The notes beneath the pieces are model-generated. The model worked only from the letters and a program-made list of their open reading frames with translations. It was not told the DNA's origin and ran no database searches. This document shows, in pieces, positions 1-64,000 of a stretch of DNA of 64,000 nucleotides (position 1 is the stretch's first letter; every line of letters starts with the position of its first letter). The DNA is taken from contig OZ244803.1 of NCBI GenBank assembly GCA_965220045.1, positions 2,711,901-2,775,900 on the forward strand. The letters are read 5' to 3'. The DNA comes from Chloroflexota bacterium (lineage in GTDB: Bacteria > Chloroflexota > UBA11872 > VXOZ01). The position numbers and the translations under genes were made by a program.

Positions 1-157
1 GCGGAAGAGCGTGCACATGGCCGCATGTGAGCGGGTGACGTGAGAGGCGCATCACCCGCCACGTGGGAGCAATAACCATCTCTTGCACACACATCCCGTA
101 GTCGGGGCTCACCATCCGTCATCAGAATGTACCATCCGTCGTCTGGGCGCATTATCC

Positions 158-187
158 GTCATTCCCGCGAAAGCGGGAATCCATCTT
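158..187 (+). repeat. Family-A hairpin repeat (gtcattcccgcGAAAgcgggaatccatctt); left terminal inverted repeat of the GIY-YIG unit
   Basis: Perfect 8 bp stem attcccgc/gcgggaat with GAAA loop, read directly. It overlaps the stop codon of the GIY-YIG gene by 2 nt. The same 30-mer recurs about 20 times in the window. Confidence 0.9.
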
Positions 188-473
188 AAATGACTTCGTC
201 GTACACGTCCGCCCACTGTGGATTAGTCTTCTCGATCAACTCAATCTTCCACGCCCGGTTCCACTTCTTCAGCGCCTTCTCCCTCCTGATGGCGCTCTCC
301 ATAGTCTCATGTGCCTCGTACCAAACTAGCCTGTGGACACCGTATTCCTTTGTAAATCCCTCCACAAGGCCATTCTTGTGTTGCCAGACCCTCTGAGCGA
401 GGTTCGAGGTCACGCCGATGTAGAGGGTGCCTTTGGGGTTATTTGCAAGTATGTAGACACATGGTGTTTTCAT
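186..473 (-). CDS. GIY-YIG nuclease family protein (small UPF0213/YhbQ-like). The ORF track extends it to 521, but the likely start is the Met at 471-473 (MKTPCVYIL...)
   Basis: Motifs CVYIL...GTLYIGVTSNLAQRVWQHKNG...REKALKKW are the canonical GIY-YIG signature (GIY = VYI, YIG = YIG, conserved R and E). The frameshifted paralog at 1873-2159 is homologous only from this Met onward. Confidence 0.85.
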   Translation of the reverse strand: MKTPCVYILANNPKGTLYIGVTSNLAQRVWQHKNGLVEGFTKEYGVHRLVWYEAHETMESAIRREKALKKWNRAWKIELIEKTNPQWADVYDEVI

Positions 474-599
474 TACGGTGGTCTCTTCAAGTGTGCTTCC
501 GCTAGTTCTTAACGTTGACATGTGACAATGGGGTTGCCAGTACTTCGCTTATCGGCGAATCACTCCTTTTTGTTGAGGGCCAGCGCCCCACCCAGAGAC

Positions 600-629
600 A
601 AGATGGATTCCCGCTTTCGCGGGAATGAC
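600..629 (-). repeat. Family-A hairpin, inverted orientation; right terminal inverted repeat of the GIY-YIG unit
   Basis: aagatggattcccgctttcgcgggaatgac is the exact reverse complement of the 158-187 repeat. It lies 126 bp beyond the GIY-YIG start codon. Confidence 0.9.
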
Positions 630-865
630 AGACAAGACTAGCACTAGGCAGTATCGCAGGCATGTCCGCCTCATTCCATTTCCTACATGAGCGGCTGGTC
701 CACTTCAACTCTTCCTGGTATGCAAATCGTTCCGTCGACAGTTGCGCCATGCCGTTCATCCAAAGACAACCTTCGGGTGAACGGCCTAATAGCCTATTGC
801 TCGCTTGCCGGAACAGTGGCATTGCCTAGGCGTGACCCTACTGTACGCGGCGACAACTCTTATCC

Positions 866-895
866 GTCATTCCCGCGAAAGCGGGAATCCATCTT
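866..895 (+). repeat. Family-A hairpin (solo left end of a truncated GIY-YIG unit)
   Basis: Identical 30-mer preceded by the conserved flank tcttatccgtcattccc. Confidence 0.9.
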
Positions 896-985
896 AAATG
901 ACTTCGTCGTACACGTCCGCCCATTGTGGATTGGCCTTCTCGATCAACTCAATCTTCCACGACCGATTCCACTTTCCTTGTGCCT
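894..985 (-). pseudogene. 3' fragment of a GIY-YIG nuclease gene (about 30 C-terminal codons)
   Basis: About 90 bp near-identical to the 3' end of the gene at 186-473 (encodes ...HDRFHF...INSIFH...). Homology stops abruptly near 985. Confidence 0.7.
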
Positions 986-1226
986 CTACACCAACATTGG
1001 AACGTCCTGTTGGTCGGTTTAGCCGCCGACGGGTGATCTCTGTCGACCGGAGTACGTTCTCTATGGCCCTCCTCCGGGCCGATAGTGCGGCAATCCCATC
1101 TCTGGACTACTACGAAGGCTCCGCGAAGATGGCGGTCTCACCCCGCAAGCCATCCCGCGTTACAATTAAAACCAGGAATATAGCTTTCCTTGAGTCCATG
1201 ATGAGCCCAACGCGAGAGGAGGCACA

Positions 1227-1616
1227 GTGTCCAATAACGATTCAATTCCCGATGGCTACACGGCCGTTACCCCGTATCTTCTTGTCGAAGGCGCTGCCGG
1301 CTATCTTGACTTCTTGGCAGGTGCCTTTGGCGCCGTTGAGCGTCTGCGCGTCCCCATGCCCCAAGGCGGTATCGGTCATGCCGAGGTCGCGATCGATGGC
1401 GCTGTGCTGATGGTGGCCGATGCTTTCCCGCCGGACTTTCCTGCCACCACATCGCTGCTACACCTTTACGTTGGGGATGTGGACAGCATCCATGCCCAAG
1501 CGGTTGAAGCGGGCGCGACGTCACTGGCCGAACCTTCCGACGAGGAATATGGCGACCGCATGGCCCGCGTCCTCGACCCCTGCGGCAACCAGTGGATAAT
1601 CGCCACGGCGGGCTGA
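1227..1616 (+). CDS. VOC (glyoxalase/bleomycin resistance/PhnB-like) family protein
   Basis: TPYLLVEGAAGYLDFLAGAFGAVE...GGIGHAEVAIDGAVLMVAD... matches the PhnB-like VOC fold pattern. RBS-like GAGGAGG upstream. Confidence 0.75.
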   Translation: MSNNDSIPDGYTAVTPYLLVEGAAGYLDFLAGAFGAVERLRVPMPQGGIGHAEVAIDGAVLMVADAFPPDFPATTSLLHLYVGDVDSIHAQAVEAGATSLAEPSDEEYGDRMARVLDPCGNQWIIATAG

Positions 1617-1825
1617 GAGCAAGGGCCTTGACCGTCTGACCTCATCGAGTTTGGGCCGTGGTGCGGAACCTGCCCAAGAGCGCTTGCAGACCGTAGCTGC
1701 TTTCCTGCCATGCTTTGTGCCCTTCGCTCTCGCATTGAGGCGCGCCGGCTATCCCAGAAATCTACACCAATTCTCTCCCGAGAGAGTTGAGAATTCTATG
1801 CCGCGCCTCGCGCCGCCTCTTATCC

Positions 1826-1874
1826 GTCATTCCCGCGAAAGCTCGCCCCCGCTTGGGGGCGCGGAATCCATCTT
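1826..1874 (+). repeat. Family-A hairpin variant carrying a nested GC-rich palindrome (ctcgcccccgcttgggggcgcg) inserted in the loop
   Basis: gtcattcccgcgaaag-[ctcgcccccgcttgggggcg]-cggaatccatctt. The same kind of insert occurs at 39020-39068 and 41118-41166. Confidence 0.85.
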
Positions 1875-2159
1875 AGATGAATTCGTCGTACAAGTCCGCC
1901 CATTTTGGATTAGCCTTCTCGATCAACTCAATCTTCCACGCCCGGTTCCACTACTTGAATGCCTTCTCCCTGCAAGTAGCGCTTTACATAGTCTCATGCA
2001 ATTCATACCAGACTAACCTGTGAACACCGTACTGCTTCGTAAACCCCTCAACCTATCATTCTTATGCTGCCACACCCGCTGGACGAGGTTGGATATTACA
2101 CCGATGTAAAGGGTGCCATTGGGGTTATTCGCAAGTTTGTAGACGCAGGGCGATTTCAT
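1873..2159 (-). pseudogene. Frameshifted GIY-YIG nuclease paralog
   Basis: Reverse strand translates MKSPCVYKLANNPNGTLYIGVISNLVQRVWQHKND, then loses frame. The 3' end (...EFI*) and the downstream hairpin are conserved with the 186-473 copy. Confidence 0.75.
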
Positions 2160-2285
2160 GCGAGGGTAAAATTCTTACCAAACTGACAAAGAAAGACCCA
2201 TTTGCAGCATAGGCACCACGTTTTGAAGTCAAGTATTGTCTTAGCTTGCCAAGGAGTCACATTGGTCTTTACAGCAACCCAAGAG

Positions 2286-2315
2286 AAGATGGATTCCCGC
2301 TTTCGCGGGAATGAC
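2286..2315 (-). repeat. Family-A hairpin, inverted orientation (right terminal inverted repeat of the degenerate unit)
   Basis: aagatggattcccgctttcgcgggaatgac. It is again exactly 126 bp from the pseudogene start codon, as in the intact unit. Confidence 0.9.
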
Positions 2316-2550
2316 GGACATAAGAAGCTATCTGTAAAGCAGGGCAAGAATCCGCCCTGCCATTCGTAGCGCTAGGGCTCATCCACCGCTCTTTAGCTTG
2401 ATCAACCAAATAGCGCGCCCTTAAGAATCACCATGCCGCTCACCCAGAACTATATTCCGGGTGAACGGCACAGTACCAAGCTCTTATCAATGTTGGCGGC
2501 GGTCTAGCCTAACGTTCGTACGCTACTACCGCACCACACATTCAATCTTT

Positions 2551-3942
2551 CTAGAGTTGGTCCGCCCACTTATTGAGGACCTCTTGCACACGCTCGGCGT
2601 GCTCCTTGTTGGCCTCTTCGGGCGTGATCTCCTTGGCGTAGGCCCTGAACCAAATATCGATGTTGATGCCGATGATCTCATCGTTACCGGGGATAACCGG
2701 CACCCACTTGGCGAGCTCCAATTCTGCCAGGTACGCCTCAGCCTCAGGCACCTGCTCCAGGTAACCGCCGAATGAAGCTGATTGCAGCGCGGGAATGTAG
2801 TCACCGGCGCCAATTGACCAGCGCAGGTTGACGTCCCCACCCAGGAAGAACTCGATGAGGGAGAAGCCGCCATCGGCATTAGCAGCGCCCTGGGGCTGTG
2901 CCAGTGCCCAGCCACCCTGGTAGTTGGTTGCTATGCCATCCGGCGGCAGCGGCATGGGCGCCGACTTGAAGTTGATTGCCGATTCCCACGCCTTGCGATA
3001 CGTGGCGGCATACCAGTGACCGCCGATCATCTGCGAGACGCCACCGGTGGTGAAGGCATCGTTGCGGTCGGGCCGCTGCTGGCCCAGGAATTCATCGATC
3101 CGCACGTTGCCGCCGCACAGGTCGACCATGTTGATCATGAACTTGAGCGCGGTTACGCCCATGTCATTGTCAAAGTTGACCGTCTTGTTGTCGGGCGAGA
3201 GATATTCGCCGCCCTGCTGCCAGAAGTGGATGTACCACTGCAAGCCGACCGGCGGATTGCCTGGAGGGCCGGTGGAGTAGCCGAGCCGCTCGATCACGCC
3301 GTCTTGTCCCGCTTTGTGGAGCTTCAGCGTCGCCGATTCCAGCTCGTCCCAAGTGGCGGGCGGACTTTCCGGATCGATGCCCGCTTCTATGAAGTGGTCT
3401 ACGTTAAACATGTACGTGCGGGCGTCAGTATGCAGTCCAACACCGTAGATGTTGCCCTTCCACGTGCAGTCATCCCGCAGCTTGGGCCAGATGTCGTCCC
3501 AGCTAAACGCCGCCGTCGCCTTGATGTGTTCGTTCAGGTTCAAGAGGAACCCCGGTGCGGAAAGCTGGCCCGCCAAATAGCGGTCCATGTAGAAGACGTC
3601 CGGCGGAGCGCCGGCCGCTGCCGCGGTAATGAGCTTCTCTTTGCTGCCGCTGCCGATATGCGTCGGCGTGAGCGCCAGGTCGACGTCGGGATTCGCTTCC
3701 TGGAACTCGAGCAGAAGATCGTTGCCAATGTGGCCTTCCAACAAGAAGTCCTGGTACGTCCAGAACTTGACTTCGGAGGGGCCCATCATCTCTTCGGACT
3801 TCGCTTCGCCCATGTCATCATCGGCCGGAGCATCGTCCGCCGGGGCCATGGCGCCTCCCGTGGCGCAGGCGGCAAACAGGGCCGCGCCGCTAAACGCGCC
3901 CGCCGTGCCGATAAGCATTCTGCGTGTCAATCTTGCTTCCAT
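2551..3942 (-). CDS. ABC transporter substrate-binding lipoprotein, family 1 (carbohydrate)
   Basis: Lipobox ...LFAACATGG, then an Ala/Pro/Asp-rich linker, then a body typical of extracellular solute-binding protein family 1. About 60% identical to the SBP at 9817-11196. Confidence 0.85.
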   Translation of the reverse strand: MEARLTRRMLIGTAGAFSGAALFAACATGGAMAPADDAPADDDMGEAKSEEMMGPSEVKFWTYQDFLLEGHIGNDLLLEFQEANPDVDLALTPTHIGSGSKEKLITAAAAGAPPDVFYMDRYLAGQLSAPGFLLNLNEHIKATAAFSWDDIWPKLRDDCTWKGNIYGVGLHTDARTYMFNVDHFIEAGIDPESPPATWDELESATLKLHKAGQDGVIERLGYSTGPPGNPPVGLQWYIHFWQQGGEYLSPDNKTVNFDNDMGVTALKFMINMVDLCGGNVRIDEFLGQQRPDRNDAFTTGGVSQMIGGHWYAATYRKAWESAINFKSAPMPLPPDGIATNYQGGWALAQPQGAANADGGFSLIEFFLGGDVNLRWSIGAGDYIPALQSASFGGYLEQVPEAEAYLAELELAKWVPVIPGNDEIIGINIDIWFRAYAKEITPEEANKEHAERVQEVLNKWADQL

Positions 3943-4217
3943 CGGTCTCCTCCTTCGTACGGAACCGCACTAAGAATCCACGCATTGATATGCCAAACAG
4001 TTTACCACACACCCTCTGGTGCCATACCTGCGTTGGCGCAGGTAGTATAGCATGGGCTTTCGCCAATTGCCAAGACATCTTAGTGCGCACCACTCACAGC
4101 AAATGAAGAACCCAAATGTCACCCCGAACGGAGTGAGAGGTCTAGGATGCCCGTTAACAGAGAATGCGCTATCACGGCCCACGCGCCACAACCGCAGGGG
4201 CAAGCGTTCATACACCC

Positions 4218-4245
4218 GTAGGGGCACGATATATCGTGCCCCTAC
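4218..4245. repeat. Family-B 28 bp perfect palindrome gtaggggcacgatatatcgtgcccctac
   Basis: Perfect inverted repeat read directly. 4 copies in the window (4218, 9172, 18026, 39677), all intergenic. Confidence 0.9.
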
Positions 4246-4254
4246 GGGTGCGCA

Positions 4255-5769
4255 CTACAGCGGATCGGCAAACGTGCGCGTGTCCTTGTCCGGGCCGTCG
4301 TAGTCGTCCAGCCAGTTCATTTCGCCGGTCAGCGGCCAGTGGTAGGGCTCCGGCGGGCGCACGTGACGGGTCCACCGCACCATGAGCTCTAAATCGGCGG
4401 CCTTTTGCCGCAGGCGGTGGGCGATGCGATCGGGGTTCCAGTCCTTGTGCACCTCCGGCAGCAGTTGCTCCTGAATGTGCCGGTACTGCGGATCGGCGGC
4501 CAGGTCGGTGGTCTCCATGGGGTCATCGGCCAAATTGAAGAGTTGGGTCGGCTCACCCAGGTAGTAATTCAACTTCCAAGGGCCGCGCCGCACCATGCGC
4601 TGAAAACGGCCGTGGGGTGCGTATTCGGCCAGCGCCAGGTCTTTCCAGTGCGCATCTTCACCGCGCAGCGCCGGCAGCAGCGACTCGCCCCGCCCCTGCG
4701 GCAGCGGCTCCGCGCCCATTGCGTCCACCATGGTGGCGACCACGTCCACCGTGCTCGCCGCCTGCGCAAAGCGCGTGCCCGCCGGCAGCTTGCCGGGCCA
4801 GGAAAGTATGGCCGGTATGCGGATAGACCCCTCATAGAATGTCTGCTTGAACCAAAGGCCGTGCTCGCCCACTTGGTCGCCGTGGTCCGAGGTATAGATG
4901 ACCAAGGTTTTGTCGGCCAAACCGTTGGCCTCCAGGGCAGCGAGAATCTGCCCGATCATGGCGTCCATGCGGTCCACCAGCGCCCAGTAGGCCGTGCGGG
5001 AGCGCATGATTTCGTCCTCGGTTGCCTTGTCCAGACCGCACTGCTCCCGCCACCAGCCGATGTAGGGATGCGGGTCGCTGGGCGGTTCCGGGTGGGTGGG
5101 CGGCGGCACCTTGCCCCAGTAGCGGTCGTAGTCCGGTTTGCGCGCCACGTACGGCTGGTGCGGCAGCAAATAGCCCACCGTCAGGCAGAAGGGCTCTTTG
5201 AGCACGCCTGCCCGCCGCTGCCAGCCGAAGCGGTTGAGCGCGTCCACCGTTGCGGCGGTGGTATCCTCGTCAATCACCTCGTAGCCGCTCTGGCCGGCGC
5301 CGGAACGTTCCAGGGCCACGTGGTAAGGGCCAGCCGTGCCGCTGCCCAGCATGCCCAGGTCTATGCCGGTGCCGCCGGGATAATTGGGGGTGGCGTCGCC
5401 GCCAAGGCGTTCGGCAAAGCCGTGGTGTTGGTCCGCGCCCACGAAGTGCATGCGTCCAATGAGCTTCGGACGATAGCCGGCGGCGCCCAGGGCGTGGGCA
5501 AACGTGGGAATGCCGTGATCGAGGATGTGGCGGTTGTCCCAGGTCTCGATGTCGGTGGGGTACTGCCCCGTCATGTACGACATGCGTGCGGGCACGCAAA
5601 GCGGCGCGGTGCAGTAGAGGTTGTCCAGCACCACACCGCCTTCAGCAAGACGGTCCAGGTGCGGCGTCTGCACCACCGGATCGCCGTAGCAGCCGGTGAC
5701 CATGGGATTGTGTTGATCGGAAATGATGAAGAGCAGATTTGGACGTTGGGCGGTGGAATCTTTAGACAT
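4255..5769 (-). CDS. Sulfatase (arylsulfatase family). Start is probably the Met at 5767-5769 (MSKDSTAQRPNLLFIISDQHNP...)
   Basis: LLFIISDQHNP...GCYGD...TPHLDRLAEGGVVLDNLYCTAPLCVPARMSYMTGQYP contains the C-x-P-x-R-x4-TG formylglycine motif (C-V-P-A-R). The longer ORF to 5928 lacks sulfatase homology. Confidence 0.85.
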   Translation of the reverse strand: MSKDSTAQRPNLLFIISDQHNPMVTGCYGDPVVQTPHLDRLAEGGVVLDNLYCTAPLCVPARMSYMTGQYPTDIETWDNRHILDHGIPTFAHALGAAGYRPKLIGRMHFVGADQHHGFAERLGGDATPNYPGGTGIDLGMLGSGTAGPYHVALERSGAGQSGYEVIDEDTTAATVDALNRFGWQRRAGVLKEPFCLTVGYLLPHQPYVARKPDYDRYWGKVPPPTHPEPPSDPHPYIGWWREQCGLDKATEDEIMRSRTAYWALVDRMDAMIGQILAALEANGLADKTLVIYTSDHGDQVGEHGLWFKQTFYEGSIRIPAILSWPGKLPAGTRFAQAASTVDVVATMVDAMGAEPLPQGRGESLLPALRGEDAHWKDLALAEYAPHGRFQRMVRRGPWKLNYYLGEPTQLFNLADDPMETTDLAADPQYRHIQEQLLPEVHKDWNPDRIAHRLRQKAADLELMVRWTRHVRPPEPYHWPLTGEMNWLDDYDGPDKDTRTFADPL

Positions 5770-6057
5770 ACGCAAACTCCTTGACAAAACCGAAGTGAAT
5801 TGAGCGCGTGCGGCAAGACGCGCCAAAGTTGCCGCACGTCGCGTCCGCCGGAGCCGTTCTCTTGAGGTCGATTGTAGCATCGGCTCGAGCCGCGAGCCGC
5901 GCAAGCGCGGCGGACAGGCGAAGATCATTCGATAAACCGTTCGCCCATCCGCCGCGCTCTCGCCGACTTGCGGGTTTATGTGGACTCTTTGCCAAGGCGC
6001 CTGCGCGTCACGCTACGCGCAGTTTGTGATCGCCGCACACTTCCGGCACATGCGTTC

Positions 6058-7422
6058 CTAGCCGCCCAGGTTGCTGAGGAACGTATCCATGATGGTCTGA
6101 AGCTCTACCTCGGTATCCCGCAGCGTCTCCTCGATGGTCTTCTCGCCGCCAAGCGCGGTCGGCACCACCCTGAGCGTAGCCCCAAGCATCTGGGGCGCGC
6201 CGGGTGCGGGGATGACGAAACGCCGGTTCTCCATCATCTCCACCGCAATCTGCAAGAAAGGATCGTTCTGGTGGTACGCCTCTTGGCGGGAAACGTCCGG
6301 CCGGATCGGCAAGGTGTTGAATGTGTGTGACCAACGGACGTTCACGTCGCCGCTGCCGAAGTGCTCCAGGAACTTCCAGGCGTTCTCCGGCTGCTCGCTC
6401 TGGGTGGTCAGGATCCAGGTGTGGCACCCGCCGTAGGTCATGTGGCGGCCGTCCGGCGGCTTGGGCCAATGGGCCACGTGATATTGCACGTCCGGCACCG
6501 TCCGTTTCATGAGGCCGTGGAGGGTACTCGGCCAGTAGAGATTGGCCACGTGCCCGTCGTAGAAGAGCAAGTGCGGACGGGTATCCTTGCGGAAGTCTTC
6601 AAGCGCCTGCCAGCCGCCCTGCATTTCGTAGATCTTCATGAGCCAGCGCAGACCCTCGATGCCCTCCGGTGTATTGATAGTCACTTTGCTCCCATCATCG
6701 CTGAGCGTCTCGCCGCCCAACTGCCACATGGGCACCATCCAGATGCTGTTGATCTGCCAGAGGGGCGCGAACGCAACCAGCTCGGTCGTATCCCCGCTGA
6801 CGCGCGTGAGCTTGGGGATCACGGCCTCAAGCTCTTCCCAGCTTTCCGGTGGGTTCTCTACGTCCACGCCGTTCTCTAGATAGACGTTGTCATTCATGAA
6901 AACCGGCCGCACGTCCGGACCGAACGGCATGCCCTGGATTTGGCCCTGCCAGGTGAGATCGCGCTGCAGCGACGGCCAGATGTCCTCCTTGCGCACCACG
7001 TCCGACGCGGCCATGAAGGGATCGAGCGGTTGCCCGATTTCCAAGGCGGCGAGGGTCTGGGCCTGCCACGAGCCGGATTGTCCGATGTCCGGGCCGCTGC
7101 CGGCGGCCATGGCGGCCTGTAGCTTGGTGACGCGGTTGCCCTCGGGAATGGTCGGGTCAACCGTAAGCCCGGGGTTCTGCTCCTCGAACTCCGCCACGAC
7201 CTCGCCCCCCAGCCCTTCGCTGAGAGTCCAGAAGGGGACGGTGAAGATCGTGATCGTGTACGGCTCCGGCGCGGGCGCCTCCGTGGGAGCAGGCTCCGCC
7301 GCGGGCTTCTCTTCCATCGTCTCCGTGGGCACCACGGCGGTGCCGCACGCCGCCAGAAGGCCGACCGCTCCGGTCAGCACGGCGCCGCGTAAGACTGCTC
7401 TTCGACTGGTCTTGATGCTCAT
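6058..7422 (-). CDS. ABC transporter substrate-binding lipoprotein, family 1 (divergent paralog)
   Basis: Signal/lipobox MSIKTSRRAVLRGAVLTGAVGLLAACGT, then an Ala/Pro/Glu linker and an SBP-1 body. Confidence 0.8.
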   Translation of the reverse strand: MSIKTSRRAVLRGAVLTGAVGLLAACGTAVVPTETMEEKPAAEPAPTEAPAPEPYTITIFTVPFWTLSEGLGGEVVAEFEEQNPGLTVDPTIPEGNRVTKLQAAMAAGSGPDIGQSGSWQAQTLAALEIGQPLDPFMAASDVVRKEDIWPSLQRDLTWQGQIQGMPFGPDVRPVFMNDNVYLENGVDVENPPESWEELEAVIPKLTRVSGDTTELVAFAPLWQINSIWMVPMWQLGGETLSDDGSKVTINTPEGIEGLRWLMKIYEMQGGWQALEDFRKDTRPHLLFYDGHVANLYWPSTLHGLMKRTVPDVQYHVAHWPKPPDGRHMTYGGCHTWILTTQSEQPENAWKFLEHFGSGDVNVRWSHTFNTLPIRPDVSRQEAYHQNDPFLQIAVEMMENRRFVIPAPGAPQMLGATLRVVPTALGGEKTIEETLRDTEVELQTIMDTFLSNLGG

Positions 7423-7643
7423 GGTCGTCTCCTTAATGCTTGCTCAAAAGTGTCTCCAGCGAGGCGTTAGGAACACGCACTGGTTTGCACCGCTATGGAA
7501 TCCACACACCCTATGCATGGTGTCGCTAAGACGCGAGCGGCTGCTCTTACTCCTTTCTTCTCGTGTTTCCCACGATTCGCCGCACTGTGACCTCAAGACG
7601 CGTACACAGGCCGGTCTCTCCGGCCAAACACCGCGCCTGCGCG

Positions 7644-9071
7644 CTAGTCCTCCGTGATCCGCTGGACGTAGCGGCGCAATTCCAATTCCAAAGCGTCGCC
7701 CACGTCGGCGTGCTCAGCCAGCACGTTTTGCTGGTCGTAGGGATCATCGGGCCGGTGGTAGAGTTCGGGTTCTGTCCGTTCCAGCCCATTGAGGAAATAG
7801 AGGTAGCGCCACTCGTGGTTTTGGATTGACCAGCAGCCCTGGTAGTGGCCCGAATAGGCGTAATCGCGCACGCTCGCCGCCTCCCCGCGCAGCAACGGCA
7901 GCACGCTGACGCCGTGCATCGCTACGTCCTTGCGTCCCACCACCAAATCTTGCGGGAAAGTGCCGGCGGTTTGCGGCGCGATGTACGCCAACGGCAGCGG
8001 CGTGGCAATGTCCAGCGCGTCCAACACCGTCGGCATAAGGTCGGTGTGCTGCACCAGCGCCTCCACGCGCGGCGGCGGCTCCGGCATGGATGCCCGCATT
8101 TCCGCCGGCAGCTTGAGCACCCAGGGCACGCGCACGAGTTCCTCGTAGTTCCACGGACGCGCCTTGCGCACGATGCCGTGCTCGCCGAACGGCTCGCCGT
8201 GGTCGCTCGTCCACATGATCAGGGTATCGTCGTAGATGCCCAGATCACGAATGTGGTCGAGCAGAATGCCCACCCATTTGTCCACGTACGTTACTTTACC
8301 CGCGTAAAGTTCCATCGTGCGTTGGAGTTCCGCCGGCGTGATGTAGCCCTCTACCATTCCCGGCACCGGATCGATGAGCTCCTGGCCGCTGTAGCCGGGG
8401 GTCTTGTACATGGACCAGAAAGGTTCCGGCGGGTCCCACGGCTCGTGGGGGTCGAAGTAGTCCACCCACAGGAAGATCTTGTCGCGCACGCCTTTCTCCT
8501 TCACCGCGCGGTCCAGCCACTGCATGGCGACTTTCGTCACCTGCGGCGTGAAGAAGTCTTCCTCGACCTTGAAATGAGCGCGGTTGCGCAGGTACTGCAC
8601 GTAGTACTCTTCCCAGAGCGCGTCAGTGTCGTCGCCCCGCAGCCGGTGCCAGCGGCTGAGGTCTACCGGCACATCCTCCGTCACCCACGGGTCAGTTGAG
8701 TTGCCGCGCACGAATTCAACCGTGCTAAACCCGCGGCCGCAATTGAAGACCGGCTTGTGCAGGTGGAAGGTATCGGTGATGAGCGCCGAGGTATAGCCTT
8801 TGTCCCAGAGGACTTCCGCTAGCAGGTAGTCGTCCAGCTTAAAGGGCTGCCAGGGACGGAACGGAAAGTGCGTGCGGCCTGTCCAGAAGACCGTCCGCGC
8901 CGGCACCGTGGGCATGCTGTCGGCGTAGGCGTGCAAGAAAGCCGTGCCGTCGGCGGCGAGGCGCTCCAGGTTGGGCGTTGCCACCTTCGTGCCGTGGTAG
9001 TCGTAACAGAGCGGGTCCAGGCTGGTGTGGTCGGCGCGGAGACTATCGGTGCAGATGACGATGATATTCAT
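7644..9071 (-). CDS. Sulfatase-family (alkaline-phosphatase superfamily) protein with Thr at the formylglycine position
   Basis: IIVICTDSLRADH...TPNLERLAADGTAFLHAYADSMPTVPARTVFWTGR. It aligns to the FGly motif of the neighbouring sulfatase but reads T-V-P-A-R instead of C-V-P-A-R. Confidence 0.75.
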   Translation of the reverse strand: MNIIVICTDSLRADHTSLDPLCYDYHGTKVATPNLERLAADGTAFLHAYADSMPTVPARTVFWTGRTHFPFRPWQPFKLDDYLLAEVLWDKGYTSALITDTFHLHKPVFNCGRGFSTVEFVRGNSTDPWVTEDVPVDLSRWHRLRGDDTDALWEEYYVQYLRNRAHFKVEEDFFTPQVTKVAMQWLDRAVKEKGVRDKIFLWVDYFDPHEPWDPPEPFWSMYKTPGYSGQELIDPVPGMVEGYITPAELQRTMELYAGKVTYVDKWVGILLDHIRDLGIYDDTLIMWTSDHGEPFGEHGIVRKARPWNYEELVRVPWVLKLPAEMRASMPEPPPRVEALVQHTDLMPTVLDALDIATPLPLAYIAPQTAGTFPQDLVVGRKDVAMHGVSVLPLLRGEAASVRDYAYSGHYQGCWSIQNHEWRYLYFLNGLERTEPELYHRPDDPYDQQNVLAEHADVGDALELELRRYVQRITED

Positions 9072-9171
9072 GGAAGAGCACTATCCTTTACGTGGACCAA
9101 CTACCGTTCTTCGTCCCAGGGCCGCCCCACGGCAGCCTGCGCGACGTTTGCGTCAGCCTCTGTTTTCGAAG

Positions 9172-9199
9172 GTAGGGGCACGATATATCGTGCCCCTAC
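9172..9199. repeat. Family-B 28 bp palindrome
   Basis: gtaggggcacgatatatcgtgcccctac, identical to the 4218 copy. Confidence 0.9.
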
Positions 9200-9321
9200 G
9201 TCACGTGGGCAAATGTCCCTACGTCATGCAGTCAATTTCCCAATGTCATGGCTTAAAATAAATAGGCCTTGGCCCCGCTAGGAGACCCCCCTTGCAACTG
9301 CGGCTATAGGGGCAAGTCTTA

Positions 9322-9354
9322 CCCCCTCTCCTGGGGGAGAGGGCCGGGGTGAGG
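9322..9354. repeat. Family-E repeat, short form (ccctctcctgggggagagggccggggtgaggg)
   Basis: Corresponds to the two ends of the 80 bp family-E element joined together. Confidence 0.7.
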
Positions 9355-9444
9355 GCGTTCTGGTTTGCCTAGCCCCTCAAACTGAGGAACCTATGTGCAA
9401 TCGTTCCAAAACGCTCATAACTCGTCTGCTTTGCAGTGTTTTCA

Positions 9445-9522
9445 CCCTCACCCCCGTATCATCCGATACTGTGTATCGGCGTACGGGGCAGGCTCTAACC
9501 CTCTCCCTCGTGAGAGAGGGGA
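9445..9522 (+). repeat. Family-E repeat, long form (about 80 bp)
   Basis: ccctcacccccgtatcatccgatactgtgtatcggcgtacggggcaggctctaaccctctccctcgtgagagagggga. About 85% identical to 43645-43725. Confidence 0.8.
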
Positions 9523-9629
9523 CTACCTCGCTGCGGCGAGGGTTACGCAAAGGTCTCCGCAGGGAGTGATTCCCTCACCTCAACAACACTGCATTGACGG
9601 GCGCGCGTGTGCGCTATGCGGGAAACCGC

Positions 9630-9792
9630 GCAGGTTACAAACCTACGCTACCCCAGGTTACAGACCCTCGCTGCCGCAGGTTACAGACCTATGCTACCCC
9701 CAGGTTGCTCACCTTCGCCGCCGCAGGTTACAAACCTGCACTACCCCAGGTTACAGACCTTCGCTACCGCAGCATGCAAACCTTCGCTACCC
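9630..9792 (+). repeat. Tandem array of 7 abutting 23 bp units (caggttacaRacctNcgctaccc), derived from the family-C palindrome
   Basis: The units abut with no spacers, so this is not a CRISPR array. Unit consensus matches the solo family-C elements gcaggttgcaaacctgcgctaccgg. Confidence 0.85.
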
Positions 9793-9816
9793 ATCTATAC
9801 TAGCGTGCTGAAACCA

Positions 9817-11196
9817 CTACAGAGATTCAGCCCACTTATCCAGGACGGCCTGCACTTCCGCTTCTTTCTGCGCCATCGCCTCTTCCGGCGTCACCGCGCG
9901 CGTGGAAGCGTTTACCCACGCTCTTCTATCAATTCCGAGGATTTCATCGTTACCGGGAATCACCGGCACCCACTTGGCTACCTTAATTTCATCCATGACA
10001 GGTATGGCATGGGGCGAGGAGCTTAGAAACTCGTCGGATCGCGCGATGGATTCCAGCGCCGGAACGAGACCGAGCGCATCCGTCCACGCAAGCTGGCTCT
10101 CTTTGGTCATGAGATGCTCGATGAAGCGGAATGCCTGGTCTTGGTGCCCGCCGACTTGCGGCATAGCGATCGACCAGCCGCCTAGGTAGTTCGTCCGCAG
10201 CCCGCCCTCAGGAATCGGCAGACCGCCCACGCCCCAGGTCACAGACGCGCCCCAGTTTTGGTAGCGCCGCGTGGTGCTGGTACCGTTATGGACCATCATG
10301 GAGACACGGCCCACGGTAAAGTGATCGTTCTGTGCGGGATTCGCGTTGCCCAGCGCCGCGGTAATGCCCTCCAGACCGCCTTGCAAGTCCAGCAAGCCCA
10401 GCATGAACTTGAGTGCGTTGATACCGGCATCGTTGTTGAAGTTCGGCTTGCGGTTGTCGGGCGTCAGGTACTCGCCGCCGAGTTGCCAGAACCAGATGTA
10501 CCACTGCAAAAAGTGCGGCGGATTGCCGAACGTCGGTGTGAACCCAATGCGCTCCACCGCGTCGCCGCTGGTCTTGTAGAGCCGCGAGGCCGCGGACTCC
10601 AACTCGTCCCAGGTGCCCACCGGCTCCTCGGGGTCCAGGCCGATTTCGATGAAGTGCTCTTTATTCCAATGGAACGCACGGCCGTCGCAATGCAATGGCA
10701 CGGCGTAGACCTTGCCCTTCCACGTCACATCCTCGCGGAGCTTCGGCCAAAAGTCCTCCCACACGAAGGTGCTGGTTGCATTCACACGCGGAGTGAGGTC
10801 GGCCAGAAACCCCGCCGCGGAGAATTGACCGGCCAGGTAGCGGTCCATGTAGAAGACCTCAGGCGGCGATCCGGCCGCAGCCGCAGTGATGAATTTCTCC
10901 CTGGCGCGCAAGCCTACGGGGATGGGCTGGACTTCGACGTTGATGGCCGGGTTTTGTTCGCGAAACCGCTCTACAATGTTGGCGGCCGGGTGGTCCGGGG
11001 TAGCGAAGACGCTGGCGGCCCAAAAGCTGATAGTCACCGGCTCCGCTGGGGCCGGTGCGGACTCTTCTGCCGCAGGCGCATCGCCTTCAGTCGTGGGCGC
11101 GGCCGCGGGCACCGCTCCGCACGCGGCGAGCACGAGCCCTCCACTCATGACACCGGCGGTTGCGAACAATCTTCTGCGGGTAACGGTCGTCGCCAT
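9817..11196 (-). CDS. ABC transporter substrate-binding lipoprotein, family 1 (carbohydrate)
   Basis: MATTVTRRRLFATAGVMSGGLVLAACGA lipobox, Ala/Pro/Glu linker, clear paralog of 2551-3942. Confidence 0.85.
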   Translation of the reverse strand: MATTVTRRRLFATAGVMSGGLVLAACGAVPAAAPTTEGDAPAAEESAPAPAEPVTISFWAASVFATPDHPAANIVERFREQNPAINVEVQPIPVGLRAREKFITAAAAGSPPEVFYMDRYLAGQFSAAGFLADLTPRVNATSTFVWEDFWPKLREDVTWKGKVYAVPLHCDGRAFHWNKEHFIEIGLDPEEPVGTWDELESAASRLYKTSGDAVERIGFTPTFGNPPHFLQWYIWFWQLGGEYLTPDNRKPNFNNDAGINALKFMLGLLDLQGGLEGITAALGNANPAQNDHFTVGRVSMMVHNGTSTTRRYQNWGASVTWGVGGLPIPEGGLRTNYLGGWSIAMPQVGGHQDQAFRFIEHLMTKESQLAWTDALGLVPALESIARSDEFLSSSPHAIPVMDEIKVAKWVPVIPGNDEILGIDRRAWVNASTRAVTPEEAMAQKEAEVQAVLDKWAESL

Positions 11197-11496
11197 CGCT
11201 CTTCCTCCCGTCTTGAAAGTTTGACGGACTTAACCATATTGAAGATATTGCTATGGATTTAACCAATAGTCAATAGCTTTCAAGGGGATTCTACTGTGGG
11301 TATGGCGAATAGGGAGGTGATTGGCAAGGTTTGAGCGCGGCGGAGCGCTCTTGAATGCCCGCCTTGCTCCCGGTCCATGGGGCGCAGACCCGCTAACCCG
11401 CGCTCGGAGGCCGCAATGGCCGTGCCGCAGGAGGCGCCGGAGTCGATCAGATTCCTATAGGAAGACTGCCTGGAGTGCGAAACATTGGACCGTCGC

Positions 11497-12069
11497 TTAA
11501 AAGGGCATATTGAATGAGAAAAGCTCCCGCAGGACGGCCCAGATGCTGCTATAGATCGCGCCCACCCAGAAGATGCCGTTGAGCGTGGTGCCGACAACGA
11601 CGAGCGTATACGCGCGCTTGCCCGTAATGCCCATAAGCCAGATGAGCGGCACGCCGGCCATCGTGGGGCCGGAGAGGGTGTAGACCAGGAGGACGACCAG
11701 GTTGCGCCGTCTCTCCGTAGCCTCGACAAATCTGCGAATCTTCTCCAGGCGAGCCGTCTTGGCGCGAATCCAATCGGAGAGATCGAGTTCGAGCAGGAGC
11801 AAGTAGAGCAACGCGCCGTTCAGGACGATCATCACCAGGATGGTGGCGGTTGTGGCGACGAAGCCATTGTAGCGCAGGATGAGATAGTTCGAAAAGATCG
11901 TAACGATGATATCGATGGACGGCCACAGCACCAGCGTGACCAACCGCCGGAGATACTTCCTCACGGTGAGAGGATCGACCTCACGCGGGGAGACGCGGTT
12001 GACGAATTTCGTCACGCGCCTCTCGATTGTGCGGTTGTCCGGCTGGGGTTCGGTGGACGTTGCGGACAT
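11497..12069 (-). CDS. Hypothetical integral membrane protein (about 4 TM helices)
   Basis: Hydrophobic helices only. No recognisable family motif. Confidence 0.4.
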   Translation of the reverse strand: MSATSTEPQPDNRTIERRVTKFVNRVSPREVDPLTVRKYLRRLVTLVLWPSIDIIVTIFSNYLILRYNGFVATTATILVMIVLNGALLYLLLLELDLSDWIRAKTARLEKIRRFVEATERRRNLVVLLVYTLSGPTMAGVPLIWLMGITGKRAYTLVVVGTTLNGIFWVGAIYSSIWAVLRELFSFNMPF

Positions 12070-12147
12070 AGAATTCAGACCGTTAATTGCAAAGTGAGTA
12101 GTCTCGCAGGGCCGCGCATAAAACCGGTCTACCGCTCGCCGGCCTCG

Positions 12148-13473
12148 TCAGCGCCCGACAACCGTATCCATGCCGACCAGCGGCACGTTGGCAATAAGCG
12201 AGGCCTCGAGGCTGAGGGCCCGCAGGTCTTCAACTTCCAGGTCATGGACGTTTGCTTTGCCGCACGCACGCGCGAGCAATTGAATTTCCTGCGTCAACGT
12301 GGCAATGAAGTTCGCCAGGCGCAGCGCCGCTTCCTCAAATCCGGGGATCTCCGCCATTGCCCCCCGGGTCATGGCAGCGCGCTCTTCATCATCGGCGGCA
12401 GCGTCGTCAACGTGTTCGGGTGATCCATCTTGTTCGAATTGCGCCGTGACGTCCCGCGACCACGGTTCCAGCGAGACCAGCGCGGCGGTGCCGATGGAGA
12501 CGGCGTCTACGCCCAAGGCCAGCGCCTTGGCTACATCGGCACCGCTGCGGATGCCGCCGCAGAGGATCAAGCCGACCTCGTCTTCAAGACCCAACTCTTC
12601 CAACGCGCGCCGGGCCTGGCACACCGCCGCGATACCGGGAACACCCGTGTTCTGGTTCAGGACTGCCGGACCGGTGGAAGCGCCGGCTTCCATGCCCTCC
12701 ACCGTGATGATGTCCGCGCCGGCTTTGGCCGCCAATAGCACGTCGTCATAGACGTGCGCGGCGCTGATCTTGACAATGATGGGCACGCGCCAGTCTGTGG
12801 CCTCCCGCAGCTCTTCCACCTTCTTGGGGAGGTCGTCCGATCCGACCCAGTCCGGGTGCCGCGTCGGCGCGTGTGAGAGGCGGGAATACGCCGTTTCCGG
12901 CAGTGTCCCCGCGGACCGCGCTCCATCCCTGTCTAAACGAGACGGCATGCCGATACTTGGACTAAGGCCGCGCACGCTCACGAGCTCGATCACGTCGGCC
13001 TGGAGCATGTGACGCGGATTGAAGTCAACGCGGCTCGGCAGCACTTCGTAGGAAAGCATTCCGGCGAATTCTCGCTCCTCCGCCAGCATGCCGCCATACC
13101 CGGTGGTGTAGACAATGCCGGCGTGGGCCGAACCGTACGCGAGCGCCGCCCGCACCACCGGCGACAGCAGTTTGGCGCCCATGCCGGCGATCGTCACCGG
13201 CGTGCTGAGCACCAGCGGCTCCCCCGCAAACCGCGTCCCCAGGGTCGTGGCGGTCGTGCACTGCTCGTAGAAGGCTTCCAACGGCACGCGGCTGAGCGCG
13301 CACGGAATCAAAGTGAGATCATCGAACGTAGGAAACGCCCGCGACCGAACCGCCCGCGCTACGCGGCCGTTTCCCGCAGCGCTGGACTCTGCCTCCGGGG
13401 CCGCTACCTGAGCGGGATCGGATCCAGCATTCCTGTTCGCCTGCGACTCCATTTCCCGAGCTAGCCTTCCCAA
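12148..13473 (-). CDS. Glutamate synthase FMN-binding domain protein (GltB domain-2-like / MgsC-like)
   Basis: IIVKISAAH...AGADIITVEGMEAGASTGP...GVP...LILCGGIRSGADVAKALALGVDAV is the glutamate-synthase central-domain signature. Confidence 0.85.
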   Translation of the reverse strand: MGRLAREMESQANRNAGSDPAQVAAPEAESSAAGNGRVARAVRSRAFPTFDDLTLIPCALSRVPLEAFYEQCTTATTLGTRFAGEPLVLSTPVTIAGMGAKLLSPVVRAALAYGSAHAGIVYTTGYGGMLAEEREFAGMLSYEVLPSRVDFNPRHMLQADVIELVSVRGLSPSIGMPSRLDRDGARSAGTLPETAYSRLSHAPTRHPDWVGSDDLPKKVEELREATDWRVPIIVKISAAHVYDDVLLAAKAGADIITVEGMEAGASTGPAVLNQNTGVPGIAAVCQARRALEELGLEDEVGLILCGGIRSGADVAKALALGVDAVSIGTAALVSLEPWSRDVTAQFEQDGSPEHVDDAAADDEERAAMTRGAMAEIPGFEEAALRLANFIATLTQEIQLLARACGKANVHDLEVEDLRALSLEASLIANVPLVGMDTVVGR

Positions 13474-14189
13474 CGTGGACTGTCATCCGTGGCAGTTTTG
13501 CCTGCGCAACCGTCCGTACCGCCGCCTGCCGCGTTAGCCATGCCACCGGCTGCGGAGCTGGCCGTGAACTTGCGGAACGGCCGCGCGTGGGCGAGACCCG
13601 CCGTGGCGACGATCCCATCGACGCGCGCGCGCTCATCTTCCGTTAGCGCGGACTCCGCCACGCCCTCGCCGAGTTGCCCCACCGCACCGGCCACGTAGAT
13701 GCGGCCGCCGTACATACCGTGTCCCAGGCGCTGACTCGCGTTTCCGCAGACGATCAGGTCCCCGTCATGCATCATGAACCCGCTCATAAACCCGACGTTG
13801 CCCCCTATCACCACCATACCACCAACCATGCCGATGCCGGTGCGGGCGGCCGCATTGCCGTGCACGCAGACTATGCCGCCGTGCAGCGCGGCGCCCGTGG
13901 CATTGCCCGCATTGCCGCGCACGACGACACTGCCGCTTTGGAGGCCTTCGCCGGTACTCCACCCGGCGCTGCCGTGAATCTCCACCGTCGGACCGTCGCC
14001 CATTGCTCCGCAATAGTAGCCGACGCTCCCCTCGAATATGAGATGCACGGGTTGAAACAACGCCACGCCGAGACTGTGCCGCCCCCGGGGATCGTAGACG
14101 TGAATGTCGTGCTCCCCCTGCTCGATCGCGTGGCGGATGAGCTGGTTCACTTCTCGCGTGGAACGATCGACCGCTTCAATGAAGAACAT
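13461..14189 (-). CDS. GXGXG-motif protein (glutamate synthase C-terminal domain / FwdC / MgsB-like)
   Basis: Repeated G-rich beta-helix segments (VRGNAGNATGAALHGGIVCVHGNAAARTGIGMVGGMVVIGGNVG) typical of the GXGXG domain. Confidence 0.8.
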   Translation of the reverse strand: MFFIEAVDRSTREVNQLIRHAIEQGEHDIHVYDPRGRHSLGVALFQPVHLIFEGSVGYYCGAMGDGPTVEIHGSAGWSTGEGLQSGSVVVRGNAGNATGAALHGGIVCVHGNAAARTGIGMVGGMVVIGGNVGFMSGFMMHDGDLIVCGNASQRLGHGMYGGRIYVAGAVGQLGEGVAESALTEDERARVDGIVATAGLAHARPFRKFTASSAAGGMANAAGGGTDGCAGKTATDDSPRWEG

Positions 14190-14213
14190 GATGCCTATTC
14201 AGGATTTGGCGAT

Positions 14214-15155
14214 CTATTCAGGGGATTCTAAGGGCACGTGGGTCCGGGCGCGCCACACGTGCACTTCTTTGGCGTCAGGCTCCCACGTCGCCAATTCTTG
14301 CTCCAGCCCCTCGCAGATCGCGGCGGCTTCTGAGCTGACGACGACAAATTCATCGGTTTCGGCGATGACGAGCGGCCGCGCACCCATGAAGTCCTTGGCC
14401 GCGCCGAGTTCCTTGTCGGTTGCCGCGACAAAGGCATAGGTGCCATCGAGCACGTCAAGCGAGGCGCGCATCGCATCTTCCAGCGAGGCTCCCTGATCCA
14501 TCTCCATCGCCAGGAAGGCGCCAATCACCTCCGCGTCATTCGTGGTGAAGAAGCGCTGTCCCTTAGACTCGAACTTCCGGCGGAGCTTGTGGTAGTTGGT
14601 GACTTGCCCCGCATGCGCCACCGCCATGTCTGGCCGCGGCCGCGCCCAGAACGGCTGCGAATGGCTTACGTCGACGCGACTTTCCGTGGCCAGGCGCGCT
14701 TGGCCGATCATGTGGGTGCCCCGTATCGCAGAGAGATTGTATTCCGCTTCAAGATGCTCGATTGAGCCGACGTCCTTGACGATGCTGAGACGGCGGCCGA
14801 CACTGAAACACTCGACGTCACCGCCTTCGCTAACGCTCTCGATGATGCTTACTATCCCATGAATATCTTCGACCCTGTCGAGGACGAGTTGCAGGGCATG
14901 ACCCACCATGCGCGACTTCACGACTTTGGCCTTGCGGCCCACCCGCCGCACCACGCGCCCGCTCAGCGTGCGCACGTCGTCGCCTTCCATCTTCACCGCC
15001 ACCAAGAACTGGCCGTACGTCTCCGGCACGAAGAACGCCGCCCCGGTAGAATCCGGCGCGTATGGCGAGAGCGAACGCAGCATCTTCATGGCAATGTCAC
15101 CGATTGGCGCATAGCCGTCGCCGCCGCGGTCGAGGTAGCCGACGACTCCATACAT
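14214..15155 (-). CDS. Class-II glutamine-amidotransferase-like (Ntn) subunit (GltB domain-1 / MgsA-like). The N-terminus is MYG, not MCG
   Basis: Size and profile match GATase-2 (GVVGY..., ...AHAGQVTNY...). There is an in-frame TAG 7 codons upstream and no alternative start, so residue 2 is Tyr where the Cys nucleophile is expected. Confidence 0.7.
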   Translation of the reverse strand: MYGVVGYLDRGGDGYAPIGDIAMKMLRSLSPYAPDSTGAAFFVPETYGQFLVAVKMEGDDVRTLSGRVVRRVGRKAKVVKSRMVGHALQLVLDRVEDIHGIVSIIESVSEGGDVECFSVGRRLSIVKDVGSIEHLEAEYNLSAIRGTHMIGQARLATESRVDVSHSQPFWARPRPDMAVAHAGQVTNYHKLRRKFESKGQRFFTTNDAEVIGAFLAMEMDQGASLEDAMRASLDVLDGTYAFVAATDKELGAAKDFMGARPLVIAETDEFVVVSSEAAAICEGLEQELATWEPDAKEVHVWRARTHVPLESPE

Positions 15156-15295
15156 ATCTGCAACCTTTCTTCTTCTATCATACGCCTTAAAGGCCAGAGC
15201 GCACGCCTTTGTCGCTTCAGCTACGCCGCAGAATGGCTTGCAGCATCAGACCGATCGCATGCAGCGACCGGAGACGCAAACGCGGTTTTGCATGC

Positions 15296-15325
15296 TTGAC
15301 CCTCTTTTTGCGCCGCACCTATAAT
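15296..15325 (+). promoter_or_regulatory. Consensus sigma-70-type promoter (TTGACC, 18 nt spacer, TATAAT) about 80 nt upstream of the tRNA
   Basis: ttgacc ctctttttgcgccgcacc tataat, read directly. Confidence 0.5.
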
Positions 15326-15405
15326 TTAAGGGCACCCATCAGGGCGGCACTGAGGCCGGATGTGCGGTCCTCAAATCATGACTGCGGCCGTATGCTGCAG
15401 AATCC

Positions 15406-15480
15406 GCCGACGTAGCTCAATGGCAGAGCAGCGGTTTTGTAAACCGCAGGCTATGGGTTCGAATCCCTTCGTCGGCTCCA
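15406..15480 (+). tRNA. tRNA-Thr (anticodon UGU), CCA encoded
   Basis: Cloverleaf folds by hand: acceptor gccgacg/cgtcggc, D stem gctc/gagc, anticodon stem gcggt/accgc with loop ttTGTaa, T loop ttcgaat, 3' CCA. Confidence 0.8.
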
Positions 15481-15647
15481 ATTGCTGGTGGACTTGCCAG
15501 CTCCCTGGGCGGGTGGTCGGTTTCTGGGCACACCGGCTTGGTTCGTTTCTGTTTCGCAGTTGAGCGGAGAGAACGGATTTGCGCTTGCGTGCGGTGTTGA
15601 AAAGCTGCGCGGCGGGCGGCATAGTCTGCTGAAAGGGGAGGCGCACC

Positions 15648-17891
15648 GTGGCACGGGTTGATGCAAAGTGGGTATCGATCGAAGTCCAACCTGAATCCGG
15701 CGCCGAACCGGACCGGTGCGACGTTGCCTTCCACGGTGTTGACGGCGCCGTAGACCGGGGCTTAGCGCTCACTCTGCCCGCTGGCAGAGTAGGGACCTGG
15801 GAGCTTACCGTAACCGTCCGGGATGCCGTGCAGGTTGGCGGCGGCTTCCTGTTCCAGCGTCACGGCTTTCTGCTCGGGCACCGTGTGCAGGATTACAATC
15901 CGCGCGGGCGCGACTACGTTACGCTGGAGTCCCACACGGGGACGCCCTTGCGTCTGGTGGTGAATTCCCTCAACCAGTCCCACCGGCCGAGCTTTGCCCA
16001 GGTGCTCGTGACTGATGGCGCACTCGCGCCGGGCGACCGCTTTACGCTGCGGATCGGCGACCGGCGGCAAGGCGGCGCCGGCAGTGAGGTCTACGACTCC
16101 ACGACGCTAGGCCGTTTCGTCATGGCCGTTGACCGTACCGGCGCGGGATCCTACCGCACGCTGGCGTGCAGCCCGGCGAGCATCCGGATTACGGCTGAGC
16201 CCCAGCCGGACAAGCTGCGTGTCCTCGGCCCCTCCGTGGTCGCGCCCGATGAACCCTTTGCCCTTCACCTGGTGGCCTTCGACCGGCATCGCAATGTGTG
16301 CGACCGGTACCGGGGTACGGTGGCCTTCTCCGACGCCGGTTCGGCATACGCCGGGCTTCCGCCGGCAGTCACGTTCACCGCACGGGAACAGGGAATTCTC
16401 GTCATCGATGACGTGCGCCTAACGTCACCCGGCCTCTATCGTCTCTCTGCTATAGACGAAGAAAGCGGCTTGCAGGCGCTGAGCAATCCTGTCCTCTGCG
16501 AGACCGCGCCGGAGCGACGTCTCTTGTGGGGTGAATTGCATTGCCATAGCTGGGGCGACACGACGCTGGCGCTGATGAGCGAGCCGAACTTCAAGGTACA
16601 TCCCGCCCGGCGGCACGAGCAGGCGCGGCAGGTGGGTCGCCTGGACTTCTGTTCGCCGGGGCCGATGTCCGCGCCCGATGACGCAGTCCGGCCCGAGGTC
16701 TGGCAGGCGCACCAAGCGGCCTACCATGCCAATGACGAGCCGGGCACGTACGTACCATTCCTGGCCTATGAGGCGCATCCGGGCACCGGCGGTGACCGCA
16801 ACGTCGTCTTTCATGCACATGAAGCCACTCATCTGCCCATGAAAGCATCCATGGACGACGTGATGGCTACGTACGGCGACCGTGCTGACGTGTTGTTGGA
16901 AGCCCACATTGGCGGCGGCCCACCCAACTGGACCGCCTATCCCACCGAGGAAGCGCCGCTGCTGGAGGTCACGAGCGGGCACGGGGCGTTCGAGTGGGTG
17001 CTGCAGCGCGCGCTCCGCCACGGCTACCATCCGGCGGTGATTGGTTCGAGCGACGTGCACCTGCCGACGCTTGGCGCGCCCATGTCGGCTCACTGCTTCC
17101 GGGGTCGCTTCAACCATGAACTCAACATCCGCGATACGGCGTTTGGCAGCGGCCAGGTGGCCGGGGTCTACGCGGCAGCCTGCGAACGAGAAGCAATCTG
17201 GCAGGCGATCCGGGACCGGCGTACGTTTGCCACCACCGGCGCGCGCATCATCCTGGACGTGAGCGCGAATGGGGAACCGGCCGGCAGTTTTGTCACGTCG
17301 TCCGGAGACGTGGATCTGCGCATTGTCGCGCACGGCTGTGCGCCAATCGAGCGGATGGACGTGATTCGCGGCGACCGCTGCTTGATTTCCTGGTTTCCCG
17401 GTGAACTTGACTCGTCAATCGGCTACACCGACACGCAACCCCTGCGCGCAGGCGCCTATTATGTACGCCTCCGCCAGACGGATGGCGAATATGCCTGGAG
17501 CACGCCGGTCTGGGTTCACTGTGCCGACGGCAGTGCTGCGCCCGATCCGAACCAGCCGCTGTGGAACGCCCACGAGCCCGTTGACCTAACGCAATTGCGG
17601 CCGAATGGGGCGGAGCAATATGAGGCCGCGCTCCTGGAATACCTGGAAATAGAGGAAGACCCGGCGCTGTTCCGAGACCTGACTCCGGTGAAACTGCTCG
17701 ATGAAGCGCCCGGCCGCTCGGCCTTGTTCTACGCCTACTACGCCGACGACGGCTGGCCGGTGAGTATTCGCTGGTACTACGAGTTCGACCTGCCGCGCAT
17801 CCACCTGGACTGGGGCTGGCGCGATTTCGGCGCGCGCCCCACCCCCACGAACATCACCGAACCGGCGGAAGAGAAACCGCCTTTGGCCTGA
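15648..17891 (+). CDS. DUF3604 family protein (predicted metal-dependent hydrolase)
   Basis: LWGELHCHSWGD (HxH), ...LDFCSPG..., GSSDVH, REAIWQAIRDRRTFATTGARIILD and C-terminal ...YYVRLRQTDGEYAWSTPVWV match the DUF3604 pattern I recall. Paralog of 61704-63641. Confidence 0.65.
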   Translation: MARVDAKWVSIEVQPESGAEPDRCDVAFHGVDGAVDRGLALTLPAGRVGTWELTVTVRDAVQVGGGFLFQRHGFLLGHRVQDYNPRGRDYVTLESHTGTPLRLVVNSLNQSHRPSFAQVLVTDGALAPGDRFTLRIGDRRQGGAGSEVYDSTTLGRFVMAVDRTGAGSYRTLACSPASIRITAEPQPDKLRVLGPSVVAPDEPFALHLVAFDRHRNVCDRYRGTVAFSDAGSAYAGLPPAVTFTAREQGILVIDDVRLTSPGLYRLSAIDEESGLQALSNPVLCETAPERRLLWGELHCHSWGDTTLALMSEPNFKVHPARRHEQARQVGRLDFCSPGPMSAPDDAVRPEVWQAHQAAYHANDEPGTYVPFLAYEAHPGTGGDRNVVFHAHEATHLPMKASMDDVMATYGDRADVLLEAHIGGGPPNWTAYPTEEAPLLEVTSGHGAFEWVLQRALRHGYHPAVIGSSDVHLPTLGAPMSAHCFRGRFNHELNIRDTAFGSGQVAGVYAAACEREAIWQAIRDRRTFATTGARIILDVSANGEPAGSFVTSSGDVDLRIVAHGCAPIERMDVIRGDRCLISWFPGELDSSIGYTDTQPLRAGAYYVRLRQTDGEYAWSTPVWVHCADGSAAPDPNQPLWNAHEPVDLTQLRPNGAEQYEAALLEYLEIEEDPALFRDLTPVKLLDEAPGRSALFYAYYADDGWPVSIRWYYEFDLPRIHLDWGWRDFGARPTPTNITEPAEEKPPLA

Positions 17892-17950
17892 CAGGTCGTC
17901 GTTTCAGATAGTTCATCCGTCGTTGTTTAAGATTGTTCATCCAAAGGACT

Positions 17951-17980
17951 GTCATTCCCGCGCAAGCGGGAATCCATCTT
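17951..17980 (+). repeat. Family-A hairpin (GCAA loop variant)
   Basis: gtcattcccgcGCAAgcgggaatccatctt. Confidence 0.85.
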
Positions 17981-18025
17981 CCTCTTGAATCGCGGGGTGA
18001 AGGGGTCTCCATTTCCGCCGCAAGA

Positions 18026-18053
18026 GTAGGGGCACGACATGTCGTGCCCCTAC
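18026..18053. repeat. Family-B palindrome (loop variant acatgt)
   Basis: gtaggggcacgacatgtcgtgcccctac. Confidence 0.85.
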
Positions 18054-18188
18054 GTCAAGAACCCGGCCCGCACTCCCATGTCCAGGGTCAACGCACACTT
18101 TTATTCATGCGCGGGCGAGCATCTATACTTTAGTGAGACACACCTTTGTATTTACCAACCTTCCCGTAAATAGGAGGTATCAACCGCC

Positions 18189-19223
18189 ATGCGCCCGCTC
18201 GCCTTCGAATACGACCTCTCCCAACACATCGATGAAGCGGAGCCGACAATGCTCTTCACCGGCTCCACGCCTGAGGAGCTCCGCGACTGGCAGGAGCGCT
18301 TCCGCGCCAAAGTGCTGAGCCTGCTGGGCATCCTGCCGGAGCGCGCCGCCCTCGTGGTCGAGTACGAGGAGGAAGTTGACTGCGGCGCCTACATCCGCCA
18401 CAAGCTGCGCTACCAGACCGAGGCAGCAGTCTGGGTGCCGGCCTATCTCCTGGTACCCAAAGGCGTATCCGCCGCGCAGCCAACAGCCGCGATCCTCTGT
18501 TTGCACGGCCACGGGCGCTTCGGCAAAGACAGCGTGGTCGGCATCAAGGACACGCCGGAGCGTACCGACGAGGTGGAACGCCTGCAGTACGACTTCGGCC
18601 GCCGCTTTGCCGAGCAGGGCTACGTGGTGCTCGCGCCCGACCTGCGCGGCTTTGGCGAGCGCCAGCCGCACTACCCTGATCCCAAGCCCGACTACTGCTG
18701 CCGCAACTACATGGCCGCGACGCTGCTGGGCCGCACCGTGGTCGGCTATCAGCTCTGCGACCTGCACGCGGCGTTGGACGTGCTGCAGTCGCTACCCTAC
18801 GTAGATGCCGAGAAGCTCGCCGCGGCGGGTCTTTCCTACGGCGGGCGCATGACAATGCTGATCAGCGCCATGGACGACCGCATCAGGGCCTGCGTGCCTT
18901 CCGGCTGCCTGAACATGTACCAGGAGCGCTACCAGAACCTGCACCAGTGCGGATCGCAACTCATTCCCAGCCTGTTGCTCTACGGCGACACGCCCGAGAT
19001 CTTCTCGCTTATCGCGCCCCGCCAGATGACTATCGAGTGGGGCCTGCAGGATAAGCTCATCCCCCACGAGTGGGCCGAGCGCGGCCTCGCCCGCATCCGC
19101 AACGCCTACGCCGCCTCCGGGCAACCGGAGAATCTCGCCGTGCACCAGTTTGATAAAGGCCACGTCTTCGAAGGCACCGTGGGCGCGGAGATGCTGCACC
19201 AGTGGCGGCAGGGCGTACAATGA
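18189..19223 (+). CDS. Alpha/beta hydrolase (dienelactone hydrolase / acetyl-xylan-esterase-like)
   Basis: LCLHGHG..., nucleophile elbow GLSYGG, C-terminal His region. AGGAGG RBS 8 nt upstream. Confidence 0.7.
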   Translation: MRPLAFEYDLSQHIDEAEPTMLFTGSTPEELRDWQERFRAKVLSLLGILPERAALVVEYEEEVDCGAYIRHKLRYQTEAAVWVPAYLLVPKGVSAAQPTAAILCLHGHGRFGKDSVVGIKDTPERTDEVERLQYDFGRRFAEQGYVVLAPDLRGFGERQPHYPDPKPDYCCRNYMAATLLGRTVVGYQLCDLHAALDVLQSLPYVDAEKLAAAGLSYGGRMTMLISAMDDRIRACVPSGCLNMYQERYQNLHQCGSQLIPSLLLYGDTPEIFSLIAPRQMTIEWGLQDKLIPHEWAERGLARIRNAYAASGQPENLAVHQFDKGHVFEGTVGAEMLHQWRQGVQ

Positions 19224-19286
19224 AGAATGTGACCCATTCGCCAGAACCCGCGCGGAGACTGACCGCAGAGTAGGGGCAAACACGGC

Positions 19287-20717
19287 GTGAAGAGACTCGT
19301 CGCAATACTCGTGCTGGGCCTTGGCCTGGCGTTACTAACCGCCACCTCCATCGGCGCAAGCGTGGACTGCCAGTTCGTGCTGGGCTTCAAGACGCTGCGG
19401 GACCTCGTCGGCCACGAGACCGTGGGCGAATGCCTTGAGAACGAACATCACAGCGCCAACGGCGACAGTGTGCAGCGCACCACCGGTGGGCTTCTGGTCT
19501 GGCGCAAGCAGGACAACTGGACCGCATTCACGGACGGCTACCGCACCTGGATCAACGGCCCCAACGGACTGCAGCAGCGGCTGAACACCGAGCGCTTCCC
19601 GTGGGAGTACGACTACGCGCCGGGTGGCGGCGTCGCAACGCCAACGCCAACTCCCATCCCACCCCCAACGCCGACACCGATCCCATCGCCCTCGCCAACT
19701 CCTACCCAACGGATAGATCCCCGCCTCGGCCGGGCATTGCAGGCGCTTCAGGCAACGTCGCTCGGCCGGACAATCTACGCCTGGTTCACGGAAGCAGCGC
19801 CCAGCGTGACGTTTGGCACAGCGCCGAAAGGTTGGACGTCCCGCTACCATGACCCGCCGCGCAACGAGATCGTCGTCGATGCGGCTCTGCGCAACGAGAG
19901 TGCCGACGTGCTCGCCGCCCTCATCGCCTGGGAGACGGTGCTGGCGGTCAATAGCAAGCGCCGCGGCCCGCAAAGCGAGCGCTGGCGCTCCGGTGCAGAC
20001 TGTCTGAACGAGGTGGTTGACGCCGAAGGCGCTATGGCGCGCTGGTGGCTTTCGCGCTATGGCCAAGAGGGCTTGCGCGATCCGAATACGGCAACGGAGC
20101 GTTTGCTCAACTTCCATGCGCGGAGCTACCGCGACCAAACCCTGGAAACGTCGGTGCTGTCGTCTGCGGCGTACCGTGAGTGGTGCGCGCAATACGGCAC
20201 GCTGCCGCCTATTCCCGAGCCGGAACAATTCGTCGACCCTCAGCTGGAATCAGCGCTTCGGCTCATGCGTACCACGGAATTTGGCGAAAACCTCTACGCA
20301 GCCTACCTACGTTCCAATGTCCATTACCTTGGCTTTGAGGACTTGAGCCGCGTACACGTGAAGAACGTGCTGGGCCTCTATGACGTAAACCGCGGCCGAA
20401 TCTTGCTCGACGACTCTCTCCGCGACGCCAGTCAATACATGCGCGTGTCCGTGCTGGTGCATGAGCTGTACCACGCTCGGCCCGGTCAGGACTTTAGGGA
20501 CTTTACCACGGAGCAGTGCTTCGAAGAAGAAACGCTGGCGTTCAGCGCTCAGGCGAAGTGGTGGCACGAGAAGTTTGGCGCGCGCGGCAAGCGCAATCCG
20601 ACAGCAAACGAGCGGTGGATGAACTCTGTTCTGAGGCTATGGCTTGCGGGACGGATCGATGAGTGGGTAGAACAGAGCGAAGGCTACCAGGAAGTGTGCG
20701 CACAGCACGGCGATTAG
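19287..20717 (+). CDS. Secreted hypothetical protein with a Pro/Thr linker, an internally duplicated domain and one HExxH motif
   Basis: Signal peptide MKRLVAILVLGLGLALLTATSIGA, linker TPTPTPIPPPTPTPIPSPSPTPT, and VLVHELYHA in the second copy of the duplicated module. Confidence 0.5.
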   Translation: MKRLVAILVLGLGLALLTATSIGASVDCQFVLGFKTLRDLVGHETVGECLENEHHSANGDSVQRTTGGLLVWRKQDNWTAFTDGYRTWINGPNGLQQRLNTERFPWEYDYAPGGGVATPTPTPIPPPTPTPIPSPSPTPTQRIDPRLGRALQALQATSLGRTIYAWFTEAAPSVTFGTAPKGWTSRYHDPPRNEIVVDAALRNESADVLAALIAWETVLAVNSKRRGPQSERWRSGADCLNEVVDAEGAMARWWLSRYGQEGLRDPNTATERLLNFHARSYRDQTLETSVLSSAAYREWCAQYGTLPPIPEPEQFVDPQLESALRLMRTTEFGENLYAAYLRSNVHYLGFEDLSRVHVKNVLGLYDVNRGRILLDDSLRDASQYMRVSVLVHELYHARPGQDFRDFTTEQCFEEETLAFSAQAKWWHEKFGARGKRNPTANERWMNSVLRLWLAGRIDEWVEQSEGYQEVCAQHGD

Positions 20718-21054
20718 ACGCGCGGGCCCGTTACCCGTTAAGAGATGTCTGATCAAGCGTTGTGCTCGGTCAGCGCTGTACGGAGGGGTGAAAGAGTGTT
20801 GCCGAGCGCCTGGCTCTAATCCTCACCGACAACTCCTTTGCTAAATGTGCCGCGAGGGCTTGTAGCCGGCCATGCCCTGCGCTACCATCGAATATGGCGA
20901 ATCCCGCGCCGGACTCTCTGACCGGGTACCTGCGCTATCCGGCAATGGCGAGAGTAAAGGGGATGCGTGTCCTCGGGAATGCTTGTGGCCCTGCTTGCGG
21001 CCGCCGAGATGTCGGGACGTTTCTCATAGTTGAGAAGCCGGAGCGCGCAGGGCC

Positions 21055-22401
21055 GTGGCTTTTCTCCCAATGAGAAAGAGTTTCCACATGACACAGCAGA
21101 AGCACTTCAAGCAGCTCGTTCGCAGCCGCATGGCGAAAACCGGCGAAAGCTACACCACCGCCCGCCGCCACGTACTGGCAGCCCGCACAGAAAGCGATAC
21201 TACCTTGTCAGAATCTCCCCACTTTCCCGGCGCCCATCCAGAGACGACGGCACTGCGCACGGCGTTGGCCCACGCGGGCATCACGAATCCCGCGACCGGC
21301 GACTTCTTCACGGAGGCCATGGTGTTCGGCATCGCCGGGGGAATAGGCGCGGGCGTATTCCACTTCTACTACGCCGCCGAGGACTTTGCCAGCTTCTACG
21401 TGGCCGGACGGCACCGCTGGCACGAGAGCGACGCCTACGTGCACGACGCTAGTCTGCGCTTTGGGGTAACACCGACCGTCCTCGAATCCGGCGGCAAGAA
21501 GAAGGCCGCCACGCAATTGGCCGAGGCGGTCGAGGCAACGGGCTGCGCCATCGCCTGGGTGGAAATGGCGCTCTTGGCCTACCGGGGCATACCGAGTTTC
21601 TATGCCGGCGGCGGCTACCATGTCATTACGGTATATAACCTGACGGCTGACGAGGCGCTGATTGGCGACCTTACCGATAAACCGATCGCCATTCCCCTCA
21701 GCGACTTGGCGGAAGCCCGCGCGCGTATCAAGAAGCAGAAGAACCGCGTGCTGACAGTGAGCGGTTCCCAGCAGGACTTCGACCTGCGTGAGGCTGTACA
21801 GGCGGGCATCCAGGCGTGCCGCGACGGCCTGCAGAACCAGCGCATGAAGAACTTCACGCTGGAGGCCTTCAAGACCTGGGCCGGCCGCATTCACGGCAGC
21901 AGCGGCAAAGATAGCTGGGAGCAGGTCTTTCCCCCCGGGCACAGACTCCTACAAGGGCTGCGCTCGGTCTACGACTTTGTCGAGCACTACCACACCGGCG
22001 GCGGCTTGATGCGGCCGCTCTACGCCGCGTTCTTCAGCGAGGCCGCCGCAGCGCTGGAGGATGATTCCTTTCTGCCGCTCGCGGAGGCGTACGCCGATCT
22101 CGGCCGCTTGTGGAGCGAACTCGCCGACGCGGCGCTGCCGGACAGCGTGGCGCCCTTCCGCGAAGCCAAGGAACTGCTCGCCCGCCGGGAAGAGCTATTT
22201 CTCAGCCAAGGCGCTGCCGCCACGGAGGAAGTCAAGGGCATTTGGACCCAACTCACCGCCCTGGAGCAAGTCATGAGCCAGGACTTCCCGCTCTCCGACG
22301 CCGCAAGCGCCGACCTCCGGGCGGAACTTAAGGAGCGCATCTTGCAAATCTATGCCAAAGAGTGCGCCGCCCAAGAGGCGCTGGCGGCCTTACTGGGCTA
22401 G
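21055..22401 (+). CDS. Hypothetical protein, possibly BtrH-N/DUF4872-like
   Basis: Weak resemblance (ALRTAL..., FFTEAMVFGIAGGIGAGVFHFYY...). The start may be downstream (Met at 21088 or 21130). Confidence 0.35.
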   Translation: MAFLPMRKSFHMTQQKHFKQLVRSRMAKTGESYTTARRHVLAARTESDTTLSESPHFPGAHPETTALRTALAHAGITNPATGDFFTEAMVFGIAGGIGAGVFHFYYAAEDFASFYVAGRHRWHESDAYVHDASLRFGVTPTVLESGGKKKAATQLAEAVEATGCAIAWVEMALLAYRGIPSFYAGGGYHVITVYNLTADEALIGDLTDKPIAIPLSDLAEARARIKKQKNRVLTVSGSQQDFDLREAVQAGIQACRDGLQNQRMKNFTLEAFKTWAGRIHGSSGKDSWEQVFPPGHRLLQGLRSVYDFVEHYHTGGGLMRPLYAAFFSEAAAALEDDSFLPLAEAYADLGRLWSELADAALPDSVAPFREAKELLARREELFLSQGAAATEEVKGIWTQLTALEQVMSQDFPLSDAASADLRAELKERILQIYAKECAAQEALAALLG

Positions 22402-22911
22402 GTCGTTCAGCGGTACTGACAAGCGATTGGAAGTGCATGGGTAACCGCAGCGAGACATGCGGTGTGGTGCTTTCGTAGCGTTCACGCACTAAAATTGACA
22501 AGTGTGATGCTCTTGCTTGCGTTCTTCCACAACCGAAGTCGCAAAGTCTACCATTAGCCCATAAACCCAAACGCTACCAGCTTTGCCGCAACCAACTGGA
22601 TAGTTTTGGTGAACGTCTACACCAATCCCGGCATAGTTTCCCGCCAGGGATAGCTGCCTAAGCGGTGCCCTGTGTCCGTCCTCTTCTACCTGGTCGAGCC
22701 CTTGACCATGTTGCTTTTCCCAAACTTGACGAAGGTTGCGGAGGGTGTACACTAGGGACTCAAATCGTGTAACTGCAGCGGCTTCTTGCAATGGGGGTTT
22801 TCCCGCGCGCCAGAACGGGTGGAGCGACCTTAAGAAAAGTGTTTGCATGCGTGCGGTTCAGTTCAGTGAGAAGGGCTGCAATAGGGATAGTCACGCAAGG
22901 GAGGTAACACG

Positions 22912-24894
22912 GTGTTTCGATCATTGTGGATGAGAGCGGCCGTTTTCCTGGTCGCTATCTTTGTAGGCTTGGCGCTTGCCGCCTGCGCGCAGGAGCCGCC
23001 GGCTGCCGAGCCGGAAGCGGCGGTGGCAGAGGAAGCGGTGGAAGCGCCGGAGGAGATGGCCCCGCAGGTCTACCGCATGGGCATCTTCGAAGAGCCCATT
23101 TCGCGCAATTACTGGAACTACTACGGCGGCCCCGGCGGCTCCGTGTGGACGCAGTACGTCCTGGGCGGCTGGACCGGCACGCTGTATGGCTACTCGGACC
23201 AGACGTTCGAGTGGGTTCCCGGCCTGGCGGCTGACTTCCCAACGGACCTGACGAAGGAGACCGTCGACGGCACGGAATACTGGACCACCGAGGTGCCCAT
23301 TAGAGCGGGCATCATGTGGAGTGACGGCGAGGAGTTGACGGCAGACGACGTCATCTTCACGGCGCAAACCGTGCTCGACTTGGGTATTAGCGGCAACTTT
23401 GGCGCCGTCGTGGACCCCGCCTTCCTCGATCGCATCGAAGCCATCGACAGTCACCGCATTAAAATCTTCTTCAAGTCGACCGACGCTGAGGGCAACCCGC
23501 AGACACCCGGCCTGAGCGTGTGGCAATTCGGCCTCGCCTTCATGCCGATTCTGCCGGAGCATTACTGGGCTCCCGTGGTTGAAGAGGCCAAGAAAGCCGG
23601 CGAGCCGGAAGCGCAGATCGAGGCGCTCATGGCGCACGTGCCGGACAACGATCCCACGCTGGGCGGCTTCACGTTCGGCAAGTGGGAGCCGGGCGCTTTC
23701 TTCGAGAACTCCCGAGCCGACAACTACTACGCCACCGGCTCCGTCATCACGCGGTACGCCAGCGGCGTCTTGCAGGAAGTGAATGAGCGCCTGGGCTACA
23801 CGGCCACGTACTTCGGCGAGGCCGGCGGTGACAAGGAGCTGGAGTATACGGTCGGACCCCACGTGGAGTCCACCCTCTTCAGCATCTACGGCAACCAGGA
23901 TGCCGCCATTCTGGCCCTGACCAACGGCGACATTGACTACGTCTTCAACCCCCTGGGGCTGGAGAAAGGCTTCCGCGAGCGCATCCAGGCTTCGGGCGAC
24001 CTGGAAATCGTCACCAACCTGGATAACGGCATGTTCTACCTGGGTTTCAACGTGCGCAAGGAGCCCATGAGCATCCGCGAGTTCCGGCAAGCCGTGGCGA
24101 TCATGATCGATAAAGAATTCGTCACGCAGACCGTGCTGCAGGGCGCGGCCATCCCCGCTTATTCCATGGTGCCTTCCGGCAACGCGGCGTGGTTCAACGC
24201 CAATACGCCCAGCCTCGGCCAAGGCCTGGATAGAGCCGAGCGGCTGCAGCAGGCCGTCGAACTGCTGAAGAGCGCCGGCTTCACCTATGAGGAAGAGCCG
24301 GAGATGAGCGAAGACGGCAACTTCGTCGCCAAGGCGGGCAAAGGCCTGAAAATGCCCGACGGCTCGGAAGTGCCGGCTTTGACAATCATCGCTCCCAGCG
24401 CGGGCTATGACCCGTTGCGGGCCACGTTCGCCATCTGGATCGAGCGCTGGTTGACCGACATCGGCATTCCGGTGCGCGCCAACCTGACCGGCTTCAACGT
24501 CATCGTGGGCGTGCTGTTCAGCGAGACCGTGCAAGAAGATCTGGATATGTGGATCCTGGGCTGGAGCCTGAGCCTCTTCCCAGACTACTTGGAGACCTTC
24601 TTCAACGGCCGCCACGCGCCGGAGAATGAAGGCGGTTACAACTGGGGCGGTTACGCCAACGAGGATTACGACTCAATCTCGTTCGGTCTGCTCTCCGAGA
24701 CCACCATCGAGGGCGCGCGTGATAAGGTCTTCCAGTTGCAGGAATTTCTTGCCGAAGACCTGCCCTACGTGACGCTGTTCACCATTCCCAAGCTGGACTC
24801 GTACCGGCCTGGCAGTATCCAGTTCCCCTACACGGAGGTCCTGGGTGGCATTGAGGGCGTGAACGGCATGCAGCAATCAGTCGTCATCAAGTAG
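22912..24894 (+). CDS. ABC transporter substrate-binding lipoprotein, family 5 (peptide/oligosaccharide, DppA/OppA-like)
   Basis: Lipobox LALAACAQE, Ala/Glu/Pro linker, family-5 size and motifs. First gene of a 5-gene transporter operon. Confidence 0.85.
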   Translation: MFRSLWMRAAVFLVAIFVGLALAACAQEPPAAEPEAAVAEEAVEAPEEMAPQVYRMGIFEEPISRNYWNYYGGPGGSVWTQYVLGGWTGTLYGYSDQTFEWVPGLAADFPTDLTKETVDGTEYWTTEVPIRAGIMWSDGEELTADDVIFTAQTVLDLGISGNFGAVVDPAFLDRIEAIDSHRIKIFFKSTDAEGNPQTPGLSVWQFGLAFMPILPEHYWAPVVEEAKKAGEPEAQIEALMAHVPDNDPTLGGFTFGKWEPGAFFENSRADNYYATGSVITRYASGVLQEVNERLGYTATYFGEAGGDKELEYTVGPHVESTLFSIYGNQDAAILALTNGDIDYVFNPLGLEKGFRERIQASGDLEIVTNLDNGMFYLGFNVRKEPMSIREFRQAVAIMIDKEFVTQTVLQGAAIPAYSMVPSGNAAWFNANTPSLGQGLDRAERLQQAVELLKSAGFTYEEEPEMSEDGNFVAKAGKGLKMPDGSEVPALTIIAPSAGYDPLRATFAIWIERWLTDIGIPVRANLTGFNVIVGVLFSETVQEDLDMWILGWSLSLFPDYLETFFNGRHAPENEGGYNWGGYANEDYDSISFGLLSETTIEGARDKVFQLQEFLAEDLPYVTLFTIPKLDSYRPGSIQFPYTEVLGGIEGVNGMQQSVVIK

Positions 24895-25283
24895 CAACGC
24901 GCAAACCTGCGAACTTGAACGAGGCGGCGCCGGGCGTTGTAGACGCCCGGCGCCGTCCTTGCTTTAACTCCATCTTTAACGCCGGATTCGCACTGCGTCT
25001 TGTACAACGTCTTACATAAGCGCCAATGAGACGTGCGTATTTTCGCCACGCGCAGGAGTGCGACGCTGGCAATGGGACGCCGTTTGGTGTAGGCGAGACG
25101 CGGCATGAGTCCCCACGGTGATATTGATACCAAGCCAAATCCAGCGGTTTACCTCTTTTTCATGGATAGGCGAAAGTGACTTGGGTTCCTCATACTCTCA
25201 ATCCCTTTAGATAGTTTGACGCCAGTCCCGCGAGTGTGAATAATAAGGCGCAATAGTCAATCACAAAGGGGTGGTGCCCGCGA

Positions 25284-26432
25284 ATGGCTTCCTATCTGCT
25301 CAGTAGGTCCATTCAAATCCTGCTGACGCTATTCGCCTTCATCTGCATTGTCTTTTTCATCGTCAACGCGCAGCCGGGCGATATCAGCAACGTGTACGCG
25401 ATGAATCCCGAGCTGCCGCCGGATGCCCGGGAGAGACTGCAAAACCAGTTCGGCCTCAACGAGCCGCTGTGGAAGCAGTTTCTCGTCTATGTCAGGAACG
25501 TCTTTACCGGCAGCTTCGGCGTTTCCTTCAGCCACTATCCCCGCAGCGTCGCCGATGTTATTCTCGAGCGCCTGCCGCGCACTGTTGCGCTCTTCTTTAC
25601 CGCAACGGTCTTTTCCTTCTATCTTGGCTTCATGTTGGGCAAGATCATTGCCTGGAAACGCGGCGGCTGGACCGAGTATGCCACCACCATTGGCGGCGTG
25701 ACGCTGTACACGGTCTTCACGCCCTGGTTCGCGCTCATGATGATCTGGCTCTTCGCCTTCAAGGCAGGGTGGTTCCCCATCGGCAAGTTCCTCGATCCCG
25801 TGCTGTGGCGGGAAGCCCCGATTGAGGCGAATACGCTGTTCGGCCGTATGATGCTCACGGCGCTGGCGCTTTCCATTGTCGTATTCGTGGTCTTTGTCAT
25901 TACGACGCGGCTCCGTATCGGGGGAGCGCGGCTCATCCAACTCGGCAGCATCGTGGTGAGCGTGGGCGTGATGCTCGGAGCCTGGCGGCTGACTGGCCAC
26001 GGTCAGTATGCCTGGGATATCGTCAAGCACATGGTCTTGCCGGTGCTCACGCTGACCCTCATCAGCTTTGCCGGCACCATGCTGCTCACGCGCAACAGCA
26101 TGTTGGAGACGATGCGCGAGGACTTCGTGCTGGCGGCCCGTGCCAAGGGCCTGCCGGAAAAAGCCGTGCGCGATAAACACGTGGCGCGGAACGCTTTGCT
26201 GCCGGTGGTGACCAGCCTCGTCTTCAGCTTGGCATTTGCCGTGGACGGCGGCGTCATCATCGAGTCGGTCTTCTCGTGGCCCGGCATGGGGCAAACGCTG
26301 GTGTCGGCGGCGGTAGCGGAAGACCTGCCCCTGGCGGTCGGTGCGTTCGTCTTTGTCGGCATTTTCGTCCTGCTCGCCCACCTGGCGGTGGACGTGATTT
26401 ATGTCTTCTTGGATCCAAGGATTAGGTACTAG
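25284..26432 (+). CDS. ABC transporter permease (DppB/OppB-like)
   Basis: Multiple TM segments, binding-protein-dependent-transport signature region, position in the operon. Confidence 0.85.
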   Translation: MASYLLSRSIQILLTLFAFICIVFFIVNAQPGDISNVYAMNPELPPDARERLQNQFGLNEPLWKQFLVYVRNVFTGSFGVSFSHYPRSVADVILERLPRTVALFFTATVFSFYLGFMLGKIIAWKRGGWTEYATTIGGVTLYTVFTPWFALMMIWLFAFKAGWFPIGKFLDPVLWREAPIEANTLFGRMMLTALALSIVVFVVFVITTRLRIGGARLIQLGSIVVSVGVMLGAWRLTGHGQYAWDIVKHMVLPVLTLTLISFAGTMLLTRNSMLETMREDFVLAARAKGLPEKAVRDKHVARNALLPVVTSLVFSLAFAVDGGVIIESVFSWPGMGQTLVSAAVAEDLPLAVGAFVFVGIFVLLAHLAVDVIYVFLDPRIRY

Positions 26433-27382
26433 TGGCTGTAGACGTTGCTCCCCAAAGCGCAGCGCCCTCGATCCGGAAGGTGCGGCTCACGCTGGCCATG
26501 CGGAGCCTGCGCGAGAACTGGTCGCTCTTTCTCGGCACGCGCATCGGCGTGATCGGCCTCGTGATCATCATCTTCTATCTGGTGCTCGCCCTGGCTCATC
26601 CGATCCTGATGAACACCGTGTGGGAGGAGCGAGTCTACGATCCCGTGGTCGGCTACGCGTTTGATGAGACCCGCCAACCCGCGCCGCCCAGTTGGAAGCA
26701 TCTGCTCGGCACCGATCCCCTGGGCCGGGATGTCCTCAGCCAGCTCATGCACAGCGCGCGGACCGAATTCCTGCTGGGGCTGCTTGCCGCCGTCGTCACC
26801 GTCACCATCGGCACGACCGTCGGGGCGATTGCCGCGTACTACGGCGGGATCATTGACACGATATTGATGCGATTCGCCGACCTCATGGTCATGATGCCGG
26901 GAATCAGCATCCTCATCGTCTTGAGCGCACTCATCGGGGTAGAACACTTTGAGTTGGCACTCATCATCGGCATTCTTTCCGGCTTTGGCGGCGCGAGCAT
27001 TCTGCTGAAGTCCCAGGCGCTGTCCGTGGTAGTCAAGCCGTATATCGAGGCCGCGCGCGCCGCCGGCGGCGGGCCGCTGCACATCATATTCATCCACATA
27101 GTCCCCAACCTCCTGCCGCTCTCGTTCCTCTACATGATGTTCACGGTCACCGGCGCCATCTTTTCGGAAGCGATCCTGAGCTTCCTGGGTCTCCTGGACG
27201 TGCGCATGAGCTGGGGCCTGATGATCCACACCACCGAAGCGGCTGGCTATTTGCTGCAGGTCGGTGAATACTGGTGGCTCATATTCCCGGCCAGTCTATC
27301 CATCACGCTGCTGTGCACGTCGTTCTACCTCGTGGGACGCGCCATGGATGAGATCGTCAACCCGAGGTTGCGGCGCCTATGA
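26432..27382 (+). CDS. ABC transporter permease (DppC/OppC-like)
   Basis: TM profile, N-terminal extension typical of OppC, overlapping start/stop with neighbours. Confidence 0.85.
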   Translation: MAVDVAPQSAAPSIRKVRLTLAMRSLRENWSLFLGTRIGVIGLVIIIFYLVLALAHPILMNTVWEERVYDPVVGYAFDETRQPAPPSWKHLLGTDPLGRDVLSQLMHSARTEFLLGLLAAVVTVTIGTTVGAIAAYYGGIIDTILMRFADLMVMMPGISILIVLSALIGVEHFELALIIGILSGFGGASILLKSQALSVVVKPYIEAARAAGGGPLHIIFIHIVPNLLPLSFLYMMFTVTGAIFSEAILSFLGLLDVRMSWGLMIHTTEAAGYLLQVGEYWWLIFPASLSITLLCTSFYLVGRAMDEIVNPRLRRL

Positions 27383-28344
27383 GCGGTTTCCCACTGCTAG
27401 CCGTCGAAGACCTCACGATGCATTACCACACGCGCGCAGGTGAGGTGTGCGCGGTTGACGGCGTTTCGCTCTCGTTGGAAAGAGGGCAATCGCTGGGACT
27501 GGTGGGTGAATCCGGCTGCGGTAAGTCGTCACTCGCCCTGGCGCTCTTAAGGCTCCAGCCGGAGAATGCCCAGATATTGCGGGGCAAGGTGCTGCTGGAC
27601 GGCGTAGACCTGGTGTCGCTCTCCGATGAAGAGATGCGCAAGTACCGCTGGAACCGCATTGCCATGGTCTTCCAGTCCGCCATGAACGCCCTGGATCCGG
27701 TGTACCGGGTCGGCGACCAGATCATCGAGGCTTTGGAACAACACAGCAATGCGGCCCGCCCAGACATGGTGGAACGCGTGGGCGAGCTCTACAAGCTTGT
27801 GAACCTCTCCCCCAACTTCATCCAGCGCTATCCCCACGAATACAGCGGCGGCATGAAACAGCGCGCCATCATCGCCATGGCGCTGGCGTGTGAACCGGAC
27901 CTCATCATTGCGGACGAGCCGACCACGGCCCTCGATGTGATCGTACAGGACCACATTCTGCGTGAATTCGGGAACATCCGTAAAGAGCTAAACATGAGCA
28001 TGCTCTACATTTCCCACGATATGGCCGTCATTGCCGAGGTGAGCGACGTCGTCGCCGTGATGTATGCGGGCAAGATAGTGGAATACGGCACGGCTGAGGA
28101 AGTGTTCAATAAGCCCATCCATCCCTATACGCGGGCATTGATGTCGGCGTTCCCCAGCGTAACGGGCGAGAAACACGAACTAGCAACGCTGGGCGGCGAG
28201 CCGCCGAACCCGCTGGACTTGCCAAGCGGTTGCCACTTCCATCCGCGCTGCCCGTTCGCGACTGACGTGTGCGCCGAGCAGGAGCCGCCCACGGTCCGCC
28301 GCGGCGAGCATTGGGCCGACTGCTGGAATCCACCGGAGGACTGA
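27379..28344 (+). CDS. ABC transporter ATP-binding protein (DppD/OppD-like)
   Basis: Walker A GESGCGKS, signature YPHEYSGGMKQR, Walker B LIIADEPTTALD, C-terminal oligopeptide-transporter extension. Confidence 0.9.
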   Translation: MSGFPLLAVEDLTMHYHTRAGEVCAVDGVSLSLERGQSLGLVGESGCGKSSLALALLRLQPENAQILRGKVLLDGVDLVSLSDEEMRKYRWNRIAMVFQSAMNALDPVYRVGDQIIEALEQHSNAARPDMVERVGELYKLVNLSPNFIQRYPHEYSGGMKQRAIIAMALACEPDLIIADEPTTALDVIVQDHILREFGNIRKELNMSMLYISHDMAVIAEVSDVVAVMYAGKIVEYGTAEEVFNKPIHPYTRALMSAFPSVTGEKHELATLGGEPPNPLDLPSGCHFHPRCPFATDVCAEQEPPTVRRGEHWADCWNPPED

Positions 28345-28348
28345 GGCA

Positions 28349-29371
28349 ATGGCGGCAGCCCCACAACCGACCGCCTCCAACGCGGACCGTCCCTTGCTCC
28401 AAGTCGAGGGCCTGCGCAAGCACTTTCCCGCCGGCTCCTCACGTTTCAGGCGCAACGAGCGCTTCATTCACGCGGTAGACGACGTCAACTTCACGCTGGG
28501 GAGAGGTGAAAGCCTGGGGCTGGTCGGCGAATCGGGGTGCGGCAAGACCACCACCGGCAAGATGCTGGTGCGCCTGATAGACCCCAGCGACGGTCATGTG
28601 ATCTTTGACGACGGTGCCGGCGAACCAACGGACATCGCGACGCTGCGCGGCAAGCCGCTGAAGGAATTCAGAAAACACGCGCAGATGATCTTCCAAGACC
28701 CTTACGAATCGATGAACCCCCGGCGCACGATTTTCGATACCGTCGCCGAACCCTTGCAAGTGCAGGACATCGGCACTCTGGTGGATCGCCTCGACCGCGT
28801 AATGGAGATGCTCGCGCTCGTCGGTCTCACGCCGCCGCGCACGTTTCTCTTCCGCTACCCGCATGAACTTTCCGGCGGCCAGCGCCAGCGGGTCGCTATC
28901 GCAAGGGCCCTCATCGTCGAACCGTCGTTCGTCGTGGCCGATGAGCCAACCTCGATGCTCGACGTCTCGGTGCGGACCGGCGTGATGCGTCTCATGGCAG
29001 ACCTGGCGACCGGACTGGGTATTGGGTATCTCTACATCACCCACGATCTGGCGGTGGCGCGGTACATGTGCAGCCGCATTGCGGTGATGTACCTCGGCAA
29101 GATCGTCGAAATCGGCGACACGGAGGAGATCCTGCGCAGCCCGCAACATCCCTACACCCAGGCGTTGCTCTCGGCAGTACCGGTGCCTGATCCCACGATG
29201 GCGCGTGAACCGGTGAAGATCAAGGGCGGCGTCACCACGCTCATCAACCCCCCGGCCCAATGCCGCTTCTACCCGCGCTGCCCTATCGCCGACGACTACT
29301 GCGAAACCAACGACCACCCACCCCTGGAACACAAAGGCCAGGAGCAGGAAGTCGCCTGCTATAAGGCATAG
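28349..29371 (+). CDS. ABC transporter ATP-binding protein (DppF/OppF-like)
   Basis: [33 protein letters not shown]. Confidence 0.9.
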
Positions 29372-29740
29372 CTTGCCGTTCCTGTACGTTTAAACTCCGC
29401 TAATTCACATCGTGTGGTTTGCTGCATGCAGTCTCCGAAGGTACTACAAAGGCCCAGTTAGTTCCTCTATTCCGAGGCAAGCTGCACGTACACCTAGCCG
29501 TAATCGGCGCCGACAAACTCATCGCCCCAAGTCACTGTAGGTGAACTCACCGATTCTCCTGGTGCCAAACAGTACCCTAGCACGCCCGCGGTAAGTGCTT
29601 TGAGGGCGTGGGCATGTCCAACTCGAGAGCCACCGTTGACCGCGACATAGCAGATAGTCAGTGAAGAGGCCATACGACGTTCGCATCCGGCCAATCCGGA
29701 AAACCTACGACTTCATTCACTTCTTAGCGGCTGAGCAGTT

Positions 29741-31978
29741 TCAGTTTGCTTTGAGTCTTCGATGCGAAAGCAAGAGAGCGTGCGCAATGCCATTAGACCG
29801 TCTAAAGGTCGGGGGATTCTCTACAGTGGTGACATAGATGACGCCTTGGCTAACAGTCGGCGAAAAGAACGCATTGCCCCCTGCCTCATAGTGCCAATAG
29901 GCTTTGCCGGTCAAGGCATCGAGCGCGTGGAGGGTACCGATTTGCGATACGGCGTACAATACACCCTCAACGACCCTCGGCGTAACCAAATTGAACAAAT
30001 GAGGTTCCGAATAGCCACCAATCTGAGACCGCCACAATTCTGCGCCGTTGGCAGCGTTCAGAGCAAACACGTCGCCAAATGAGGAAGTAAGGTAAACGAC
30101 ATCTTCATAGACAACCGGGGTCGTAAGAACCTTAGGGAACTCCGGATCCGACTTGAGACCGCTAGCAAGTTTCCCCTTTCTTGAAGGAAGGGTCGACTCT
30201 AGGTCGATTCGGATGTTCCAAATCCTTTTACCGGTCGCTGCCTCCAGTGCATACACATCCCCAAACCATCCTGTCACATAGAGCACGCCATCACTGACCA
30301 CGGGAGAGAACCCATCCGTGTTGGACACCTGCTGCTGCCACCGGATCTGTCCTGTTGTGGAATCTATCGCAAGCAAGTCCCCAAGGTAGGTAATTACGTA
30401 GACCAAATCACCTCCAACCGCAGGTGGTGTAAAGTACCCTCGACCCTTCATGTCAAAGTTCCATAGCACTTCCCCACTTCTACTATCCATTGCGACGAGA
30501 CGGCCATCGAAGACATCCGAACCAACGGAACTTACGTAAACGACCTCGTGGTCCAGTGCCACGAAGGTTTCCGGCCCTCTCGTTCTTAGCTTCCATAGCA
30601 GTTTCCCTGCCGTGGCGTCCAATGCATAGACGTGGCCGTCCATCGAACTGGCGAAGACCACACCGCCATCACTCGTCTGTGGAGCCATCGTAGGATGCCC
30701 GTCCATCTTGAAGCGCCAATGTGGTGTTCCATTCGCAGCATCTATTGCGTATAGGTAACCATTGGGTAAGGCAAAGTGAACTATGTTCTGCCATTCCGCC
30801 ACAGTGGACGGGATATCGGAACCAGTAGCATAGCGCCAAATGACATCTCCGGTGCCGGCATCGAGCGCATAGACATGGCCGTCGTCCGCACCCACATAGG
30901 CCACACCGTCAACTACCTCTGGGGAGGAGTGGATTTTGTAGCCGATCTGGAAGCGCCAAAGGAGTTTACCGTCAGCAGCATCCAGTGCGTTGATAGAGCC
31001 ACTCCTCCCACCGACAAAGAACACACCATCACTCACTGCCAAAGAGATCGATTCTCTTTGACTCACCTGGGTACGCCAAAGAAGCTCGCCGGTCTCGGCT
31101 GCGAGTGCATACGCGTGGCCCCGATATGAGCTGGCAAGTACCACACCTTCATGAAATAAAGGTATCGCAGGCACAAGATCCTTGGCTGTAAAGTCCCAGA
31201 GTTCCTTTCCGGTTGTAGCATCGAGCGCTGAAAGCCCATAGTGGCGCTGGCTGACATAGACCACTCTGCCGACTACCAGTGGAGAAGGAACCCACGCCTG
31301 CCAATAGACTTTCGTAACCGCTCTGCCCCACTTGAATTCTCCGGTTTCAGCGTCCAAGGCGTAAATGAAACCGTCATTAGGAATTACATAAACGGCACCA
31401 TCCGCCACTGATGGCGAGCCGAGAACCTCTGCCGCGGTCTTGTAGCGCCAGCGCAGGTCACCGGTCGCGGCATCAAGCGCATACAAGTGCCTGTCGCTTG
31501 ATCCAACATAGACTACGCCGTTAACCACCGTTGGCGAAGAGTATACGTCACCCTCCGTGAGAAAACGCCAAAGCAGTTCCCCTGTCGAAGCATTGAGTGC
31601 GTACACGTGGTCATCGAGCGAACCAATGTACACGGTGCCATCAACAACCGCGGGGGAAGAAGATACGTCGTCTCCTGTCCTGAATCGCCACAGTAATTTC
31701 CCGGTAGCAGCTTGCAGCGCGTACACGTAGCCATCGTATGAGCCAAAGTAGACAACGCCATGAGCAACTTTCGGTGCGGATCGCACTGCACCACCAAACT
31801 CGTAACGCCACAGCAGACTTCCAGGTTCGTCAACCAATTTGGGGAATTGAGCCGACTCCGAAGGGGTAGAAGCACATGCAACAAGAGCGCATGCTGCAAG
31901 GGCAAGTGCTAGGCATCTCAAGATACCCACTACGGCTCTGCCCTTATTGCCCAATCTAATCAGTTCATACTGCATCAT
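29741..31978 (-). CDS. PQQ-like beta-propeller repeat lipoprotein (BamB/YVTN-like)
   Basis: About 16 repeats of the motif DG.VY.GS.DGHVYALDA.TG..LW.F. Lipobox LVACAST. Confidence 0.8.
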   Translation of the reverse strand: MMQYELIRLGNKGRAVVGILRCLALALAACALVACASTPSESAQFPKLVDEPGSLLWRYEFGGAVRSAPKVAHGVVYFGSYDGYVYALQAATGKLLWRFRTGDDVSSSPAVVDGTVYIGSLDDHVYALNASTGELLWRFLTEGDVYSSPTVVNGVVYVGSSDRHLYALDAATGDLRWRYKTAAEVLGSPSVADGAVYVIPNDGFIYALDAETGEFKWGRAVTKVYWQAWVPSPLVVGRVVYVSQRHYGLSALDATTGKELWDFTAKDLVPAIPLFHEGVVLASSYRGHAYALAAETGELLWRTQVSQRESISLAVSDGVFFVGGRSGSINALDAADGKLLWRFQIGYKIHSSPEVVDGVAYVGADDGHVYALDAGTGDVIWRYATGSDIPSTVAEWQNIVHFALPNGYLYAIDAANGTPHWRFKMDGHPTMAPQTSDGGVVFASSMDGHVYALDATAGKLLWKLRTRGPETFVALDHEVVYVSSVGSDVFDGRLVAMDSRSGEVLWNFDMKGRGYFTPPAVGGDLVYVITYLGDLLAIDSTTGQIRWQQQVSNTDGFSPVVSDGVLYVTGWFGDVYALEAATGKRIWNIRIDLESTLPSRKGKLASGLKSDPEFPKVLTTPVVYEDVVYLTSSFGDVFALNAANGAELWRSQIGGYSEPHLFNLVTPRVVEGVLYAVSQIGTLHALDALTGKAYWHYEAGGNAFFSPTVSQGVIYVTTVENPPTFRRSNGIAHALLLSHRRLKAN

Positions 31979-32081
31979 TCGACCTTAGGGAAGTTCGGTA
32001 GACGCCCTCAACGCACTTCAATCTAGCAAACCCGACCGAGTGCAGCCGTACAAGTGCGTTTGGCAACGACCAACTATTCCG

Positions 32082-33251
32082 TCAAATATCAATCACCGCG
32101 CCGGTGTCGTCGCGGAGATTCTTGAAGTAGTAGAAGCTGCGGGGCGGGTTGGCGGCGATGACGTCTTCGTCCAGGTCGACGCCGAGGCCCGGTCGTTCGG
32201 GCACGTGGAGGTAGCCGTCCTTGATCTGCCACGGCTCCTTGAGCACCCGGTCGCGGTAGGGCTGGCTGGAGACGTATTCCAGCAGGTGGAAGTTGGGGAC
32301 GCTCATACCGATGTGGGCCGCGGCGGCCGTGGAGACCGGCCCCATGGGGTTGTGCGGCGCCACGAGCACGTGGTGCACCTCGGCGAGCGCGGCGATCTTC
32401 TTGACCTCGGTAATGCCGCCCGCGTGGCAGAGGTCCGGCTGGATCACGTCCACGTACTGGCCTGCCAGCAGCGGCGCAAACTGCCACTTGGTGAAGTAGC
32501 GCTCGCCGGTGGCCAGGTCGATGCCGAGCTCGCGGGCGGTCTCGCGTACGGGCCGAAACGCCTCGATGTTGTCCGGCGGCACCGGCTCCTCGAAGAATGT
32601 GATGCGGCTATCTTTGACGGCGTGCAATTGGCGCACGGCCTGGGCCGGACGGCTCTTGCCGTGGTTGTCGATCATGATGTCCACGTCGCGCCCGACAGCC
32701 TGGCGCAGGATGGCGATGCGCTCGCCCAGGAGCGCCGCGGCCTGGTGGTCGCCCATGGGTTCATCCGTGGCCCACGCGCCGGTCTTGAGGGCGGTGAAGC
32801 CGGCGCCCACGAGCTGCGCCGCCTCCCGCGCGATGCGGTCGGCTTCATAGATGCCAACGTGGGTATACAGCCGGATGCGGTCGCGGGCGGGCCCGCCGAG
32901 CAGGTGGTACACCGGCGCGCCGTAATGCTTGCCCTTGATGTCCCACAGGGCTTGGTCTATACCGGCAATAGCGGTGTTGATGACCACCCCGCCCTTCCAG
33001 AAGCCGTCCTTGTAGAGCGATTGCCAGAGCCGCTCGGTCTCCAGCGGGTCCTTGCCGATGAGCGACTCGCCAAGCTGCCCGATGCAGGTGCGCACCGTGG
33101 CGTCCTTGCCCTCCAGGGTGGCCTCGCCCCAGCCGCAAAGCTCCGGCTCGTCGGTGGAGATCTTCACGAAGACCCAGTTGCGCGGCTCTCCCCACATGAT
33201 GAAGGTGTCTACTGCGGTGATACGCATGGGCCTCTCTCCTCCTCTGAGCAT
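32082..33251 (-). CDS. Enolase-superfamily dehydratase (D-galactonate dehydratase DgoD / mandelate racemase family)
   Basis: MRITAVDTFIM...VFVKISTDEPELCGWGEATLEGKDATV...AIAGIDQALWDIKGKHYGAPVYHLLGG closely parallels the DgoD N-terminal region as I recall it. Confidence 0.8.
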   Translation of the reverse strand: MLRGGERPMRITAVDTFIMWGEPRNWVFVKISTDEPELCGWGEATLEGKDATVRTCIGQLGESLIGKDPLETERLWQSLYKDGFWKGGVVINTAIAGIDQALWDIKGKHYGAPVYHLLGGPARDRIRLYTHVGIYEADRIAREAAQLVGAGFTALKTGAWATDEPMGDHQAAALLGERIAILRQAVGRDVDIMIDNHGKSRPAQAVRQLHAVKDSRITFFEEPVPPDNIEAFRPVRETARELGIDLATGERYFTKWQFAPLLAGQYVDVIQPDLCHAGGITEVKKIAALAEVHHVLVAPHNPMGPVSTAAAAHIGMSVPNFHLLEYVSSQPYRDRVLKEPWQIKDGYLHVPERPGLGVDLDEDVIAANPPRSFYYFKNLRDDTGAVIDI

Positions 33252-33314
33252 TGGGATTTGTTGAACTGTTAGCTAAATTGTTAAATGAACCAAATGCCAA
33301 GGTGCAGACAATCC

Positions 33315-33344
33315 GTCATTCCCGTGCAAACGGGAATCCATCTT
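33315..33344 (+). repeat. Family-A hairpin (stem/loop variant cccgtGCAAacggg)
   Basis: gtcattcccgtgcaaacgggaatccatctt. Compensatory change on both stem sides keeps pairing. Confidence 0.85.
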
Positions 33345-33639
33345 CTCCGGATACAGGCTGGATCCCTCGGTTTCCCAACCGCGCGTTCGCTGGAATGACT
33401 GCCACGACGTTAGCCGACATCTTCATTCCCTTGTGCGGCCTGGGCAAGGCCAAGGTGATTTCTGTTTTCGCGGAAATCTATCTTCACGCCTTGCCAATGG
33501 ACGCCGCGGCGGGTGGTCTTGCGCAGTCATGACTTTGGTACTCCGGTTTCAACCGCTCTCTTTGTCGCGCCTTGGAGCAAAGCGACAGAAAAGTGCCTAC
33601 ACACGCTTTAGATTCCGCGAATCCTGTTCGACGCCACGC

Positions 33640-34160
33640 TCGGAATTGTAGATGTTGACTAATTCGTTGACAGAATCTCCTGTCCACTAGAAAGCGCTGG
33701 GAGTCCATGTCATTCCGAGCGCAGCGAGGAATCTAGGGTCCGAGTTGCTCGGAGTTGGATTGGCTATAGACTCTAGATTCCTCACTTCGCTACGCTCCGT
33801 TCGGAATGACATCCTATTGGGTCTTAATTGCAGGCAAAACCACCGATTGTCACCAATTCAGTTGACGAATTACCTGACATTTACAATTCCGAGCGCAGCG
33901 TCGAACAAGGTTCGCGGAATCTAGTGCCATGCTCTAGGCAGTCATTAGCCCCAGCACACGAGATTCCTCACTCCGCTGCGCTCCGTTCGGAATGACATAC
34001 CATTAGGTCTTACTCGCAGGCAGAACCACCGCTTGTTGTCACCAATTCTGTCAACGAATTACCTGACATCTACAGGAATGACATGTGTTGTGGACGTATG
34101 CAAGCGAGACCCACCGCTCATTTTCCCATTTCTGTCAACGAAACTCTCAATACTTACAGG
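33640..34160. mobile_element. Cluster of solo IS481-family terminal-repeat ends and family-F hairpins (MITE-like derivatives)
   Basis: At least four copies of the IS end motif ctgtcaacgaattacctgacatttaca / tgtagatgttgactaattcgttgacag, each abutting a hairpin half (gtcattccgagcgcagcgaggaatc). A roughly 110 bp segment is repeated at 33770-33875 and 33965-34075. Confidence 0.7.
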
Positions 34161-34238
34161 ATCGAATGAATACAATGGCAATGCGTAAGAAGGTCAATTC
34201 CCTGAGCGAGAGTCAAATCATCGACGAGAATCCTACTC

Positions 34239-35264
34239 TCACTTTGCCGGTATGCTTACCCACTCGCCGCTCACCGCCGCAGCTTTGGCGTGCAGCGTCA
34301 CTTCCATCGTGCGCAGGACTTCCTCGGCGCTGGCGTACGGTTCGCGGTCGTTGACCAGAGCGTCCAGGAAGTCGCTGGTTGGCGTGTGCTGCAGCGGCGG
34401 AACTTCCAGATCGAAGGGTGCCTTGTCGTCCAGCACCACCCGCACGCCGCCTTGCTTGTTCGGGCCGGAGGCCTCCAGGGTACCCGCCGTCGCAATCTCC
34501 GCCGTGCCGCGCGTGCCGGTAATGTAGAGCCGGTAGTCGCCGTGGTAGGGCGCGGCCTCGGGCGTGAGCCAGTCGGCGACGACGATGCCCTTCATGCCGC
34601 CGTCAAAGTCCATGAGCGCGTGGGCGTGGTCGTAGAGTTGCGGCAGATCGGGAAAGCGCGTGTTGCCCTGCAGGGCCGCCACGCGCACCGGCTCCTGACC
34701 CGAGAACCAGCGCAGCGAATCAAAGTAGTGCACGCCCAAGTCCACCAGCACGCCGCCGTTCTGCGCCGCGTCCAGCTCCCAGGGATTGCGGGTTTCGGGG
34801 CGCAGCCGGTGCGGGCCAAAGCCGTACATGTGCACGATTTCGCCAAAGTCACCCGCATCCACCCGCGCTTTCAAGGCCCGGTGGGCAGCGGAGAATCGCT
34901 GGCTGAGCATCATCGAAAGCCGCGCCTTGCCCTTGCCGTGGGCCGCCCGCACCTGCTTGAGTTGCTCCATCTCGGTGAGCAGCGGCTTGTCGGCGATGGC
35001 GTGGATGCCCAGATCGAGACAGGCGGTCAACGCCCGGTATTTTGTTGAATTCGTCGTAACCACGCCCACCACCTGGGGTTGCTCTCGCTCGAGGAGCTGG
35101 CCGAAATCCGCATATACCGGCACGCTGTGCTCGGCTTCCACCTTTTCCCGTACCATCGGGTCGTCTTCCGCAATGCCGACGAGCGTGAGCGCCTCGTTTT
35201 CATTAACGGCCCGGATGAATTCGCTGACGTGTCCGTGCCGCATGCCAATGACTGCTGCGCGCAT
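34239..35264 (-). CDS. Gfo/Idh/MocA family oxidoreductase
   Basis: N-terminal dinucleotide-binding region with the EKP motif (IADKPLL) and the C-terminal alpha/beta domain pattern (...GGVLVDLGVHYFDSLRWFSG...). Confidence 0.75.
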   Translation of the reverse strand: MRAAVIGMRHGHVSEFIRAVNENEALTLVGIAEDDPMVREKVEAEHSVPVYADFGQLLEREQPQVVGVVTTNSTKYRALTACLDLGIHAIADKPLLTEMEQLKQVRAAHGKGKARLSMMLSQRFSAAHRALKARVDAGDFGEIVHMYGFGPHRLRPETRNPWELDAAQNGGVLVDLGVHYFDSLRWFSGQEPVRVAALQGNTRFPDLPQLYDHAHALMDFDGGMKGIVVADWLTPEAAPYHGDYRLYITGTRGTAEIATAGTLEASGPNKQGGVRVVLDDKAPFDLEVPPLQHTPTSDFLDALVNDREPYASAEEVLRTMEVTLHAKAAAVSGEWVSIPAK

Positions 35265-35339
35265 AGTGCAATTCTCTCCTTTGGTTCAATGGTGTCCGTT
35301 GCACAATTCAGTGATTTGTTGTGGACGAAGTCCTAACGA

Positions 35340-35700
35340 TTCTCTTGCCCCAAGAGGCGGGGGACAAGCCCCAGCGCCACAAGGATTGCATCCGACTGCA
35401 CTAGTTGAGAGTCTAAGCATGCGTACCTTGTTCCGGTAGCACAGGTTTGAAACCTGTGCCTGCAATCGAACGTTTCCGCTACCCTGAAACCCGTCCGACA
35501 GACGCCCTACACGGCATCCGCCTTTGCCTCAAGAGGCGGGGGACAAGCCCCCGCGCTACAAGGAGTGCGCCTAATCGGAGGTCTCTCGAGGCCAGGCGCC
35601 ACACCTTCGTCTCCGGTAGCACAGGTTTGCAACCTGTGCCCGACACCATGCGATGCCGTTTTGCGAATCGCCCGGCCTGTAGACATCCGACGCGGCCAAC
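35340..35700 (+). repeat. Roughly 180 bp tandem duplication built from a family-D motif (caagaggcgggggacaagcccc.gcgc.acaagga) followed by a family-C palindrome (ccggtagcacaggtttgMaacctgtgcc)
   Basis: Units at about 35351-35470 and 35529-35650, read directly. Family D recurs at 41228-41261. Confidence 0.8.
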
Positions 35701-35795
35701 CCCTCATCTCATGCTTGGAGTTGCTTCGCTACGTGCACCAAGCATGGCTGAGTCGGCCCAGTCTGCGCACTCTTAATGTACACCCAGCACCTATT

Positions 35796-36977
35796 CTACT
35801 GCCCCGCATCTTCCTTTGCAGGATGCATGCCTGCGAGCACCTGTTCCGGCCCCAGCTTTTCCATGCACTCCACCGTACCGTAGCGGCAGGAGGCAGGTTG
35901 GCCGGTCTCCGGGCGGTAGCAGGGACTGCAGAATATGGGATGCCGCCGCACGGCGTACGGTTGGCCGAACGGGCCATACCGCGTCCAATTGGTCGGCCCG
36001 TACAAGCCGACAACGCGCGTGCCCAGCGCCACGGCGAGATGCAACGGCCCGCTATCGCTGCCGACCATAAGGGTGCATTGCGCCAGCACCGCGGCAAGCT
36101 GCCCCAGGGTCGTCTTGCCGGTGAGCACGAGCGGCGGCGTGTCGCATGACTCTGCAATTGCTGCCGCCACCTCAACCTCATCCGGACCTCCCACCAGGAC
36201 GGCGCGATAGCCCGCTTGGTGGAGTCGGTTGATCAAGTTGACCCAATGACGCTGCGGCCAGACCTTCGCATAGCCGTTACGCGCGCCGTGACCGCAGGCT
36301 ACCCACTGGGCATCCTCATCTGCTGACAGCACGTCATTCGCCCACGCACGATCACCTGCATTCACCCAGGCTTCCATTTGGTCCGGTGTGGCAAGAACGC
36401 CGGCCGCCTGCGCCACGGCCAGAGAACAGTGCACTTCGTGACGGTCCTGGGGCAGGCGGCTGCCAACCGCCAGCAGGTTGAAGCTGCCGCGCGGCGCTTC
36501 GTCCGCAAAACCCGCCCGCTGCGCGGCTCCGGTCAGCAGGCTCACGGTTGCTGCCGGTACTCCGTACAGACTAAAGCAGAGATCGTAGCGGCGGTCGCGC
36601 AAGCCACGGACGACCCGCCACGCCTGCCGCCACTGACCGACCGAGAGAACTCCCGGAAGATGGGTAAGCGCGTGCGCATCCAAGGTAAAGACGCGGTCAA
36701 CATAGGGACAGTCGGCCAGCAGTGGGGCCGTGCTCGGCGTCACCAGCACATCCAGTTGTGCACGCGGAAACCGCTGCCGCGCATTGCGAATTGCCGGGAC
36801 GGAAAAGAGCAGATCACCGATGAGATCGAGCCGGATGATGAGAATGCGTTCGGTGTTTTCGGGCTGGTACTCCTGCCGGCCGTACCGGAACCGGGCAATA
36901 GCGGCCAGCAAGCCGCAGAACAGCCACAACACGGCACCGGCGGTACGGCGAGCGATGTGCTTGAGCCGCGCGCTCAT
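35796..36977 (-). CDS. Glycosyltransferase family 9 (heptosyltransferase-like). Start is probably the Met at 36975-36977 (MSARLKHIARR...), overlapping the upstream stop as ATGA
   Basis: ILIIRLDLIGDLLFSVPAIRNARQRFP...LDVLVTPSTAPLLADCPYVDRV is the GT9 N-terminal signature. The ORF track extends to 37058. Confidence 0.8.
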   Translation of the reverse strand: MSARLKHIARRTAGAVLWLFCGLLAAIARFRYGRQEYQPENTERILIIRLDLIGDLLFSVPAIRNARQRFPRAQLDVLVTPSTAPLLADCPYVDRVFTLDAHALTHLPGVLSVGQWRQAWRVVRGLRDRRYDLCFSLYGVPAATVSLLTGAAQRAGFADEAPRGSFNLLAVGSRLPQDRHEVHCSLAVAQAAGVLATPDQMEAWVNAGDRAWANDVLSADEDAQWVACGHGARNGYAKVWPQRHWVNLINRLHQAGYRAVLVGGPDEVEVAAAIAESCDTPPLVLTGKTTLGQLAAVLAQCTLMVGSDSGPLHLAVALGTRVVGLYGPTNWTRYGPFGQPYAVRRHPIFCSPCYRPETGQPASCRYGTVECMEKLGPEQVLAGMHPAKEDAGQ

Positions 36978-38194
36978 GGGGTGACGCTCTCGACGGTCTG
37001 CGACAGCAACTCTTGCGCCACTGCCGTCACCGCTGCCGGTTCTATGAACTGCATGCACGGGTGGTGCGGCAGTGCATTAGCAGGCAAGGAGAGGTGCCCG
37101 CAGTGACGGCAGGGGATAGACGACACCACCGTGCGATGCCGCTCCGCGGGTCCCCAGGGCCCAAACCGTACGGGATCGCTGGCGCCATACAGCGTTACGC
37201 TGGGCGTGCCCACGGCAACCGCGAGGTGCAACGGGCCGGAATCGGGCCCCATCACCAGGGCGCAACGCGCATAGAGCGCCGCCAGCACGCCGATTGAAGT
37301 TTCTCCTGCCATGAAGGTGCGGTCTTGGGGCAGGCCGGCGACGACCTTCCGCGCCAGTGCTTGTTCTGTTGGCCCCGACGTGACGAGGTAGTACGTGCGA
37401 TCATCTGCCGCCAGGTCGTTGCCAACGGCGTGCCAGCCCGCCGGCGACCAATTCTTGATAGGCGCGCCGGAACCGGGGTGAATGGCAATGAGTCTCGCGT
37501 GATCAGGCATGGCGACTGTGCGCAGAATGGTATTTGCCGACCCCTCATCTTCTCGCGTGAAGCCGACGTGCAGGTGCGTAGGGACGTCTTCTACCTCTGC
37601 GCCGATGACGGCTGCGGCCTGGACCAAGCGCAGGTTAGACGCAGCTTGATGTTCGCCGTCCTGTACCGGCTGCGCGTGCGTGAGAAACGGCGCACACTCC
37701 GGCGAATCGAACCCCCAGACGTACGGGATACCGGCAAACGCGGCGAGCGCCGCGCCCCACCAGAAGTCGGTCCGCAGGTTGAGAGCAAGCTGGTATTCTT
37801 CAGCCTGCAAGCGCGCGGCTTCGCGCCGCAACTGCATATACGCCCGCACGCCCTGCTGCGGTTGGCTGCGATCATAGCCCGGAAAGCGGCAGGTCTGGAT
37901 ACGGTCAATGTGCGGATTGTGCGCCAGCACCGCTTCCGACCACGGACCCACCAGGGCCGTTATCTCGCTCTCGGGAAACGCCCGGCGCAGCAGGCGTAGC
38001 GCCGGCGTGATAAGCAGCACGTCGCCAATGTGATCGGGCCGAATGACCAGAATGCGGTCCAAGTGAGAAGCCGGAAAGCGATACGGACGCAAGAACCCCA
38101 GCGCCCGCAAGATCCCGCGCCGCAACCAGCGCTTAGCTACCGGCTCACGGGGCAGAAGCGTGCTGGGCAGCGGTTCCGGGTAAGGCGTATCCAC
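36974..38194 (-). CDS. Glycosyltransferase family 9 (heptosyltransferase-like), paralog
   Basis: ILVIRPDHIGDVLLITPALRLLRRAFPESEITALVGPWSEAVLAHNPHIDRI. C-terminal GT-B Rossmann region. Confidence 0.8.
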   Translation of the reverse strand: MDTPYPEPLPSTLLPREPVAKRWLRRGILRALGFLRPYRFPASHLDRILVIRPDHIGDVLLITPALRLLRRAFPESEITALVGPWSEAVLAHNPHIDRIQTCRFPGYDRSQPQQGVRAYMQLRREAARLQAEEYQLALNLRTDFWWGAALAAFAGIPYVWGFDSPECAPFLTHAQPVQDGEHQAASNLRLVQAAAVIGAEVEDVPTHLHVGFTREDEGSANTILRTVAMPDHARLIAIHPGSGAPIKNWSPAGWHAVGNDLAADDRTYYLVTSGPTEQALARKVVAGLPQDRTFMAGETSIGVLAALYARCALVMGPDSGPLHLAVAVGTPSVTLYGASDPVRFGPWGPAERHRTVVSSIPCRHCGHLSLPANALPHHPCMQFIEPAAVTAVAQELLSQTVESVTP

Positions 38195-38199
38195 CGCAT

Positions 38200-38793
38200 C
38201 TATTCCAGTGATCCCTTGCTGCTGGGCACGGTTTGTTGGCGGCGGGGGTCGGTCTGGACGGCCTGGGACAGTGCGCGGGCGAGGGCTTTGAAGACGGCCT
38301 CGGCCTTGTGGTGGTCGTTTGCTCCGGCCAGCAGGCGCGCGTGGAGCGTGACTCCCCCCTGCATGGCGAACGAATCCAGGAAGTGGCCGATCATCTCAGT
38401 CTGCAAGGTACCGAGCTTGTACCCGGTGAACGGCACGTCTACCACGGCGGCGCCGCGGCCGCTCAGGTCCACGGAAACCAGCGCCAGGGCTTCATCCATC
38501 GGCACGATGGCCCAGCCCATGCGGGCGATGCCGGCTTTGTCGCCCAAGGCGGCATCCAACGCGCGGCCCAGGCAAATCGCCACATCTTCCACGGTGTGAT
38601 GCGAATCGACTTCCAGGTCGCCGGTGGCCTGCACGTCCAGATCGAAGAGCCCATGCGTGCATAGCTGATTCAGCATGTGGTCGAGCATGCCGATGCCGGT
38701 ATTCACATCCGCCGCGCCGTTGCCGTCGAGATTGATCGTCACGGTGACGTTGGTTTCTTGCGTTTGCCGTGCGTGTTGTCCCGTGCGTGTCAT
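38200..38793 (-). CDS. hisB: Imidazoleglycerol-phosphate dehydratase
   Basis: VTINLDGNG...IGMLDHMLNQL..HG.FDL.V...GDLEVDSHHTVEDVAI.LG.AL...LGDK.GI.R...A.VPMDEAL....VDLSGR is the canonical IGPD motif set. Confidence 0.9.
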   Translation of the reverse strand: MTRTGQHARQTQETNVTVTINLDGNGAADVNTGIGMLDHMLNQLCTHGLFDLDVQATGDLEVDSHHTVEDVAICLGRALDAALGDKAGIARMGWAIVPMDEALALVSVDLSGRGAAVVDVPFTGYKLGTLQTEMIGHFLDSFAMQGGVTLHARLLAGANDHHKAEAVFKALARALSQAVQTDPRRQQTVPSSKGSLE

Positions 38794-38868
38794 TGCAGTA
38801 CTTTCTTCGGAAGGTTTTCCGTGCAGATGCCGAAGAGTCGTTCGGTCTTGAACATGGCGGTATGCGGT

Positions 38869-38897
38869 GTCATTCCGAGTGTAGCGAGGAATCTAGA
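38869..38897 (+). repeat. Family-F hairpin (gtcattccgagtgtagcgaggaatctag), a stem variant of family A
   Basis: Same flanks gtcattcc...ggaatc with a different internal stem. Confidence 0.75.
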
Positions 38898-39019
38898 GTG
38901 TTCGTTTGCAACTCTAGGCTCATTAAGCAACTAGAATTGCCGGCATAGGGATCGATCCAAGACCTCACAACGTATGCGACCACTAATCTCAGTCTATTGG
39001 GCGCGGCCGGTCTGCTGAG

Positions 39020-39068
39020 AAGATGGATTCCCCGCCCCCGCGCGGGGGCGAGCTTTCGCGGGAATGAC
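39020..39068 (-). repeat. Family-A hairpin with nested GC-rich palindrome insert
   Basis: Reverse complement reads gtcattcccgcgaaagctcgcccccgcgcgggggcggggaatccatctt. Confidence 0.85.
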
Positions 39069-39088
39069 GGATTCTACTCCCTGCTCAC

Positions 39089-39556
39089 TTAGCCCAAATC
39101 AAACTGAAACACCAGGTCATCCCGCTCTCTAAAGTCGTACCCATCGGTATACTCGCGCACTTTATCGCCCTGGATGTTGATGTAATCAATGGGTTCGGAC
39201 ACGGCGAAAGGCGCAACGTGCCAGGTGCCGACGTGCATCTGGATCGCCTTATCGCCCGGAAAGTGAAAGAGCGCTGTCGTTGCGGGATCAAAAGACTCCG
39301 GCGTCTCGCTGGGAGGTCCCACGAAGAAGAGGCCGTCCTTGCCGCCCAGCGGCACGAAGACTTGTGTCTCCTCCATGTGGCGGTTGAGGAAGTGCGGCTG
39401 TTCGGCGCTGAGATCGCGCACCGGCGCATGCGTGATGCGGGCGGTGAGTACACCGTCCGTGCAGACGATCTCGCGGCGGTCCAAATTCAAAATTCTGCCG
39501 AACGGCGCAAAGCTCTCATCCGTGAGCGGTTGGGGTTTGAGGGTAATCACGCGCAT
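39089..39556 (-). CDS. Ureidoglycolate lyase/hydrolase (AllA) family cupin protein. Start taken at the Met at 39554-39556 (MRVITLKPQPLT...)
   Basis: MRVITLKPQPLTDESFAPFGRIL... and overall 155 aa size resemble AllA. The upstream part of the track ORF is Cys-rich junk overlapping repeat B. Confidence 0.5.
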   Translation of the reverse strand: MRVITLKPQPLTDESFAPFGRILNLDRREIVCTDGVLTARITHAPVRDLSAEQPHFLNRHMEETQVFVPLGGKDGLFFVGPPSETPESFDPATTALFHFPGDKAIQMHVGTWHVAPFAVSEPIDYINIQGDKVREYTDGYDFRERDDLVFQFDLG

Positions 39557-39676
39557 GGGATGCCTCGTTTCTCTTGCCTGGCGGTTGTCTTGACCTTTAC
39601 CTATGATACGTACTCTGCAGGGACAGCCACAAGTTGCCGCGCCTTGAAGGAGGAAAATCGTACTAACGCACTCCAC

Positions 39677-39704
39677 GTAGGGGCACAATATATCGTGCCC
39701 CTAC
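39677..39704. repeat. Family-B palindrome (1 mismatch)
   Basis: gtaggggcacaatatatcgtgcccctac. Confidence 0.85.
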
Positions 39705-39716
39705 CACATTGGAGGT

Positions 39717-41048
39717 CTATTGTTGTTGGGCACGTCTGCGCGCCGCCCGGGCATGGGCGAAAAAGCCTTCCGCCTCAGCCAGCACGGCGGCGGGTTCGGC
39801 GATGGCGGCGGCCGTATTGGGGTCGAGCGCAACGACGCTGGTGCTCTTATAGAATTCTTGCACGGTAATGGGAGACGAGAAGCGCGCCGTGCCTCCCACC
39901 GGCATGACGTGGCTGGGTCCGGCGATGTAGTCGCCCAGCACTTCCGGCGACGCGCTGCCGACGAAGATGCCCCCGGCATTGCGGACTCTCCCCACCCACT
40001 GCCACGGGTCACGAGTGAGCAGACAGAGATGCTCCGGCGCGTACTCCCCGGCCAGGTCTACTGCCGTTTCCAAATCGTCCACCACCACGATGCCGCCGTT
40101 GTGCAACAGCGAATAGGCGGCCTCCTCCTGACGCGGCAACGCTGCCAGTTGCACCGCTAGTTCCTTCTCCACATGTCTGGCAAGTTCCTTGGAATCCGTT
40201 ATCAAGAGGGGCGTGGCCAGAAAGTCATGCTCGGCCTGGGCGAGCAGGTCGGCGGCCGCTTCTGCCGGATCGGCGTGGGCGTCGGCCACAATGAGGGTTT
40301 CGGTAGGACCGGGCAGTTGGTCGATGCCCACCTGTCCATAGACCCGCTGCTTCGCCAAAATCACAAAGATATTGCCCGGGCCGAGGATCTTGTCCACCCT
40401 TGGCACTTGCGCGGTGCCGAAGGCGAGTGCGCCGACGGCCTGCGCGCCGCTGATCTTGAAAACCCGATGCACGCCTGCCACGGCCGCGGCGGCCAGTTTG
40501 AGCGGATGCACACTGCCGTCAGCGCGGCACGGGGTCGCAAGGATGATCTCTTCCACGCCCGCCACACGTGCCGGCACGACTGACATGAGCACCGACGAAG
40601 GATAGACCCGCTCAGTGCCGGGCGAGTAGATGCCGACCCGCTGGAGCGGACGCACCATCTCGCCAAGACCAGATTCAAAATCCATCCAGGAGTTGCGCCG
40701 TTGGCGCTCGTGGTACGCGGCGATGCGGGTATCGGCGAGACGCAGCACGTCCAGCAGAGTGTCGTCAACTTCACGCACGGCGGCCTTGATTTCCGCGTCG
40801 GAAACTTCCAATGGCTCGGGCACGACGCCGTCGAAGTGCGCGATGTACCGACCAAGAGCCGCGTCCCCTTCGGCCTGCACGTCCGCCAGGATGCGGTCCA
40901 CGACCTCACCGGGGTTCAGCGCGGCGCCAAAGACCTCCTGAATGCGCGCCGCCACCGGCGCGGGGATCTCTTCGCTGCCCAACGGCGTGCGCCTGAGCAC
41001 AGTCCGGCGTGCCTCTGCGAGGTCGGTGATGATACGGGTAACGGGCAT
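39717..41048 (-). CDS. hisD: Histidinol dehydrogenase
   Basis: ...KILGPGNIFV.LAK..V.G.VGID..PGPTE.L..AD..ADP...AADLL.QAEHD... and the SPEHL-type region ...APEHLCLL... are HisD signatures. Confidence 0.9.
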   Translation of the reverse strand: MPVTRIITDLAEARRTVLRRTPLGSEEIPAPVAARIQEVFGAALNPGEVVDRILADVQAEGDAALGRYIAHFDGVVPEPLEVSDAEIKAAVREVDDTLLDVLRLADTRIAAYHERQRRNSWMDFESGLGEMVRPLQRVGIYSPGTERVYPSSVLMSVVPARVAGVEEIILATPCRADGSVHPLKLAAAAVAGVHRVFKISGAQAVGALAFGTAQVPRVDKILGPGNIFVILAKQRVYGQVGIDQLPGPTETLIVADAHADPAEAAADLLAQAEHDFLATPLLITDSKELARHVEKELAVQLAALPRQEEAAYSLLHNGGIVVVDDLETAVDLAGEYAPEHLCLLTRDPWQWVGRVRNAGGIFVGSASPEVLGDYIAGPSHVMPVGGTARFSSPITVQEFYKSTSVVALDPNTAAAIAEPAAVLAEAEGFFAHARAARRRAQQQ

Positions 41049-41117
41049 GCGGGGTGCCTTGCCTAAAGGTGTGTTTGCTATTGGGTTTCAGAAACGGAGG
41101 TTAAACCCTCGTGATCC

Positions 41118-41166
41118 GTCATTCCCGCGCACGCTCGCCCCCGCAGGGGGGCGCGGAATCCATCTT
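41118..41166 (+). repeat. Family-A hairpin with nested GC-rich palindrome insert
   Basis: gtcattcccgcgcacgctcgcccccgcaggggggcgcggaatccatctt. Confidence 0.85.
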
Positions 41167-41227
41167 CTCTGTCTAGTGGGTCTTGAACGCAGCCAATGGA
41201 CAAGCCTTTACGTTTCGACGTGTCTGG

Positions 41228-41261
41228 CCAAGAGCGGGGGACAAGCCCCCGCGCTCCGAGG
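41228..41261 (+). repeat. Family-D repeat
   Basis: caagagcgggggacaagcccccgcgctccgagga matches the copies at 35351 and 35529. Confidence 0.75.
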
Positions 41262-41317
41262 AGTCATTCAGGGCAAACCGCGCGCGCGATTTGCAAGAGT
41301 CTATCTGCGCAAGGCCG

Positions 41318-42097
41318 CTAGACCACGTACTCCGCAATGCGTTCCAAATAACGGCGCGCGCTGCCGGCCTCCGGCGGCACGGCTGACAGCATCTCCCGCA
41401 CGGCGCCCTCGCCGTCGAAGGGCACAAAGCGGAATTCCACGTCCCAGTCGCCGCCGGTGTGCGTCAAGACCGCATAACACGCGCGGGCGTCATGCTTGCG
41501 CTCGTAGGTGTGGCCCACCGCACCGGGGTTGACCACCAATATTCCATTATAGCGGCGTTCCACCCGCCGGTGGCTGTGAGCGCACAGGACGAGGCGGGCT
41601 GACACGTCCTGGAGCTTGGCGTGGAGTTCGTCGTCGGACGTGCTCGGCTGGTCGGGGCCGGGCGGCACGGCGTCGGGCGCGGGATAGATCGACTTGGTGA
41701 GACTACCGGGGGAGCCATGACAGAGGATTGTATCCGCATCCTCGATCAGGGAAAGAGACCGCTCGGAGGGTAGCTCGCGAAACCGCGCCACGCGCTCCAC
41801 GCCGATCTGCGCGACGGCCTGTCGCTTGAGATAGCGCACACCCTCGCCGGTGTCGTATTGCGAGATCTCGACGCACTCGTCGCCAAGCAGCCTCTGCAAG
41901 CCCCGTTCCATGTTCCCGGCAACGCCCGCGTGGGGAAGGTCATCCAACGCGTCCAACACGGCGCGATTGTACGGAAACTTCACAATGCTATCCCCCAACA
42001 CCACGACCATGTCGGGCAGTTGCAGATGGAGATCGGCTAGGACAGCCTCAAGGGCATGGATGTTGCCGTGAATATCGGCGAGGACGGCAAGGCGCAT
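41318..42097 (-). CDS. Metallophosphoesterase (calcineurin-like, YfcE/MJ0936-type)
   Basis: MRLAVLADIHGNIHALEAVL...MVVVLGD......GN.E......HSH motif order of the metallophosphoesterase fold. Confidence 0.8.
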   Translation of the reverse strand: MRLAVLADIHGNIHALEAVLADLHLQLPDMVVVLGDSIVKFPYNRAVLDALDDLPHAGVAGNMERGLQRLLGDECVEISQYDTGEGVRYLKRQAVAQIGVERVARFRELPSERSLSLIEDADTILCHGSPGSLTKSIYPAPDAVPPGPDQPSTSDDELHAKLQDVSARLVLCAHSHRRVERRYNGILVVNPGAVGHTYERKHDARACYAVLTHTGGDWDVEFRFVPFDGEGAVREMLSAVPPEAGSARRYLERIAEYVV

Positions 42098-42375
42098 GGC
42101 TAGCGTTCGAGTAGGTTAATGGCAATGAAAAGGTCGCGCATAGACTGCCCTTCCAGTGTACCGCACGAGGTTCTAGCGTTGCGAGTGGCCACGAAGCAGA
42201 ATTGGCGATGTGTGTATCGGCAAGCGACATCCATTCATCTGCCTCGATGTAATCTCTCATTCTCTAGCGCGAATTTGAGGCAAATTCTTCGGTCGGTGGC
42301 AGCTTTCATTTCCTTGAATGAGTGTTGGTGCCGTGCTAGAGTGGCAGCACTGTATGCAACTGCTGCGCCGGTTGG

Positions 42376-42402
42376 GCGCAGGTTGCAAACCTGCGCTACC
42401 GG
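42376..42402. repeat. Family-C palindrome gcgcaggttgcaaacctgcgctaccgg
   Basis: Near-perfect palindrome. Copies at 35443, 35623, 43556, 61266 and the array at 9630. Confidence 0.8.
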
Positions 42403-42473
42403 AGAGCAATGCATGCGCGTCTAGTTGGCTAGCCGCTCCGGCCTGCCGCGTGCGCAGAGGAGAATCCACGTAC

Positions 42474-43523
42474 ATGAATGTCGAGCAAGCTGCGTCTACC
42501 AGTTCCTCCTTGGCCATAGAGACTGAGGACGGTGGCCTTGCCCGGCGCGCGGTGCGGTTCTTGCGGGCGCGGATTGGGCTGGTTTCCAATAACCGCGACC
42601 TCATTGCTAACCCGGAGTTTTTCGAGAGCCGCGCGGTGATCCAGTCACTGGTGACCAATGTGCTGGCGGTGCCGGAGATTCCCTATGCAGAGCCGTTGGA
42701 CGCGCGCATGTTCGTATTGGACCTACCCGATGCGGCACCGTCAGTGCAGGTAGGTGATGACGAGGTTCTTGCCGTAGCGGACTTTACCTCTCTGGAGGCG
42801 GCGTGCTCGGACCGGCGCTGCTCGCTCTTTGGCAATCTGGGGCTGTTCTTCCGCTTTGCGCTGGCGGTGCTGGAGCGCCGCCACGGCATCTTCAGCTTCC
42901 ATGCCTCCGCCCTGTACCTGCCTGAGCAGAACGAACTGATGCTCGTAGTTGGCGGGGCGGGCGCGGGCAAGACGGTCTTCTTGCTGGAGGGACTGCGGCG
43001 CGGCTACCAAGTCTTCAGCACGGAAATGACGCACTTGGAGTTTCGCGGCAGCGACGTGGTCTTTCACAAGGGCTCGCTGGTGGACAACATTCGCCTGGGC
43101 AGCTTTGTCTATGACTTTCCTGACGCGGCGGAGCGGCTGGGGCTAGATCTGCCTGACGTCGCCAACGTCTGGGGGCATAAGCTGGCCGTAGACCTGGCGG
43201 CGGTTGCGCCGGAGGCGGACGAACTCATCAACCCGCGCCTCTCGCTGCTCTTCCCCAAAATCGAATCAGGTCGCGAGACTGCCGTCGTCTCCGACGTGCA
43301 GCCGGGTCCCAAAATGGTCAAGCTGCTGTTCGACAACGCTTCGGAGAAGATTGGCGGTACGGGCTTGCTGTACGACCGTATCCCGTTACCCGGCACCGAT
43401 GCGCCGGACATCGCGGCCAAACGTCTCGAGGGCATGAACCGCTTGGTACACGAGCATACTGACTTGGTCGTCCGTGCCAAGGACATCCTGGCCGGTACGC
43501 ACAATTGCATGGAAGGGCTTTAG
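42474..43523 (+). CDS. HprK-related P-loop kinase (HPr kinase C-terminal-domain-like). Start taken at the Met at 42474 with GAGGAGAA RBS
   Basis: FHASALYLPEQNELMLVVGGAGAGKTVFLLEGLRRGYQVFSTEMTHL parallels the HprK C-domain (LHGS.V..NG.GVLI.G.SGSGKSE.AL.L..RG). The track ORF from 42318 runs across a family-C repeat. Confidence 0.6.
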   Translation: MNVEQAASTSSSLAIETEDGGLARRAVRFLRARIGLVSNNRDLIANPEFFESRAVIQSLVTNVLAVPEIPYAEPLDARMFVLDLPDAAPSVQVGDDEVLAVADFTSLEAACSDRRCSLFGNLGLFFRFALAVLERRHGIFSFHASALYLPEQNELMLVVGGAGAGKTVFLLEGLRRGYQVFSTEMTHLEFRGSDVVFHKGSLVDNIRLGSFVYDFPDAAERLGLDLPDVANVWGHKLAVDLAAVAPEADELINPRLSLLFPKIESGRETAVVSDVQPGPKMVKLLFDNASEKIGGTGLLYDRIPLPGTDAPDIAAKRLEGMNRLVHEHTDLVVRAKDILAGTHNCMEGL

Positions 43524-43555
43524 GTAGGGAGGAGAGATTAGCAGTTTTGGCAAGT

Positions 43556-43583
43556 GGCGCAAGTTTGAAACCTGCGCCACCGG
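43556..43583. repeat. Family-C palindrome
   Basis: ggcgcaagtttgaaacctgcgccaccgg. Confidence 0.8.
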
Positions 43584-43644
43584 GGACGCAAGGCGCGGTG
43601 ACTCTAGGATGGCGACTAGTGCGCGCCATTTGGTTTCCCCCTGA

Positions 43645-43725
43645 CCCTCGCCCTCACCCCCGAATCAGTCGATACTTCGTATCGGGTACGGGGCAGGCTC
43701 TAGCCCTCTCCCCCAGGAGAGGGAA
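43645..43725 (+). repeat. Family-E repeat, long form
   Basis: ccctcgccctcacccccgaatcagtcgatacttcgtatcgggtacggggcaggctctagccctctcccccaggagagggaa. Confidence 0.8.
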
Positions 43726-43800
43726 CTGTTCGCCTCTTTTTTGGTGTGAGATGATCGAATCGATAAGTGCCTAGCTTTGGAAATGAGGAGTAAACAAACG

Positions 43801-44604
43801 ATGCCACAGGCTTGGGAAGGAATTGTCGATCCGCCGGTGCAGGCGCGTGTTACCCAGAAGCCGCGCGCTACCGGCTATACGATGGTGCTCGATAAGGGGT
43901 TGGGCATGCACGCCACCGCCGATCTGATGCAGATGGCGGCGCACGTCATTGATTCGCTCAAGCTCACGTTCGGTACCTCGGCGTTCTATGAGGAAGACGT
44001 GCTGCGGCAGAAGATCGCGCTTGTCCAGGACGCCGGCGTAGACATCTACCCCGGCGGCACGTTTCTGGAAGCGGCCGTAGCGCAGGGCAAGACGGCCGAG
44101 TACATTTCGCGTGCCCGGGAACTAGGGTTCAATACCATCGAGGTCTCCGACGGCACCATCGAGATGGACGCCGCCACGCGCAGCGACATTGTCAAACGCG
44201 CCAAGGACACCGGTTTCAAAGTGCTCACCGAGGTGGGGAAGAAAGACCCCAAGGACGCAATCGAGACGACCATCATGCACGAGCAGATTGCCGCCGATCT
44301 CGCGCAGGGAGCTAACAAAGTGATCGTGGAAGCGCGGGAGTCCGGCCACGGCGTTGGCATTTTCGATAGCAGCGGTGACGTGCAGACCGAGATGGTGGAG
44401 GAGATCCTGGGCGGCATCAACAACGTGGAAGACCTCATTTGGGAAGCGCCCATCAAGAATCAGCAGCAGTGGCTTATACTCGAATTCGGCCCCAACGTCA
44501 ACCTGGGCAATATTCCGCCGGAGGACATACTCGCGCTGGAGGCGCTGCGTTGCGGTATGCGGGGCGATACGCTGAAGCGCGCCCTGGCCGGCACGTGGCC
44601 GTAG
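43801..44604 (+). CDS. (2R)-phospho-3-sulfolactate synthase (ComA) family protein. Start taken at the ATG at 43801 (GAGGAG RBS about 10 nt upstream); the track ORF begins at TTG 43777
   Basis: KPRATGYTMVLDKGLG....DLM..A...ID.LKLTFGTSAFY.E..L..KI.L.Q.AGVD.YPGGT.LE.A..QG....Y......LGF..IEVSDGTI... follows the ComA family pattern. Confidence 0.75.
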   Translation: MPQAWEGIVDPPVQARVTQKPRATGYTMVLDKGLGMHATADLMQMAAHVIDSLKLTFGTSAFYEEDVLRQKIALVQDAGVDIYPGGTFLEAAVAQGKTAEYISRARELGFNTIEVSDGTIEMDAATRSDIVKRAKDTGFKVLTEVGKKDPKDAIETTIMHEQIAADLAQGANKVIVEARESGHGVGIFDSSGDVQTEMVEEILGGINNVEDLIWEAPIKNQQQWLILEFGPNVNLGNIPPEDILALEALRCGMRGDTLKRALAGTWP

Positions 44605-44821
44605 AGTTCACTGCCCCAAGAGCGGCGCAGCCGGACTGTAGATGGTCGGAGAAACCGGCTTTCAGTCAGCCGGAGTGGCTGGTAGGGAGAACTCTACAGC
44701 AACGCTGCACTCGCTGTGTGTCGCTGCAACCGCGTAGGAACGATTTGAATCTGATGCCGTGGGGAAGAGTCGCTGGCGTTCTATTCCTAATCGAAAGCGC
44801 GGGCCGTCCCGCAGGCCCGGC

Positions 44822-46054
44822 TTAGGCCTCGTGCCACAGGGGCGCAATCCTCGCCCTATACTCCTCTTCGATCAGGGCCGCATATTCGGGCCAGACACCC
44901 ATCAGCGCATCGAGCCGGTCATTGTTCATGTCTTCGTGGGGCGTGATGGCGTCGTAGAGTCCGGTGACGATGCGGTTTGCTGCCGGACTGAGAACACCCT
45001 CCAGATTCTTCAAGACTGATCTAGCGTCCGCGCCGCCGTCATCCACCAAAGCCTTGAAGAATTGCGTGCTCAGAGCCTCTATCTCTTCGCCGAGATGCAT
45101 GCGCAGCCACTCGCCGTCGAAGAGATCCGGGCGGGCGTGCCGGAAGAAGACGGCAATGCCGAAGCGCCCGCGTATGCCCGCCAGCGCCTGCAACGCATAG
45201 CGTAGTCGTTGCTGTCGTGCCGCCTGAACGGAGTCTTGCTCGGGCAATTGTTGACAGAACGCCGTCACCAGGTCTCGCAATTCGTAGACGATCTGTAAGA
45301 GCTCGTCAGCAATGGCGGCGCACTCTTCGTCCGACATCTCCACGCGGTAGTCCGCCGCGACGATGGCGTTCAGCCTATCCAGTAGCTCCCGGTTGTCTAC
45401 CACTTCAGGCAATACCTTGAGCGCCGCCGGTTTGGTAGGCACCCACGCGTTGCGCAGCAGGCCGCACGCCAGCTTGGCCGCCGGCAGGAACCAGTGGGAC
45501 AGCGCGCCGTACACGGGATAATACGGCAGGTACTCGGGCAGCAGGTTGATGGGCGGATCGAACTGCTCCGCGCGCGGGACCAGATAGATGTTGAACTTGC
45601 CGCAGGCCTCGTGCTGCTGGGCTTGGGTGAATGGCGGCTCCTGCGCCGCCAGCACGTCATCGAGCGCATTCGCCGCGCCGCCGATGCGGTGCCAGTCGCG
45701 CACTTCGCCCATGAGTGGTAGAAGCTGCCGCGCCTCACGCGGAGAACAGATGAATCCTGGCGGGTGCTCCAAAATGCGGGCGTAGTGCGGCGCCTCTTCC
45801 AGCAATTCCACATACGACTCGCCGCCCGCGCGGCTGATTGCCAGCCAGGTCTCGGCGTCGGGGGCGTCCGCCACTGAGCGCAAGTCGTGATCGCTGAAAC
45901 CGGGCGTCAGCGTGCCCAGGTGATGCTTGCAGTAGACAGCGGTATCAAGACCGGGCACGTGCTCGGCAATATAGCGACCAAGCTCGGTGCCAATATAGCG
46001 GTAATCGTCGAGTGTGAGTGTCATGTCATGAATCGTTGTCTGTAGAATCGTCAT
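44822..46054 (-). CDS. Hypothetical protein. Possible minimal nucleotidyltransferase-like N-terminal motif (G-x10-S-D-H-D-L)
   Basis: Only LGTLTPGFSDHDL resembles a Pol-beta-type NTase motif. The rest is helical with no family match I can make by eye. Confidence 0.3.
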   Translation of the reverse strand: MTILQTTIHDMTLTLDDYRYIGTELGRYIAEHVPGLDTAVYCKHHLGTLTPGFSDHDLRSVADAPDAETWLAISRAGGESYVELLEEAPHYARILEHPPGFICSPREARQLLPLMGEVRDWHRIGGAANALDDVLAAQEPPFTQAQQHEACGKFNIYLVPRAEQFDPPINLLPEYLPYYPVYGALSHWFLPAAKLACGLLRNAWVPTKPAALKVLPEVVDNRELLDRLNAIVAADYRVEMSDEECAAIADELLQIVYELRDLVTAFCQQLPEQDSVQAARQQRLRYALQALAGIRGRFGIAVFFRHARPDLFDGEWLRMHLGEEIEALSTQFFKALVDDGGADARSVLKNLEGVLSPAANRIVTGLYDAITPHEDMNNDRLDALMGVWPEYAALIEEEYRARIAPLWHEA

Positions 46055-46078
46055 TCCCGCGAAAGCGGGAATCCATCT
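46050..46078 (+). repeat. Family-A hairpin
   Basis: gtcattcccgcgaaagcgggaatccatct. A stem-variant copy (gactccggctttcgccggagtgac) follows at 46150-46173. Confidence 0.85.
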
Positions 46079-46265
46079 CCGTTGATTTTCTGGCCTTCGG
46101 CCCCGACTGGTCTATGGGGTAGGAGTACTTTGTTTGAGTCCCCACCCTAGACTCCGGCTTTCGCCGGAGTGACGGATTGTTAGGGACAACTCAACCTCTC
46201 GGCCCCATCATCAGTCTGACCAATAGCGAGAGTCACCTGTTGTCGCTTCTTGCACACGCCGGAGG

Positions 46266-47303
46266 TCAAGACACCGCCGCTGCCGGAGTCTGCGTAAACG
46301 TATACGCCTCAAATTCATTCTCACAGGGATAGCCGTAGCTCACGAGGAGGCTGCGCTCCCGCGCAATCATGATGTAGCCCATGATGCTCTGCGCCAACGC
46401 ATCATGCCGGCAGATATTGGCGGGTTCCGTGTGGGTACGCGCAATCCGCATAAGCTGCTCCAGCGAGTGGGGCTGCTCCGCCGTCAGACGCTCGAGCACC
46501 GTGAAGCGGTCACGGCTGTTCTGCGCGGCCGGGCCGCCGTCGTTCTTAAGCACGGCCTGCATGTCGTCGGTCAAGTAGTGGTTTGTATTCCAAATGGTGT
46601 GGCTATCCATGCGCCGCACGGCCATACGCGTCGGCGAGCGCTCCACCACGATAGCCGCGCCGCTGGGATCCGTAAACATCATGTTGGTGCCGTGGTTCAT
46701 GATGGGCGTGCGCGCCACCAAGTCGGCCACGGCATCAACGGAATCGGCGAACTGCAAGAGGTAACGCAGCACCGTATTGGTGGGAATGCCGTCCCAATCG
46801 CTGTCGTTGTTCGGAATACTGCTCCCGCCGTAGGTGAGACCCGCCTCGTTCACACCCGCATTCAGCCAGGTGGTGCCGACGTAGGTCACTCCGACATAGG
46901 CGTGCCCGCGGTCGGGGCGCAACTCCTGCAGGACGTGAAACTGCTTCATGTCCGCATCCACATCGTTGGACTTGAAATGAATAGTGCCCTGGGGCGTATC
47001 CGCCAAGGCGACATTCGTGCATTCTACGCGCGAGCGGCTGATCTCCTGGCAGGCGTTGTAGGCAAAGAGATCGTCAAAGTTTACGTTGGCCGCTTCCGCG
47101 ATGGCGTGAAGTTCCTCCAGCGACTCGGGGAACACTCTGTCCAGGTTGCGCTCGACCTGCCGCAGCACGCGTCTCCCGTGGGCATCATCCCAGCCCCGGT
47201 CCAGCGCAAACCGCTTCACCGCCGCGGGAATTATGTCCGCAAACGCCGCGCCATGCTGGAGTCCCATCTCGCGGGGCGTGCCTGACTGAACCACTTGTCG
47301 CAT
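46266..47303 (-). CDS. Peptidase C45 / acyl-CoA:6-aminopenicillanic-acid acyltransferase-like Ntn hydrolase. Start taken at the Met at 47301-47303 (GAGGAGG RBS)
   Basis: MRQVVQSGTPREMGLQHGAAF..., ...GVNEAGLTYGG... (Ntn-hydrolase GxNExGL motif), about 345 aa. Confidence 0.55.
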   Translation of the reverse strand: MRQVVQSGTPREMGLQHGAAFADIIPAAVKRFALDRGWDDAHGRRVLRQVERNLDRVFPESLEELHAIAEAANVNFDDLFAYNACQEISRSRVECTNVALADTPQGTIHFKSNDVDADMKQFHVLQELRPDRGHAYVGVTYVGTTWLNAGVNEAGLTYGGSSIPNNDSDWDGIPTNTVLRYLLQFADSVDAVADLVARTPIMNHGTNMMFTDPSGAAIVVERSPTRMAVRRMDSHTIWNTNHYLTDDMQAVLKNDGGPAAQNSRDRFTVLERLTAEQPHSLEQLMRIARTHTEPANICRHDALAQSIMGYIMIARERSLLVSYGYPCENEFEAYTFTQTPAAAVS

Positions 47304-47415
47304 GGAAAATGCCTCCTCAATGCAACTGTACTCTTTCGATATGTGCCGCCGTTTCTTGACCGCTTCAGAGTGCTGCAGCCCGCAGCAACTCACCATCAAC
47401 TAATGGCCGAGAGGG

Positions 47416-48300
47416 CTAATTGCGTATCCCTTCCACCGCCGCGTACACGCTCCCGATAGTGCCCCCAACAACCTCGTAGCCCTCTTCATCGGCAATGATG
47501 TTGATTTCATCCACGATGGCATCGAACGCCTGCCGCTTTTCGCTGGTTGCGTCTTCGTAGAAGTGCGTATTGTGGGTGAAGGGCATGATGATTCTGGGGG
47601 CGTCGTCTGGGTATTCCGCCATGTCCGCCCAGGCTTGGCGAATGGTCTGCCGGTGGGAAGCGCCGTCGCCGCCCTCGATGCGGAGTTCCATGGGGAGATG
47701 GGGAGCGCGGCGGCGCACCTGGTCGCAGGTTAGCGGAATTTCGTAGAAGTCAAGATCGCCGGCAAAGAGGCGGTTCGCCTTATGGGCGTAGTGGGCGAAG
47801 GGCACGGCGCCCTGCCACACCGCCTTGGCCAGATCATACTGGCGGCCCGGCGACGAAACGCTGCCGTGGGTGAAGCCCGTGGCGACCAACGCGGGATAGG
47901 TGTTGTCGTTTGCCGAAAAGTTGCCGCCCCTGAAAGTGGTCGGCCTCTTGCCGATAGCGTCGGCCCACTGGTCGGCGACGGAGTCGAACATGTCCACCTG
48001 CTCTTCGAACGTGAATCCGCCGAGATAGTCGGCATAGCCGAGGCGGGTATCCTGCGGATGGATGTGCAGGCCGAGCTCAAAGCCGCGCTTCTCAAGATCC
48101 CAATACAGGGAGGGCTGGGCCGCCGCCGTCTGCGCCACGATGAAAAGTGTCGCACTGAGACCGTTCTCTTCCAGCGCATCCGCGAAACTCGTAACCGACC
48201 GTTCGCTGATGCTCCATTCATCCGGCCCGCCGTGAATGGAATCGTCCATGAGCTGTTCGCAGTCCTGCGTAAAGATGACGTAGAGCGGTTTACCTGCCAT
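47416..48300 (-). CDS. Polysaccharide-deacetylase-like (CE4/PuuE-like) protein
   Basis: YVIFTQDCEQ (TxDxE-type motif 1), ...LHIHP... His motifs, about 290 aa. Weak call. Confidence 0.45.
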   Translation of the reverse strand: MAGKPLYVIFTQDCEQLMDDSIHGGPDEWSISERSVTSFADALEENGLSATLFIVAQTAAAQPSLYWDLEKRGFELGLHIHPQDTRLGYADYLGGFTFEEQVDMFDSVADQWADAIGKRPTTFRGGNFSANDNTYPALVATGFTHGSVSSPGRQYDLAKAVWQGAVPFAHYAHKANRLFAGDLDFYEIPLTCDQVRRRAPHLPMELRIEGGDGASHRQTIRQAWADMAEYPDDAPRIIMPFTHNTHFYEDATSEKRQAFDAIVDEINIIADEEGYEVVGGTIGSVYAAVEGIRN

Positions 48301-48456
48301 GAATCTCGATCCTTTACATCTTCAGGAGATCATCTCTCGTTTAGATACTCATGTGGAGCATTTCGCCAAGAGTCGTTTCCCATTTACGTTCACAAGCTTA
48401 CCGAACGTCTAGTCAGTCCAATTGAAACGAAGCAAAACACAAAAGGGTTGAGTTTC

Positions 48457-48523
48457 GTCATTCCGGCGAAAGCCGGAATCCATCTTCGCAGCAAACCTGG
48501 ACTCCGGCTTTCGCCGGAGTGAC
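48457..48523. repeat. Two back-to-back hairpins: family-A stem variant (gtcattccggcgaaagccggaatccatctt) and inverted stem variant (ggactccggctttcgccggagtgac)
   Basis: The stem changes cccgcg to ccggcg and gcggga to gccgga are compensatory. Flanks are conserved. Confidence 0.85.
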
Positions 48524-48639
48524 AAGCCTGGCCGCCTGTTTCATCCCCACCATTCCACGCCGGCGGGGCACAAGGCCCAGCGCTACATCCCAAGAGCCAA
48601 ACCCCCAAGAGCTACACTATCAAGAGCTGTGCTCCGGTT

Positions 48640-48678
48640 CCCTCTCCCTGGGGGAGAGGGTTAGGGTGAGGGGGAACC
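48640..48678. repeat. Family-E repeat, short form
   Basis: ccctctccctgggggagagggttagggtgagggggaacc. Confidence 0.7.
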
Positions 48679-48740
48679 TCCTTCACTCTCAAATCCTTGT
48701 GTCCCCGCCCTACCGCATTGGCGTATCCATTGACAACTAG

Positions 48741-49853
48741 CTAACAGCACTTCTCCTCCTGCGCCATGCGGTCCACGTCCACCATCACGTCGGTCAGCAA
48801 ATCCACGTCCACCTCGTACCACAAACCGAAGGTGCTTGTGCCGCCCGGCCCCAAGATTTCCTCCGCGATTTCGCGTACCACGCCACGGTCCGCGTTTTGC
48901 ACGCCGAAGTCAGCAAATGTCGAGGGCAGGTTGACCGACTGGTTGAAGCGGATCAGCTTGCGTACCTCGGCTTCGCCCTGCTGCATGAGCGCAACTGAAA
49001 TGAGTATGCCGAACGCCACTTGCTCGCCGTGCACGCCTTCGTTCGTAGCATGCTTCGAGAATCCGGGGTGCAGGCCGTGCTCGCCGCCCACCACGCCACA
49101 GGCCGGTCCGGCCACGCCGCCGCCGTAGACAATCGCTTCGACCACCTTGTCCACCGCTTCCGTGGCCACGCCGCGCTCGCAGGCCTCGTAGGCCGATGCG
49201 CCGTAGCCGAGGATCGTGTCATACGTCCATTCCGCGATGGCGATAGCCGCGCCGGTGGGAAAGACATTGTCGAAGCCGAGCATACGTTCGGTGCCGCTGT
49301 TCTGCCGGAGTTCGCGCGCGATGCGGCCGCCCGTCCACGTGGGCAGCGCATCGGCCATTCCGGCCGCCAGCCAGCGCCCGCCGCCCTGGGCAATGATGCG
49401 CGTGTCGGCAATCACCGTATGCGGGCCGACGTACCACACGTTGCGGTCGGCGTCGCCCTCGATGCTGGCACTGAAGGTCGCCGTCGCGTTGGTCGATGCC
49501 ACCGTCGGCAAGCTGATGAGCCAGGCGCCCATTTCGTGCGCGATGGCCTTGGCGGCATCCACCACGCGCCCGCCACCCGCGCCGATGACCACGTCCGCGC
49601 CATACTCTTTGCCCATTGCCACGAGGGCATCCACTTCCGGGCGCTTCTTGTCGACATGGCTACCGTGCTCGACGTGGTACGGAATGCCGTGCTCGTCGAG
49701 CGCGCCGGTGACGGTATCCTGGATGGCCGCCACGGCCCGTCCGCCGCCGACGATAAACGCTTTGCTGCCCAACGCCGCGGCATGCGCGCCAACGTCGCCA
49801 ACAACTCCCGGCCCCACCACAAAGCGCAGCGGGTGAACGATTGCTTTCTTCAT
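48741..49853 (-). CDS. Glycerol dehydrogenase family protein (iron-containing ADH / DHQS-like superfamily)
   Basis: GAGGGRVVDAAKAIAH..G..LISLPTVASTNATATFSASIEGD......VIADTRIIA....LAAGMADALPTW and ...HPGFS....EGVHGEQVAFGILISVAL align motif-for-motif with E. coli GldA as I recall it. Confidence 0.8.
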   Translation of the reverse strand: MKKAIVHPLRFVVGPGVVGDVGAHAAALGSKAFIVGGGRAVAAIQDTVTGALDEHGIPYHVEHGSHVDKKRPEVDALVAMGKEYGADVVIGAGGGRVVDAAKAIAHEMGAWLISLPTVASTNATATFSASIEGDADRNVWYVGPHTVIADTRIIAQGGGRWLAAGMADALPTWTGGRIARELRQNSGTERMLGFDNVFPTGAAIAIAEWTYDTILGYGASAYEACERGVATEAVDKVVEAIVYGGGVAGPACGVVGGEHGLHPGFSKHATNEGVHGEQVAFGILISVALMQQGEAEVRKLIRFNQSVNLPSTFADFGVQNADRGVVREIAEEILGPGGTSTFGLWYEVDVDLLTDVMVDVDRMAQEEKCC

Positions 49854-50426
49854 AGCTGATTATTCCCTTAGCAAATGTAGAATTGATTCGTTTCAATCAC
49901 TGCGGCAGAGCCCGTTCATCCTCGCAAATTGCCGCTAATGCCCGTCATCCGACTCCCAAGCCCGTCTATTCATCTCCGATTCACTGAGGGAGGCAAACGC
50001 TGCAGCGCTCGCAATCTCATCTTCGTACTCGTCCCAGTCGCAATCCTCTCCGACTTCATCGGAGATTTCGGCGCGTTTGGCGCAGAGATTGCCTTCTTGT
50101 TCTGCAGTCATGAGCTTCCTGTCCCAGATTCGATTGCTATGACGAGTCGATCTTGCTGCACATCTGTCGCGTTGGATGGCAACGACCAAAGCCATCGGGC
50201 GATATCGGAATACCACTGTGATTGTGTACTCGTGCCGCCGTAGGCGCTGATTCCCTTGGACCTTGTTTGCCGATCACGTCTCCAGATACTTGAACGCAGC
50301 ACTCCTTTGACAGTATCCACGCAGACTTGCCTTGAATGCTGCCACATCCAGCTTCAGTGGCTGAGCTCGTGCGGCTACGGCCCGCAAGCGAACGTCCCAT
50401 GACCTGCGCGTAGTGCGCTCGTGCGC

Positions 50427-51644
50427 CTAGCCCACCGCCACCGGCAGGCGCATGTCGGATGCCACGGTGTTCATGCTCTCCTTGATGGCCGCCGCCACGT
50501 AGCGCAGGTCCTCGTCGGTCATGAGCGGATGGATGGCCGGGCAGAAAAGCCGCCGGCCGGCATCCGTGGAAACCGGCACGTCGTCCGGACTGTGCCCCAT
50601 GCGCACCATGTAACCGACGTAGTCCGGCAAGGAGGCGTTCATGATCCACGTGCCGACGCCGTGATGGCCGATAAGGCGGTCCGCAAACTTGTCGCGCGGG
50701 TCGCCGGCCCAATCCTGTTCGAACATGAGCGTATAGCCGTACCACACGTGGTGGTAGCCCTCCGGCTCGATGGGGAAGATCAGGCCGGGAATGTCCTCGA
50801 TCAATTCCACAAAGTCGGCCACGCGCTGCCGCCGCGCCTCATTCATTTCGTCGAGCCGTGTGACTTGGATCGAACCCGCCACCGCCTGCAATTTCGTCAT
50901 GCGGAAGTTGGTGCCCCAGCCGTCCAGCGCGCTGCCAAACGAGCGCATGCTGTTCACGAACGTGGCGTAGTCGTCATCATCTGTTGTTACCATGCCGCCT
51001 TCGCCCAGCGTCGTCATGTTCTTGCTGGTCTGGAAGCTGAAGATGTTCATGGCGCCCTTCTTGCCGACCTTGGTGCCCTTGTAGCCGGCGCCGACGGCGC
51101 GGGCCGCGTCGCAAAGCACCGGAGGCGGGCCGTGCACGGGATGCGGATGCCGCTGGGCGACGTCTTCCAAGGCGTCCACGTCGGCGGAGAGGCCGTTGTT
51201 GTGGACTGCCAGGATCGCGCGGGTATTCGGCGTCATGCAGCGCTCGACGTCGTTGGGGTCGATGTTGAACGTCGCCGGATCGATCTCCGCCAGCACTACC
51301 TTAGCGCCGACACCCATCACGCAATGCGACGTCGCCTTAAACGTGATGCCCGGCACGATGACCTCATCGTCGGGACCGAGTTGCAGGGCATGGATCGCAG
51401 CGTCCAAGCCGGTACCGCACGAATTCACCGCAAGCGCGTGCTTCACGTCGCAGTATTCCGCGAACTCTTGCTCGAACTGGGCAATTTCCGGCCCGTGAAA
51501 GCCGATGCGCCAGTCCATGCTCTCCTGCAAGCTGGCGTTAATCGCGTCTACCTCTGCTTGCGTGTACCACCCGCCAAGGATCGGAAACGGAAACTGCCGC
51601 TTGCCATGCTCCAGCAGGTTTCTCTCTTCACTTGTCAATTCCAT
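50427..51644 (-). CDS. DegT/DnrJ/EryC1/StrS family PLP-dependent aminotransferase
   Basis: Family profile including ...AVNSCGTGLDAAIHAL....DDEVIVPGITFKAT..... and the catalytic Lys region ...FSFQTSKNMTTLGEGGMV... Confidence 0.85.
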   Translation of the reverse strand: MELTSEERNLLEHGKRQFPFPILGGWYTQAEVDAINASLQESMDWRIGFHGPEIAQFEQEFAEYCDVKHALAVNSCGTGLDAAIHALQLGPDDEVIVPGITFKATSHCVMGVGAKVVLAEIDPATFNIDPNDVERCMTPNTRAILAVHNNGLSADVDALEDVAQRHPHPVHGPPPVLCDAARAVGAGYKGTKVGKKGAMNIFSFQTSKNMTTLGEGGMVTTDDDDYATFVNSMRSFGSALDGWGTNFRMTKLQAVAGSIQVTRLDEMNEARRQRVADFVELIEDIPGLIFPIEPEGYHHVWYGYTLMFEQDWAGDPRDKFADRLIGHHGVGTWIMNASLPDYVGYMVRMGHSPDDVPVSTDAGRRLFCPAIHPLMTDEDLRYVAAAIKESMNTVASDMRLPVAVG

Positions 51645-51719
51645 CGAAAACTCCTCACTTCACTGCAACTCTTAGCCAGAATTATTGCCACTCAATAGGA
51701 TTCTGTCTCGACGAGTCTA

Positions 51720-53474
51720 TCACGATTGCACGACAACCTGCCGCGCTTCGGCTCCGTTGCTGCTGATAGGCACCGGCACCAGGGCATAGGTGTAGCCGTA
51801 AGCATCTTGCAGCGACACGTCCACGGCTTCACCATCCACCGTGGCGTGCGGAGTCTCACCGTTCTGCTGCGGCACCATGAGTGTAAAGCTGCCGCTGGGA
51901 GAGCTGCCGGTGACCGTGCAGGAAAAGCTGCCGTCATTCCACGCGCTTTGCGAAACCTGCGCCCGGTCGCGCGCGCGCACAAAGTCCGCCCACTCAAACG
52001 CGCTCAAGATGGGCAATCCAAGCTCGTTTGCATAGTCCCAGCACTGGTTCTGATAGGCACTGCTGTACGTATAGAAAGAAACCGGGTGAGAGAGCATTGT
52101 CAGCGGACTGAAATAGCGTTCCTTCTTATCTATCATCCCCTGGCGCGTCGCCTTCGCTTCACCCACGGGGTTCGATGAGAGCTGGGCTTTCACGGAGGCG
52201 TCGTCGTAGGCTTGGGTGAGTTGCTGGAAGACTTCGATGATTTCACCGTCGGTATCCACGAACTTGCCGGGATGCCCGGAGCCGTTCGTGTACTGCAGCC
52301 ACTGGTGGCGGATGCTCAACAGGTTCGTATCCAGCACCACGCCCACGTCTTCATAGACGCGCGCAAGGTCCACGTAGCCTTTCCAGCCGAGGCAGTGATT
52401 GCGGTTGGCAATGACCGTTTCGCCGCCGTAGTGCTCCCGGAAATAGCCGGTATCGCGACGCACGATCTCTTCCATCACGGCGTCTTGTTCTTCATTGACG
52501 TACTGCGGATCGAAGGCGTTGTGATGAATGCCGAATGAGTGGCCGCGAGCGCGCCAGCCCTCTACCCGCTCCGGCGTCGCAATGGTGTACTTGGAAGGCC
52601 CAAGCATGAGGTAGATGGTGATGTGGCCGTTGTGGGCCTCCACAGAATTCATCAGCGCTTCGAAGGCTTCCAGCGGCGAGTAGTCGTCGTCGGAATCCAG
52701 CACCACCGTGCTCTTAGTCTCCGGCGTGTCGTAGTACCACAGGCGCGGCTGTGGATGCTTGGCGATGGCATTAATGGCGTTGCCAAGCAGCATGGCGTGG
52801 ATGTCCGCCTGCGGCAGGTGCATGCGGCGCGGGTCGATGTGGCCGGCAAACGCATCGTTGGGGCGGTAGGGATTACCGAAGCCAAGGGTGCGCCAGCCGT
52901 GATGGACCGGATTGCCTTGGCGTATCAGCGCCACGGCCTGGGCGAGATCGTAGCCAAAGACTACTGCCTGTCCTTTGCCGAGCGGCACGTGCAGGACGGC
53001 GGGATAGGACGTTTCGACCTCGGCATCCAGGTAGACCCGCGCGACTTCGCGGGTGCCTTCCGGCAGTTGCAGCGGTTCGTAGTTGTCGACGGGCAGATGC
53101 GTCTGAACGGACTCATGCGGCACGCCCGCGCTGATGGCATTATCCGGCAACGGACGCACATAGGCCGGAAAGGCCACGGTATCCGTAGGCGCCAGACCCA
53201 ATGCCTCCGTCAGCAGCCGCGAGGGCCGCAGCGCGATGAGGCGTCCGCCCCCCTTCACATAGGCTGCCAGCCGGTCCACGTAGGCACGGCGCGGCAGACA
53301 GGGCGTGACGATCACGGCATCATACGCTTCGAGCCGCGCCAGCGAATCCTGGCCGATGGGCTGCACGTCAAAGTCCGCAAAACCCTCCGCCTTCAGCACT
53401 GCAGCGGTATACGGCCCATAAGTATTCGCGCGGTTACCCGGCTGGGTGAGAATGAGCATGCCCACGGTGGACAA
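51720..53474 (-). CDS. Hypothetical 584 aa protein (possible deacetylase/glycoside-hydrolase-like central domain)
   Basis: No confident motif. Central VVLDSDDDYSPLEAFEALMNSVEAHNGHITIYLM region vaguely CE4-like. Confidence 0.35.
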   Translation of the reverse strand: MSTVGMLILTQPGNRANTYGPYTAAVLKAEGFADFDVQPIGQDSLARLEAYDAVIVTPCLPRRAYVDRLAAYVKGGGRLIALRPSRLLTEALGLAPTDTVAFPAYVRPLPDNAISAGVPHESVQTHLPVDNYEPLQLPEGTREVARVYLDAEVETSYPAVLHVPLGKGQAVVFGYDLAQAVALIRQGNPVHHGWRTLGFGNPYRPNDAFAGHIDPRRMHLPQADIHAMLLGNAINAIAKHPQPRLWYYDTPETKSTVVLDSDDDYSPLEAFEALMNSVEAHNGHITIYLMLGPSKYTIATPERVEGWRARGHSFGIHHNAFDPQYVNEEQDAVMEEIVRRDTGYFREHYGGETVIANRNHCLGWKGYVDLARVYEDVGVVLDTNLLSIRHQWLQYTNGSGHPGKFVDTDGEIIEVFQQLTQAYDDASVKAQLSSNPVGEAKATRQGMIDKKERYFSPLTMLSHPVSFYTYSSAYQNQCWDYANELGLPILSAFEWADFVRARDRAQVSQSAWNDGSFSCTVTGSSPSGSFTLMVPQQNGETPHATVDGEAVDVSLQDAYGYTYALVPVPISSNGAEARQVVVQS

Positions 53475-53768
53475 CCTCCTGAATATGGATAGAGTCTTTG
53501 GCTTACTTTACGTGAGGAGTATACCAGTTTCTCGGCTATGGGCTTGATGCGATGGAACCCACTGTTTCTGGATTGCCGACCCGCTTGCGGCGTGCGCTTC
53601 AATCGCAGGTTGGCAAACGTGATTTGCCCAATACCGCATAGCCTTTGTCTGACGTTTCTTTGCCATCAGGATGCTTCGCGGACGACGTAGTGAAGAGTTT
53701 ACACGGCCTGCTGTAGCTAGTACTCTGAACGCTACGGCAGTGGGAGCGTCAAAGAGGATGCACGTTGC

Positions 53769-55298
53769 ATGTTGACTGCGTGGGTACTCATCGTCTTCCT
53801 GGCGTACTTTGCGGCGCTCATCGGCATCGCGGTGCTTCGCACCCGCCAGATGCAGGAGATGTCGGACTACGTACTCGCCGGCCGCAAGGTCGGCAGCTTC
53901 ACCTCGGCCTTGAGTTCCAGTTCGTCATCCACCAGCGGGTGGACCATGCTCGTCTTCCCGGCGCTGGCATTCATGAACGGCGCCGTGGAATTCTGGACGG
54001 TATTCAGCATCGTCCTGGGTTTCTGGTTGACGTGGACCATTTATGCAAAGCGGTTGCGCCGGTACACCATCGCGACGGAGAACTCCCTTACCTTTCCCGA
54101 GTTTTTCGAGAATCGCTTTGAGGACAAGAGCGGCGTGCTGCGCACGCTTTCCGCCGCGATAGCCCTCTTCTTCATCATCTTCTACATTAGCTCCGGCTTG
54201 ATCGCCGGATCCAAGCTGCTGAATACGGTATTCGGCCTCGAAGGCATTGTGGGTGTCCTGGTGACGCTCGTGGCCGTCGCATCGTATACCTTCATCGGCG
54301 GTTTTCTCGCCGTTTCCCGCACGGACGTCTTCCAGGCCATTATCATGCTGGCCGGCTTCATCATCCTGCCAATCACGCTGCTATTCCTCACCGCCGAGCC
54401 CTTTCAGGGCCTGGAGGGTACGGCCGCCGGCTTCTGGAACCCTTTCACCGACGCATCCGGCAAGGGCGTCACCCTCACCTTCATGCTCTCGACAGCCGGC
54501 TGGGGGTTGGGGGCCTTCGGCTCGTTGCGCGTCTTGCAGCGCTTCATGGCCGTGGATAGCGAACAGCGCATACGGCCCAGCCGCGACATCGGCACACTGT
54601 GGGCAACGCTCATATTCTTGTTTGGTCTCTTGCTGGGGCTCGTGGCTCTGCCGGCCCTTGGCGAGGTTGGGAGGCTCGATGAGGTCACCGCCGATCCGGA
54701 GCGCCTCTACCTCGTCGCCGCGACCGTCTTCTTCCCGCCCATCGTAGCGGGGGTCCTGCTGTCGGCGGTGATCGCCGCCGTAATGAGCACGGCGGACTCC
54801 CAGTTGCTCTTGGCTTCAGCGATCGCCACCGACGACCTGCCGCTTGTCCGAAGGTATGCCTACGCCAAACGGTACGTTTATGTGCTCGGCGCGTTTGCGC
54901 GCGTGTGGCTGGGCCGCTTTCTGCTGGTCGTGGTCGGCGTAATCGCGGCATTGCTTTCCATCTTCAACCCCGATTCCGTGTTCAATCTGGTCTCATACGC
55001 GTGGGGCGGCATGGGCGCGGCCTTCGGACCCCTACTCTTGCTCGCGCTCTACTGGCGCCGCTTCAACTATTGGGGAGCACTCACGTCCCTGCTCACCGGC
55101 ACGGTGGTTGCCTCGATTTGGGGCTACTTTTCCGGCGGCCCCGGCGGCATCATGGACATCCAGCCGGCCACACCGGGCTTCATCATCACCATCCCCGTTG
55201 CCGTGCTTGTCACGTTGCTTACGGCCAAGCCATCCGCAAAGGCGACGGAAGTGTTCGATGACGTCGCTACCGGCTGGTCCGCTGCGCGCGAGAGCTGA
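53769..55298 (+). CDS. Sodium:solute symporter family transporter (PutP/SSF-like)
   Basis: 13 predicted TM helices, N-terminal ...YVLAGRKVG...SALSSSSSSTSGWTMLVFPALAFMNG... characteristic of SSF. Confidence 0.85.
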   Translation: MLTAWVLIVFLAYFAALIGIAVLRTRQMQEMSDYVLAGRKVGSFTSALSSSSSSTSGWTMLVFPALAFMNGAVEFWTVFSIVLGFWLTWTIYAKRLRRYTIATENSLTFPEFFENRFEDKSGVLRTLSAAIALFFIIFYISSGLIAGSKLLNTVFGLEGIVGVLVTLVAVASYTFIGGFLAVSRTDVFQAIIMLAGFIILPITLLFLTAEPFQGLEGTAAGFWNPFTDASGKGVTLTFMLSTAGWGLGAFGSLRVLQRFMAVDSEQRIRPSRDIGTLWATLIFLFGLLLGLVALPALGEVGRLDEVTADPERLYLVAATVFFPPIVAGVLLSAVIAAVMSTADSQLLLASAIATDDLPLVRRYAYAKRYVYVLGAFARVWLGRFLLVVVGVIAALLSIFNPDSVFNLVSYAWGGMGAAFGPLLLLALYWRRFNYWGALTSLLTGTVVASIWGYFSGGPGGIMDIQPATPGFIITIPVAVLVTLLTAKPSAKATEVFDDVATGWSAARES

Positions 55299-55359
55299 CG
55301 CGCAGCGGGGCTGAGGAAGAAATCGGGCAAGAGACCCTAGGTAGTGTTGACATTTCGCC

Positions 55360-55389
55360 GTCATTCCCGCGCAAGCGGGAATCCATCTT
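55360..55389 (+). repeat. Family-A hairpin (GCAA loop)
   Basis: gtcattcccgcgcaagcgggaatccatctt. Confidence 0.85.
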
Positions 55390-55539
55390 CACGCTGCGCA
55401 GATTGTCCTGCTGCGAGGGGGAGCGAGTGACCGTGCGCGCAAGGATTGTCTTTGTCACAGGCCTTTTCTCCCACGCTGCGGAGCAAAACAACCGTGAATC
55501 CCGCACAAACACTTGAGATTCCTCGCTTTCGCTCGGAAT

Positions 55540-56599
55540 TGTAAGTGTCAGGTAATTCGTTGACAGATCTGGTAGAACATTGATGAGTGTCAATCACCAG
55601 ATCTGGAGGCAACTGATGCGGGATAATAGTAGTGACAAGACCATTGAACGGAACCTCATGCAGAAGTGGCGTTTCCTCATCGCCGAGTACGAACGGGTCA
55701 AGGCCAAGCAGCATCCCCAGTTCCGCTTCCTGCAGGACTTCTATGCGTTCCATGGTACCAGTCGCCAGACCTTCGCCAAGTACTACAACCGTTTCTGTCA
55801 GACGCGCAGCGATGACGCCCTGCTGCCGCGCAAGCGCGGTCCCAAGTGGAAGAGCCGCCGCACCTTGCCCTACATCGAGCAGAAGGTGCTGGAGCAGCGC
55901 CGCAAGGGTATCAACCGCTATGAGATCTGTGCCATACTCAAACCGGTACTCAAAGCGCACACACCCTCACCCTCCACCATCTACGCCATTAGCAAGCGCC
56001 ATGGGCTCAACCGCCTGAAACCGGCCATGAAACAAGCCAAGCGCACCATCATCAAGACCCGCGCGGGCGAACTGGGGCATCTGGACTGCCATTACCTCAG
56101 CCGCGACCTGCTCCTGGACAGCTCCCAGCGCTACTACCTGGTCTCCGTGCTCGATGCCTGCACCCGTCTGGCCTGGGCTGAAGTGGTGCCTGACCTCAAG
56201 AGCCTCAGCGTCATGTTCGCCGCGCTCAAGAGCATCAACCTGCTCAACGTTGAGTACGGCATCCAGTTCGAAGCCATCCTCACCGATAACGGTCCTGAGG
56301 TGGCGGCACGCACGAAACCGGCGCAGCATCCCTTCGAGCGCATGCTGCTGGAGCTCGGCATCAAACACCGCTACACCCGGCCCTACCGACCCCAGACCAA
56401 CGGCAAGATCGAACGCTTCTGGCGGACCCTGAACGACGACCTGATCGAAGGCACGACGTTCGAGAACCTGACGGAGTTCCAAAACGAACTGATGCAATAC
56501 CTCCTGTACTACAACACGGAAAGACCACACCAAGGCCTGAAGGGGAATACGCCTCTTCAAGCTCTGCAAAATCTGTCAACGAATTAGTCAACATTTACA
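55540..56599 (+). mobile_element. IS481-family insertion sequence, complete. 29 bp imperfect terminal inverted repeats and a 5 bp target duplication GGAAT, inserted into a family-F hairpin
   Basis: Left IR tgtaagtgtcaggtaattcgttgacagat, right IR (reverse complement) tgtaaatgttgactaattcgttgacagat. Flanks ...cggaat|IS|ggaatgac reconstitute the hairpin gtcattccgagcgaaagcgaggaatc. Confidence 0.85.
55580..56587 (+). CDS. IS481-family DDE transposase (rve integrase core)
   Basis: N-terminal HTH region, then ...HLDCHYL...YYLVSVLDACTRLAWAEVV......TDNGPE... and RPYRPQTNGKIERFWRTLNDDL...YYNTERPHQGL, characteristic of IS481/rve. Confidence 0.85.
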   Translation: MMSVNHQIWRQLMRDNSSDKTIERNLMQKWRFLIAEYERVKAKQHPQFRFLQDFYAFHGTSRQTFAKYYNRFCQTRSDDALLPRKRGPKWKSRRTLPYIEQKVLEQRRKGINRYEICAILKPVLKAHTPSPSTIYAISKRHGLNRLKPAMKQAKRTIIKTRAGELGHLDCHYLSRDLLLDSSQRYYLVSVLDACTRLAWAEVVPDLKSLSVMFAALKSINLLNVEYGIQFEAILTDNGPEVAARTKPAQHPFERMLLELGIKHRYTRPYRPQTNGKIERFWRTLNDDLIEGTTFENLTEFQNELMQYLLYYNTERPHQGLKGNTPLQALQNLSTN

Positions 56600-56727
56600 G
56601 GAATGACATCAAATGTCAACAGAGCCTAGACACTGCTCAACAGCCGGCATCCCTTTGGAGTGAACAACACCCGCCGTGTGGCGGGTGTTTGCGGTTCTCC
56701 GCTTTCGATGGCCCGGCGCCTACTTGC

Positions 56728-57795
56728 TCAGTGCCTCAGTGACCTGATGATTGGCCCTGCCGCTAGCAACTCGGCAAGATGTCCCGCCCGGTCCACACGC
56801 CCGAAGTAGTTACAGGGAATCACTTCAAACGGTCCCAAGCGGCGCATTACTTCATCGAGCAGCAGGTTTTGGCCGATGTTGTCGGTGGCGTAGTGGGGCA
56901 GGCGCACCAGAGCGATTCCGTGCTCCTGGCAAGCGGCCACGCTTGCCGCCCCCGCCGAAACTTGAACCACAGTATTCACTCCCGCCTGCGCCAGCAGAGG
57001 AAAAGCGGTCGGTGGGTAGGCATAGCCGCCGGCGAACTTGGCATGAATGCGGCCGACGGGCTGCGCCGCGTCGCCCACCATTATGCGGGGTACCGCGCCG
57101 ATTTGCGCGGCTTCTTGCATTTCAGGAATCGTTAGCATGAGCTCAACCACGTCGCCTACCGTCCGCGGCCGCTCCCGGGCAAAGAGTGCATTCAGGTATT
57201 GGCGGTGCGCCAAATCTACCGGCGTGTGGATGCAGGCCAATGGATACCCGAGCAGCTTAGCCGTATCGGGCCCAATGCGGTGCACATCCTCATGCTCGCG
57301 CAGACGCTGGGCCATAAAGTCGAAAATGCACGCGCGGGCCTCATCTGCCGGCACCCCTTCCCACACGAGATAGTCCGCGTTTATCTCCATGAAGTCCGCG
57401 ACGAGCGAGGCGGAGATGCCGACGCTGTTGGTGTGATGTGAGATAAAGGCATCAATCTTTGTACCTTTGGCAGCAAGCTGCGCGCCAAGCAGCAACTCTT
57501 GCACGTGCAGGTTGATGCCGACCAACGCGGTGCGGATGGGCGTATTGTCCGGCCCGTTGGATATCCGCACGTCACCGTAAGGATTGCGAAAGCGTTCCTT
57601 GTCGTAAATCTCCTGCTGCCAGGCGGGCAACGCGGCATACTCGTCGCTCCGCTGCTGCAACTGGCGCTCTATGGTCGCCTGGCCGCGCGGGTCCAACTCC
57701 CGGCCAATTGCGATGGAGGTCTCATACATTTCGCGCAAAGTCACGACACTATTCCTATGCTTCCGTACATGCGCTGCGATACTTCCAGTCGTCAC
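56728..57795 (-). CDS. NIF3/DUF34-like dinuclear-metal-center protein (tentative), paralog 1
   Basis: ...VGINLHVQELLLGAQLAAKGTKIDAFISHHTNS... and C-terminal ...LPHYATDNIGQNLL... mirror the YbgI-type HH and GHxATE motifs. Confidence 0.45.
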   Translation of the reverse strand: MTTGSIAAHVRKHRNSVVTLREMYETSIAIGRELDPRGQATIERQLQQRSDEYAALPAWQQEIYDKERFRNPYGDVRISNGPDNTPIRTALVGINLHVQELLLGAQLAAKGTKIDAFISHHTNSVGISASLVADFMEINADYLVWEGVPADEARACIFDFMAQRLREHEDVHRIGPDTAKLLGYPLACIHTPVDLAHRQYLNALFARERPRTVGDVVELMLTIPEMQEAAQIGAVPRIMVGDAAQPVGRIHAKFAGGYAYPPTAFPLLAQAGVNTVVQVSAGAASVAACQEHGIALVRLPHYATDNIGQNLLLDEVMRRLGPFEVIPCNYFGRVDRAGHLAELLAAGPIIRSLRH

Positions 57796-58000
57796 TCCCG
57801 CGAAAGCGGGAGTCTATCTGCGAAGATTAAGATGGATTCCCGCTTTCGCGGGAATGACGGGTTGTTGCGTTCTTCACTGCGGCAAACACCGCCACGCCAA
57901 AAGCGGACTTGCTAGTATGGATTCCCGCTTTCGCGGGATTGACGGGTTGCTGCGTTCTTCACCATGGCAAACACTGTCACGCCAAGAGCGGACAAGCTAG
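57791..58000. repeat. Repeat cluster: three hairpins (family A and a stem variant gtcactcccgcgaaagcgggagtc) plus a roughly 85 bp tandem duplication
   Basis: gacgggttgYtgcgttcttcacNNNggcaaacacYgYcacgccaaRagcggacWWgctag occurs twice (57856-57915, 57941-58000), each preceded by an inverted hairpin. Confidence 0.85.
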
Positions 58001-58962
58001 TTACGCTTGATGCGCTCGAAGTAGTTGCACGGAATGACGTTCAGGGGGCCGAGGCGCTGCTCCACCTTATCGAGCAGTAGATTCAGACCGACGTTGTCGC
58101 ACGCATTGTGAGGCATGCGCACCCACCCCATGCCGAGCTCCTCCGCCTTGCGCTGGTGTGCGGTCGAGCAGCCAATCGTAACGAAGGTGCCGACACCGGC
58201 ATCCTTGAGCAAGGGGATCACCTCCACCGGGAAGAGCCAGCCACCACCGTCCTGGTGGAAAATCCGGCCCGCAGGCTGGTCGGCATCACCCGCCATGATG
58301 CGCGGGATCGCGCCGATGCGCGCCGCACCCTGAAACTCCGGCAAGGCCAGCAGCGCCTCCACCACGTCCCCGACGGTCTTGGCATTCGCAGCTTTGATGG
58401 CACCCCGCACGCCCTGGCCGTGGTGAAAGTCGGCCGGCGTATGTATGCACGCCAGCGGCAGTCCCAACAGCTTCGCCGTGTCTTTGCCGATACGGTTGAA
58501 GTCTTCGGCATTGAGCCAGCGATCGGTCATCATGTTTTCGATGTGCGGTACGGCGTCTGCACGTGAGACCCCTGCACCTTCGAGCAGATCCACGAGATAC
58601 GGCACCGAATCATACACCAGCGTGTCGGCCGGTACGCCAATGCTGTTCGTATGGTGAGAAATGACGGCGTCCACCCGCGTGCCGCTGCTGCGCAGGTGAT
58701 CGGCCAGCAGCAGCTCTTGCGTCCAGATGTTGATCCCCAACATGACCGAATCGAGCTCGGTGTCTGCGGGGCCATTCACAATGCGCACGTCGCCGTAGGG
58801 ATTCTTGAAGCGCTCCTGGTCGTAGTAGGGCTGGCGCCATGCCGGCAGCGCGGCGAACTCCTGTCGGCGCTGCTCAAGTTGGCGGTCGAGCGCCTCACGC
58901 CCTCGTGGGTCAACCTCGCGGCCGATTTCAATGGCAGTTTCGTACAGTTCGCGCAGGGTCAT
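57997..58962 (-). CDS. NIF3/DUF34-like dinuclear-metal-center protein (tentative), paralog 2
   Basis: About 50% identical to 56728-57795 (MTLRELYETAIEIGREVDPRG..., AVISHHTNSIG, MPHNACDNVGLNLL). Confidence 0.45.
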   Translation of the reverse strand: MTLRELYETAIEIGREVDPRGREALDRQLEQRRQEFAALPAWRQPYYDQERFKNPYGDVRIVNGPADTELDSVMLGINIWTQELLLADHLRSSGTRVDAVISHHTNSIGVPADTLVYDSVPYLVDLLEGAGVSRADAVPHIENMMTDRWLNAEDFNRIGKDTAKLLGLPLACIHTPADFHHGQGVRGAIKAANAKTVGDVVEALLALPEFQGAARIGAIPRIMAGDADQPAGRIFHQDGGGWLFPVEVIPLLKDAGVGTFVTIGCSTAHQRKAEELGMGWVRMPHNACDNVGLNLLLDKVEQRLGPLNVIPCNYFERIKRN

Positions 58963-59226
58963 CTGCGTGCTCCCACTCCACCGTGCGGTCGCTGCGCCGC
59001 CTCCTTATTCGTCTCGCCGCAGCAGCGCAGACACGCGGCGAGAGGTACACTCCTACCGTCGCTCCAGGGAGAAGAGGCTGATTCGGTTCAAGTGCAGGTC
59101 TTTGGAGTGCAGTCCTCGAATTTCTGCAAGGTGGACTTCTCGGTTGTGCGTCAATTCAGCGCGTCCAACCCAAGCTGCGCAATCGCAGCTATCGGCTCCT
59201 GAAATACGCGCTCACACCGTTGTGTC

Positions 59227-60489
59227 CTACTTCGCGTAGTGGGTGAACACCTTGCGGATGGCGCGCGCCATGTCGTGGATCATTTCCTCGGTGCACTTCT
59301 CGTTGACGTGCCGCACGAGCATGCGCTTCAGGATGCCTTCGGCCTCCGGGCACATGCCGGTGTAATAGCGCACGTCGCGGCCGCTGGCGGGATCCAGGAG
59401 CGGAAACGCCGATTCGCCAAAGAAGCGACGGTTCTTGAGCACGTCATATTCATAGATGGGCGTGCGCGTGTAGCCGGCGCCAAAGCCGACGCCCTCATGG
59501 GCAAAGGCCTGCGACAAGTCGTCCAAGCCGACACTCAGTTCTTCCAGCTTCGCAATGGGGCACCAATTCCAGAAGACGTGGGTGCTTTCCGGTGTCGGCG
59601 CGCGCGGCGGGATGATGCCGGGCACGTCTTCGACCAGGTCGCTCAGCATGTTGCCCCACTTCGTGCGCAGGCCCGTAATGGTCGGCAGCTTGCGCAATTG
59701 CGCCAGGCCGACGGCCCCTTGCAGTTCCGTCATGCGGTAGTTGGGCGCAAGGAAGGGCGGCTGATTTTCGCGCCCGCTGCGGCCGCGGCCCTTGTTGTGC
59801 GCCAGCATGATGCGCTCACCCAGGTAGTCGTTGTTCGTCACCGTCATGCCGCCGTCGCCGGTGGTCATGTGCTTGCTCTGCTGGAAGGAGTAGCAGCCGA
59901 TGTCGCCGATGGTGCCGGCGTAACGGCCGTTATACGCCGCCATGTGCGCCTGAGAGCAGTCCTCGATCACCAGCAGGTTATGCTTGCGGGCCAACTCCAC
60001 GATGGGGTCCATGACCGCCGCGTTGCCCTGCAAGTGCACCACCATAATGGCAACGGTGCGCTCGGTAATGCAGGGCTCGATGGTCTCAGCGGTGATGATG
60101 CCGGAGATCGGATCCACGTCGGCAAAGACCGGCACAGCGAGCTGGTAGAGTATGGCGATGATGCTGCCAATGTCCGTGATTGGCGCGACGATGATCTCGT
60201 CACCCGGGTTGGGGCCCACCGCCAGTACGCCCACGTGCAGCGCTGAGGTGCCGGAAGTGCTGGTGACGGCATGCTTGACGCCAAACGTCTTCTTCCACTC
60301 GTCCTCGAACTGCGTAACCTTGGGGCCGCCGAGGACGTTCAGGTTGCCGGACCGGATCACTTCCGTCAGTTCGGCGATCTCTTCATCGCCGAACATGCGA
60401 CCGCTGATGTCGCTGTTGGTGGGAAACTTGTAGTCGACGGTCCTGGGGCCGCCTTCTATGGCAAGTTGCTCTTGCTCCACGGTCTGCAT
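59227..60489 (-). CDS. DegT/DnrJ/EryC1/StrS family PLP-dependent aminotransferase (second copy). Start taken at the Met at 60487-60489 (GAGGAG RBS)
   Basis: ...FGVKHAVTSTSGTSALHVGVLAVGPNPGDEIIVAPITDIGS... and ...YSFQQSKHMTTGDGGMTVT... (PLP-Lys). Confidence 0.85.
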   Translation of the reverse strand: MQTVEQEQLAIEGGPRTVDYKFPTNSDISGRMFGDEEIAELTEVIRSGNLNVLGGPKVTQFEDEWKKTFGVKHAVTSTSGTSALHVGVLAVGPNPGDEIIVAPITDIGSIIAILYQLAVPVFADVDPISGIITAETIEPCITERTVAIMVVHLQGNAAVMDPIVELARKHNLLVIEDCSQAHMAAYNGRYAGTIGDIGCYSFQQSKHMTTGDGGMTVTNNDYLGERIMLAHNKGRGRSGRENQPPFLAPNYRMTELQGAVGLAQLRKLPTITGLRTKWGNMLSDLVEDVPGIIPPRAPTPESTHVFWNWCPIAKLEELSVGLDDLSQAFAHEGVGFGAGYTRTPIYEYDVLKNRRFFGESAFPLLDPASGRDVRYYTGMCPEAEGILKRMLVRHVNEKCTEEMIHDMARAIRKVFTHYAK

Positions 60490-60763
60490 GGGCAGTCTCT
60501 CCTCACTTTGCTGCGGGATTGATCGGGTAATGACAAGCGCATGGTTGCTCTCATTGTGGACAAACGGCAAAGGGAGCGCAAGTGATCGCGAGCCATGTTG
60601 TCATGCCGCATGTGGACGCATGTCTGTGCCAAGGAGGTTGGCGGCTCTGAAAAGAACTGCGATACGCAGTTGCTTGGCTTGGAGTAAGGAGAATGCGCGG
60701 CAAGAAGCAATCTTGTCCGCCCGGCATGCGCCATTAAATGAGCACAGCACGCTGCGATCCGTC

Positions 60764-61183
60764 TCAGGAGAACGATACGCACGCGTTGCGCACCACGCGC
60801 AGCACGGTTTCTTGGTTGAACCGCGTCTCGTACTCCTGCGAGATCTCGTCGGTGAGACGCATTCCTTCCTCGCCCGGCGAGGTTAGGATGATGAGCACCT
60901 TGGAGCGCTCGCGTTGCACGACGCCGTCAGAGCCCCGCCACTGGCCGGCCCCGTCAACGACGGTCAGGCCGTCTGGGAATCGCGGTGTCACCGTATCGGC
61001 TAGAAACTCCGCCCAAGCTTCATCGCTCACCACCTCCGTGCCGCCGCTGCTGCGGCCAAAGTAAAGCTGGTATTCGGCAAAGGCGTCGGTGCCCTCCGGA
61101 CACGTGGACACGGCATAGCCACCGCAACTTGCGAGTGCGAAGATGGCGATAGCGGTGAAGAGTAGGGCAGCCAGTGAGCGCAC
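60764..61183 (-). CDS. Small lipoprotein (DUF3574-like). Probable GTG start at 61181-61183 with GGAGGA RBS
   Basis: VRSLAALLFTAIAIFALASCGG lipobox, then ...EYQLYFGRS...VSDEAWAEF...FPDGLTVVDGAGQWRG... Confidence 0.45.
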   Translation of the reverse strand: MRSLAALLFTAIAIFALASCGGYAVSTCPEGTDAFAEYQLYFGRSSGGTEVVSDEAWAEFLADTVTPRFPDGLTVVDGAGQWRGSDGVVQRERSKVLIILTSPGEEGMRLTDEISQEYETRFNQETVLRVVRNACVSFS

Positions 61184-61265
61184 AAAGATTCCTCCAATCG
61201 GGCAAAGAACTCTTATAAACTTATGTCGGCATGCTAGTGGCCAAACTACTCTGGATTGATGGATA

Positions 61266-61292
61266 GCGCAGGTTTGTAACCTGCGCCGCCGG
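61266..61292. repeat. Family-C palindrome
   Basis: gcgcaggtttgtaacctgcgccgccgg. Confidence 0.8.
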
Positions 61293-61703
61293 TGACACTC
61301 ACCCATGACAAAAGTCTCGTTGGACTTCTAGCGACCGGTGGATTGCCAGCTATTCTCCAGGCCGCGGCCCTGCAACCAAGTGCGCCGCGGCGCCAGGCTC
61401 AGTCCGGTTCACGCGAAGTCTCGCCGAAGTCGCGCACTGTGTCTCGCGCTGCGCATCCATGCTATCTGCGGATGCACGGCGTCAACTGCGGACAGTATAC
61501 TGCAGGCAGGAACATCCGGCAGCAGCCAGCGGCGGCAGGTGTGAGGGAGGAGTTTCTCCTTTAGCCCACACCGCGGAGAGCAGGACTTTGGCTCAAACCC
61601 TTGTTATCACGCGGCAGCGAGTTGAGGTCTCTAAAATTTCACGACCGCCGCGGCAAGGTCCAAATTCTGGATGTAGTCAACATATTGAGGAGCAGGTACG
61701 CCC

Positions 61704-63641
61704 ATGTCAACGCAACTCAGCGGACATCCAGACGGCCCGCAGCCGCGCGTCTTTGACGACTCCAGCGAATGGATGCGGGGTATCACCCGGACGTGGCAGT
61801 TCCTGCCGCCGGTCGACATGCGGGCTGCCATCACACCGGACGAGGTCGAGGCGGCCAGCGGACATACGTTTGTCATCACACTGACGGCGGGGCCGGGTCT
61901 GGTCCTGCCCGCAGGCGCCCATATCACCGTGGAAATCCCGGATTGCTGGGACTGCCATTTGGGCAACTGCTACCGCCGGGGTGTAAATACGCTCGTTAGC
62001 CGCGACCAAAACCGCGCGGGCTATGGCGCGTTTGCTGACGTGACGTGTACGAACGCCGGCGTGCAACTCGCCCTTGCCGTCTCCTATGGACGCCATCTCG
62101 ATCTGCTCGATGTGGTGGTGCAAGCCGGCACACTGCAGGCGGGAGACGAAGTGCAGATCACTATGGGCGCGCCTGACGGCAATCTGCTGCAGGCACAGAA
62201 GTTCGCCCAGACCGCCGTATTCAGCATCGGCGTCGACGCGGACGGCAGCGGAGAGTACCGGCAAATTGCCAACTTCCCCACCGTGAAGGTGGTGGGCGCG
62301 GGCGAGGCCGACCGGTTTCGCGTCTTTGCGCCCGCCGTGGTACAGCCGGGTGAGTCTTTCGACGTGCGCGTGCTGCCGGTGGATATCTATAGCTTCAATC
62401 CCGCGACGAACTATGCCGGCGAGGCACAGGTGTTCGCGCCGGAGGGCGTGGCGACAGCCGAACGCATCGCATTAGACACTGCGGCGCAGCCCTTGGGACA
62501 GACCCTTGCCGTCACCGCCAAGACGAGCGGCGTACACACGCTCAGCGTTTTCGATCCCATAGCGGGCATTTCCGGCAAGAGCAATCCCACCGGTGTCGGC
62601 TTCCTGTCGGACCGCGGCGTCTATTTCGGCGAGATGCACAGCCAGATGTGGCACAGCATGGGCACGGGCACCACGGAGGAGTTCTTTGGTTGGGGCCGCG
62701 ATGTCGCCGGACTCGACTTCTGTGCGCCTGCGAATCACTACAACTGGCGCTTCGAGGTGACTGACGACATCTGGCAGGATCTCGTCGCCGACTGCAACCG
62801 CTGCAACGACCCCGGCAGATTCGTCACGCTCGTTAGCTTCGAGTGGGGCGGCATTGGCGGCAGCGGACACAAGAACATCTACTACCGGGGTGTTAGCGGC
62901 CCGTTCCACTATTGGTACCAAGGCCAACACCGCGACCCGGATGCGCTCTGGCAAGACATGGCCGGCCGGGGACTGGAGGCGCTCACCGTGCCCCACCATC
63001 CCAAGTCCATGGGCGGCGCCGACTGGCGCTTCCGCAACGACCGCTATCAACGGCTGGTCGAAATCTGTTCCATGTGGGACATTGCGGAAGAGTCCGGGCC
63101 GCTCAGCGTACAGGCCGCCTTGGCGATGGGACACCGCCTCGGCTTTGTGGGCGGCACGGACAGTCACTACGGTCTGGCCAACCAAGGCAGCTTTCACGTG
63201 AACGACGGCAACGGGCTCGCCTGCGTGGTGGCGCCGGAACTGACGCGCGAGGCCATCTGGCAGGCACTCTACGACCGCCGCTGCTACGCCACCACCGGCG
63301 ACCGCATTCTGCTGGACTTCACCCTTGACGACAGGCTCATGGGCAGCGATCTATCCGCCGACCTGAGTGCGGTTGGGCCGCGCCGCTTGCGCATGCGCGC
63401 GGCAGGCACGGCGACAATCACGAGGGTGGAGGTCATCCGCAACAATGAGGTGGTCTTCAGCGCCGACCCGCAAACCGACGTGTGGGAAGACGAGTGGACC
63501 GACACCGCCGACCTATCCGCAGTTGCCTTTGCGCCCACGTTCCCCAATGACCGCCCGTTCGTCTACTACTACCTGCGCCTTTACCAAACCAACCGCCAGC
63601 GCGCGTGGAGCAGCCCGATCTGGTTTACGCAGGCGGACTGA
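61704..63641 (+). CDS. DUF3604 family protein, divergent paralog (HxH motif degraded to H-S-Q)
   Basis: YFGEMHSQMWHS, LDFCAP, GGTDSH, REAIWQALYDRRCYATTGDRILLD, C-terminal YYYLRLYQTNRQRAWSSPIWF. Confidence 0.65.
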   Translation: MSTQLSGHPDGPQPRVFDDSSEWMRGITRTWQFLPPVDMRAAITPDEVEAASGHTFVITLTAGPGLVLPAGAHITVEIPDCWDCHLGNCYRRGVNTLVSRDQNRAGYGAFADVTCTNAGVQLALAVSYGRHLDLLDVVVQAGTLQAGDEVQITMGAPDGNLLQAQKFAQTAVFSIGVDADGSGEYRQIANFPTVKVVGAGEADRFRVFAPAVVQPGESFDVRVLPVDIYSFNPATNYAGEAQVFAPEGVATAERIALDTAAQPLGQTLAVTAKTSGVHTLSVFDPIAGISGKSNPTGVGFLSDRGVYFGEMHSQMWHSMGTGTTEEFFGWGRDVAGLDFCAPANHYNWRFEVTDDIWQDLVADCNRCNDPGRFVTLVSFEWGGIGGSGHKNIYYRGVSGPFHYWYQGQHRDPDALWQDMAGRGLEALTVPHHPKSMGGADWRFRNDRYQRLVEICSMWDIAEESGPLSVQAALAMGHRLGFVGGTDSHYGLANQGSFHVNDGNGLACVVAPELTREAIWQALYDRRCYATTGDRILLDFTLDDRLMGSDLSADLSAVGPRRLRMRAAGTATITRVEVIRNNEVVFSADPQTDVWEDEWTDTADLSAVAFAPTFPNDRPFVYYYLRLYQTNRQRAWSSPIWFTQAD

Positions 63642-63924
63642 GGCATCGAACAGCCCAGCGGTCTTCTACTCGGGCGGGCGTTGCAGGGCATCTTCAACGC
63701 GCCGCAGAGAAGCTTGGGTCGCGTGCAATTCATCCAGTAGTTGATCCCTCGTCGCGGGGGATCCCAGCGTGCGCTGGGGTTCTCGCTTCACTTCGTCCAT
63801 GGTGCTTACCACAACGGCTATAGACAGATTTGCCCCGATGGACGTTACGGCAATTGTATGTGTTGAGTAATTCGTTGACAGAATCTCCCGTCCACTTGAC
63901 CGTGCTGAAAGGTCACGTCATTCC

Positions 63925-64000
63925 TGTAAGTGTCAGGTAATTCGTTGACAGATCTGGTAGAACATTGATGAGTGTCAATCATCAGATCTGGAGGCAACTG
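63925..64000 (+). mobile_element. Second copy of the IS481-family element, truncated by the window edge. Again inserted directly after gtcattcc of a hairpin
   Basis: tgtaagtgtcaggtaattcgttgacagatctggtagaacattgatgagtgtcaatcaTcagatctggaggcaactg is identical (1 mismatch) to 55540-55615. A solo IS end lies just upstream at 63856-63890. Confidence 0.85.

Follow-up and report, generated by a model that had tools for sequence, protein, structure and literature searches.

In a narrow lineage of Chloroflexota, four consecutive genes, here called A, B, C and D, are tentatively best regarded as an operon for a diverged paralogue of the MgsABC type that has been repurposed for a new reaction and would be neither a glutamate synthase (GOGAT) nor a working N-methylglutamate synthase. 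As read from the alignments, the three modules on which catalysis in this family depends have been removed or rewritten, namely the Ntn glutaminase site of A and, in C, both the 2-oxoglutarate/glutamate loop and the ligands of the Fe-S cluster. Retained are the folds, together with the FMN-phosphate motifs in C and, in A, the Arg and Asp that anchor an amino acid. It is the combination of these catalytic-site losses with Mgs-type nearest relatives, a canonical cassette that coexists in the genome and purifying selection that leads us to a repurposed Mgs paralogue, the role of which is probably something not yet described. This is important because such proteins receive the automatic labels ‘glutamine amidotransferase’, ‘glutamate synthase domain-containing protein’ and ‘methylamine-glutamate N-methyltransferase subunit’, which would wrongly credit uncultured Chloroflexota with a second enzyme of nitrogen or methylamine assimilation. 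Below, ‘the window’ means the whole 64-kb stretch of DNA that was analysed, and loci are called Tyr-type or Cys-type after the residue at position 2 of A.

Layout of the cassette

The features are listed in Table 1. A preliminary description of this DNA had reported three minus-strand genes, A, B and C; these open reading frames were recovered, and HMM searches bore out their domains, with E-values of 4e-15 and 2e-18 for GATase_6 and GATase_7, respectively, in A and of 3e-44 for Glu_synthase in C. The same description gave C a length of 441 aa. An open reading frame of that length does run from TTG 13473, but the start is most likely the ATG of Table 1, since gene callers choose it, the starts of all homologues line up with its Met and the stop codon of B is 8 nt before it. 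A fourth gene, D, had been overlooked altogether; it begins 78 nt downstream of C, and is present in all Tyr-type loci, always directly after C, and in no Cys-type locus.

Table 1. Features of the cassette, in positions of the window. Residues of C follow the 441-aa numbering.
Feature	Position	Strand	Description	Basis
Gene A	14214..15155	minus	class-II (Ntn) amidotransferase-fold protein, 313 aa, N-terminus M-Y-G	Pfam GATase_6/GATase_7
Gene B	13461..14189	minus	GXGXG beta-helix subunit, 242 aa	Pfam GXGXG, E 1e-16
Gene C	12148..13452	minus	FMN glutamate-synthase-domain subunit, most likely 434 aa (ATG 13452)	Pfam PF01645
Gene D	11497..12069	minus	clade-restricted 190-aa protein, predicted 4 TM	hydropathy and co-occurrence
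Codon 2 of A	15150..15152	minus	TAT = Tyr where the Cys1 nucleophile is expected	direct reading
A residues 180-184, AHAGQ	14604..14618	minus	oxyanion-hole Asn of canonical VHNGH replaced by Ala	alignment to PurF 1ao0
C residues 167-176, VRGLSPSIGM	12946..12975	minus	canonical GQGAKPGTGG replaced	alignment
C residues 303-332, ILCGGIRSGADVAKALALGVDAVSIGTAAL	12478..12567	minus	predicted FMN-phosphate-binding strands kept	invariant GGI..G.D / GT columns
C residues 334-372	12358..12474	minus	Cys-free acidic linker, clade-variable, replacing the Fe-S ligand segment LNCN...CHHCHTG.CPVG.TTQDP	

Loss of the glutaminase site in subunit A

Gene A opens with the codons ATG TAT GGA, and an AAAGG Shine-Dalgarno-like motif lies approximately 9 nt 5' of the start. 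The M-Y-G start can be read directly, as had been described, together with the in-frame TAG 7 codons upstream, and there is no ATG, GTG or TTG between that stop and the ATG. Tyrosine replaces the expected cysteine in 26/26 clade sequences, whereas Cys stands at this position in 92/92 more distant relatives; all 25 full-length close homologues, which come from independent assemblies, begin M/V-Y-G. The clade genes start with ATG or GTG behind a conserved Shine-Dalgarno motif, and the codon for Tyr2 is TAT in some genomes and TAC in others, so the tyrosine is real rather than a sequencing error at codon 2. Methionine aminopeptidase is expected not to remove an initiator Met that is followed, at P1', by Tyr, and hence no free N-terminal nucleophile should be able to form. 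The nucleophile of A is truly absent, and hydrolysis of glutamine or of a gamma-glutamylamide by the predicted protein is impossible.

The replacement of Cys1, which the preliminary description had rightly noted, is accompanied by further losses that had escaped it, in the oxyanion-hole Asn and the Arg-Gly positioning motif. The AHNGN segment of Bacillus subtilis PurF (PDB 1ao0) aligns with AHAGQ of A; the oxyanion column holds Asn in 92/92 outgroup sequences and, within the clade, Ala in 13 and Thr in 13. At the equivalents of C1, R26, G27, H, R73, N98, G99 and D123, A reads YYAQRAGD, against CRGHRNGD in the canonical proteins. Across the clade, R26 is replaced by H, Y, F or Q, G27 by A or T, the His by Gln and N98 by A or T, so that RRGPDS has become SP[YHFQ][AT]PDS and HNG has become HAG or HTG; several of the former catalytic positions vary inside the clade. 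Larger residues around the site have given way to smaller ones (T153A, V180A, N182A/T and S208A), a pattern that would fit a Tyr2 lodged in the old glutamine pocket. The R73 and D123 equivalents are kept, as R154 and D207, which align with the Arg and Asp that in PurF and GlmS bind the alpha-carboxylate and alpha-amino groups of the substrate. The residue mapping of A and C rests on the PDB alignments, and not on the E. coli GlmS sequence that served as a ruler for A. Compared with an active class-II amidotransferase, then, A has the Ntn fold and the substrate Arg and Asp, and lacks the Cys nucleophile, the Asn-Gly and the Arg-Gly.

The FMN subunit and subunit B

Gene C scores 152 bits against PF01645, compared with 326 bits for the canonical paralogue. 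The canonical loop GQGAKPGTGG aligns with AQGAKPGEGG of GltS, the carrier of Q969 and K972; in C, K972 has become Ser (S171) and Q969 Arg (R168), and no clade member keeps the canonical residues. In the new loop, V167, R168, S171 and I174 are each fixed in 90% or more of the 26 clade members. The Arg equivalent to R992 is also lost, in a column that is variable. We take K972 and R992 (Synechocystis numbering) to be the 2-oxoglutarate-binding Lys and Arg of the GltS synthase site. In the second substrate loop, DGMEGGTGASP has become EGMEAGASTGP, with GGTGASP rewritten. The Fe-S segment of canonical Mgs-type C aligns with the cluster region LGC...CH..CPVG of GltS, and its four cysteines, invariant in 68/68 canonical relatives, are all absent from C of the cassette.

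The GGIRSG.DV...GT motifs, the invariant columns of which are common to the canonical relatives and GltS, are retained, as are 130 of the 228 positions that are invariant in canonical C. At 36 replaced positions, concentrated in the former substrate loops, the new residue is fixed across the clade (R168, S171, R198, H201 and E259 are among them), which favours a reshaped pocket over simple decay. The structure model of C finds its fold matches among FMN (beta/alpha)8 barrels, GltS included; its barrel core has a pLDDT of 80-95, and the three rewritten segments, including the linker in place of the Fe-S ligands, fall below 50. In subunit B, a ladder of residues approximately 19 aa apart, invariant in 75/75 canonical relatives, is replaced (R103H, K122V, Q141H, D157H/S158G and D176G).

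Relatives and the canonical paralogue

The nearest relatives of the cassette are canonical MgsABC-type cassettes adjoining mgd-like and gmaS-like genes, with identities of 40-47% for A, ~43% for B and ~49% (at most 54%) for C. The initial comparison with split genes in MgsABC order, and not with a fused GltB, is thereby upheld. At the 50% level, the Tyr clade falls entirely into a single cluster in a set of 1.84 billion representatives, with the next match at 45% identity, and its stem branch measures 0.38, against a median of 0.045, in a tree that contains no archaeal split-GltS reference sequences and is unrooted relative to them.

Genomes of the clade also hold, elsewhere, a canonical, Cys-bearing mgsABC with mgd-like genes. 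Contig OZ244922.1 carries both a Tyr-type (L011) and a Cys-type (L021) cassette, and clade member P0001 shares a chromosome of 3,349,120 bp with a canonical cassette that has mgd-like genes (L020). At least one of the chromosomes with a Tyr-type cassette, and probably three of them, thus bear a canonical copy too; where examined, the canonical copy lies beside mgd-like genes. The presence of canonical mgsABC and mgd-like genes elsewhere in the clade genomes implies that the Mgs role is already filled. When gmaS-like, SoxA/GCV_T mgd-like and DAO sequences from the canonical clusters were searched against the window by tblastn, none of them matched, which extends to the full 64 kb the earlier remark that gmaS and mgd are not nearby, and the only Mgs-like matches were to the cassette itself. 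No Tyr-type locus has gmaS or mgd, which are present beside the Cys-type relatives.

There is a second Cys-less lineage (P0406, locus L090, in GCA_016307145.1). Its A begins M-A-G and is without the oxyanion Asn, and its C domain has a deletion of the Fe-S segment and changes in the Lys loop. In 99/100 neighbour-joining bootstraps it joins the Tyr clade, a grouping that may reflect long-branch attraction. It differs from the Tyr clade in that its A is only 32% identical, it has no homologue of D and a gene of the PIG-L family comes next. Its C, of 872 aa with an N-terminal extension of ~500 aa, scores only 61 bits against PF01645 and is more degenerate than the Tyr-type protein.

Selection

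All four genes of the cassette are under purifying selection. Their reading frames are intact and dN/dS is 0.06-0.22 for A-D at a dS of ~1 (0.12-0.18 for D; 0.08-0.11 for A-C of the Tyr type in the genome pair used for the comparison with the paralogue). In that pair, the dN of C is 0.121, compared with 0.024 for the canonical paralogue, and C is thus evolving approximately 5 times faster. Between phyla, canonical C proteins are on average 78% identical, but their identity to the Tyr clade does not exceed 54%. The fast evolution of C and the low pLDDT of its rewritten segments would fit a non-catalytic protein equally well.

Gene D and the flanking genes

Hydropathy suggests that D probably has four transmembrane segments, with a basic N-terminus and a basic central loop. 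Its 33 homologues all share 68-100% identity with it, none being more remote, and it matches nothing in Pfam, NCBIfam or PADLOC; an AF2 model (pLDDT 52, pTM 0.30) was too poor for a fold search. A defence system was considered and rejected, given that neither A-D nor the neighbouring DUF3604 protein matched PADLOC. A tRNA gene lies between the cassette and the divergent DUF3604 gene; an Rfam scan of positions 11200-15800 (E<=1) returned tRNA only and no riboswitch, and sigma-70 and terminator scans gave nothing convincing on the minus strand. Synteny across the six Tyr-type loci takes in genes for an abhydrolase, the DUF3604 protein, an SBP and a sulfatase. The neighbourhood was nevertheless discarded as a clue to function: the neighbours are 78-92% identical and more conserved than A-D, implying simply that the clade genomes are close relatives.

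Comparison with known systems

The cassette resembles MgsABC (EC 2.1.1.21) in its three separate subunits, their A-B-C order, their similar sizes and the closest sequences, and the mgd-like and gmaS-like neighbours of its relatives are as in Methylobacterium (PMC6237917). It differs in lacking Cys1, the oxyanion Asn and the Fe-S cysteines, in the rewritten 2-oxoglutarate/glutamate loop, in the missing linkage to gmaS and mgd, in the additional membrane-protein gene D and in coexisting with a canonical copy. Thus, of the marks of the Mgs family, gene order and nearest homologues are present, and the gmaS/mgd linkage and the invariant residues are not. NCBIfam holds no Mgs-specific model, and canonical A and C match its generic families below cut-off.

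With the alpha subunit of GltS (PDB 1ofd, 1ea0 and 7mfm), the cassette has its domain folds in common: the Ntn domain of PurF type, the (beta/alpha)8 barrel of FMN proteins, with the FMN-phosphate motifs kept in the sequence of C, and the C-terminal beta-helix. Unlike GltS, it is split into three proteins, has no obvious central domain, and lacks Cys1, the [3Fe-4S] ligand segment, the equivalents of Q969, K972 and R992 and an electron-donor partner; both the Fe-S ligands and the 2-oxoglutarate Lys and Arg expected of a GOGAT are therefore missing. In beta-lactam synthetase and carbapenam synthetase, which are homologues of asparagine synthetase B, a Cys-less class-II domain is kept in non-hydrolytic form in a working enzyme. 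There, the acceptor domain is an unrelated ATP-dependent synthetase, catalytic and with recognisable residues, whereas in the cassette the known catalytic residues are missing from the partner FMN domain as well. Literature searches on glxBCD, DUF3604, GXGXG pseudoenzymes and the Mgs of sponges and Chloroflexi turned up no account of this variant.

Possible functions

For the repurposed paralogue, we propose that A would serve as a non-hydrolytic structural or ligand-binding subunit, and that C would still be an FMN protein, one in which the substrate pocket has been reshaped and the path for external electron transfer is gone. A non-hydrolytic A and a reshaped, Fe-S-less C suggest a new reaction, independent of glutamine and Fe-S, the substrate of which would not be 2-oxoglutarate or glutamate; the complex probably acts at the membrane via D. 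The live options are a new FMN-dependent activity and a non-catalytic membrane-associated complex. It is also fairly plausible, though somewhat less likely than not, that an ancient glutamate-synthase/Mgs scaffold became a membrane-associated machine of A-B-C and D, with either a new active site in the FMN barrel or the function of a ligand-sensing pseudoenzyme, and that the losses of Cys1 and the Fe-S ligands are coupled, in L090 as well.

A pseudoenzyme complex, in which none of A, B and C is catalytic and the former Mgs scaffold persists for a structural, sensing or regulatory purpose, seems somewhat unlikely to us. In its favour, every known catalytic module is gone; C has lost its canonical conservation, with the 5-fold higher dN, its rewritten loops are of low confidence and a variable acidic linker stands in for its Fe-S segment; D, the obligate companion of the cassette, matches no family model; and C of L090 is more degenerate still, and fused to an extension of 500 aa that does not look enzymatic. 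Set against this are the retained FMN-phosphate motifs and 130/228 invariant positions of C, the gathering of 36 clade-fixed replacements in the former substrate loops and a dN/dS of ~0.1 on all subunits. As an example, such a module might bind an amino acid with the Arg and Asp retained in A and exert its effect on D or by way of it.

It is improbable that the cassette encodes what the preliminary description had proposed, a glutaminase-independent Mgs-like enzyme joining a free amine to glutamate or 2-oxoglutarate at the FMN site. The closest relatives are Mgs-type cassettes, some N-methylglutamate is reported to be formed from methylamine by mgsABC in the absence of gmaS, and a proposed direct route from methylamine and glutamate is cited in the same work (PMC6237917). 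However, the binding residues for 2-oxoglutarate/glutamate (the K972, Q969 and R992 equivalents, and GGTGASP) are replaced in every clade member, the Fe-S cysteines are lost, mgd and gmaS are missing from the 64 kb and a canonical copy with mgd-like genes already fills the role, so the proposal was not sustained; the cassette is unlikely to encode an N-methylglutamate synthase. The view that it is no true GOGAT has fared better. A genuine split GOGAT of the archaeal type, using ammonia or glutamine, would account for Pfam domains that are those of GltS domains 1, 3 and 4, but is very improbable in the face of the missing Cys1, oxyanion Asn, Fe-S ligands and K972/R992 equivalents; moreover, the cassette contains no GltD-like or ferredoxin-like partner, and C scores 43.7 bits against the NCBIfam model of the GltB large subunit (cut-off 1047), compared with 139.7 bits for canonical Mgs-type C. 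That the whole pattern is an artefact or decay (a sequencing error in codon 2, a Cys concealed by a wrongly called start, or a pseudogenised cassette) is refuted by the data. A change of TGT to TAT is a single transition, and C is less conserved than its canonical counterpart, but Tyr recurs in independent sequences with two different codons, an in-frame stop precedes A in the window, four other catalytic positions of A are lost in correlation and the intact frames are under constraint.

Implications

The cassette offers a clean natural case of coordinated active-site loss over three subunits with selection maintained, and the canonical paralogue in the same genome is a matched control for biochemistry on the repurposing of a scaffold. 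That Cys1 and the Fe-S ligands are lost together hints at a functional link between them in canonical Mgs, the cofactors and mechanism of which are still unresolved (PMC6237917). If the coupled loss in the Tyr clade and L090 is true, it would define a ‘Cys-less, Fe-S-less’ branch that had so far gone unnoticed in the family.

Organization of the cassette

The cassette comprises four co-oriented genes within 11497–15155 of the window. The preliminary description had read three of them, with an M-Y-G start on the first, an in-frame stop upstream and no alternative start, and this is correct as written: the gene for the GATase-II-like subunit A begins ATG TAT GGA downstream of an AAAGG motif, and no start codon lies between it and an in-frame TAG seven codons upstream. 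The fourth gene, for the small membrane-type protein D, was absent from that description. For the FMN glutamate-synthase-domain subunit C, the start is more probably the ATG at 13452 (434 aa) than the TTG, because this ATG lies 8 nt past the stop codon of the GXGXG subunit B, is the choice of the gene callers and coincides in the alignment with the Met at which every homologue starts. With spacers of 24 nt (A–B), 8 nt (B–C) and 78 nt (C–D), A-B-C-D look like a single operon. The GC content of the window is highest at 12001–14000, in the cassette region (0.657); it is 0.54–0.57 at 1–4000 and 30001–32000, against ~0.61 for the remainder.

Features of the cassette and its flanks (window positions)
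Feature	Position	Strand	Remarks
Sulfatase	4255-5928		
SBP_bac_1	6058-7422		
Sulfatase	7644-9071		
G-rich repeat	9334-9356		short, 12 nt
Tandem array	9629-9792		23-nt unit CAGGTTACAAACCTTCGCTACCC
SBP_bac_1	9817-11196		
D	11497-12069	-	190 aa
C	12148-13473 (from TTG)	-	441 aa; Glu_synthase PF01645, 152 bits
B	13461-14189	-	242 aa; GXGXG match
A	14214-15155	-	313 aa; GATase_6/GATase_7 matches
Promoter-like site	15296-15325	+	TTGACC-18-TATAAT, near-consensus (11/12)
tRNA-Thr(TGT)	15406-15480	+	
DUF3604 protein	15648-17891	+	747 aa
SBP_bac_5	22912-24894		

Tyrosine in place of Cys1

A search of 5.8 billion proteins for homologues of A gave a tight group at 76–96% identity, in which M-Y-G starts all 25 full-length members (P0001–P0025) and also a 233-aa fragment (P0027). 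Below a gap in identity, all relatives at ≤47% have the canonical Cys, starting M-C-G or M-C-A, a few with longer called N-termini. Amongst 1.84 billion cluster representatives searched exhaustively with HMMER, the Tyr clade is a single 50% cluster (616 bits), the runner-up reaches 253 bits at 45% identity, and no intermediates between the clade and its Cys-type relatives were found. At the DNA level, six independent assemblies use either TAT or TAC for the Tyr and either ATG or GTG as the start codon, which follows a conserved Shine-Dalgarno motif. The clade-wide M-Y-G, the two Tyr codons and the conserved motif exclude an artefact, be it a sequencing error at codon 2 or a mis-called start.

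The glutaminase site of A

Glutamate synthase (GltS, GOGAT) has a glutaminase site, a tunnel, 2-oxoglutarate before the FMN and a [3Fe-4S] cluster as the electron entry point (PMC8097209). Comparison of 26 clade A sequences with 92 Cys-bearing relatives, with residue mapping checked on Bacillus subtilis PurF (1ao0), showed that the Cys1 to Tyr replacement is fixed within the clade; that RRGPDS has become SP[Y/H/F/Q][A/T]PDS, with loss of the Arg-Gly pair; that Gln-Ala replaces His-Thr ahead of the substrate Arg; and that the oxyanion Asn of HNG is Ala or Thr. R154 and D207, the anchors of the substrate α-carboxylate and α-amino groups, are kept. Thus, as read from the alignment, the pocket is dismantled where the amide would be hydrolysed and preserved where the amino-acid moiety is bound. 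Within the clade, Tyr2 is fixed and the remaining former catalytic positions drift. By the specificity of methionine aminopeptidase, Tyr at position 2 should leave the initiator Met uncleaved and, if it is so retained, N-terminal nucleophile chemistry would be impossible in A.

The FMN subunit C and the β-helix of B

Judged by comparison with 68 canonical C sequences from genome loci, and then with 92 from the protein search, C is altered even more than A. The invariant GQGAKPGTGG loop, which aligns with AQGAKPGEGG of GltS (Q969 and K972, numbered from the 1llw alignment), is VRG[L/V]SPSIGM in the Tyr clade; the conserved Arg of ..R.LP.GVDQRSP, aligned with the GltS MLRRS segment that has R992, falls in a variable stretch; and DGMEGGTGASP is EGMEAGASTGP. 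The segment ALNCN...CHHCHTG.CPVG.TTQDP, the four Cys of which are invariant in 68/68 canonical sequences, has given way to an acidic linker without Cys, whose sequence and length differ even among clade members. In alignments to solved GltS structures, the canonical segment falls on LGC...CH..CPVG, where the [3Fe-4S] ligands lie. C keeps the flavin-phosphate strands, GGIRSG.DV...GT.

Overall, 130 of 228 canonical invariant positions are kept in C. Of the replaced positions, 36 carry one new residue, fixed across the 26 clade members, and cluster in what were the two substrate loops; 36 others vary, most of them where the Fe-S segment used to be and midway along the long loop. In the AlphaFold model of C, the barrel core has pLDDT 80–95, whereas the first 56 residues and the three rewritten segments score <50; the model matches FMN-dependent (β/α)8 barrels, the best query-normalized TM-score being to GltS 1ofd. 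In B, canonically invariant residues are changed at R103H, K122V, Q141H, D157H/S158G and D176G, a spacing of ~19 residues that suggests a single face of the β-helix.

Canonical Mgs-type C (L020, 8879–10228, and other loci) has four invariant Cys (NCN...CHHCHTG.CPVG) where the [3Fe-4S] motif of GltS has three, together with a 16-residue insertion, so that the Mgs cluster may differ from that of GltS, for example in a fourth ligand. The cofactors of Mgs are described as still uncharacterized (PMC6237917).

A second lineage without Cys1

Among the top 150 representatives, P0406 is the only other full-length A without both Cys1 and the oxyanion Asn; most of the other exceptions listed look N-terminally truncated or mis-started. 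P0406 starts M-A-G and is encoded in GCA_016307145.1 (contigs JADMIO011260286.1 and JADMIO011270943.1; cassette genes at 8001–13035) with a B of 226 aa and a C of 872 aa, in which the Fe-S segment is deleted and an N-terminal extension of ~500 aa, with no Pfam match, is fused. A PIG-L family gene follows; a 1242-aa multi-peptidase (M14, Tricorn_N, DPPIV, S9) and a DDE transposase precede. P0406 groups with the Tyr clade in 99/100 neighbour-joining bootstraps of concatenated A+B+C, although both are long branches. Whichever way it groups, loss of Cys1 and of the predicted Fe-S ligands go together.

Paralogy, selection and protein D

Comparison of the window with five further clade loci gave dN/dS of 0.06–0.22 across the four genes, at dS ~1; by this measure, the Tyr-type cassette is a paralogue that has been maintained and not a copy in decay. 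Chromosome OZ244922.1 holds both a Tyr-type (L011) and a Cys-type (L021) cassette. P0001, a 96% homologue, lies at 1.12 Mb of a 3,349,120-bp chromosome, and OZ244814.1, of exactly equal length and probably the same chromosome, has canonical mgsABC at 1.92 Mb, followed by SoxA/GCV_T mgd-like genes (L020). By a like match in length, a 3,555,265-bp chromosome is likely a third case of both copies (P0166 and locus L030). In one genome pair with both copies, dN for the Tyr type is similar to that for the Cys type in A (0.100 versus 0.082) and B (0.099 versus 0.094), and five times as high in C (0.121 versus 0.024). Canonical C sequences have a mean identity of 78% across phyla and none exceeds 54% to Tyr-clade C.

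In Cys-type relatives, mgsABC adjoins mgd-like sarcosine-oxidase/GCV_T/DAO genes and a Gln-synt_C gmaS-like gene, as in the Methylobacterium extorquens operon (PMC6237917). No such neighbours were found beside any Tyr-type cassette or in the 64-kb window, and the earlier remark that gmaS and mgd are not nearby therefore holds. D accompanies all Tyr-type loci and none of the Cys-type ones; it has 33 homologues (68–100% identity) in the whole protein collection and no family match in Pfam, NCBIfam or PADLOC. Its four hydrophobic segments, basic N-terminus and basic central loop fit a 4-TM topology in which the two basic parts face the cytoplasm.

Interpretation

The alignments show the cassette to be a repurposed Mgs paralogue from which the predicted glutaminase site, 2-oxoglutarate/glutamate site and Fe-S ligands were lost in coordination, and the substitution ratios show Tyr-type A-B-C to be kept under selection together with D, a predicted membrane protein private to them. 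The preliminary description is borne out in relating the cassette to Mgs rather than to GOGAT, an explanation that is excluded. Its proposal of an amine-transfer enzyme now seems very doubtful, because the residues holding the C5 dicarboxylate substrate are lost and a canonical copy is also present.

Our tentative preference is that C has remained a flavoprotein, its pocket reshaped, that A is a non-hydrolytic subunit which may still bind an amino acid, and that D would place the A-B-C complex at the membrane. The main rival, that the entire assembly is non-catalytic, we consider somewhat less likely but still a live alternative. The system is well defined, with a matched canonical control within the same genome.

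Flanking sequences

Synteny around the Tyr-type cassette is conserved: abhydrolase, DUF3604 and tRNA-Thr genes flank it at one end, SBP and sulfatase genes at the opposite end. These neighbours were dismissed as a clue to function, being more similar between genomes than A–D. The tRNA-Thr(TGT) gene, with the promoter-like site ahead of it, stands between A and the divergent DUF3604 gene and adjoins the cassette in 6/6 other Tyr-type loci. Transfer RNA genes are common island insertion points, but no integrase was seen. The DUF3604 gene is kept beside the cassette across the clade (78–91% identity), and its product weakly matches the CehA/McbA metallohydrolase domain (NF038032), at 36 bits, under the cut-off of 80. 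The flanks (4255–11196 and 18189–24894) are rich in genes for sulfatases and solute-binding proteins (SBP) and also encode an Abhydrolase_7 esterase, a DUF6782-like putative metallopeptidase and a BtrH_N/DUF4872 protein, a gene content suggestive of the scavenging of polymers or organosulfates. The tandem array (~7 copies, 73% match; alternatively a 46-nt unit × 3.5) sits in a 745-nt gap directly downstream of the SBP gene nearest D.

Follow-up and report, generated by a model that had tools for sequence, protein, structure and literature searches.

Two anciently diverged DUF3604-type protein families with PHP-like folds and distinct predicted metal centers in an uncultivated Chloroflexota bacterium, one encoded next to a conserved tRNA-Thr unit

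Described members of the PHP superfamily, among them TM0559 (PDB 2anu), a two-domain Bacteroides protein (3e38), histidinol phosphatases (4gc3 and 2yxo), YcdX (1m65), and RNase AM (9etk), have a distorted (beta/alpha)7 barrel whose strand ends carry the ligands, canonically arranged as H-x-H, E, H, H, D-x-H, and canonical PHP phosphoesterases additionally use a third site, to which S-x-D-G contributes its Asp and T-D-H its His. CehA and McbA, which hydrolyze carbaryl in Rhizobium sp. AC100 and Pseudomonas sp. C5pp/XWY-1, are the sole biochemically characterized members of the NCBIfam model NF038032, and carbaryl hydrolysis by McbA requires the His residues of its PHP-like domain (PMC8292978). 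PsfC of Pseudomonas fosfomycin biosynthesis (PDB 7rty) is an oxidative, single-domain protein of 244 aa encoded in a phosphonate cluster; it is described as a dinuclear non-heme-iron enzyme, with 2-phosphonomethylmalate as its substrate and 3-oxo-4-phosphonobutanoate as its product (bioRxiv 10.64898/2026.01.15.699783). Our literature search found no functional paper on DUF3604 (PF12228, IPR022028) or on the proteins named McbA family metallohydrolase, in keeping with a preliminary description of the DNA studied here, which had called the function of DUF3604 unknown. DUF3604-type relatives that reach an E value of 0.001 or better fall into about 3,900 clusters when grouped at 50% identity.

The 64-kb stretch of Chloroflexota DNA that was analyzed, hereafter the window, encodes two proteins of this kind, which we call A and B. 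Their main features are as follows:

15648 to 17891, plus strand: open reading frame A, 747 aa, GTG start (orthologs of 744 to 747 aa, 100% coverage)
16539 to 16547, plus strand: PHP motif I of A, codons for H298-C299-H300, aligned to the H-M-H of PDB 3e38
61704 to 63641, plus strand: open reading frame B, 645 aa, with Ig-like, PHP, and beta-sandwich domains as in A and without the C-terminal domain of A
62637 to 62645, plus strand: variant PHP motif I of B, codons for H312-S313-Q314, aligned to the same H-M-H of 3e38

Protein A consists of Ig-like beta-sandwiches (residues 1 to 285), a PHP barrel (286 to 545), a further beta-sandwich (546 to 627), and a C-terminal domain of its own (628 to 747). 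AlphaFold2 models of A and B (pLDDT of 92 and 95, respectively) both contained the distorted (beta/alpha)7 barrel. A single-sequence phmmer search of A and B against PDB sequences returned nothing meaningful, and the sequence similarity of either protein to solved PHP proteins was not significant taken alone (E of 0.16 to 1.6). Profile alignments to 3e38, however, placed the H-x-H or H-x-Q, the T-E-H His, the Glu, the G-H, the single His, and the D-x-H in register. The candidate ligands of A and B stand at strand ends in the canonical order. The structure 3e38 also shares with A and B a beta-sandwich after the barrel and an R..A...RR helix motif, whereas the approximately 285 additional N-terminal residues with Ig-like domains set A and B apart from the superfamily. 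One relative carries a fused CBM_4_9 domain. Neither A nor B has a signal peptide, and both N-termini are without a hydrophobic stretch.

The DUF3604 label given to both proteins in the preliminary description stood in part. Both exceeded the PF12228 gathering threshold of 20.4 bits, and many of their orthologs carry this name at NCBI and JGI, but the matches were partial and covered only the most conserved PHP segments: A scored 40.7 bits over 48 aa (model positions 367 to 414 of 591), and B scored 65.2 bits in two stretches, the best-scoring of which spanned model positions 131 to 228 of 591 (about 98 positions). When compared to NF038032, which has a cutoff of 80 bits, B scored 88.4 bits over positions 3 to 314 of 315 and A scored 36.1 bits over positions 161 to 314, below the cutoff. 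The likeness of B to CehA and McbA is one to this domain model, and some of its orthologs bear the CehA/McbA name at NCBI. We read A as a putative cytoplasmic, metal-dependent enzyme of the PHP superfamily, within its CehA/McbA-DUF3604 branch.

We examined the candidate ligand positions in 88 orthologs of each protein. In A, residues H298, H300, E375, D383, N385, H420, E440, D469, and H471 were conserved at 98 to 100%, with H298 and H300 present in 88/88. The bridging Glu (E375 in A, E380 in B), a His (H420, H431), and the D-x-H pair (D469-x-H471, D486-x-H488) were each conserved at 99 to 100%. Motif I, which closes strand 1, reads H-x-H in A but not in B, and neither protein has the full set of third-site ligands. 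Compared to the canonical ligand set, A has Asp for the second-site His (D383, in all 88 orthologs, where B has H389), and its motif-II (T-D-H) His is missing through a deletion that leaves PGP. From the alignments, A would have a complete first metal site (H298, H300, E375, and D469), a second site made of E375, D383, and H420, and a third site that the deletion of the motif-II His has probably left depleted. The invariant Asp of L-D-F (D333 in A, D338 in B) was considered as a further ligand and rejected, since the models place it where strand 2 starts, at its N-terminal end; it was taken to be structural.

The preliminary description had stated that the second paralog lost the HxH motif. 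H-S-Q does occupy the position of H-C-H, with Q314 of B aligned both with H300 of A and with the second His of the 3e38 H-M-H, but the change is not one of decay. The Gln was found in 87 of the 88 B orthologs, whose sources span several bacterial phyla and include a Bathyarchaeota genome, and the whole set of H312, Q314, H345, E380, H389, N391, H431, E453, D486, and H488 was conserved at 99 to 100%. B keeps the T-D-H His (as A-N-H345) and has Met where the third-site (S-D-G) Asp is expected, a position held by Met or Ile among its orthologs. That B is a dead pseudoenzyme or a binding protein whose metal site has been lost, the reading implied earlier, would fit these two replacements, and Gln is an uncommon metal ligand. 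We consider it highly improbable, however, since decay would give scattered substitutions and not one fixed alternative set; the nine other candidate ligand positions are nearly invariant, and of the two proteins B is the closer match to the CehA/McbA model. In addition, Gln occupied motif I in 29 of 113 independent cluster representatives at 50% identity, and in the recurring patterns it was accompanied by a hydrophobic residue at the place of the canonical S-D-G Asp. These counts come from an alignment-based ligand table, which replaced an earlier classification by regular-expression motifs that caught only 25 of 147 proteins. Three ligand classes could be told apart among the relatives (canonical, A-type, and H-x-Q type), and the more distant relatives carried the canonical S-D-G and [ST]-D-H. 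These results demonstrate, at the level of the aligned sequences, that selection has kept H-x-Q as the conserved state across an entire orthologous family. B would then be a working enzyme with a remodeled, probably binuclear, predicted metal center and a substrate other than that of A.

A and B were 27% identical over 621 aa (BLASTP, E = 4e-42), and a profile-profile comparison with hhalign gave a probability of 100% and E = 1.3e-86, which bears out the earlier view of them as paralogs. The motifs quoted in support of that view were all present in the translations: LDFCSP/LDFCAP, GSSDVH/GGTDSH, REAIWQA..DRR.[FY]ATTG.RI.LD, and AWS[TS]P[VI]W. GELHCH of A aligned with GEMHSQ of B by BLASTP, by MAFFT of 46 and of 222 sequences, and by hhalign, so that the pairing of H-C-H with H-S-Q, which the addition of homologs could have undone, held with hundreds of sequences. 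Each protein has its own orthologs in other phyla at 55 to 63% identity. A recent tandem or local duplication was rejected on the basis of the 27% identity and these separate orthologs, and the alignments indicate that A and B are two equally ancient orthologous families that diverged long ago.

Gene context provided the best lead to function. Related loci were retrieved with the single protein A, a wider alignment being too diverse, and a tighter alignment used on metagenomes gave 11 loci. The strongest partner, encountered in other phyla and absent from the preliminary description, was an orthologous DegT-family aminotransferase gene, which directly abutted A-type genes in 15 fetched loci (L014/L032, L018 to L022, L025, L026, L046, L037/L038, L029, and L047); in L023/L031 a methyltransferase gene stands between the two. 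Each of the pairs L014/L032, L023/L031, and L037/L038 represents a single place that was retrieved twice. In L032 the DegT gene overlapped A by 4 nt, and in L037 it shared 22 nt with the second A-type gene; the three DegT proteins compared (L031, L032, and L037) were 59 to 69% identical to one another, and the nearest solved structures to the partner proteins were sugar and scyllo-inosose aminotransferases. In the clade of the window itself, an orthologous DegT gene next to A was absent, and the DegT genes of the window (59227 to 60570 and 50427 to 51644) were rejected as partners of A, being only 30 to 34% identical to the partner type. The other conserved neighbor of A is a serine hydrolase of the alpha/beta type that resembles carbohydrate esterases, here called the esterase:

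18189 to 19223, plus strand: Abhydrolase_7 serine hydrolase (Pfam PF12715)

Its nearest solved structures were 3g8y, a SusD/RagB-associated esterase-like protein, and 3nuz, a putative acetyl xylan esterase. Abhydrolase_7 genes adjoined A orthologs in four lineages, including Chloroflexota, Latescibacterota, and Gemmatimonadota loci, and in loci of the latter two phyla DegT, A, and the esterase formed a module with overlapping genes. The preliminary description had placed the DUF3604 genes next to sulfatases and sugar-uptake genes. Both kinds are present, as two sulfatase and three SBP_bac_1 genes, but they are next to A only loosely, lying 4 to 13 kb upstream on the opposite strand. The link to sulfatase and carbohydrate-type genes itself recurred in other phyla, with sulfatase genes adjoining A-type genes in L027 and L037, and a GFO/IDH/MocA oxidoreductase or methyltransferase gene lay near A orthologs in some loci. 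These phyla are rich in GFO/IDH/MocA, sulfatase, and URO-D genes, so some such neighborhoods may be due to chance.

Pairs in which an aminotransferase is followed by a phosphatase are familiar from HisC with the PHP-type histidinol phosphatase and from NtdA, of the DegT family, with NtdB in kanosamine synthesis. The DegT-A pair resembles these in coupling the gene of a PLP-dependent aminotransferase to that of a hydrolase, in the DegT family of the partner, and in the histidinol phosphatase fold on which the PHP superfamily was founded, although the likeness is an analogy of pathway logic only. By this analogy, A would hydrolyze an ester of a small aminated sugar or cyclitol intermediate, with a phosphate ester as a first guess. 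More broadly, we infer that A and B work in the cytoplasm as metal-dependent hydrolases and that their substrates are esterified intermediates of the amino-sugar or cyclitol kind, which may be phosphorylated. The full reading, which joins an independent tRNA unit (see below), a hydrolase A linked to DegT, and a second, remodeled family represented by B, is one that we hold with roughly even confidence. Of its elements, the fold, the conservation of the ligands, the synteny, and the gene partnerships are shown by the analysis, and the metal content, the hydrolytic chemistry, and the class of substrate are inferred. Several observations count against its parts. The nearest characterized relatives, the carbamate esterases CehA/McbA and the oxidative diiron enzyme PsfC, are not phosphatases; A and B are without one or two of the third-site ligands used by canonical PHP phosphoesterases; no kinase gene, NDP-sugar gene, or phosphorylated substrate was identified next to the DegT-A pair; and the partner-type DegT is not beside A in the clade of the window.

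It is possible, although somewhat unlikely, that A and B are instead esterases or amidases of the CehA/McbA type. The bonds cleaved would then be carbamates, carboxyl esters, or amides, in decorated sugars or small natural products, and not phosphoesters. B passes the NF038032 cutoff, McbA relies on its PHP-domain histidines, a depleted third metal site fits a non-phosphate substrate, and the conserved partner of A is itself an esterase-like hydrolase; a B ortholog (L039) also lies between genes for a PhyH dioxygenase and a CocE/Peptidase_S15 hydrolase. Against this, A falls far short of the same cutoff, carbaryl is a xenobiotic and the branch has no natural substrate class on record, no carbamate degradation genes lie near A or B, the host is an uncultivated Chloroflexota bacterium and not a soil pesticide degrader, and the DegT partnership is explained no better. 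We regard as most improbable a role for A, B, or both as non-hydrolytic dinuclear-iron oxidases in which the PHP scaffold would serve to transform an organic acid or phosphonate with O2. PsfC provides the precedent, and the altered ligands (Gln and Asp) could tune redox metals, but the similarity to PsfC is at the level of the fold, with 13 to 16% identity, PsfC has no Ig-like domains, and no phosphonate genes (PepM or Pmm synthase) were found near A, B, or their orthologs in the loci examined.

The protein results provide a handle on a family without an assigned function, consisting of a PHP fold, three ligand classes, a selected H-x-Q, and a DegT-A-esterase module as partner, and the chemistry, if worked out, would annotate several thousand environmental proteins and might also uncover a pathway that handles derivatives of amino sugars or cyclitols in uncultivated members of the Chloroflexota, Latescibacterota, and Gemmatimonadota, of which some are probably host associated. 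The results have no bearing on any long-standing question. A bolder proposal, which we consider unlikely, is that the A-type and H-x-Q proteins are two undescribed families with a re-tuned PHP center and that A carries out a hydrolytic, or even non-hydrolytic, step of a new amino-sugar or aminocyclitol pathway built on a co-evolving DegT in these three phyla.

The tRNA-Thr gene upstream of A is routine in itself. The region that leads up to A contains the following features:

15296 to 15325, plus strand: sigma-70-type promoter of tRNA-Thr, TTGACC-18-TATAAT (-35 at 15296 to 15301, -10 at 15320 to 15325)
15326 to 15405, plus strand: pre-tRNA leader of about 75 to 80 nt, poorly conserved and differing in length among species (15-locus alignment)
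15406 to 15480, plus strand: tRNA-Thr, anticodon UGU (ARAGORN, TGT; Rfam RF00005, 72.3 bits at 15406 to 15477)
15508 to 15538, plus strand: GC-rich conserved hairpin 28 nt past the tRNA, followed by a T-containing tract (RNAalifold)
15635 to 15650, plus strand: Shine-Dalgarno sequence GGGGAGG (15635 to 15641) and GTG start codon of A (15648 to 15650), conserved across 15 loci

The tRNA-Thr(UGU) with a consensus promoter reported in the preliminary description proved to be real. The promoter matches the consensus at 11 of 12 positions and is the only site of at least 11/12 on either strand of the window, where first-order Markov simulations predicted 0.13. TTGACCC-N17-TATAATT showed little or no variation among the 13 related Chloroflexota species with the region in range, in which the flanking leader varied; no Rfam family matched the leader. 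The cloverleaf with its anticodon, -35 and -10 hexamers at a spacing within the range of 16 to 18 nt, and the conservation in relatives expected of a bacterial tRNA gene with a sigma-70 promoter are all present, and the CCA end is genome encoded. The hairpin past the tRNA was predicted to have 12 pairs, 4 of them with compensatory changes, when folded over 10 species; it was weaker in the sequence of the window itself (z = -0.8 over the whole 93 nt), and its T-tract is weak. A simple scan found a terminator-like site at 15524 to 15541. The hairpin is probably a terminator or processing signal of the tRNA unit, and tRNA-Thr(UGU) would form an independent housekeeping transcription unit made of a near-consensus SigA-type promoter, an approximately 80-nt leader, the tRNA, and the hairpin.

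The size of A and its strand were as first described, and its distance from the tRNA is 167 nt, not 170. This proximity on the same strand could mean that the tRNA promoter drives A by read-through or that the tRNA is an integration site with A in the cargo, either of which we judge to be quite unlikely. The weak T-tract would favor read-through, and so would the poor quality of the other promoter-like site (TTGAAA-17-CATAGT, 15597 to 15625), which matched at only 9 of 12 positions and was dropped as a second promoter when the spacer alignment showed that it was not conserved. The conserved hairpin argues against read-through, however, and, together with A's own conserved Shine-Dalgarno sequence and start codon, it indicates that the tRNA promoter is not a dedicated promoter of A. 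Across the 15 loci, the spacer retained just one conserved block toward its 3' end, AGGGAGG followed by GTG or ATG, and no riboswitch or other Rfam family was found between the tRNA and A. As for integration, gene content past the esterase differed among species, but the tRNA-Thr lay upstream of the A ortholog in 14/14 close species and the adjacency of A and the esterase was kept in 13/14, so the strain-variable sequence that an integration hotspot past the tRNA would show was not seen. No integrase family was found among the neighboring genes, and beside the tRNA we saw no direct repeat of its 3' end, leaving the marks of a tRNA-linked genomic island (integrase, direct repeat, and variable cargo directly past the tRNA) absent. 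Further evidence on this side is that the glutamate synthase-like genes upstream were as syntenic as the tRNA-A pair and that A orthologs at 63% identity or less had no tRNA nearby. The tRNA-A neighborhood is one of stable synteny within a single Chloroflexota clade, and probably neither a regulatory link nor an insertion site. The spacer between A and the esterase was found on reading the sequence to contain two inverted repeats:

17949 to 18055, plus strand: REP-like palindrome (17949 to 17977) and hairpin with a perfect 12-bp stem (18028 to 18055)

The core of the REP-like element occurred in 10 copies in the window, compared to 0.03 expected.

Two DUF3604-like genes lie 44 kb apart on the same strand of the window:

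15648-17891, +, ORF A, GTG start, 747 aa, beginning 167 nt after the tRNA gene
61704-63641, +, ORF B, 645 aa

The A and B proteins were 27% identical over 621 residues (E=4e-42), and comparison of their profiles gave 100% probability (E=1.3e-86). All of the shared motifs quoted in the preliminary description were present in both translations, and the correspondence it drew between H-C-H in A (GELHCH) and H-S-Q in B (GEMHSQ) was recovered by BLASTP, by MAFFT alignments of 46 and 222 sequences, and by profile-profile alignment. Both proteins scored above the Pfam DUF3604 cutoff, yet covered only small parts of its 591-position model. The NCBIfam CehA/McbA metallohydrolase model was matched over its full length by B (88.4 bits, cutoff 80) and partially by A (36.1 bits). 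Both proteins have the PHP (polymerase and histidinol phosphatase) fold, and their structural relatives were headed by the following, each with its two listed values:

3e38 (Bacteroides two-domain PHP structure), 20.5, 16.5
2anu (TM0559), 19.1, 17.2
PsfC (7rty), 17.3, 13.4
EndoQ (5zb8), 14.6, 13.4

RNase AM, PolX, YcdX, and histidinol phosphatases came next. The N-terminal ~285 residues of A and B are Ig-like beta-sandwiches, and a C-terminal domain (residues 628 to 747) is present in A and absent from B. No signal peptide was found at either N terminus, and both proteins are cytoplasmic. A phmmer search of 1.84 billion cluster representatives with A as the query returned 3,945 proteins at E<=0.001, 1,890 at 1e-10, and 298 at 1e-30. 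The nearest genomes carrying A are Chloroflexota MAGs, and the B sequence has an exact match on contig ena:ERZ24894577:ctg522389c; several isolate names, together with an ankyrin-repeat gene close to B, hint at bacteria living in association with a sponge or coral host.

No Pfam model matched the second Ig-like domain in A or B. In A it spans residues ~175-297 (window 16170-16538) and matches units repeated 15 to 21 times in tandem in some giant proteins (P0274, P0300, P0319, P0328, and P0358; 1,664 to 3,319 aa), which marks it as a widely reused module. In a single case, P0233, a distant DUF3604-like relative of B, CBM_4_9 is fused at the N terminus (residues 43-174; 31.2 bits, cutoff 25.9).

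Profile alignments of A and B to 3e38 had weak E-values (0.16 and 1.6) with every PHP motif in register. Ligands were tentatively assigned to metal sites on the pattern of the histidinol phosphatase structures.

Residues of A and B at PHP metal-ligand positions
Motif I, H-x-H: A, H298 and H300; B, H312 and Q314
Asp of S-x-D-G: A, not aligned, D304 conserved nearby; B, M319
His of T-D-H: A, deleted (PGP); B, H345
Bridging Glu: A, E375; B, E380
G-H: A, D383; B, H389
Asn two residues after G-H: A, N385; B, N391
Single His: A, H420; B, H431
Glu of I-E-V: A, E440; B, E453
D-x-H: A, D469 and H471; B, D486 and H488

These residues were 98 to 100% conserved among 88 A and 88 B orthologs, with Gln314 of B kept in 87 of 88. 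In relatives farther removed, these motifs are canonical (H-x-H, S-D-G, and (S/T)-D-H). Of 113 independent representatives of 50%-identity clusters, 79 had His and 29 had Gln at the second position of motif I, and in the ligand patterns that recurred, the Gln was accompanied by a hydrophobic residue at the position of the S-D-G Asp. The family thus falls into three ligand classes, canonical, A-type, and H-x-Q type, the B class extending over several bacterial phyla and one Bathyarchaeota genome. The earlier statement that B had lost its HxH was accurate as an observation and misleading as worded: Gln does stand at the second His, but its fixation argues against loss or decay. B has kept its site and belongs to an old class whose metal centre appears remodelled, and the conservation pattern disfavors its reading as a pseudoenzyme. 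A is itself noncanonical at two positions, and the novelty lies in ligand variants of a known fold.

The partnerships of A-type genes bear on function. In the window, A is followed on the + strand by an esterase gene (Abhydrolase_7, 18189-19223), a DUF6782-like gene, BtrH_N/DUF4872, and an Opp-type ABC transporter, with long spacers; the spacer ahead of the esterase contains a palindrome of REP type as well as a perfect hairpin. Other lineages were more telling. A DegT/DnrJ/EryC1 aminotransferase gene lies immediately beside an A-type gene in 15 fetched loci, a count in which each of the pairs L014/L032, L023/L031, and L037/L038 stands for a single place that was fetched twice:

L018-L022, L025, L026, L046: second Chloroflexota clade
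L023/L031: second Chloroflexota clade, same arrangement with a methyltransferase between
L014/L032: Latescibacterota, 4-nt overlap
L037/L038: Gemmatimonadota, DegT overlapping a further A-type copy by 22 nt
L029, L047: 40%-identity clade, DegT downstream

The partner DegT proteins of L031, L032, and L037 were 59 to 69% identical to one another, comparable to the divergence of the A proteins, and only 30 to 34% identical to those of the two window DegT genes; their closest solved structures are sugar and scyllo-inosose aminotransferases. Abhydrolase_7 adjoins A in the clade that includes the window, in Latescibacterota, and at two Gemmatimonadota-type loci, and the structures closest to it belong to an esterase-like protein associated with SusD/RagB and to a putative acetyl xylan esterase. 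Sulfatases flank A in L027, and L037 carries GFO/IDH/MocA, esterase, A, sulfatase, DegT, A', a hypothetical gene, and sulfatase on one strand (5747-17566).

From this context, A would be a metal-dependent hydrolase that takes an ester group off a small aminated intermediate, a sugar or cyclitol, which the DegT partner would make or consume, while the esterase and sulfatases would strip other decorations. Within this reading we tentatively favor a phosphate ester, at a rather low probability, because PHP enzymes are mainly phosphoesterases and because an aminotransferase is followed by a phosphatase in known cases (HisC then the PHP histidinol phosphatase; NtdA then NtdB). Activity as a carboxyl- or carbamoyl-esterase is a serious rival, favored by the depleted third metal site and by the kinship with CehA/McbA. 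Full-text literature searches found no paper on DUF3604/PF12228 function; the named relatives whose published biochemistry was retrieved were McbA/CehA, which are carbaryl hydrolases, McbA requiring three histidines in its PHP-like domain (PMC8292978), and PsfC, a dinuclear non-heme-iron oxidative enzyme (bioRxiv 10.64898/2026.01.15.699783). PsfC-like oxidative chemistry is an unlikely further alternative. B most likely works in the same mode as A on a different substrate. The role hinted at earlier, processing of an anionic glycan or a phosphoester, would fit the gene context, and the DegT link is a more specific lead.

L032 carries DegT, A-type, Abhydrolase_7, a third, distant DUF3604-like gene (744 aa, 31% identity to A), and a methyltransferase on one strand (6724-14368). 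The compact modules of L032 and L037 would be promising choices for heterologous expression.

The neighbors of B orthologs were more varied than those of A: DUF3574, URO-D family genes, PhyH with a CocE-type hydrolase, and sulfatase with Peptidase_M55. URO-D (uroporphyrinogen decarboxylase-like) genes turned up repeatedly, no more than a few kb away from B orthologs and from one distant A-like gene. The loci belong to Planctomycetota, Bathyarchaeota, Anaerolineae, and one unassigned contig, and the association may be due to chance:

L035: 9994-11151
L036: 246-1337, 11907-13055
L040: 13683-14762
L041: 2477-3439, 10209-11333

In Latescibacterota (L039, 6028-10654), a PhyH dioxygenase, a B ortholog (63% identical), and a Peptidase_S15/CocE-type hydrolase form a tight same-strand set. 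Two direct copies of an rve-family IS with terminal inverted repeats, 98% identical over at least 300 nt (window ~55530-56621 and ~63903-64000, the second running past the window end; L033 3827-4918 and 12200-13291), bracket a 7.3-kb segment with two hypothetical genes, a DegT aminotransferase, DUF3574, and B. The arrangement is reminiscent of a composite transposon; in the relative L034, DUF3574 and B occur with no IS copies beside them.

Upstream of A, the tRNA and its promoter were confirmed and are routine:

15296-15301 and 15320-15325, +, TTGACC and TATAAT, 18-nt spacer, 80 nt upstream of the tRNA
15406-15480, +, tRNA-Thr(TGT), the sole tRNA in the window (ARAGORN; Rfam 72.3 bits)

In this window of 61% G+C, the promoter was the only match of at least 11/12 on either strand (0.13 expected from first-order Markov simulations). 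Across 13 relatives with the region in range, TTGACCC-N17-TATAATT was near-invariant while the leader after it varied in sequence and length, a phylogenetic footprint pointing to a working promoter. A promoter-like site at 15597-15625 was not conserved in relatives. About 28 nt 3' of the tRNA is a conserved GC-rich hairpin (12 predicted pairs, 4 with compensatory double changes) followed by a T-containing tract, plausibly a terminator or processing signal, although in the window's own sequence this hairpin is weak. Rfam gave only the tRNA in the tRNA/spacer region. The tRNA-A spacer spans 156 to 435 nt in relatives and, the hairpin aside, is conserved only at AGGGAGG and the GTG/ATG start, which fixes the start codon of A.

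The same tRNA precedes A in 14/14 species with A 79 to 91% identical and is absent beside orthologs of <=63% identity. Glutamate-synthase-like genes upstream, A, and the esterase downstream are syntenic in the clade (A-esterase adjacent in 13/14 species), and no integrase was found among the genes neighboring the tRNA. Conserved promoter and stable synteny mark an ordinary, strongly promoted housekeeping gene, and the suggested integration hotspot is not borne out. Two or three tandem ~21-nt units, GAAGTA(C/T)GCGGTTTGCAAAAC, occur in the L006 and L013 leaders (about 9480-9598) and are missing in the window; most relatives' leaders have recurring CGCGGTT-like motifs. The GATase_7, GXGXG, and Glu_synthase domain genes (12148-15155, -) point away from the tRNA promoter and resemble a split glutamate-synthase-like (glxBCD-type) set; their synteny holds in each of the 14 relatives whose fetched locus extends that far upstream.

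Dispersed over the window are copies of a REP-like palindrome, GTCATTCCCGCG(N)AAGCGGGAATCCAT, its 16-nt core TCCCGCNNNNGCGGGA occurring in 10 copies (0.03 expected) at 163, 609, 871, 2295, 17956, 46055, 55365, 57796, 57838, and 57923. The copies inspected were intergenic, one being that in the A-esterase spacer and two lying in 85-nt tandem units (57832-58001). Other features were as follows:

43777-44604, ComA-type phosphosulfolactate synthase, 312 bits
35796-38194, two adjacent GT9 heptosyltransferase-like genes
29741-31978, 745-aa PQQ-type beta-propeller protein, unusual beside sulfatase and ABC-transporter genes

Follow-up and report, generated by a model that had tools for sequence, protein, structure and literature searches.

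The question raised by this locus was whether the seven genes at 42474-51644 of the window (the whole 64,000-nucleotide stretch of Chloroflexota DNA that was analysed) act as one unit around a phosphosulfolactate synthase (ComA), and in which reaction ComA takes part here. All seven ORFs were confirmed, and homologues set gene starts shorter than the longest ORFs for ComA (43801), a 400-aa protein (46024), a C45-family protein (47303) and a 581-aa protein (53465). The region is two independent, unrelated gene modules lying side by side: module A (42474-44604, plus strand), a conserved two-gene unit of a P-loop kinase and ComA, and module B (44822-55298), a separate lineage-restricted cluster with its own uptake symporter, to which no function was assigned. 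Five of the seven family names given by the first-pass annotation (ComA, C45, deacetylase-like, GldA-like and DegT) held up, with matches to PF02679, PF03417, PF01522, PF00465 and PF01041, respectively, while its HprK-like kinase and NTase-like protein had no family match.

ComA and the kinase of module A

The ComA gene (43801..44604, plus strand) matched PF02679 (E 2.9e-93) and TIGR03849 (344 bits, cutoff 280), and its product was 42% identical to M. jannaschii ComA (1QWG). Judged by sequence, and above the equivalog cutoff, it is a genuine ComA, as had been proposed. Across 65 aligned sequences, 60 columns were at least 97% conserved with M. jannaschii ComA and nearly all invariant. E103 and K137 (M. 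jannaschii numbering), which we take to be the catalytic residues, were among them and were kept in all 65 sequences. No ComB, ComC or ComDE was found within 10 kb of the window's kinase-ComA pair, in agreement with the earlier view that the locus does not serve CoM biosynthesis, and the pair there was accompanied by no gene for a transporter, racemase, dehydrogenase or sulfite handling, which weighs against the desulfonation proposed below. The spacer between the two genes (43524..43800) contained a dispersed repeat copy at 43651-43723, with further copies at 9445-9507 and 9324-9344; this spacer was absent outside this Chloroflexota clade.

The kinase (42474..43523, plus strand, 349 aa) had the P-loop GGAGAGKT but matched no Pfam or NCBIfam model, and PF07475 was absent even at E<=10. 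Its predicted structure was a confident model, for which PEP carboxykinase (PEPCK) was the closest fold and the best structural match across both domains. HprK/P resembled the model only in the P-loop domain, and the N-terminal domain aligned with the substrate-binding domain of PEPCK and not with the HprK N-domain. The H-x-S-A and GxxGxGKT motif of the kinase aligned with the corresponding PEPCK motif; outside this His/P-loop motif there was no sequence similarity to PEPCK, and ATP-PEPCK is about 190 residues longer. The family had many invariant Arg and Lys residues. On the strength of the predicted model, the kinase represents a new, unannotated P-loop kinase family, whose members have 330-350 aa and a miniature PEP-carboxykinase fold. 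Its upstream neighbour was a metallophosphoesterase (41318..42097, minus strand; PF12850 and PF00149), which was also a neighbour of the kinase in L007 and L081.

Conservation and neighbours of the kinase-ComA pair

Among 68 species-representative genomes, all of them MAGs, 66 had ComA directly 3' of the kinase and in the same orientation. The suggested check, whether the kinase accompanies this ComA clade, thus gave a strongly positive result. The gap was at most 3 nt, or the genes overlapped, in 50 of the 66 loci. The pair spanned at least six phyla (Chloroflexota, Dehalococcoidales, Thermodesulfobacteriota, Rokubacteria/Methylomirabilota, Armatimonadota and Gemmatimonadota), and the pairing was also present in L001 and L003-L008.

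Various genes surrounded the pair in these genomes. The Dehalococcoidales loci contained TRAP DctPQM, a class-III aminotransferase, alanine dehydrogenase, POR and an Ldh_2 protein, whose top NCBIfam match was L-sulfolactate dehydrogenase at 400 bits, which is under that model's cutoff. TctABC importers and GntR/FCD regulators were among the neighbours, and D-2-hydroxyacid dehydrogenases occurred in the same operons. LarA was found in 17 loci and passed the cutoff for the Ni-dependent malate racemase LarAH5, while PPDK was immediately upstream of the pair in 12 loci (TIGR01828, 1357 bits). A TauE sulfite exporter was immediately 3' of ComA in five Rokubacteria loci, and in Rokubacteria an FeS/NrfD protein and a molybdopterin oxidoreductase came after TauE; the exporter was also close to the pair in L004, L037 and L076, and a YeiH-type putative sulfate exporter was present in L068. 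DsrAB lay beside the pair in L005, L038, L069 and L077, with DsrC called in L005 and L038. A scan of the two closest ORFs on either side at 51 non-sponge loci turned up ComB in only one. A ComB-family phosphatase shared the operon in L035, in the order kinase-ComA-LarA-ComB.

Proposed function of the pair

The PEPCK reaction phosphorylates the C2 oxygen of the enolate derived from oxaloacetate, and sulfolactate is the sulfonate analogue of malate. The analysis shows the gene pairing, the predicted kinase fold, the intact active-site columns of ComA and the neighbourhood content. From these we infer a desulfonation that we consider somewhat probable, in which (R)-sulfolactate is phosphorylated by the reverse of the ComB reaction and ComA then runs backwards to give PEP and sulfite. 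The kinase, as a candidate (R)-sulfolactate 2-kinase and functional inverse of ComB, would use ATP to phosphorylate the 2-hydroxyl of (R)-3-sulfolactate to (2R)-phospho-3-sulfolactate, reversing the ComB phosphatase step. ComA, working in the elimination direction in an enolase-like manner, would release sulfite and PEP; as this elimination would have no enol-to-keto driving force, it would have to be pulled by removal of both products. PEP would enter central metabolism, with ATP regained through PPDK or pyruvate kinase and pyruvate oxidised by POR, and sulfite would be exported by a TauE or YeiH-like transporter, oxidised, or respired via DsrAB. LarA-type racemases and ComC-like or D-2-hydroxyacid dehydrogenases could feed the (R)-sulfolactate pool from (S)-sulfolactate, sulfopyruvate or cysteate.

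Having DsrAB and PPDK close by would fit sulfite and PEP just as well as substrates, and the pair could run in the opposite direction, with ComA joining sulfite supplied by DsrAB to PEP supplied by PPDK. The PEPCK/HprK-fold enzyme would then dephosphorylate phosphosulfolactate in place of ComB, passing the phosphate to ADP or, in the manner of HprK/P, releasing it as PPi by phosphorolysis. The resulting sulfolactate would be an osmolyte, a precursor for biosynthesis or a sink for sulfite. Such a role fits the known reversible, phosphorylase-type action of HprK/P-type enzymes. Synthesis of phosphosulfolactate from PEP and sulfite is also the only ComA activity demonstrated experimentally (PMC9457059). 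The ComB of L035 favours this direction too and counts against desulfonation, because together with a sulfolactate kinase it would create a futile cycle. However, the TRAP and TTT neighbours are uptake systems, TauE-family exporters follow ComA directly, and GntR/FCD regulators with a racemase fit the breakdown of an external substrate that is a mixture of stereoisomers. A 2-phosphoester moreover has a low phosphoryl-transfer potential, making ATP formation unfavourable, and a dedicated phosphatase for this step already exists in ComB, which was so rare in the scanned loci. The opposite direction was therefore considered unlikely.

LarA neighbours that score as malate racemases, and Ldh_2 proteins below the sulfolactate-dehydrogenase cutoff, may instead indicate malate or oxaloacetate as the substrate. 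The kinase would in that case be a compact PEP carboxykinase supplying ComA with PEP (oxaloacetate + ATP -> PEP + CO2), with oxaloacetate made by the malate racemase and the 2-hydroxyacid dehydrogenases of the pair operons from imported C4-dicarboxylates. Its two-domain structural match to PEPCK agrees with this, and DctPQM- and Tct-type transporters usually carry di- and tricarboxylates. Its shorter length and a sequence similarity limited to one motif argue against it, as do the Ldh_2 neighbours, which scored 264 bits as malate/lactate dehydrogenase versus 400 bits as sulfolactate dehydrogenase. Phosphosulfolactate would also be a dead end, since the pair is not followed by ComB, ComC-DE or Xcb genes, the sulfite exporters would be left unexplained, and the adjoining PPDK already covers pyruvate/PEP interconversion. 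A PEPCK role thus appears quite improbable.

Tight pairing could also mean a regulator and its target, with the kinase as an HprK-like regulatory protein kinase that controls ComA or carbon flow and not a metabolic enzyme. This is very doubtful given the unmatched PF07475 and the PEPCK-like N-terminal domain; a small polyanion as substrate would fit the many invariant Arg and Lys residues, and translational coupling at about 1:1 stoichiometry is seen more typically between enzymes of consecutive steps.

Module B and the layout of the region

The minus-strand operon of module B started with the 581-aa protein (51720..53465), which had no family match and also heads the cluster in L009, L010, L011 and L081. 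It was followed by a DegT/DnrJ/EryC1-type PLP aminotransferase (50427..51644; PF01041, E 1e-85), with QdtB, perosamine synthetase and scyllo-inositol transaminase as closest solved relatives, and by a GldA-like (glycerol-dehydrogenase-like) Fe-ADH (48741..49853; PF00465/PF13685). The latter reached 235 bits for NF006941, below the cutoff of 336, and its best solved relatives were PDB glycerol dehydrogenases (E 7e-50). Next on the minus strand were a polysaccharide-deacetylase-like protein (47416..48300; PF01522, 31.9 bits, cutoff 23.1) with no solved relative by sequence, and a C45-family Ntn acyltransferase/hydrolase (46266..47303; NF040521, 190 bits, cutoff 85; PF03417), closest among solved proteins to acyl-CoA:6-APA acyltransferase.

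The last gene encoded the lineage-restricted 400-aa protein (44822..46024, minus strand), with no PDB, Pfam or NCBIfam match, an unusable model (pLDDT 46) and only 50 homologues, none annotated, of which the full-length ones were at least 75% identical. A G-T-x4-G-F-S-D-H-D-L motif was the sole hint of an NTase. The idea of an HprK-related kinase and NTase cassette found no support, as the kinase had no NCBIfam match and the two proteins were not co-conserved. Divergently transcribed was a PutP-like SSF Na+/solute symporter (53769..55298, plus strand; PF00474, E 2.8e-72; TIGR02121, 404 bits, below the cutoff of 515), which held the equivalent position in L009, L010 and L011.

The first-pass annotation had placed a structured repeat in each gap of a repeat-bounded island. 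Of nine intergenic gaps, four held repeat copies: those upstream of the kinase, between kinase and ComA, between the 400-aa and C45 genes, and between deacetylase and GldA. Every family had further copies in the window, for example near 157, 865, 2316, 9445, 17951, 33314, 35641, 55359, 57859 and 61287. The hairpin repeat GTCATTCCCGCGAAAGCGGGAATCC at 46048..46087 had at least eight window copies (156, 864, 17949, 33313, 46048, 48455, 55358 and 57789), and two inverted copies at 48455..48528 had 33-nt arms that were 85% complementary. These genome-wide REP-like elements are scattered through the entire window and delimit no island. A plus-strand IS transposase (rve; 55580..56587) adjoined module B, with precomputed rve domains recorded in L081, and a 76-nt stretch at 55540-55615 was repeated at 63925-64000 with 99% identity.

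Conservation of the neighbourhood had been set beforehand as the test of a single functional unit, and the layout was shared by only one of 15 close relatives (L012). A single island making or degrading a sulfonated, aminated small molecule or glycan substituent is highly unlikely despite this relative, the adjacency in the window and the five correct family assignments, because the two halves are separate transcription units running towards each other, LarA and an M20 amidohydrolase follow ComA in 11 of the 15, the block from the 400-aa protein to the 581-aa protein recurs with the symporter without ComA in the related Chloroflexota L009 (about 37 kb from ComA on the same contig), L010 and L011, the repeats are dispersed and an IS element flanks module B. 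With the seven genes not one unit, the sulfonated, aminated product lost its basis. The two modules were joined by rearrangement within this lineage of sponge-type Chloroflexota, and the IS transposase is a possible agent.

Comparison with known sulfonate routes

A literature search returned no paper describing desulfonation by a sulfolactate kinase and ComA, nor the term "sulfolactate kinase". A 2024 overview of C3-sulfonate routes names only SuyAB and CuyA (PMC11193023), and a SAR11 paper guesses in passing that a transporter-linked ComA turns phosphosulfolactate into PEP (PMC11796062). If the proposed desulfonation is true, the splitting of sulfolactate by a kinase and ComA would be a route not yet described.

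Gene content of the region

All seven ORFs of 42474-51644 that the first-pass annotation had named were present, and profile searches confirmed five of the seven family calls. ComA (43801-44604, +) matched PF02679 (E 2.9e-93, 312 bits against a cutoff of 25.2) and the equivalog TIGR03849 (344 bits, cutoff 280), the C45 Ntn enzyme matched NF040521 (190 bits), the deacetylase-like protein matched PF01522 (31.9 bits), the DegT aminotransferase matched PF01041 (E 1e-85), and the closest solved relatives of the GldA-like Fe-ADH were glycerol dehydrogenases (E 7e-50). The kinase (42474-43523, +) and the 400-aa protein that had been called NTase-like (44822-46024, -) belonged to no Pfam or NCBIfam family, in Pfam even at E<=10. 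Shorter starts were favoured by homologues and called genes for ComA (43801), the 400-aa protein (46024), the C45 enzyme (47303) and a 581-aa protein (53465).

The ComA of the window was 42% identical to M. jannaschii ComA. An alignment of 1QWG with 64 kinase-linked ComAs, including that of the window, showed 60 columns with at least 97% conservation, nearly all of them invariant. These columns included E103 and K137 (M. jannaschii numbering), reportedly proposed by Wise et al. 2003 as Mg/acid catalytic residues of ComA, and the expectation that such residues would be kept was borne out.

Distribution of the kinase-ComA pair

The scan for kinase loci used one genome per species and gave 68 loci, all in MAGs. 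These were distributed among the window's own clade of sponge-type Chloroflexota (15 loci), other Chloroflexota or Dehalococcoidales (6), Thermodesulfobacteriota, Syntrophaceae or "Deltaproteobacteria" (23), Rokubacteria or Methylomirabilota (16), and Armatimonadota, Gemmatimonadota, Anaerolineae, Bathyarchaeia and a Sphingomonadaceae bin (1 each), with 3 loci unclassified. ComA was located directly downstream of the kinase on the same strand in 66 of the 68 loci, which confirms the suggested co-occurrence of this ComA clade with the kinase, and in 50 of the 66 the two genes overlapped or were separated by no more than 3 nt. Spacers of 81-729 nt were present only in the window's clade, and these hold repeats. 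The two exceptions to the pairing were a Bathyarchaeia homologue (37% identical), which is followed by LarA, and a locus that ends 0.9 kb past the kinase. Metagenome contigs showed the same pairing.

Distant kinase homologues (37-40% identity) were found in the relatives' loci L074 (Bathyarchaeia, 9971-12206) and L075 (Anaerolineae). In L074 the LarA-like gene after the kinase was apparently split, and ComA was absent within 10 kb. The kinase family may hold members acting on another 2-hydroxyacid.

Family and fold of the kinase

The kinase had more than 500 homologues, all of them unannotated and lacking Pfam domains. When 1.84 billion cluster representatives were searched exhaustively with its profile, only 190 matches came back; among the 150 listed, all were at most 426 aa and PEPCK-sized proteins were absent. 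On these counts the family is compact and isolated. No Pfam match to PF07475 (Hpr_kinase_C) was obtained at E<=10, where only generic P-loop noise appeared, and the kinase profile retrieved only KaiC P-loops from the PDB sequences (E>0.05). Since the Pfam, NCBIfam and PDB-sequence searches were empty, a fold search was carried out. The AlphaFold model was confident (pLDDT 86, pTM 0.85), and Foldseek aligned it with ATP-PEPCKs over ~370 columns (E 6e-9) and with HprK/P over 150-200 columns (E ~1e-3), so that the predicted structure has the two-domain PEPCK fold and, in its P-loop domain, the fold of HprK/P. In hhalign, FHASA...GGAGAGKT of the kinase was placed onto MHCSA...GLSGTGKT of E. coli PckA, with 40 columns around the His/P-loop motif aligned at a probability of 39%.

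Membership of PEPCK by sequence was rejected because the profile-profile alignment with PckA was limited to this motif; there was also no Pfam match, and the lengths were 349 and 540 aa. The kinase contained many invariant Arg and Lys residues; among its invariant positions are R115, R135, H143, K166, R207, K236, R267 and K292. The earlier label "HprK-C-like" is thus right at the superfold level, but a better description, judged by the model, is a small-molecule kinase with a PEPCK-like architecture of two domains in miniature.

Neighbourhoods of the pair

Flanking ORFs were clustered and Pfam and NCBIfam were run on representatives; the neighbour census covered the two nearest ORFs per side at the 51 loci outside the window's clade. 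The window itself contained a bare kinase-ComA pair without informative neighbours. LarA neighbours were found at 17 loci in three phyla and scored 517-526 bits against the equivalog cutoff of 462 for the Ni-dependent malate racemase LarAH5; sulfolactate is the sulfonate analogue of malate. In the window's clade ComA is usually followed by a racemase of the LarAH5 type and an M20 amidohydrolase (TIGR01891), as in L006-L008, L013-L024 and L064, and both were absent from the 64-kb window.

The Dehalococcoidales loci contained alanine dehydrogenase, class-III aminotransferase, TRAP DctPQM, kinase, ComA, ferredoxin, POR and an Ldh_2 dehydrogenase, for which the best NCBIfam match was L-sulfolactate dehydrogenase, at 400 bits and below the cutoff of 500; the next family scored 264. 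The Thermodesulfobacteriota loci contained AOR, CoA-transferase A/B, D-2-hydroxyacid dehydrogenase, PPDK (TIGR01828, 1357 bits), kinase, ComA, MaoC, TctCBA and MutL; others had GntR/FCD, TauE, 2-hydroxyacid dehydrogenase and LarA, and some had DsrAB 2-7 kb away, with DsrC and DsrN-like genes also present in L005. The long same-strand operon from AOR to MutL, the latter of the glutamate-mutase-associated type, was seen in L039 (2446-17285) and in 8-11 similar Thermodesulfobacteriota loci, and its CoA-dependent part is left unexplained by the sulfolactate pathway proposed below.

Kinase, ComA and a TauE sulfite-exporter-family protein were found in 5 Rokubacteria loci, in several of which a fused FeS/NrfD protein and a molybdopterin oxidoreductase came next after TauE. 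This operon was seen in L057 (10001-17084), L065, L042, L043 and L063 (Rokubacteria/Methylomirabilota); the oxidoreductase is 943 aa long, and its best but weak NCBIfam match was PhsA. The layout resembles that of membrane-bound Mo sulfite dehydrogenases, so the operon may encode an undescribed sulfite-oxidising complex. In Armatimonadota the kinase and ComA were accompanied by a YeiH-type putative sulfate exporter. For a SuyAB-type release of sulfite from sulfolactate, proposed here as a function and not as homology, the genomic context comprises TauE, the YeiH-like transporter, DsrAB, the importers, the enzymes resembling sulfolactate dehydrogenase, and LarA.

The view that the region does not encode CoM biosynthesis was upheld: none of ComB, ComC, ComDE or XcbA-E was found within +/-10 kb of the window's ComA, and a single one of the 51 census loci had ComB. 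In that locus (L035, Syntrophaceae, 207-4063), kinase, ComA, LarA and a ComB-family 2-phosphosulfolactate phosphatase stand in a row. Separately, a flavoprotein after ComA in L069 and L077 was considered as AprA and dropped, as its NCBIfam scores make it a subunit of fumarate reductase or succinate dehydrogenase.

Proposed reaction and alternatives

From the pairing, the fold and the gene contexts, which were observed, we infer sulfolactate as the substrate and the reverse direction for ComA, and we consider it slightly more likely than not that the pair phosphorylates sulfolactate and then converts the product to PEP and sulfite. Cysteate, sulfopyruvate or (S)-sulfolactate would be converted to (R)-sulfolactate, from which the kinase would produce phosphosulfolactate; ComA would then eliminate sulfite to give PEP, as enolase does water, and the step from PEP to pyruvate would recover the ATP. 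The net reaction would be that of SuyAB with PEP as an intermediate, and the pathway would be the methanogen ComA-ComB-ComC sequence in reverse. This reading is based on the kinase occupying the ComB position in operons with ComA and ComC-like enzymes, and on the importers, catabolic-type regulators, racemase, PEP/pyruvate consumers and sulfite exporters or reductases that adjoin the pair. The wider claim, that the pair is an unrecognised, widespread, O2-independent and radical-free means of C-S cleavage in which ATP is used to form phosphosulfolactate and ComA eliminates sulfite to yield PEP directly, is in our estimate as apt to be wrong as right.

Operation of the same enzymes in the opposite direction, with ComA running forward and the PEPCK/HprK-like enzyme replacing ComB as a phosphotransferase or phosphorylase, is improbable in view of the uptake transporters, TauE, the racemase and the regulators. 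It is favoured by the only demonstrated activity of ComA (PMC9457059), by the ambiguity in what the adjacency of DsrAB and PPDK means, and by the ComB of L035; to have a kinase and a phosphatase for one ester in one operon is odd, and L035 counts against a purely catabolic reading. Less probable still is a compact true PEPCK supplying ComA, which the fold of the kinase and the malate-racemase score of the LarA neighbours would suit, but under which phosphosulfolactate would be a dead end and the sulfite exporters would be unexplained.

Two modules in the region

A single seven-gene island was found very improbable, since its layout was unconserved, the downstream genes recur without ComA, and the repeats are dispersed. 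The window's close relatives are MAGs labelled Chloroflexi/Chloroflexota. Of 15 relatives with a kinase close to that of the window (80-91% identity), 11 had a LarA-family racemase and an M20 amidohydrolase after ComA, 3 had other content, and only L012 had the arrangement of the window. The proposal of one seven-gene unit fails on this lack of neighbourhood conservation, the condition that had been set for its refutation; the kinase-ComA sub-pair is conserved.

The second module (44822-55298) contained the 400-aa protein, C45, deacetylase-like, GldA-like, DegT and 581-aa genes on the minus strand and a divergent, PutP-like SSF symporter on the plus strand. In relatives the cluster ran on one strand in the order 581-aa, DegT, Fe-ADH, deacetylase-like, C45 and, last, the 400-aa protein, with the divergent SSF symporter alongside and no ComA close by. 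It was seen in L009, L010, L011, L012 and L081, in L009 at ~37 kb from that genome's own kinase-ComA pair on the same 6.7-Mb contig, and is conserved, lineage-restricted and independent of ComA. For two of its proteins no relatives were detectable outside the clade, and the 581-aa protein, like the 400-aa one, matched no family. From its symporter, its aminotransferase, its polyol dehydrogenase and its two enzymes of amidase/esterase type, the module has the look of a pathway linked to uptake, with an N-acylated amino-polyol or an aminosugar-like compound as the solute. Sulfatase pairs were seen in relatives upstream of the kinase-ComA pair (L006, L008) and beside the second module (L009, L010).

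The 400-aa protein had ~50 homologues, of which the full-length ones were at least 75% identical and from the same lineage. With regard to a nucleotidyltransferase (Pol-beta-like) fold, it gave no Pfam, NCBIfam or PDB match and a poor AF2 model (pLDDT 46), and only a G-T-x4-G-F-S-D-H-D-L motif was visible. It was missing from 65 of the 66 kinase-ComA loci and was found elsewhere without them. The suggested cassette of an HprK-related kinase and an NTase was therefore set aside, as the kinase had zero NCBIfam matches at E<=0.01 and this neighbour was not conserved with it.

The GC content of the window was ~61%, with ~0.60-0.62 both inside and outside the region and no compositional break at 42-52 kb. 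Intergenic repeats, including the hairpin GTCATTCCCGCGAAAGCGGGAATCC, were present in 4 of the 9 gaps of the region and not in every gap as had been claimed. Each repeat family was also found elsewhere in the 64 kb (for example at ~157, 865, 2316, 9445, 17951, 33314, 35641, 55359, 57859 and 61287), and the region's repeats are ordinary dispersed REP-like elements of the genome. With scattered repeats, unshifted GC and an unconserved unit, the description as a repeat-bounded island was withdrawn. Scans for structured RNA (Rfam) and tRNA gave none in the region, and a promoter/terminator scan of 42000-46300 gave counts no higher than in shuffles.

How the two modules came together is suggested by an rve transposase that adjoins the SSF symporter and by a 76-nt sequence with copies at 55540 and 63925. 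The rve-type IS falls in 55540-56602; the 76-nt end sequence recurs, 99% identical, at the window's end (63852-64000), and related AATTCGTTGACAGA repeat blocks occur at 33.6-34.2 kb (33644-34161). These are probably IS ends or MITE-like derivatives.

Other features of the window

The rest of the window was typical of such symbionts, with sulfatases, solute-binding proteins, a peptide ABC system, DUF3604 paralogues and a second DegT-family aminotransferase (59227-60570). Three family-1 solute-binding-protein genes alternated with two sulfatase genes at 2551-11196, where 3110-3261 was duplicated at 10376-10527 and 2666-2729 at 9932-9995. A tandem array of seven 23-nt units (9629-9792, consensus CAGGTTACAAACCTTCGCTACCC, 73% matches) was located between sulfatase and solute-binding-protein genes, where the DNA is intergenic or carries small ORFs. 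The perfect palindrome GTAGGGGCACGATATATCGTGCCCCTAC makes up a second REP-like family, with intergenic copies at 4218, 9172, 18026 and 39677, and the DUF3604-family paralogues (15648-17891 and 61704-63641) had a conserved 72-nt stretch in common. The histidinol-dehydrogenase-family gene at 39717-41048 was considered as an HpsN-type DHPS dehydrogenase and dropped; as it adjoins IGPD (hisB), it is most simply HisD.

Literature and implications

The literature search gave no mention of "sulfolactate kinase" and nothing on ComA in desulfonation or on phospho-3-sulfolactate in SAR202, and the phosphosulfolactate papers since 2021 that it found dealt with CoM biosynthesis or routine annotation. A 2024 overview of C3-sulfonate catabolism names only SuyAB and CuyA for the sulfolactate/cysteate routes, with stereoinversion by paired dehydrogenases (PMC11193023). 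The conversion of phosphosulfolactate to PEP by ComA genes beside a TTT transporter was guessed at in one pangenome paper on SAR11, which mentioned no kinase (PMC11796062), and a sponge metatranscriptome study tallied ComA transcripts as methane-related (PMC4412061), a reading that the present results suggest is unsafe. The new element here would be desulfonation by a known enzyme in reverse together with a new kinase family.

The organosulfur cycle of seas and soils has sulfolactate, DHPS and cysteate among its major currencies, and H2S production in anoxic habitats also draws on sulfite from sulfonates. ComA has so far been known as a biosynthetic enzyme only. If the proposal is true, the kinase would be a new enzyme, a sulfolactate 2-kinase on a miniature PEPCK scaffold, which would give an unannotated protein family its first function; most bacterial ComA homologues would be recast as catabolic, and ComA would no longer be an automatic marker of CoM or methanogenesis in metagenomes. 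An energy-neutral route delivering PEP, not pyruvate, would be added, tying C3-sulfonate turnover to sulfite respiration/oxidation in sulfate reducers, Rokubacteria, Dehalococcoidia and sponge symbionts and explaining how C3 sulfonates could be used by many uncultured lineages without SuyAB/CuyA. The reading is testable with two soluble enzymes and commercially accessible substrates.

Comparison with known systems

ComA homologues have roles, too, in the synthesis of sulfolactate by Bacillus and in the bacterial Xcb pathway to CoM. With the PEP-dependent CoM biosynthesis of methanogens (ComA/ComB/ComC) the pair shares the ComA family, above the equivalog cutoff and with the active-site columns kept, and the implied intermediates (PEP, sulfite, phosphosulfolactate, sulfolactate and sulfopyruvate), and ComC-like dehydrogenases adjoin it in Dehalococcoidales. 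It differs in occurring without ComB (one exception), ComDE or XcbA/C/D/E and in having a kinase at the ComB position, the phosphatase step being reversible only by a kinase. Importers, regulators and sulfite-handling genes adjoin, the hosts are neither methanogens nor alkene oxidisers, and the proposed flux is opposite.

The (R)-sulfolactate sulfo-lyase SuyAB, with SlcC/ComC stereoinversion, is described from Paracoccus and Chromohalobacter (PMC11193023). The proposed net reaction, from (R)-sulfolactate to a C3 keto or enol acid and sulfite, would be the same, as would the need for inversion of (S)-sulfolactate and the company of sulfite/sulfate exporters and cysteate/DHPS feeder enzymes. The kinase and ComA are unrelated proteins, however, the C-S bond would break in an enolase-like elimination after ATP-dependent phosphorylation, PEP would be formed where SuyAB gives pyruvate, and inversion would probably be by a Ni-pincer LarA racemase, not by two dehydrogenases.

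ATP-PEPCK (PckA) shares with the kinase a His-x-Ser-Ala motif followed by a GxxGxGKT P-loop, and phosphoryl transfer at the C2 oxygen of a C3/C4 acid, proposed for the kinase, would be common to both. The kinase is a separate small family of 330-350 aa (PckA ~540 aa) without a Pfam PEPCK match, and no decarboxylation is expected of it. From HprK/P and the "HprK-related kinase" cassettes it differs in lacking PF07475 or any NCBIfam match and in its N-terminal domain; HPr, PqqD and an NTase partner are not conserved with it, ComA being the conserved partner, and a role as a regulatory protein kinase is very hard to credit. In the proposed ComA step a 2-phospho-3-substituted propanoate would undergo beta-elimination to PEP, which would be the sulfite counterpart of enolase (2-phosphoglycerate <-> PEP + water). 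The protein families differ, ComA being a TIM barrel with a family to itself, and sulfite would be the leaving group; the likeness to enolase is one of functional analogy only.
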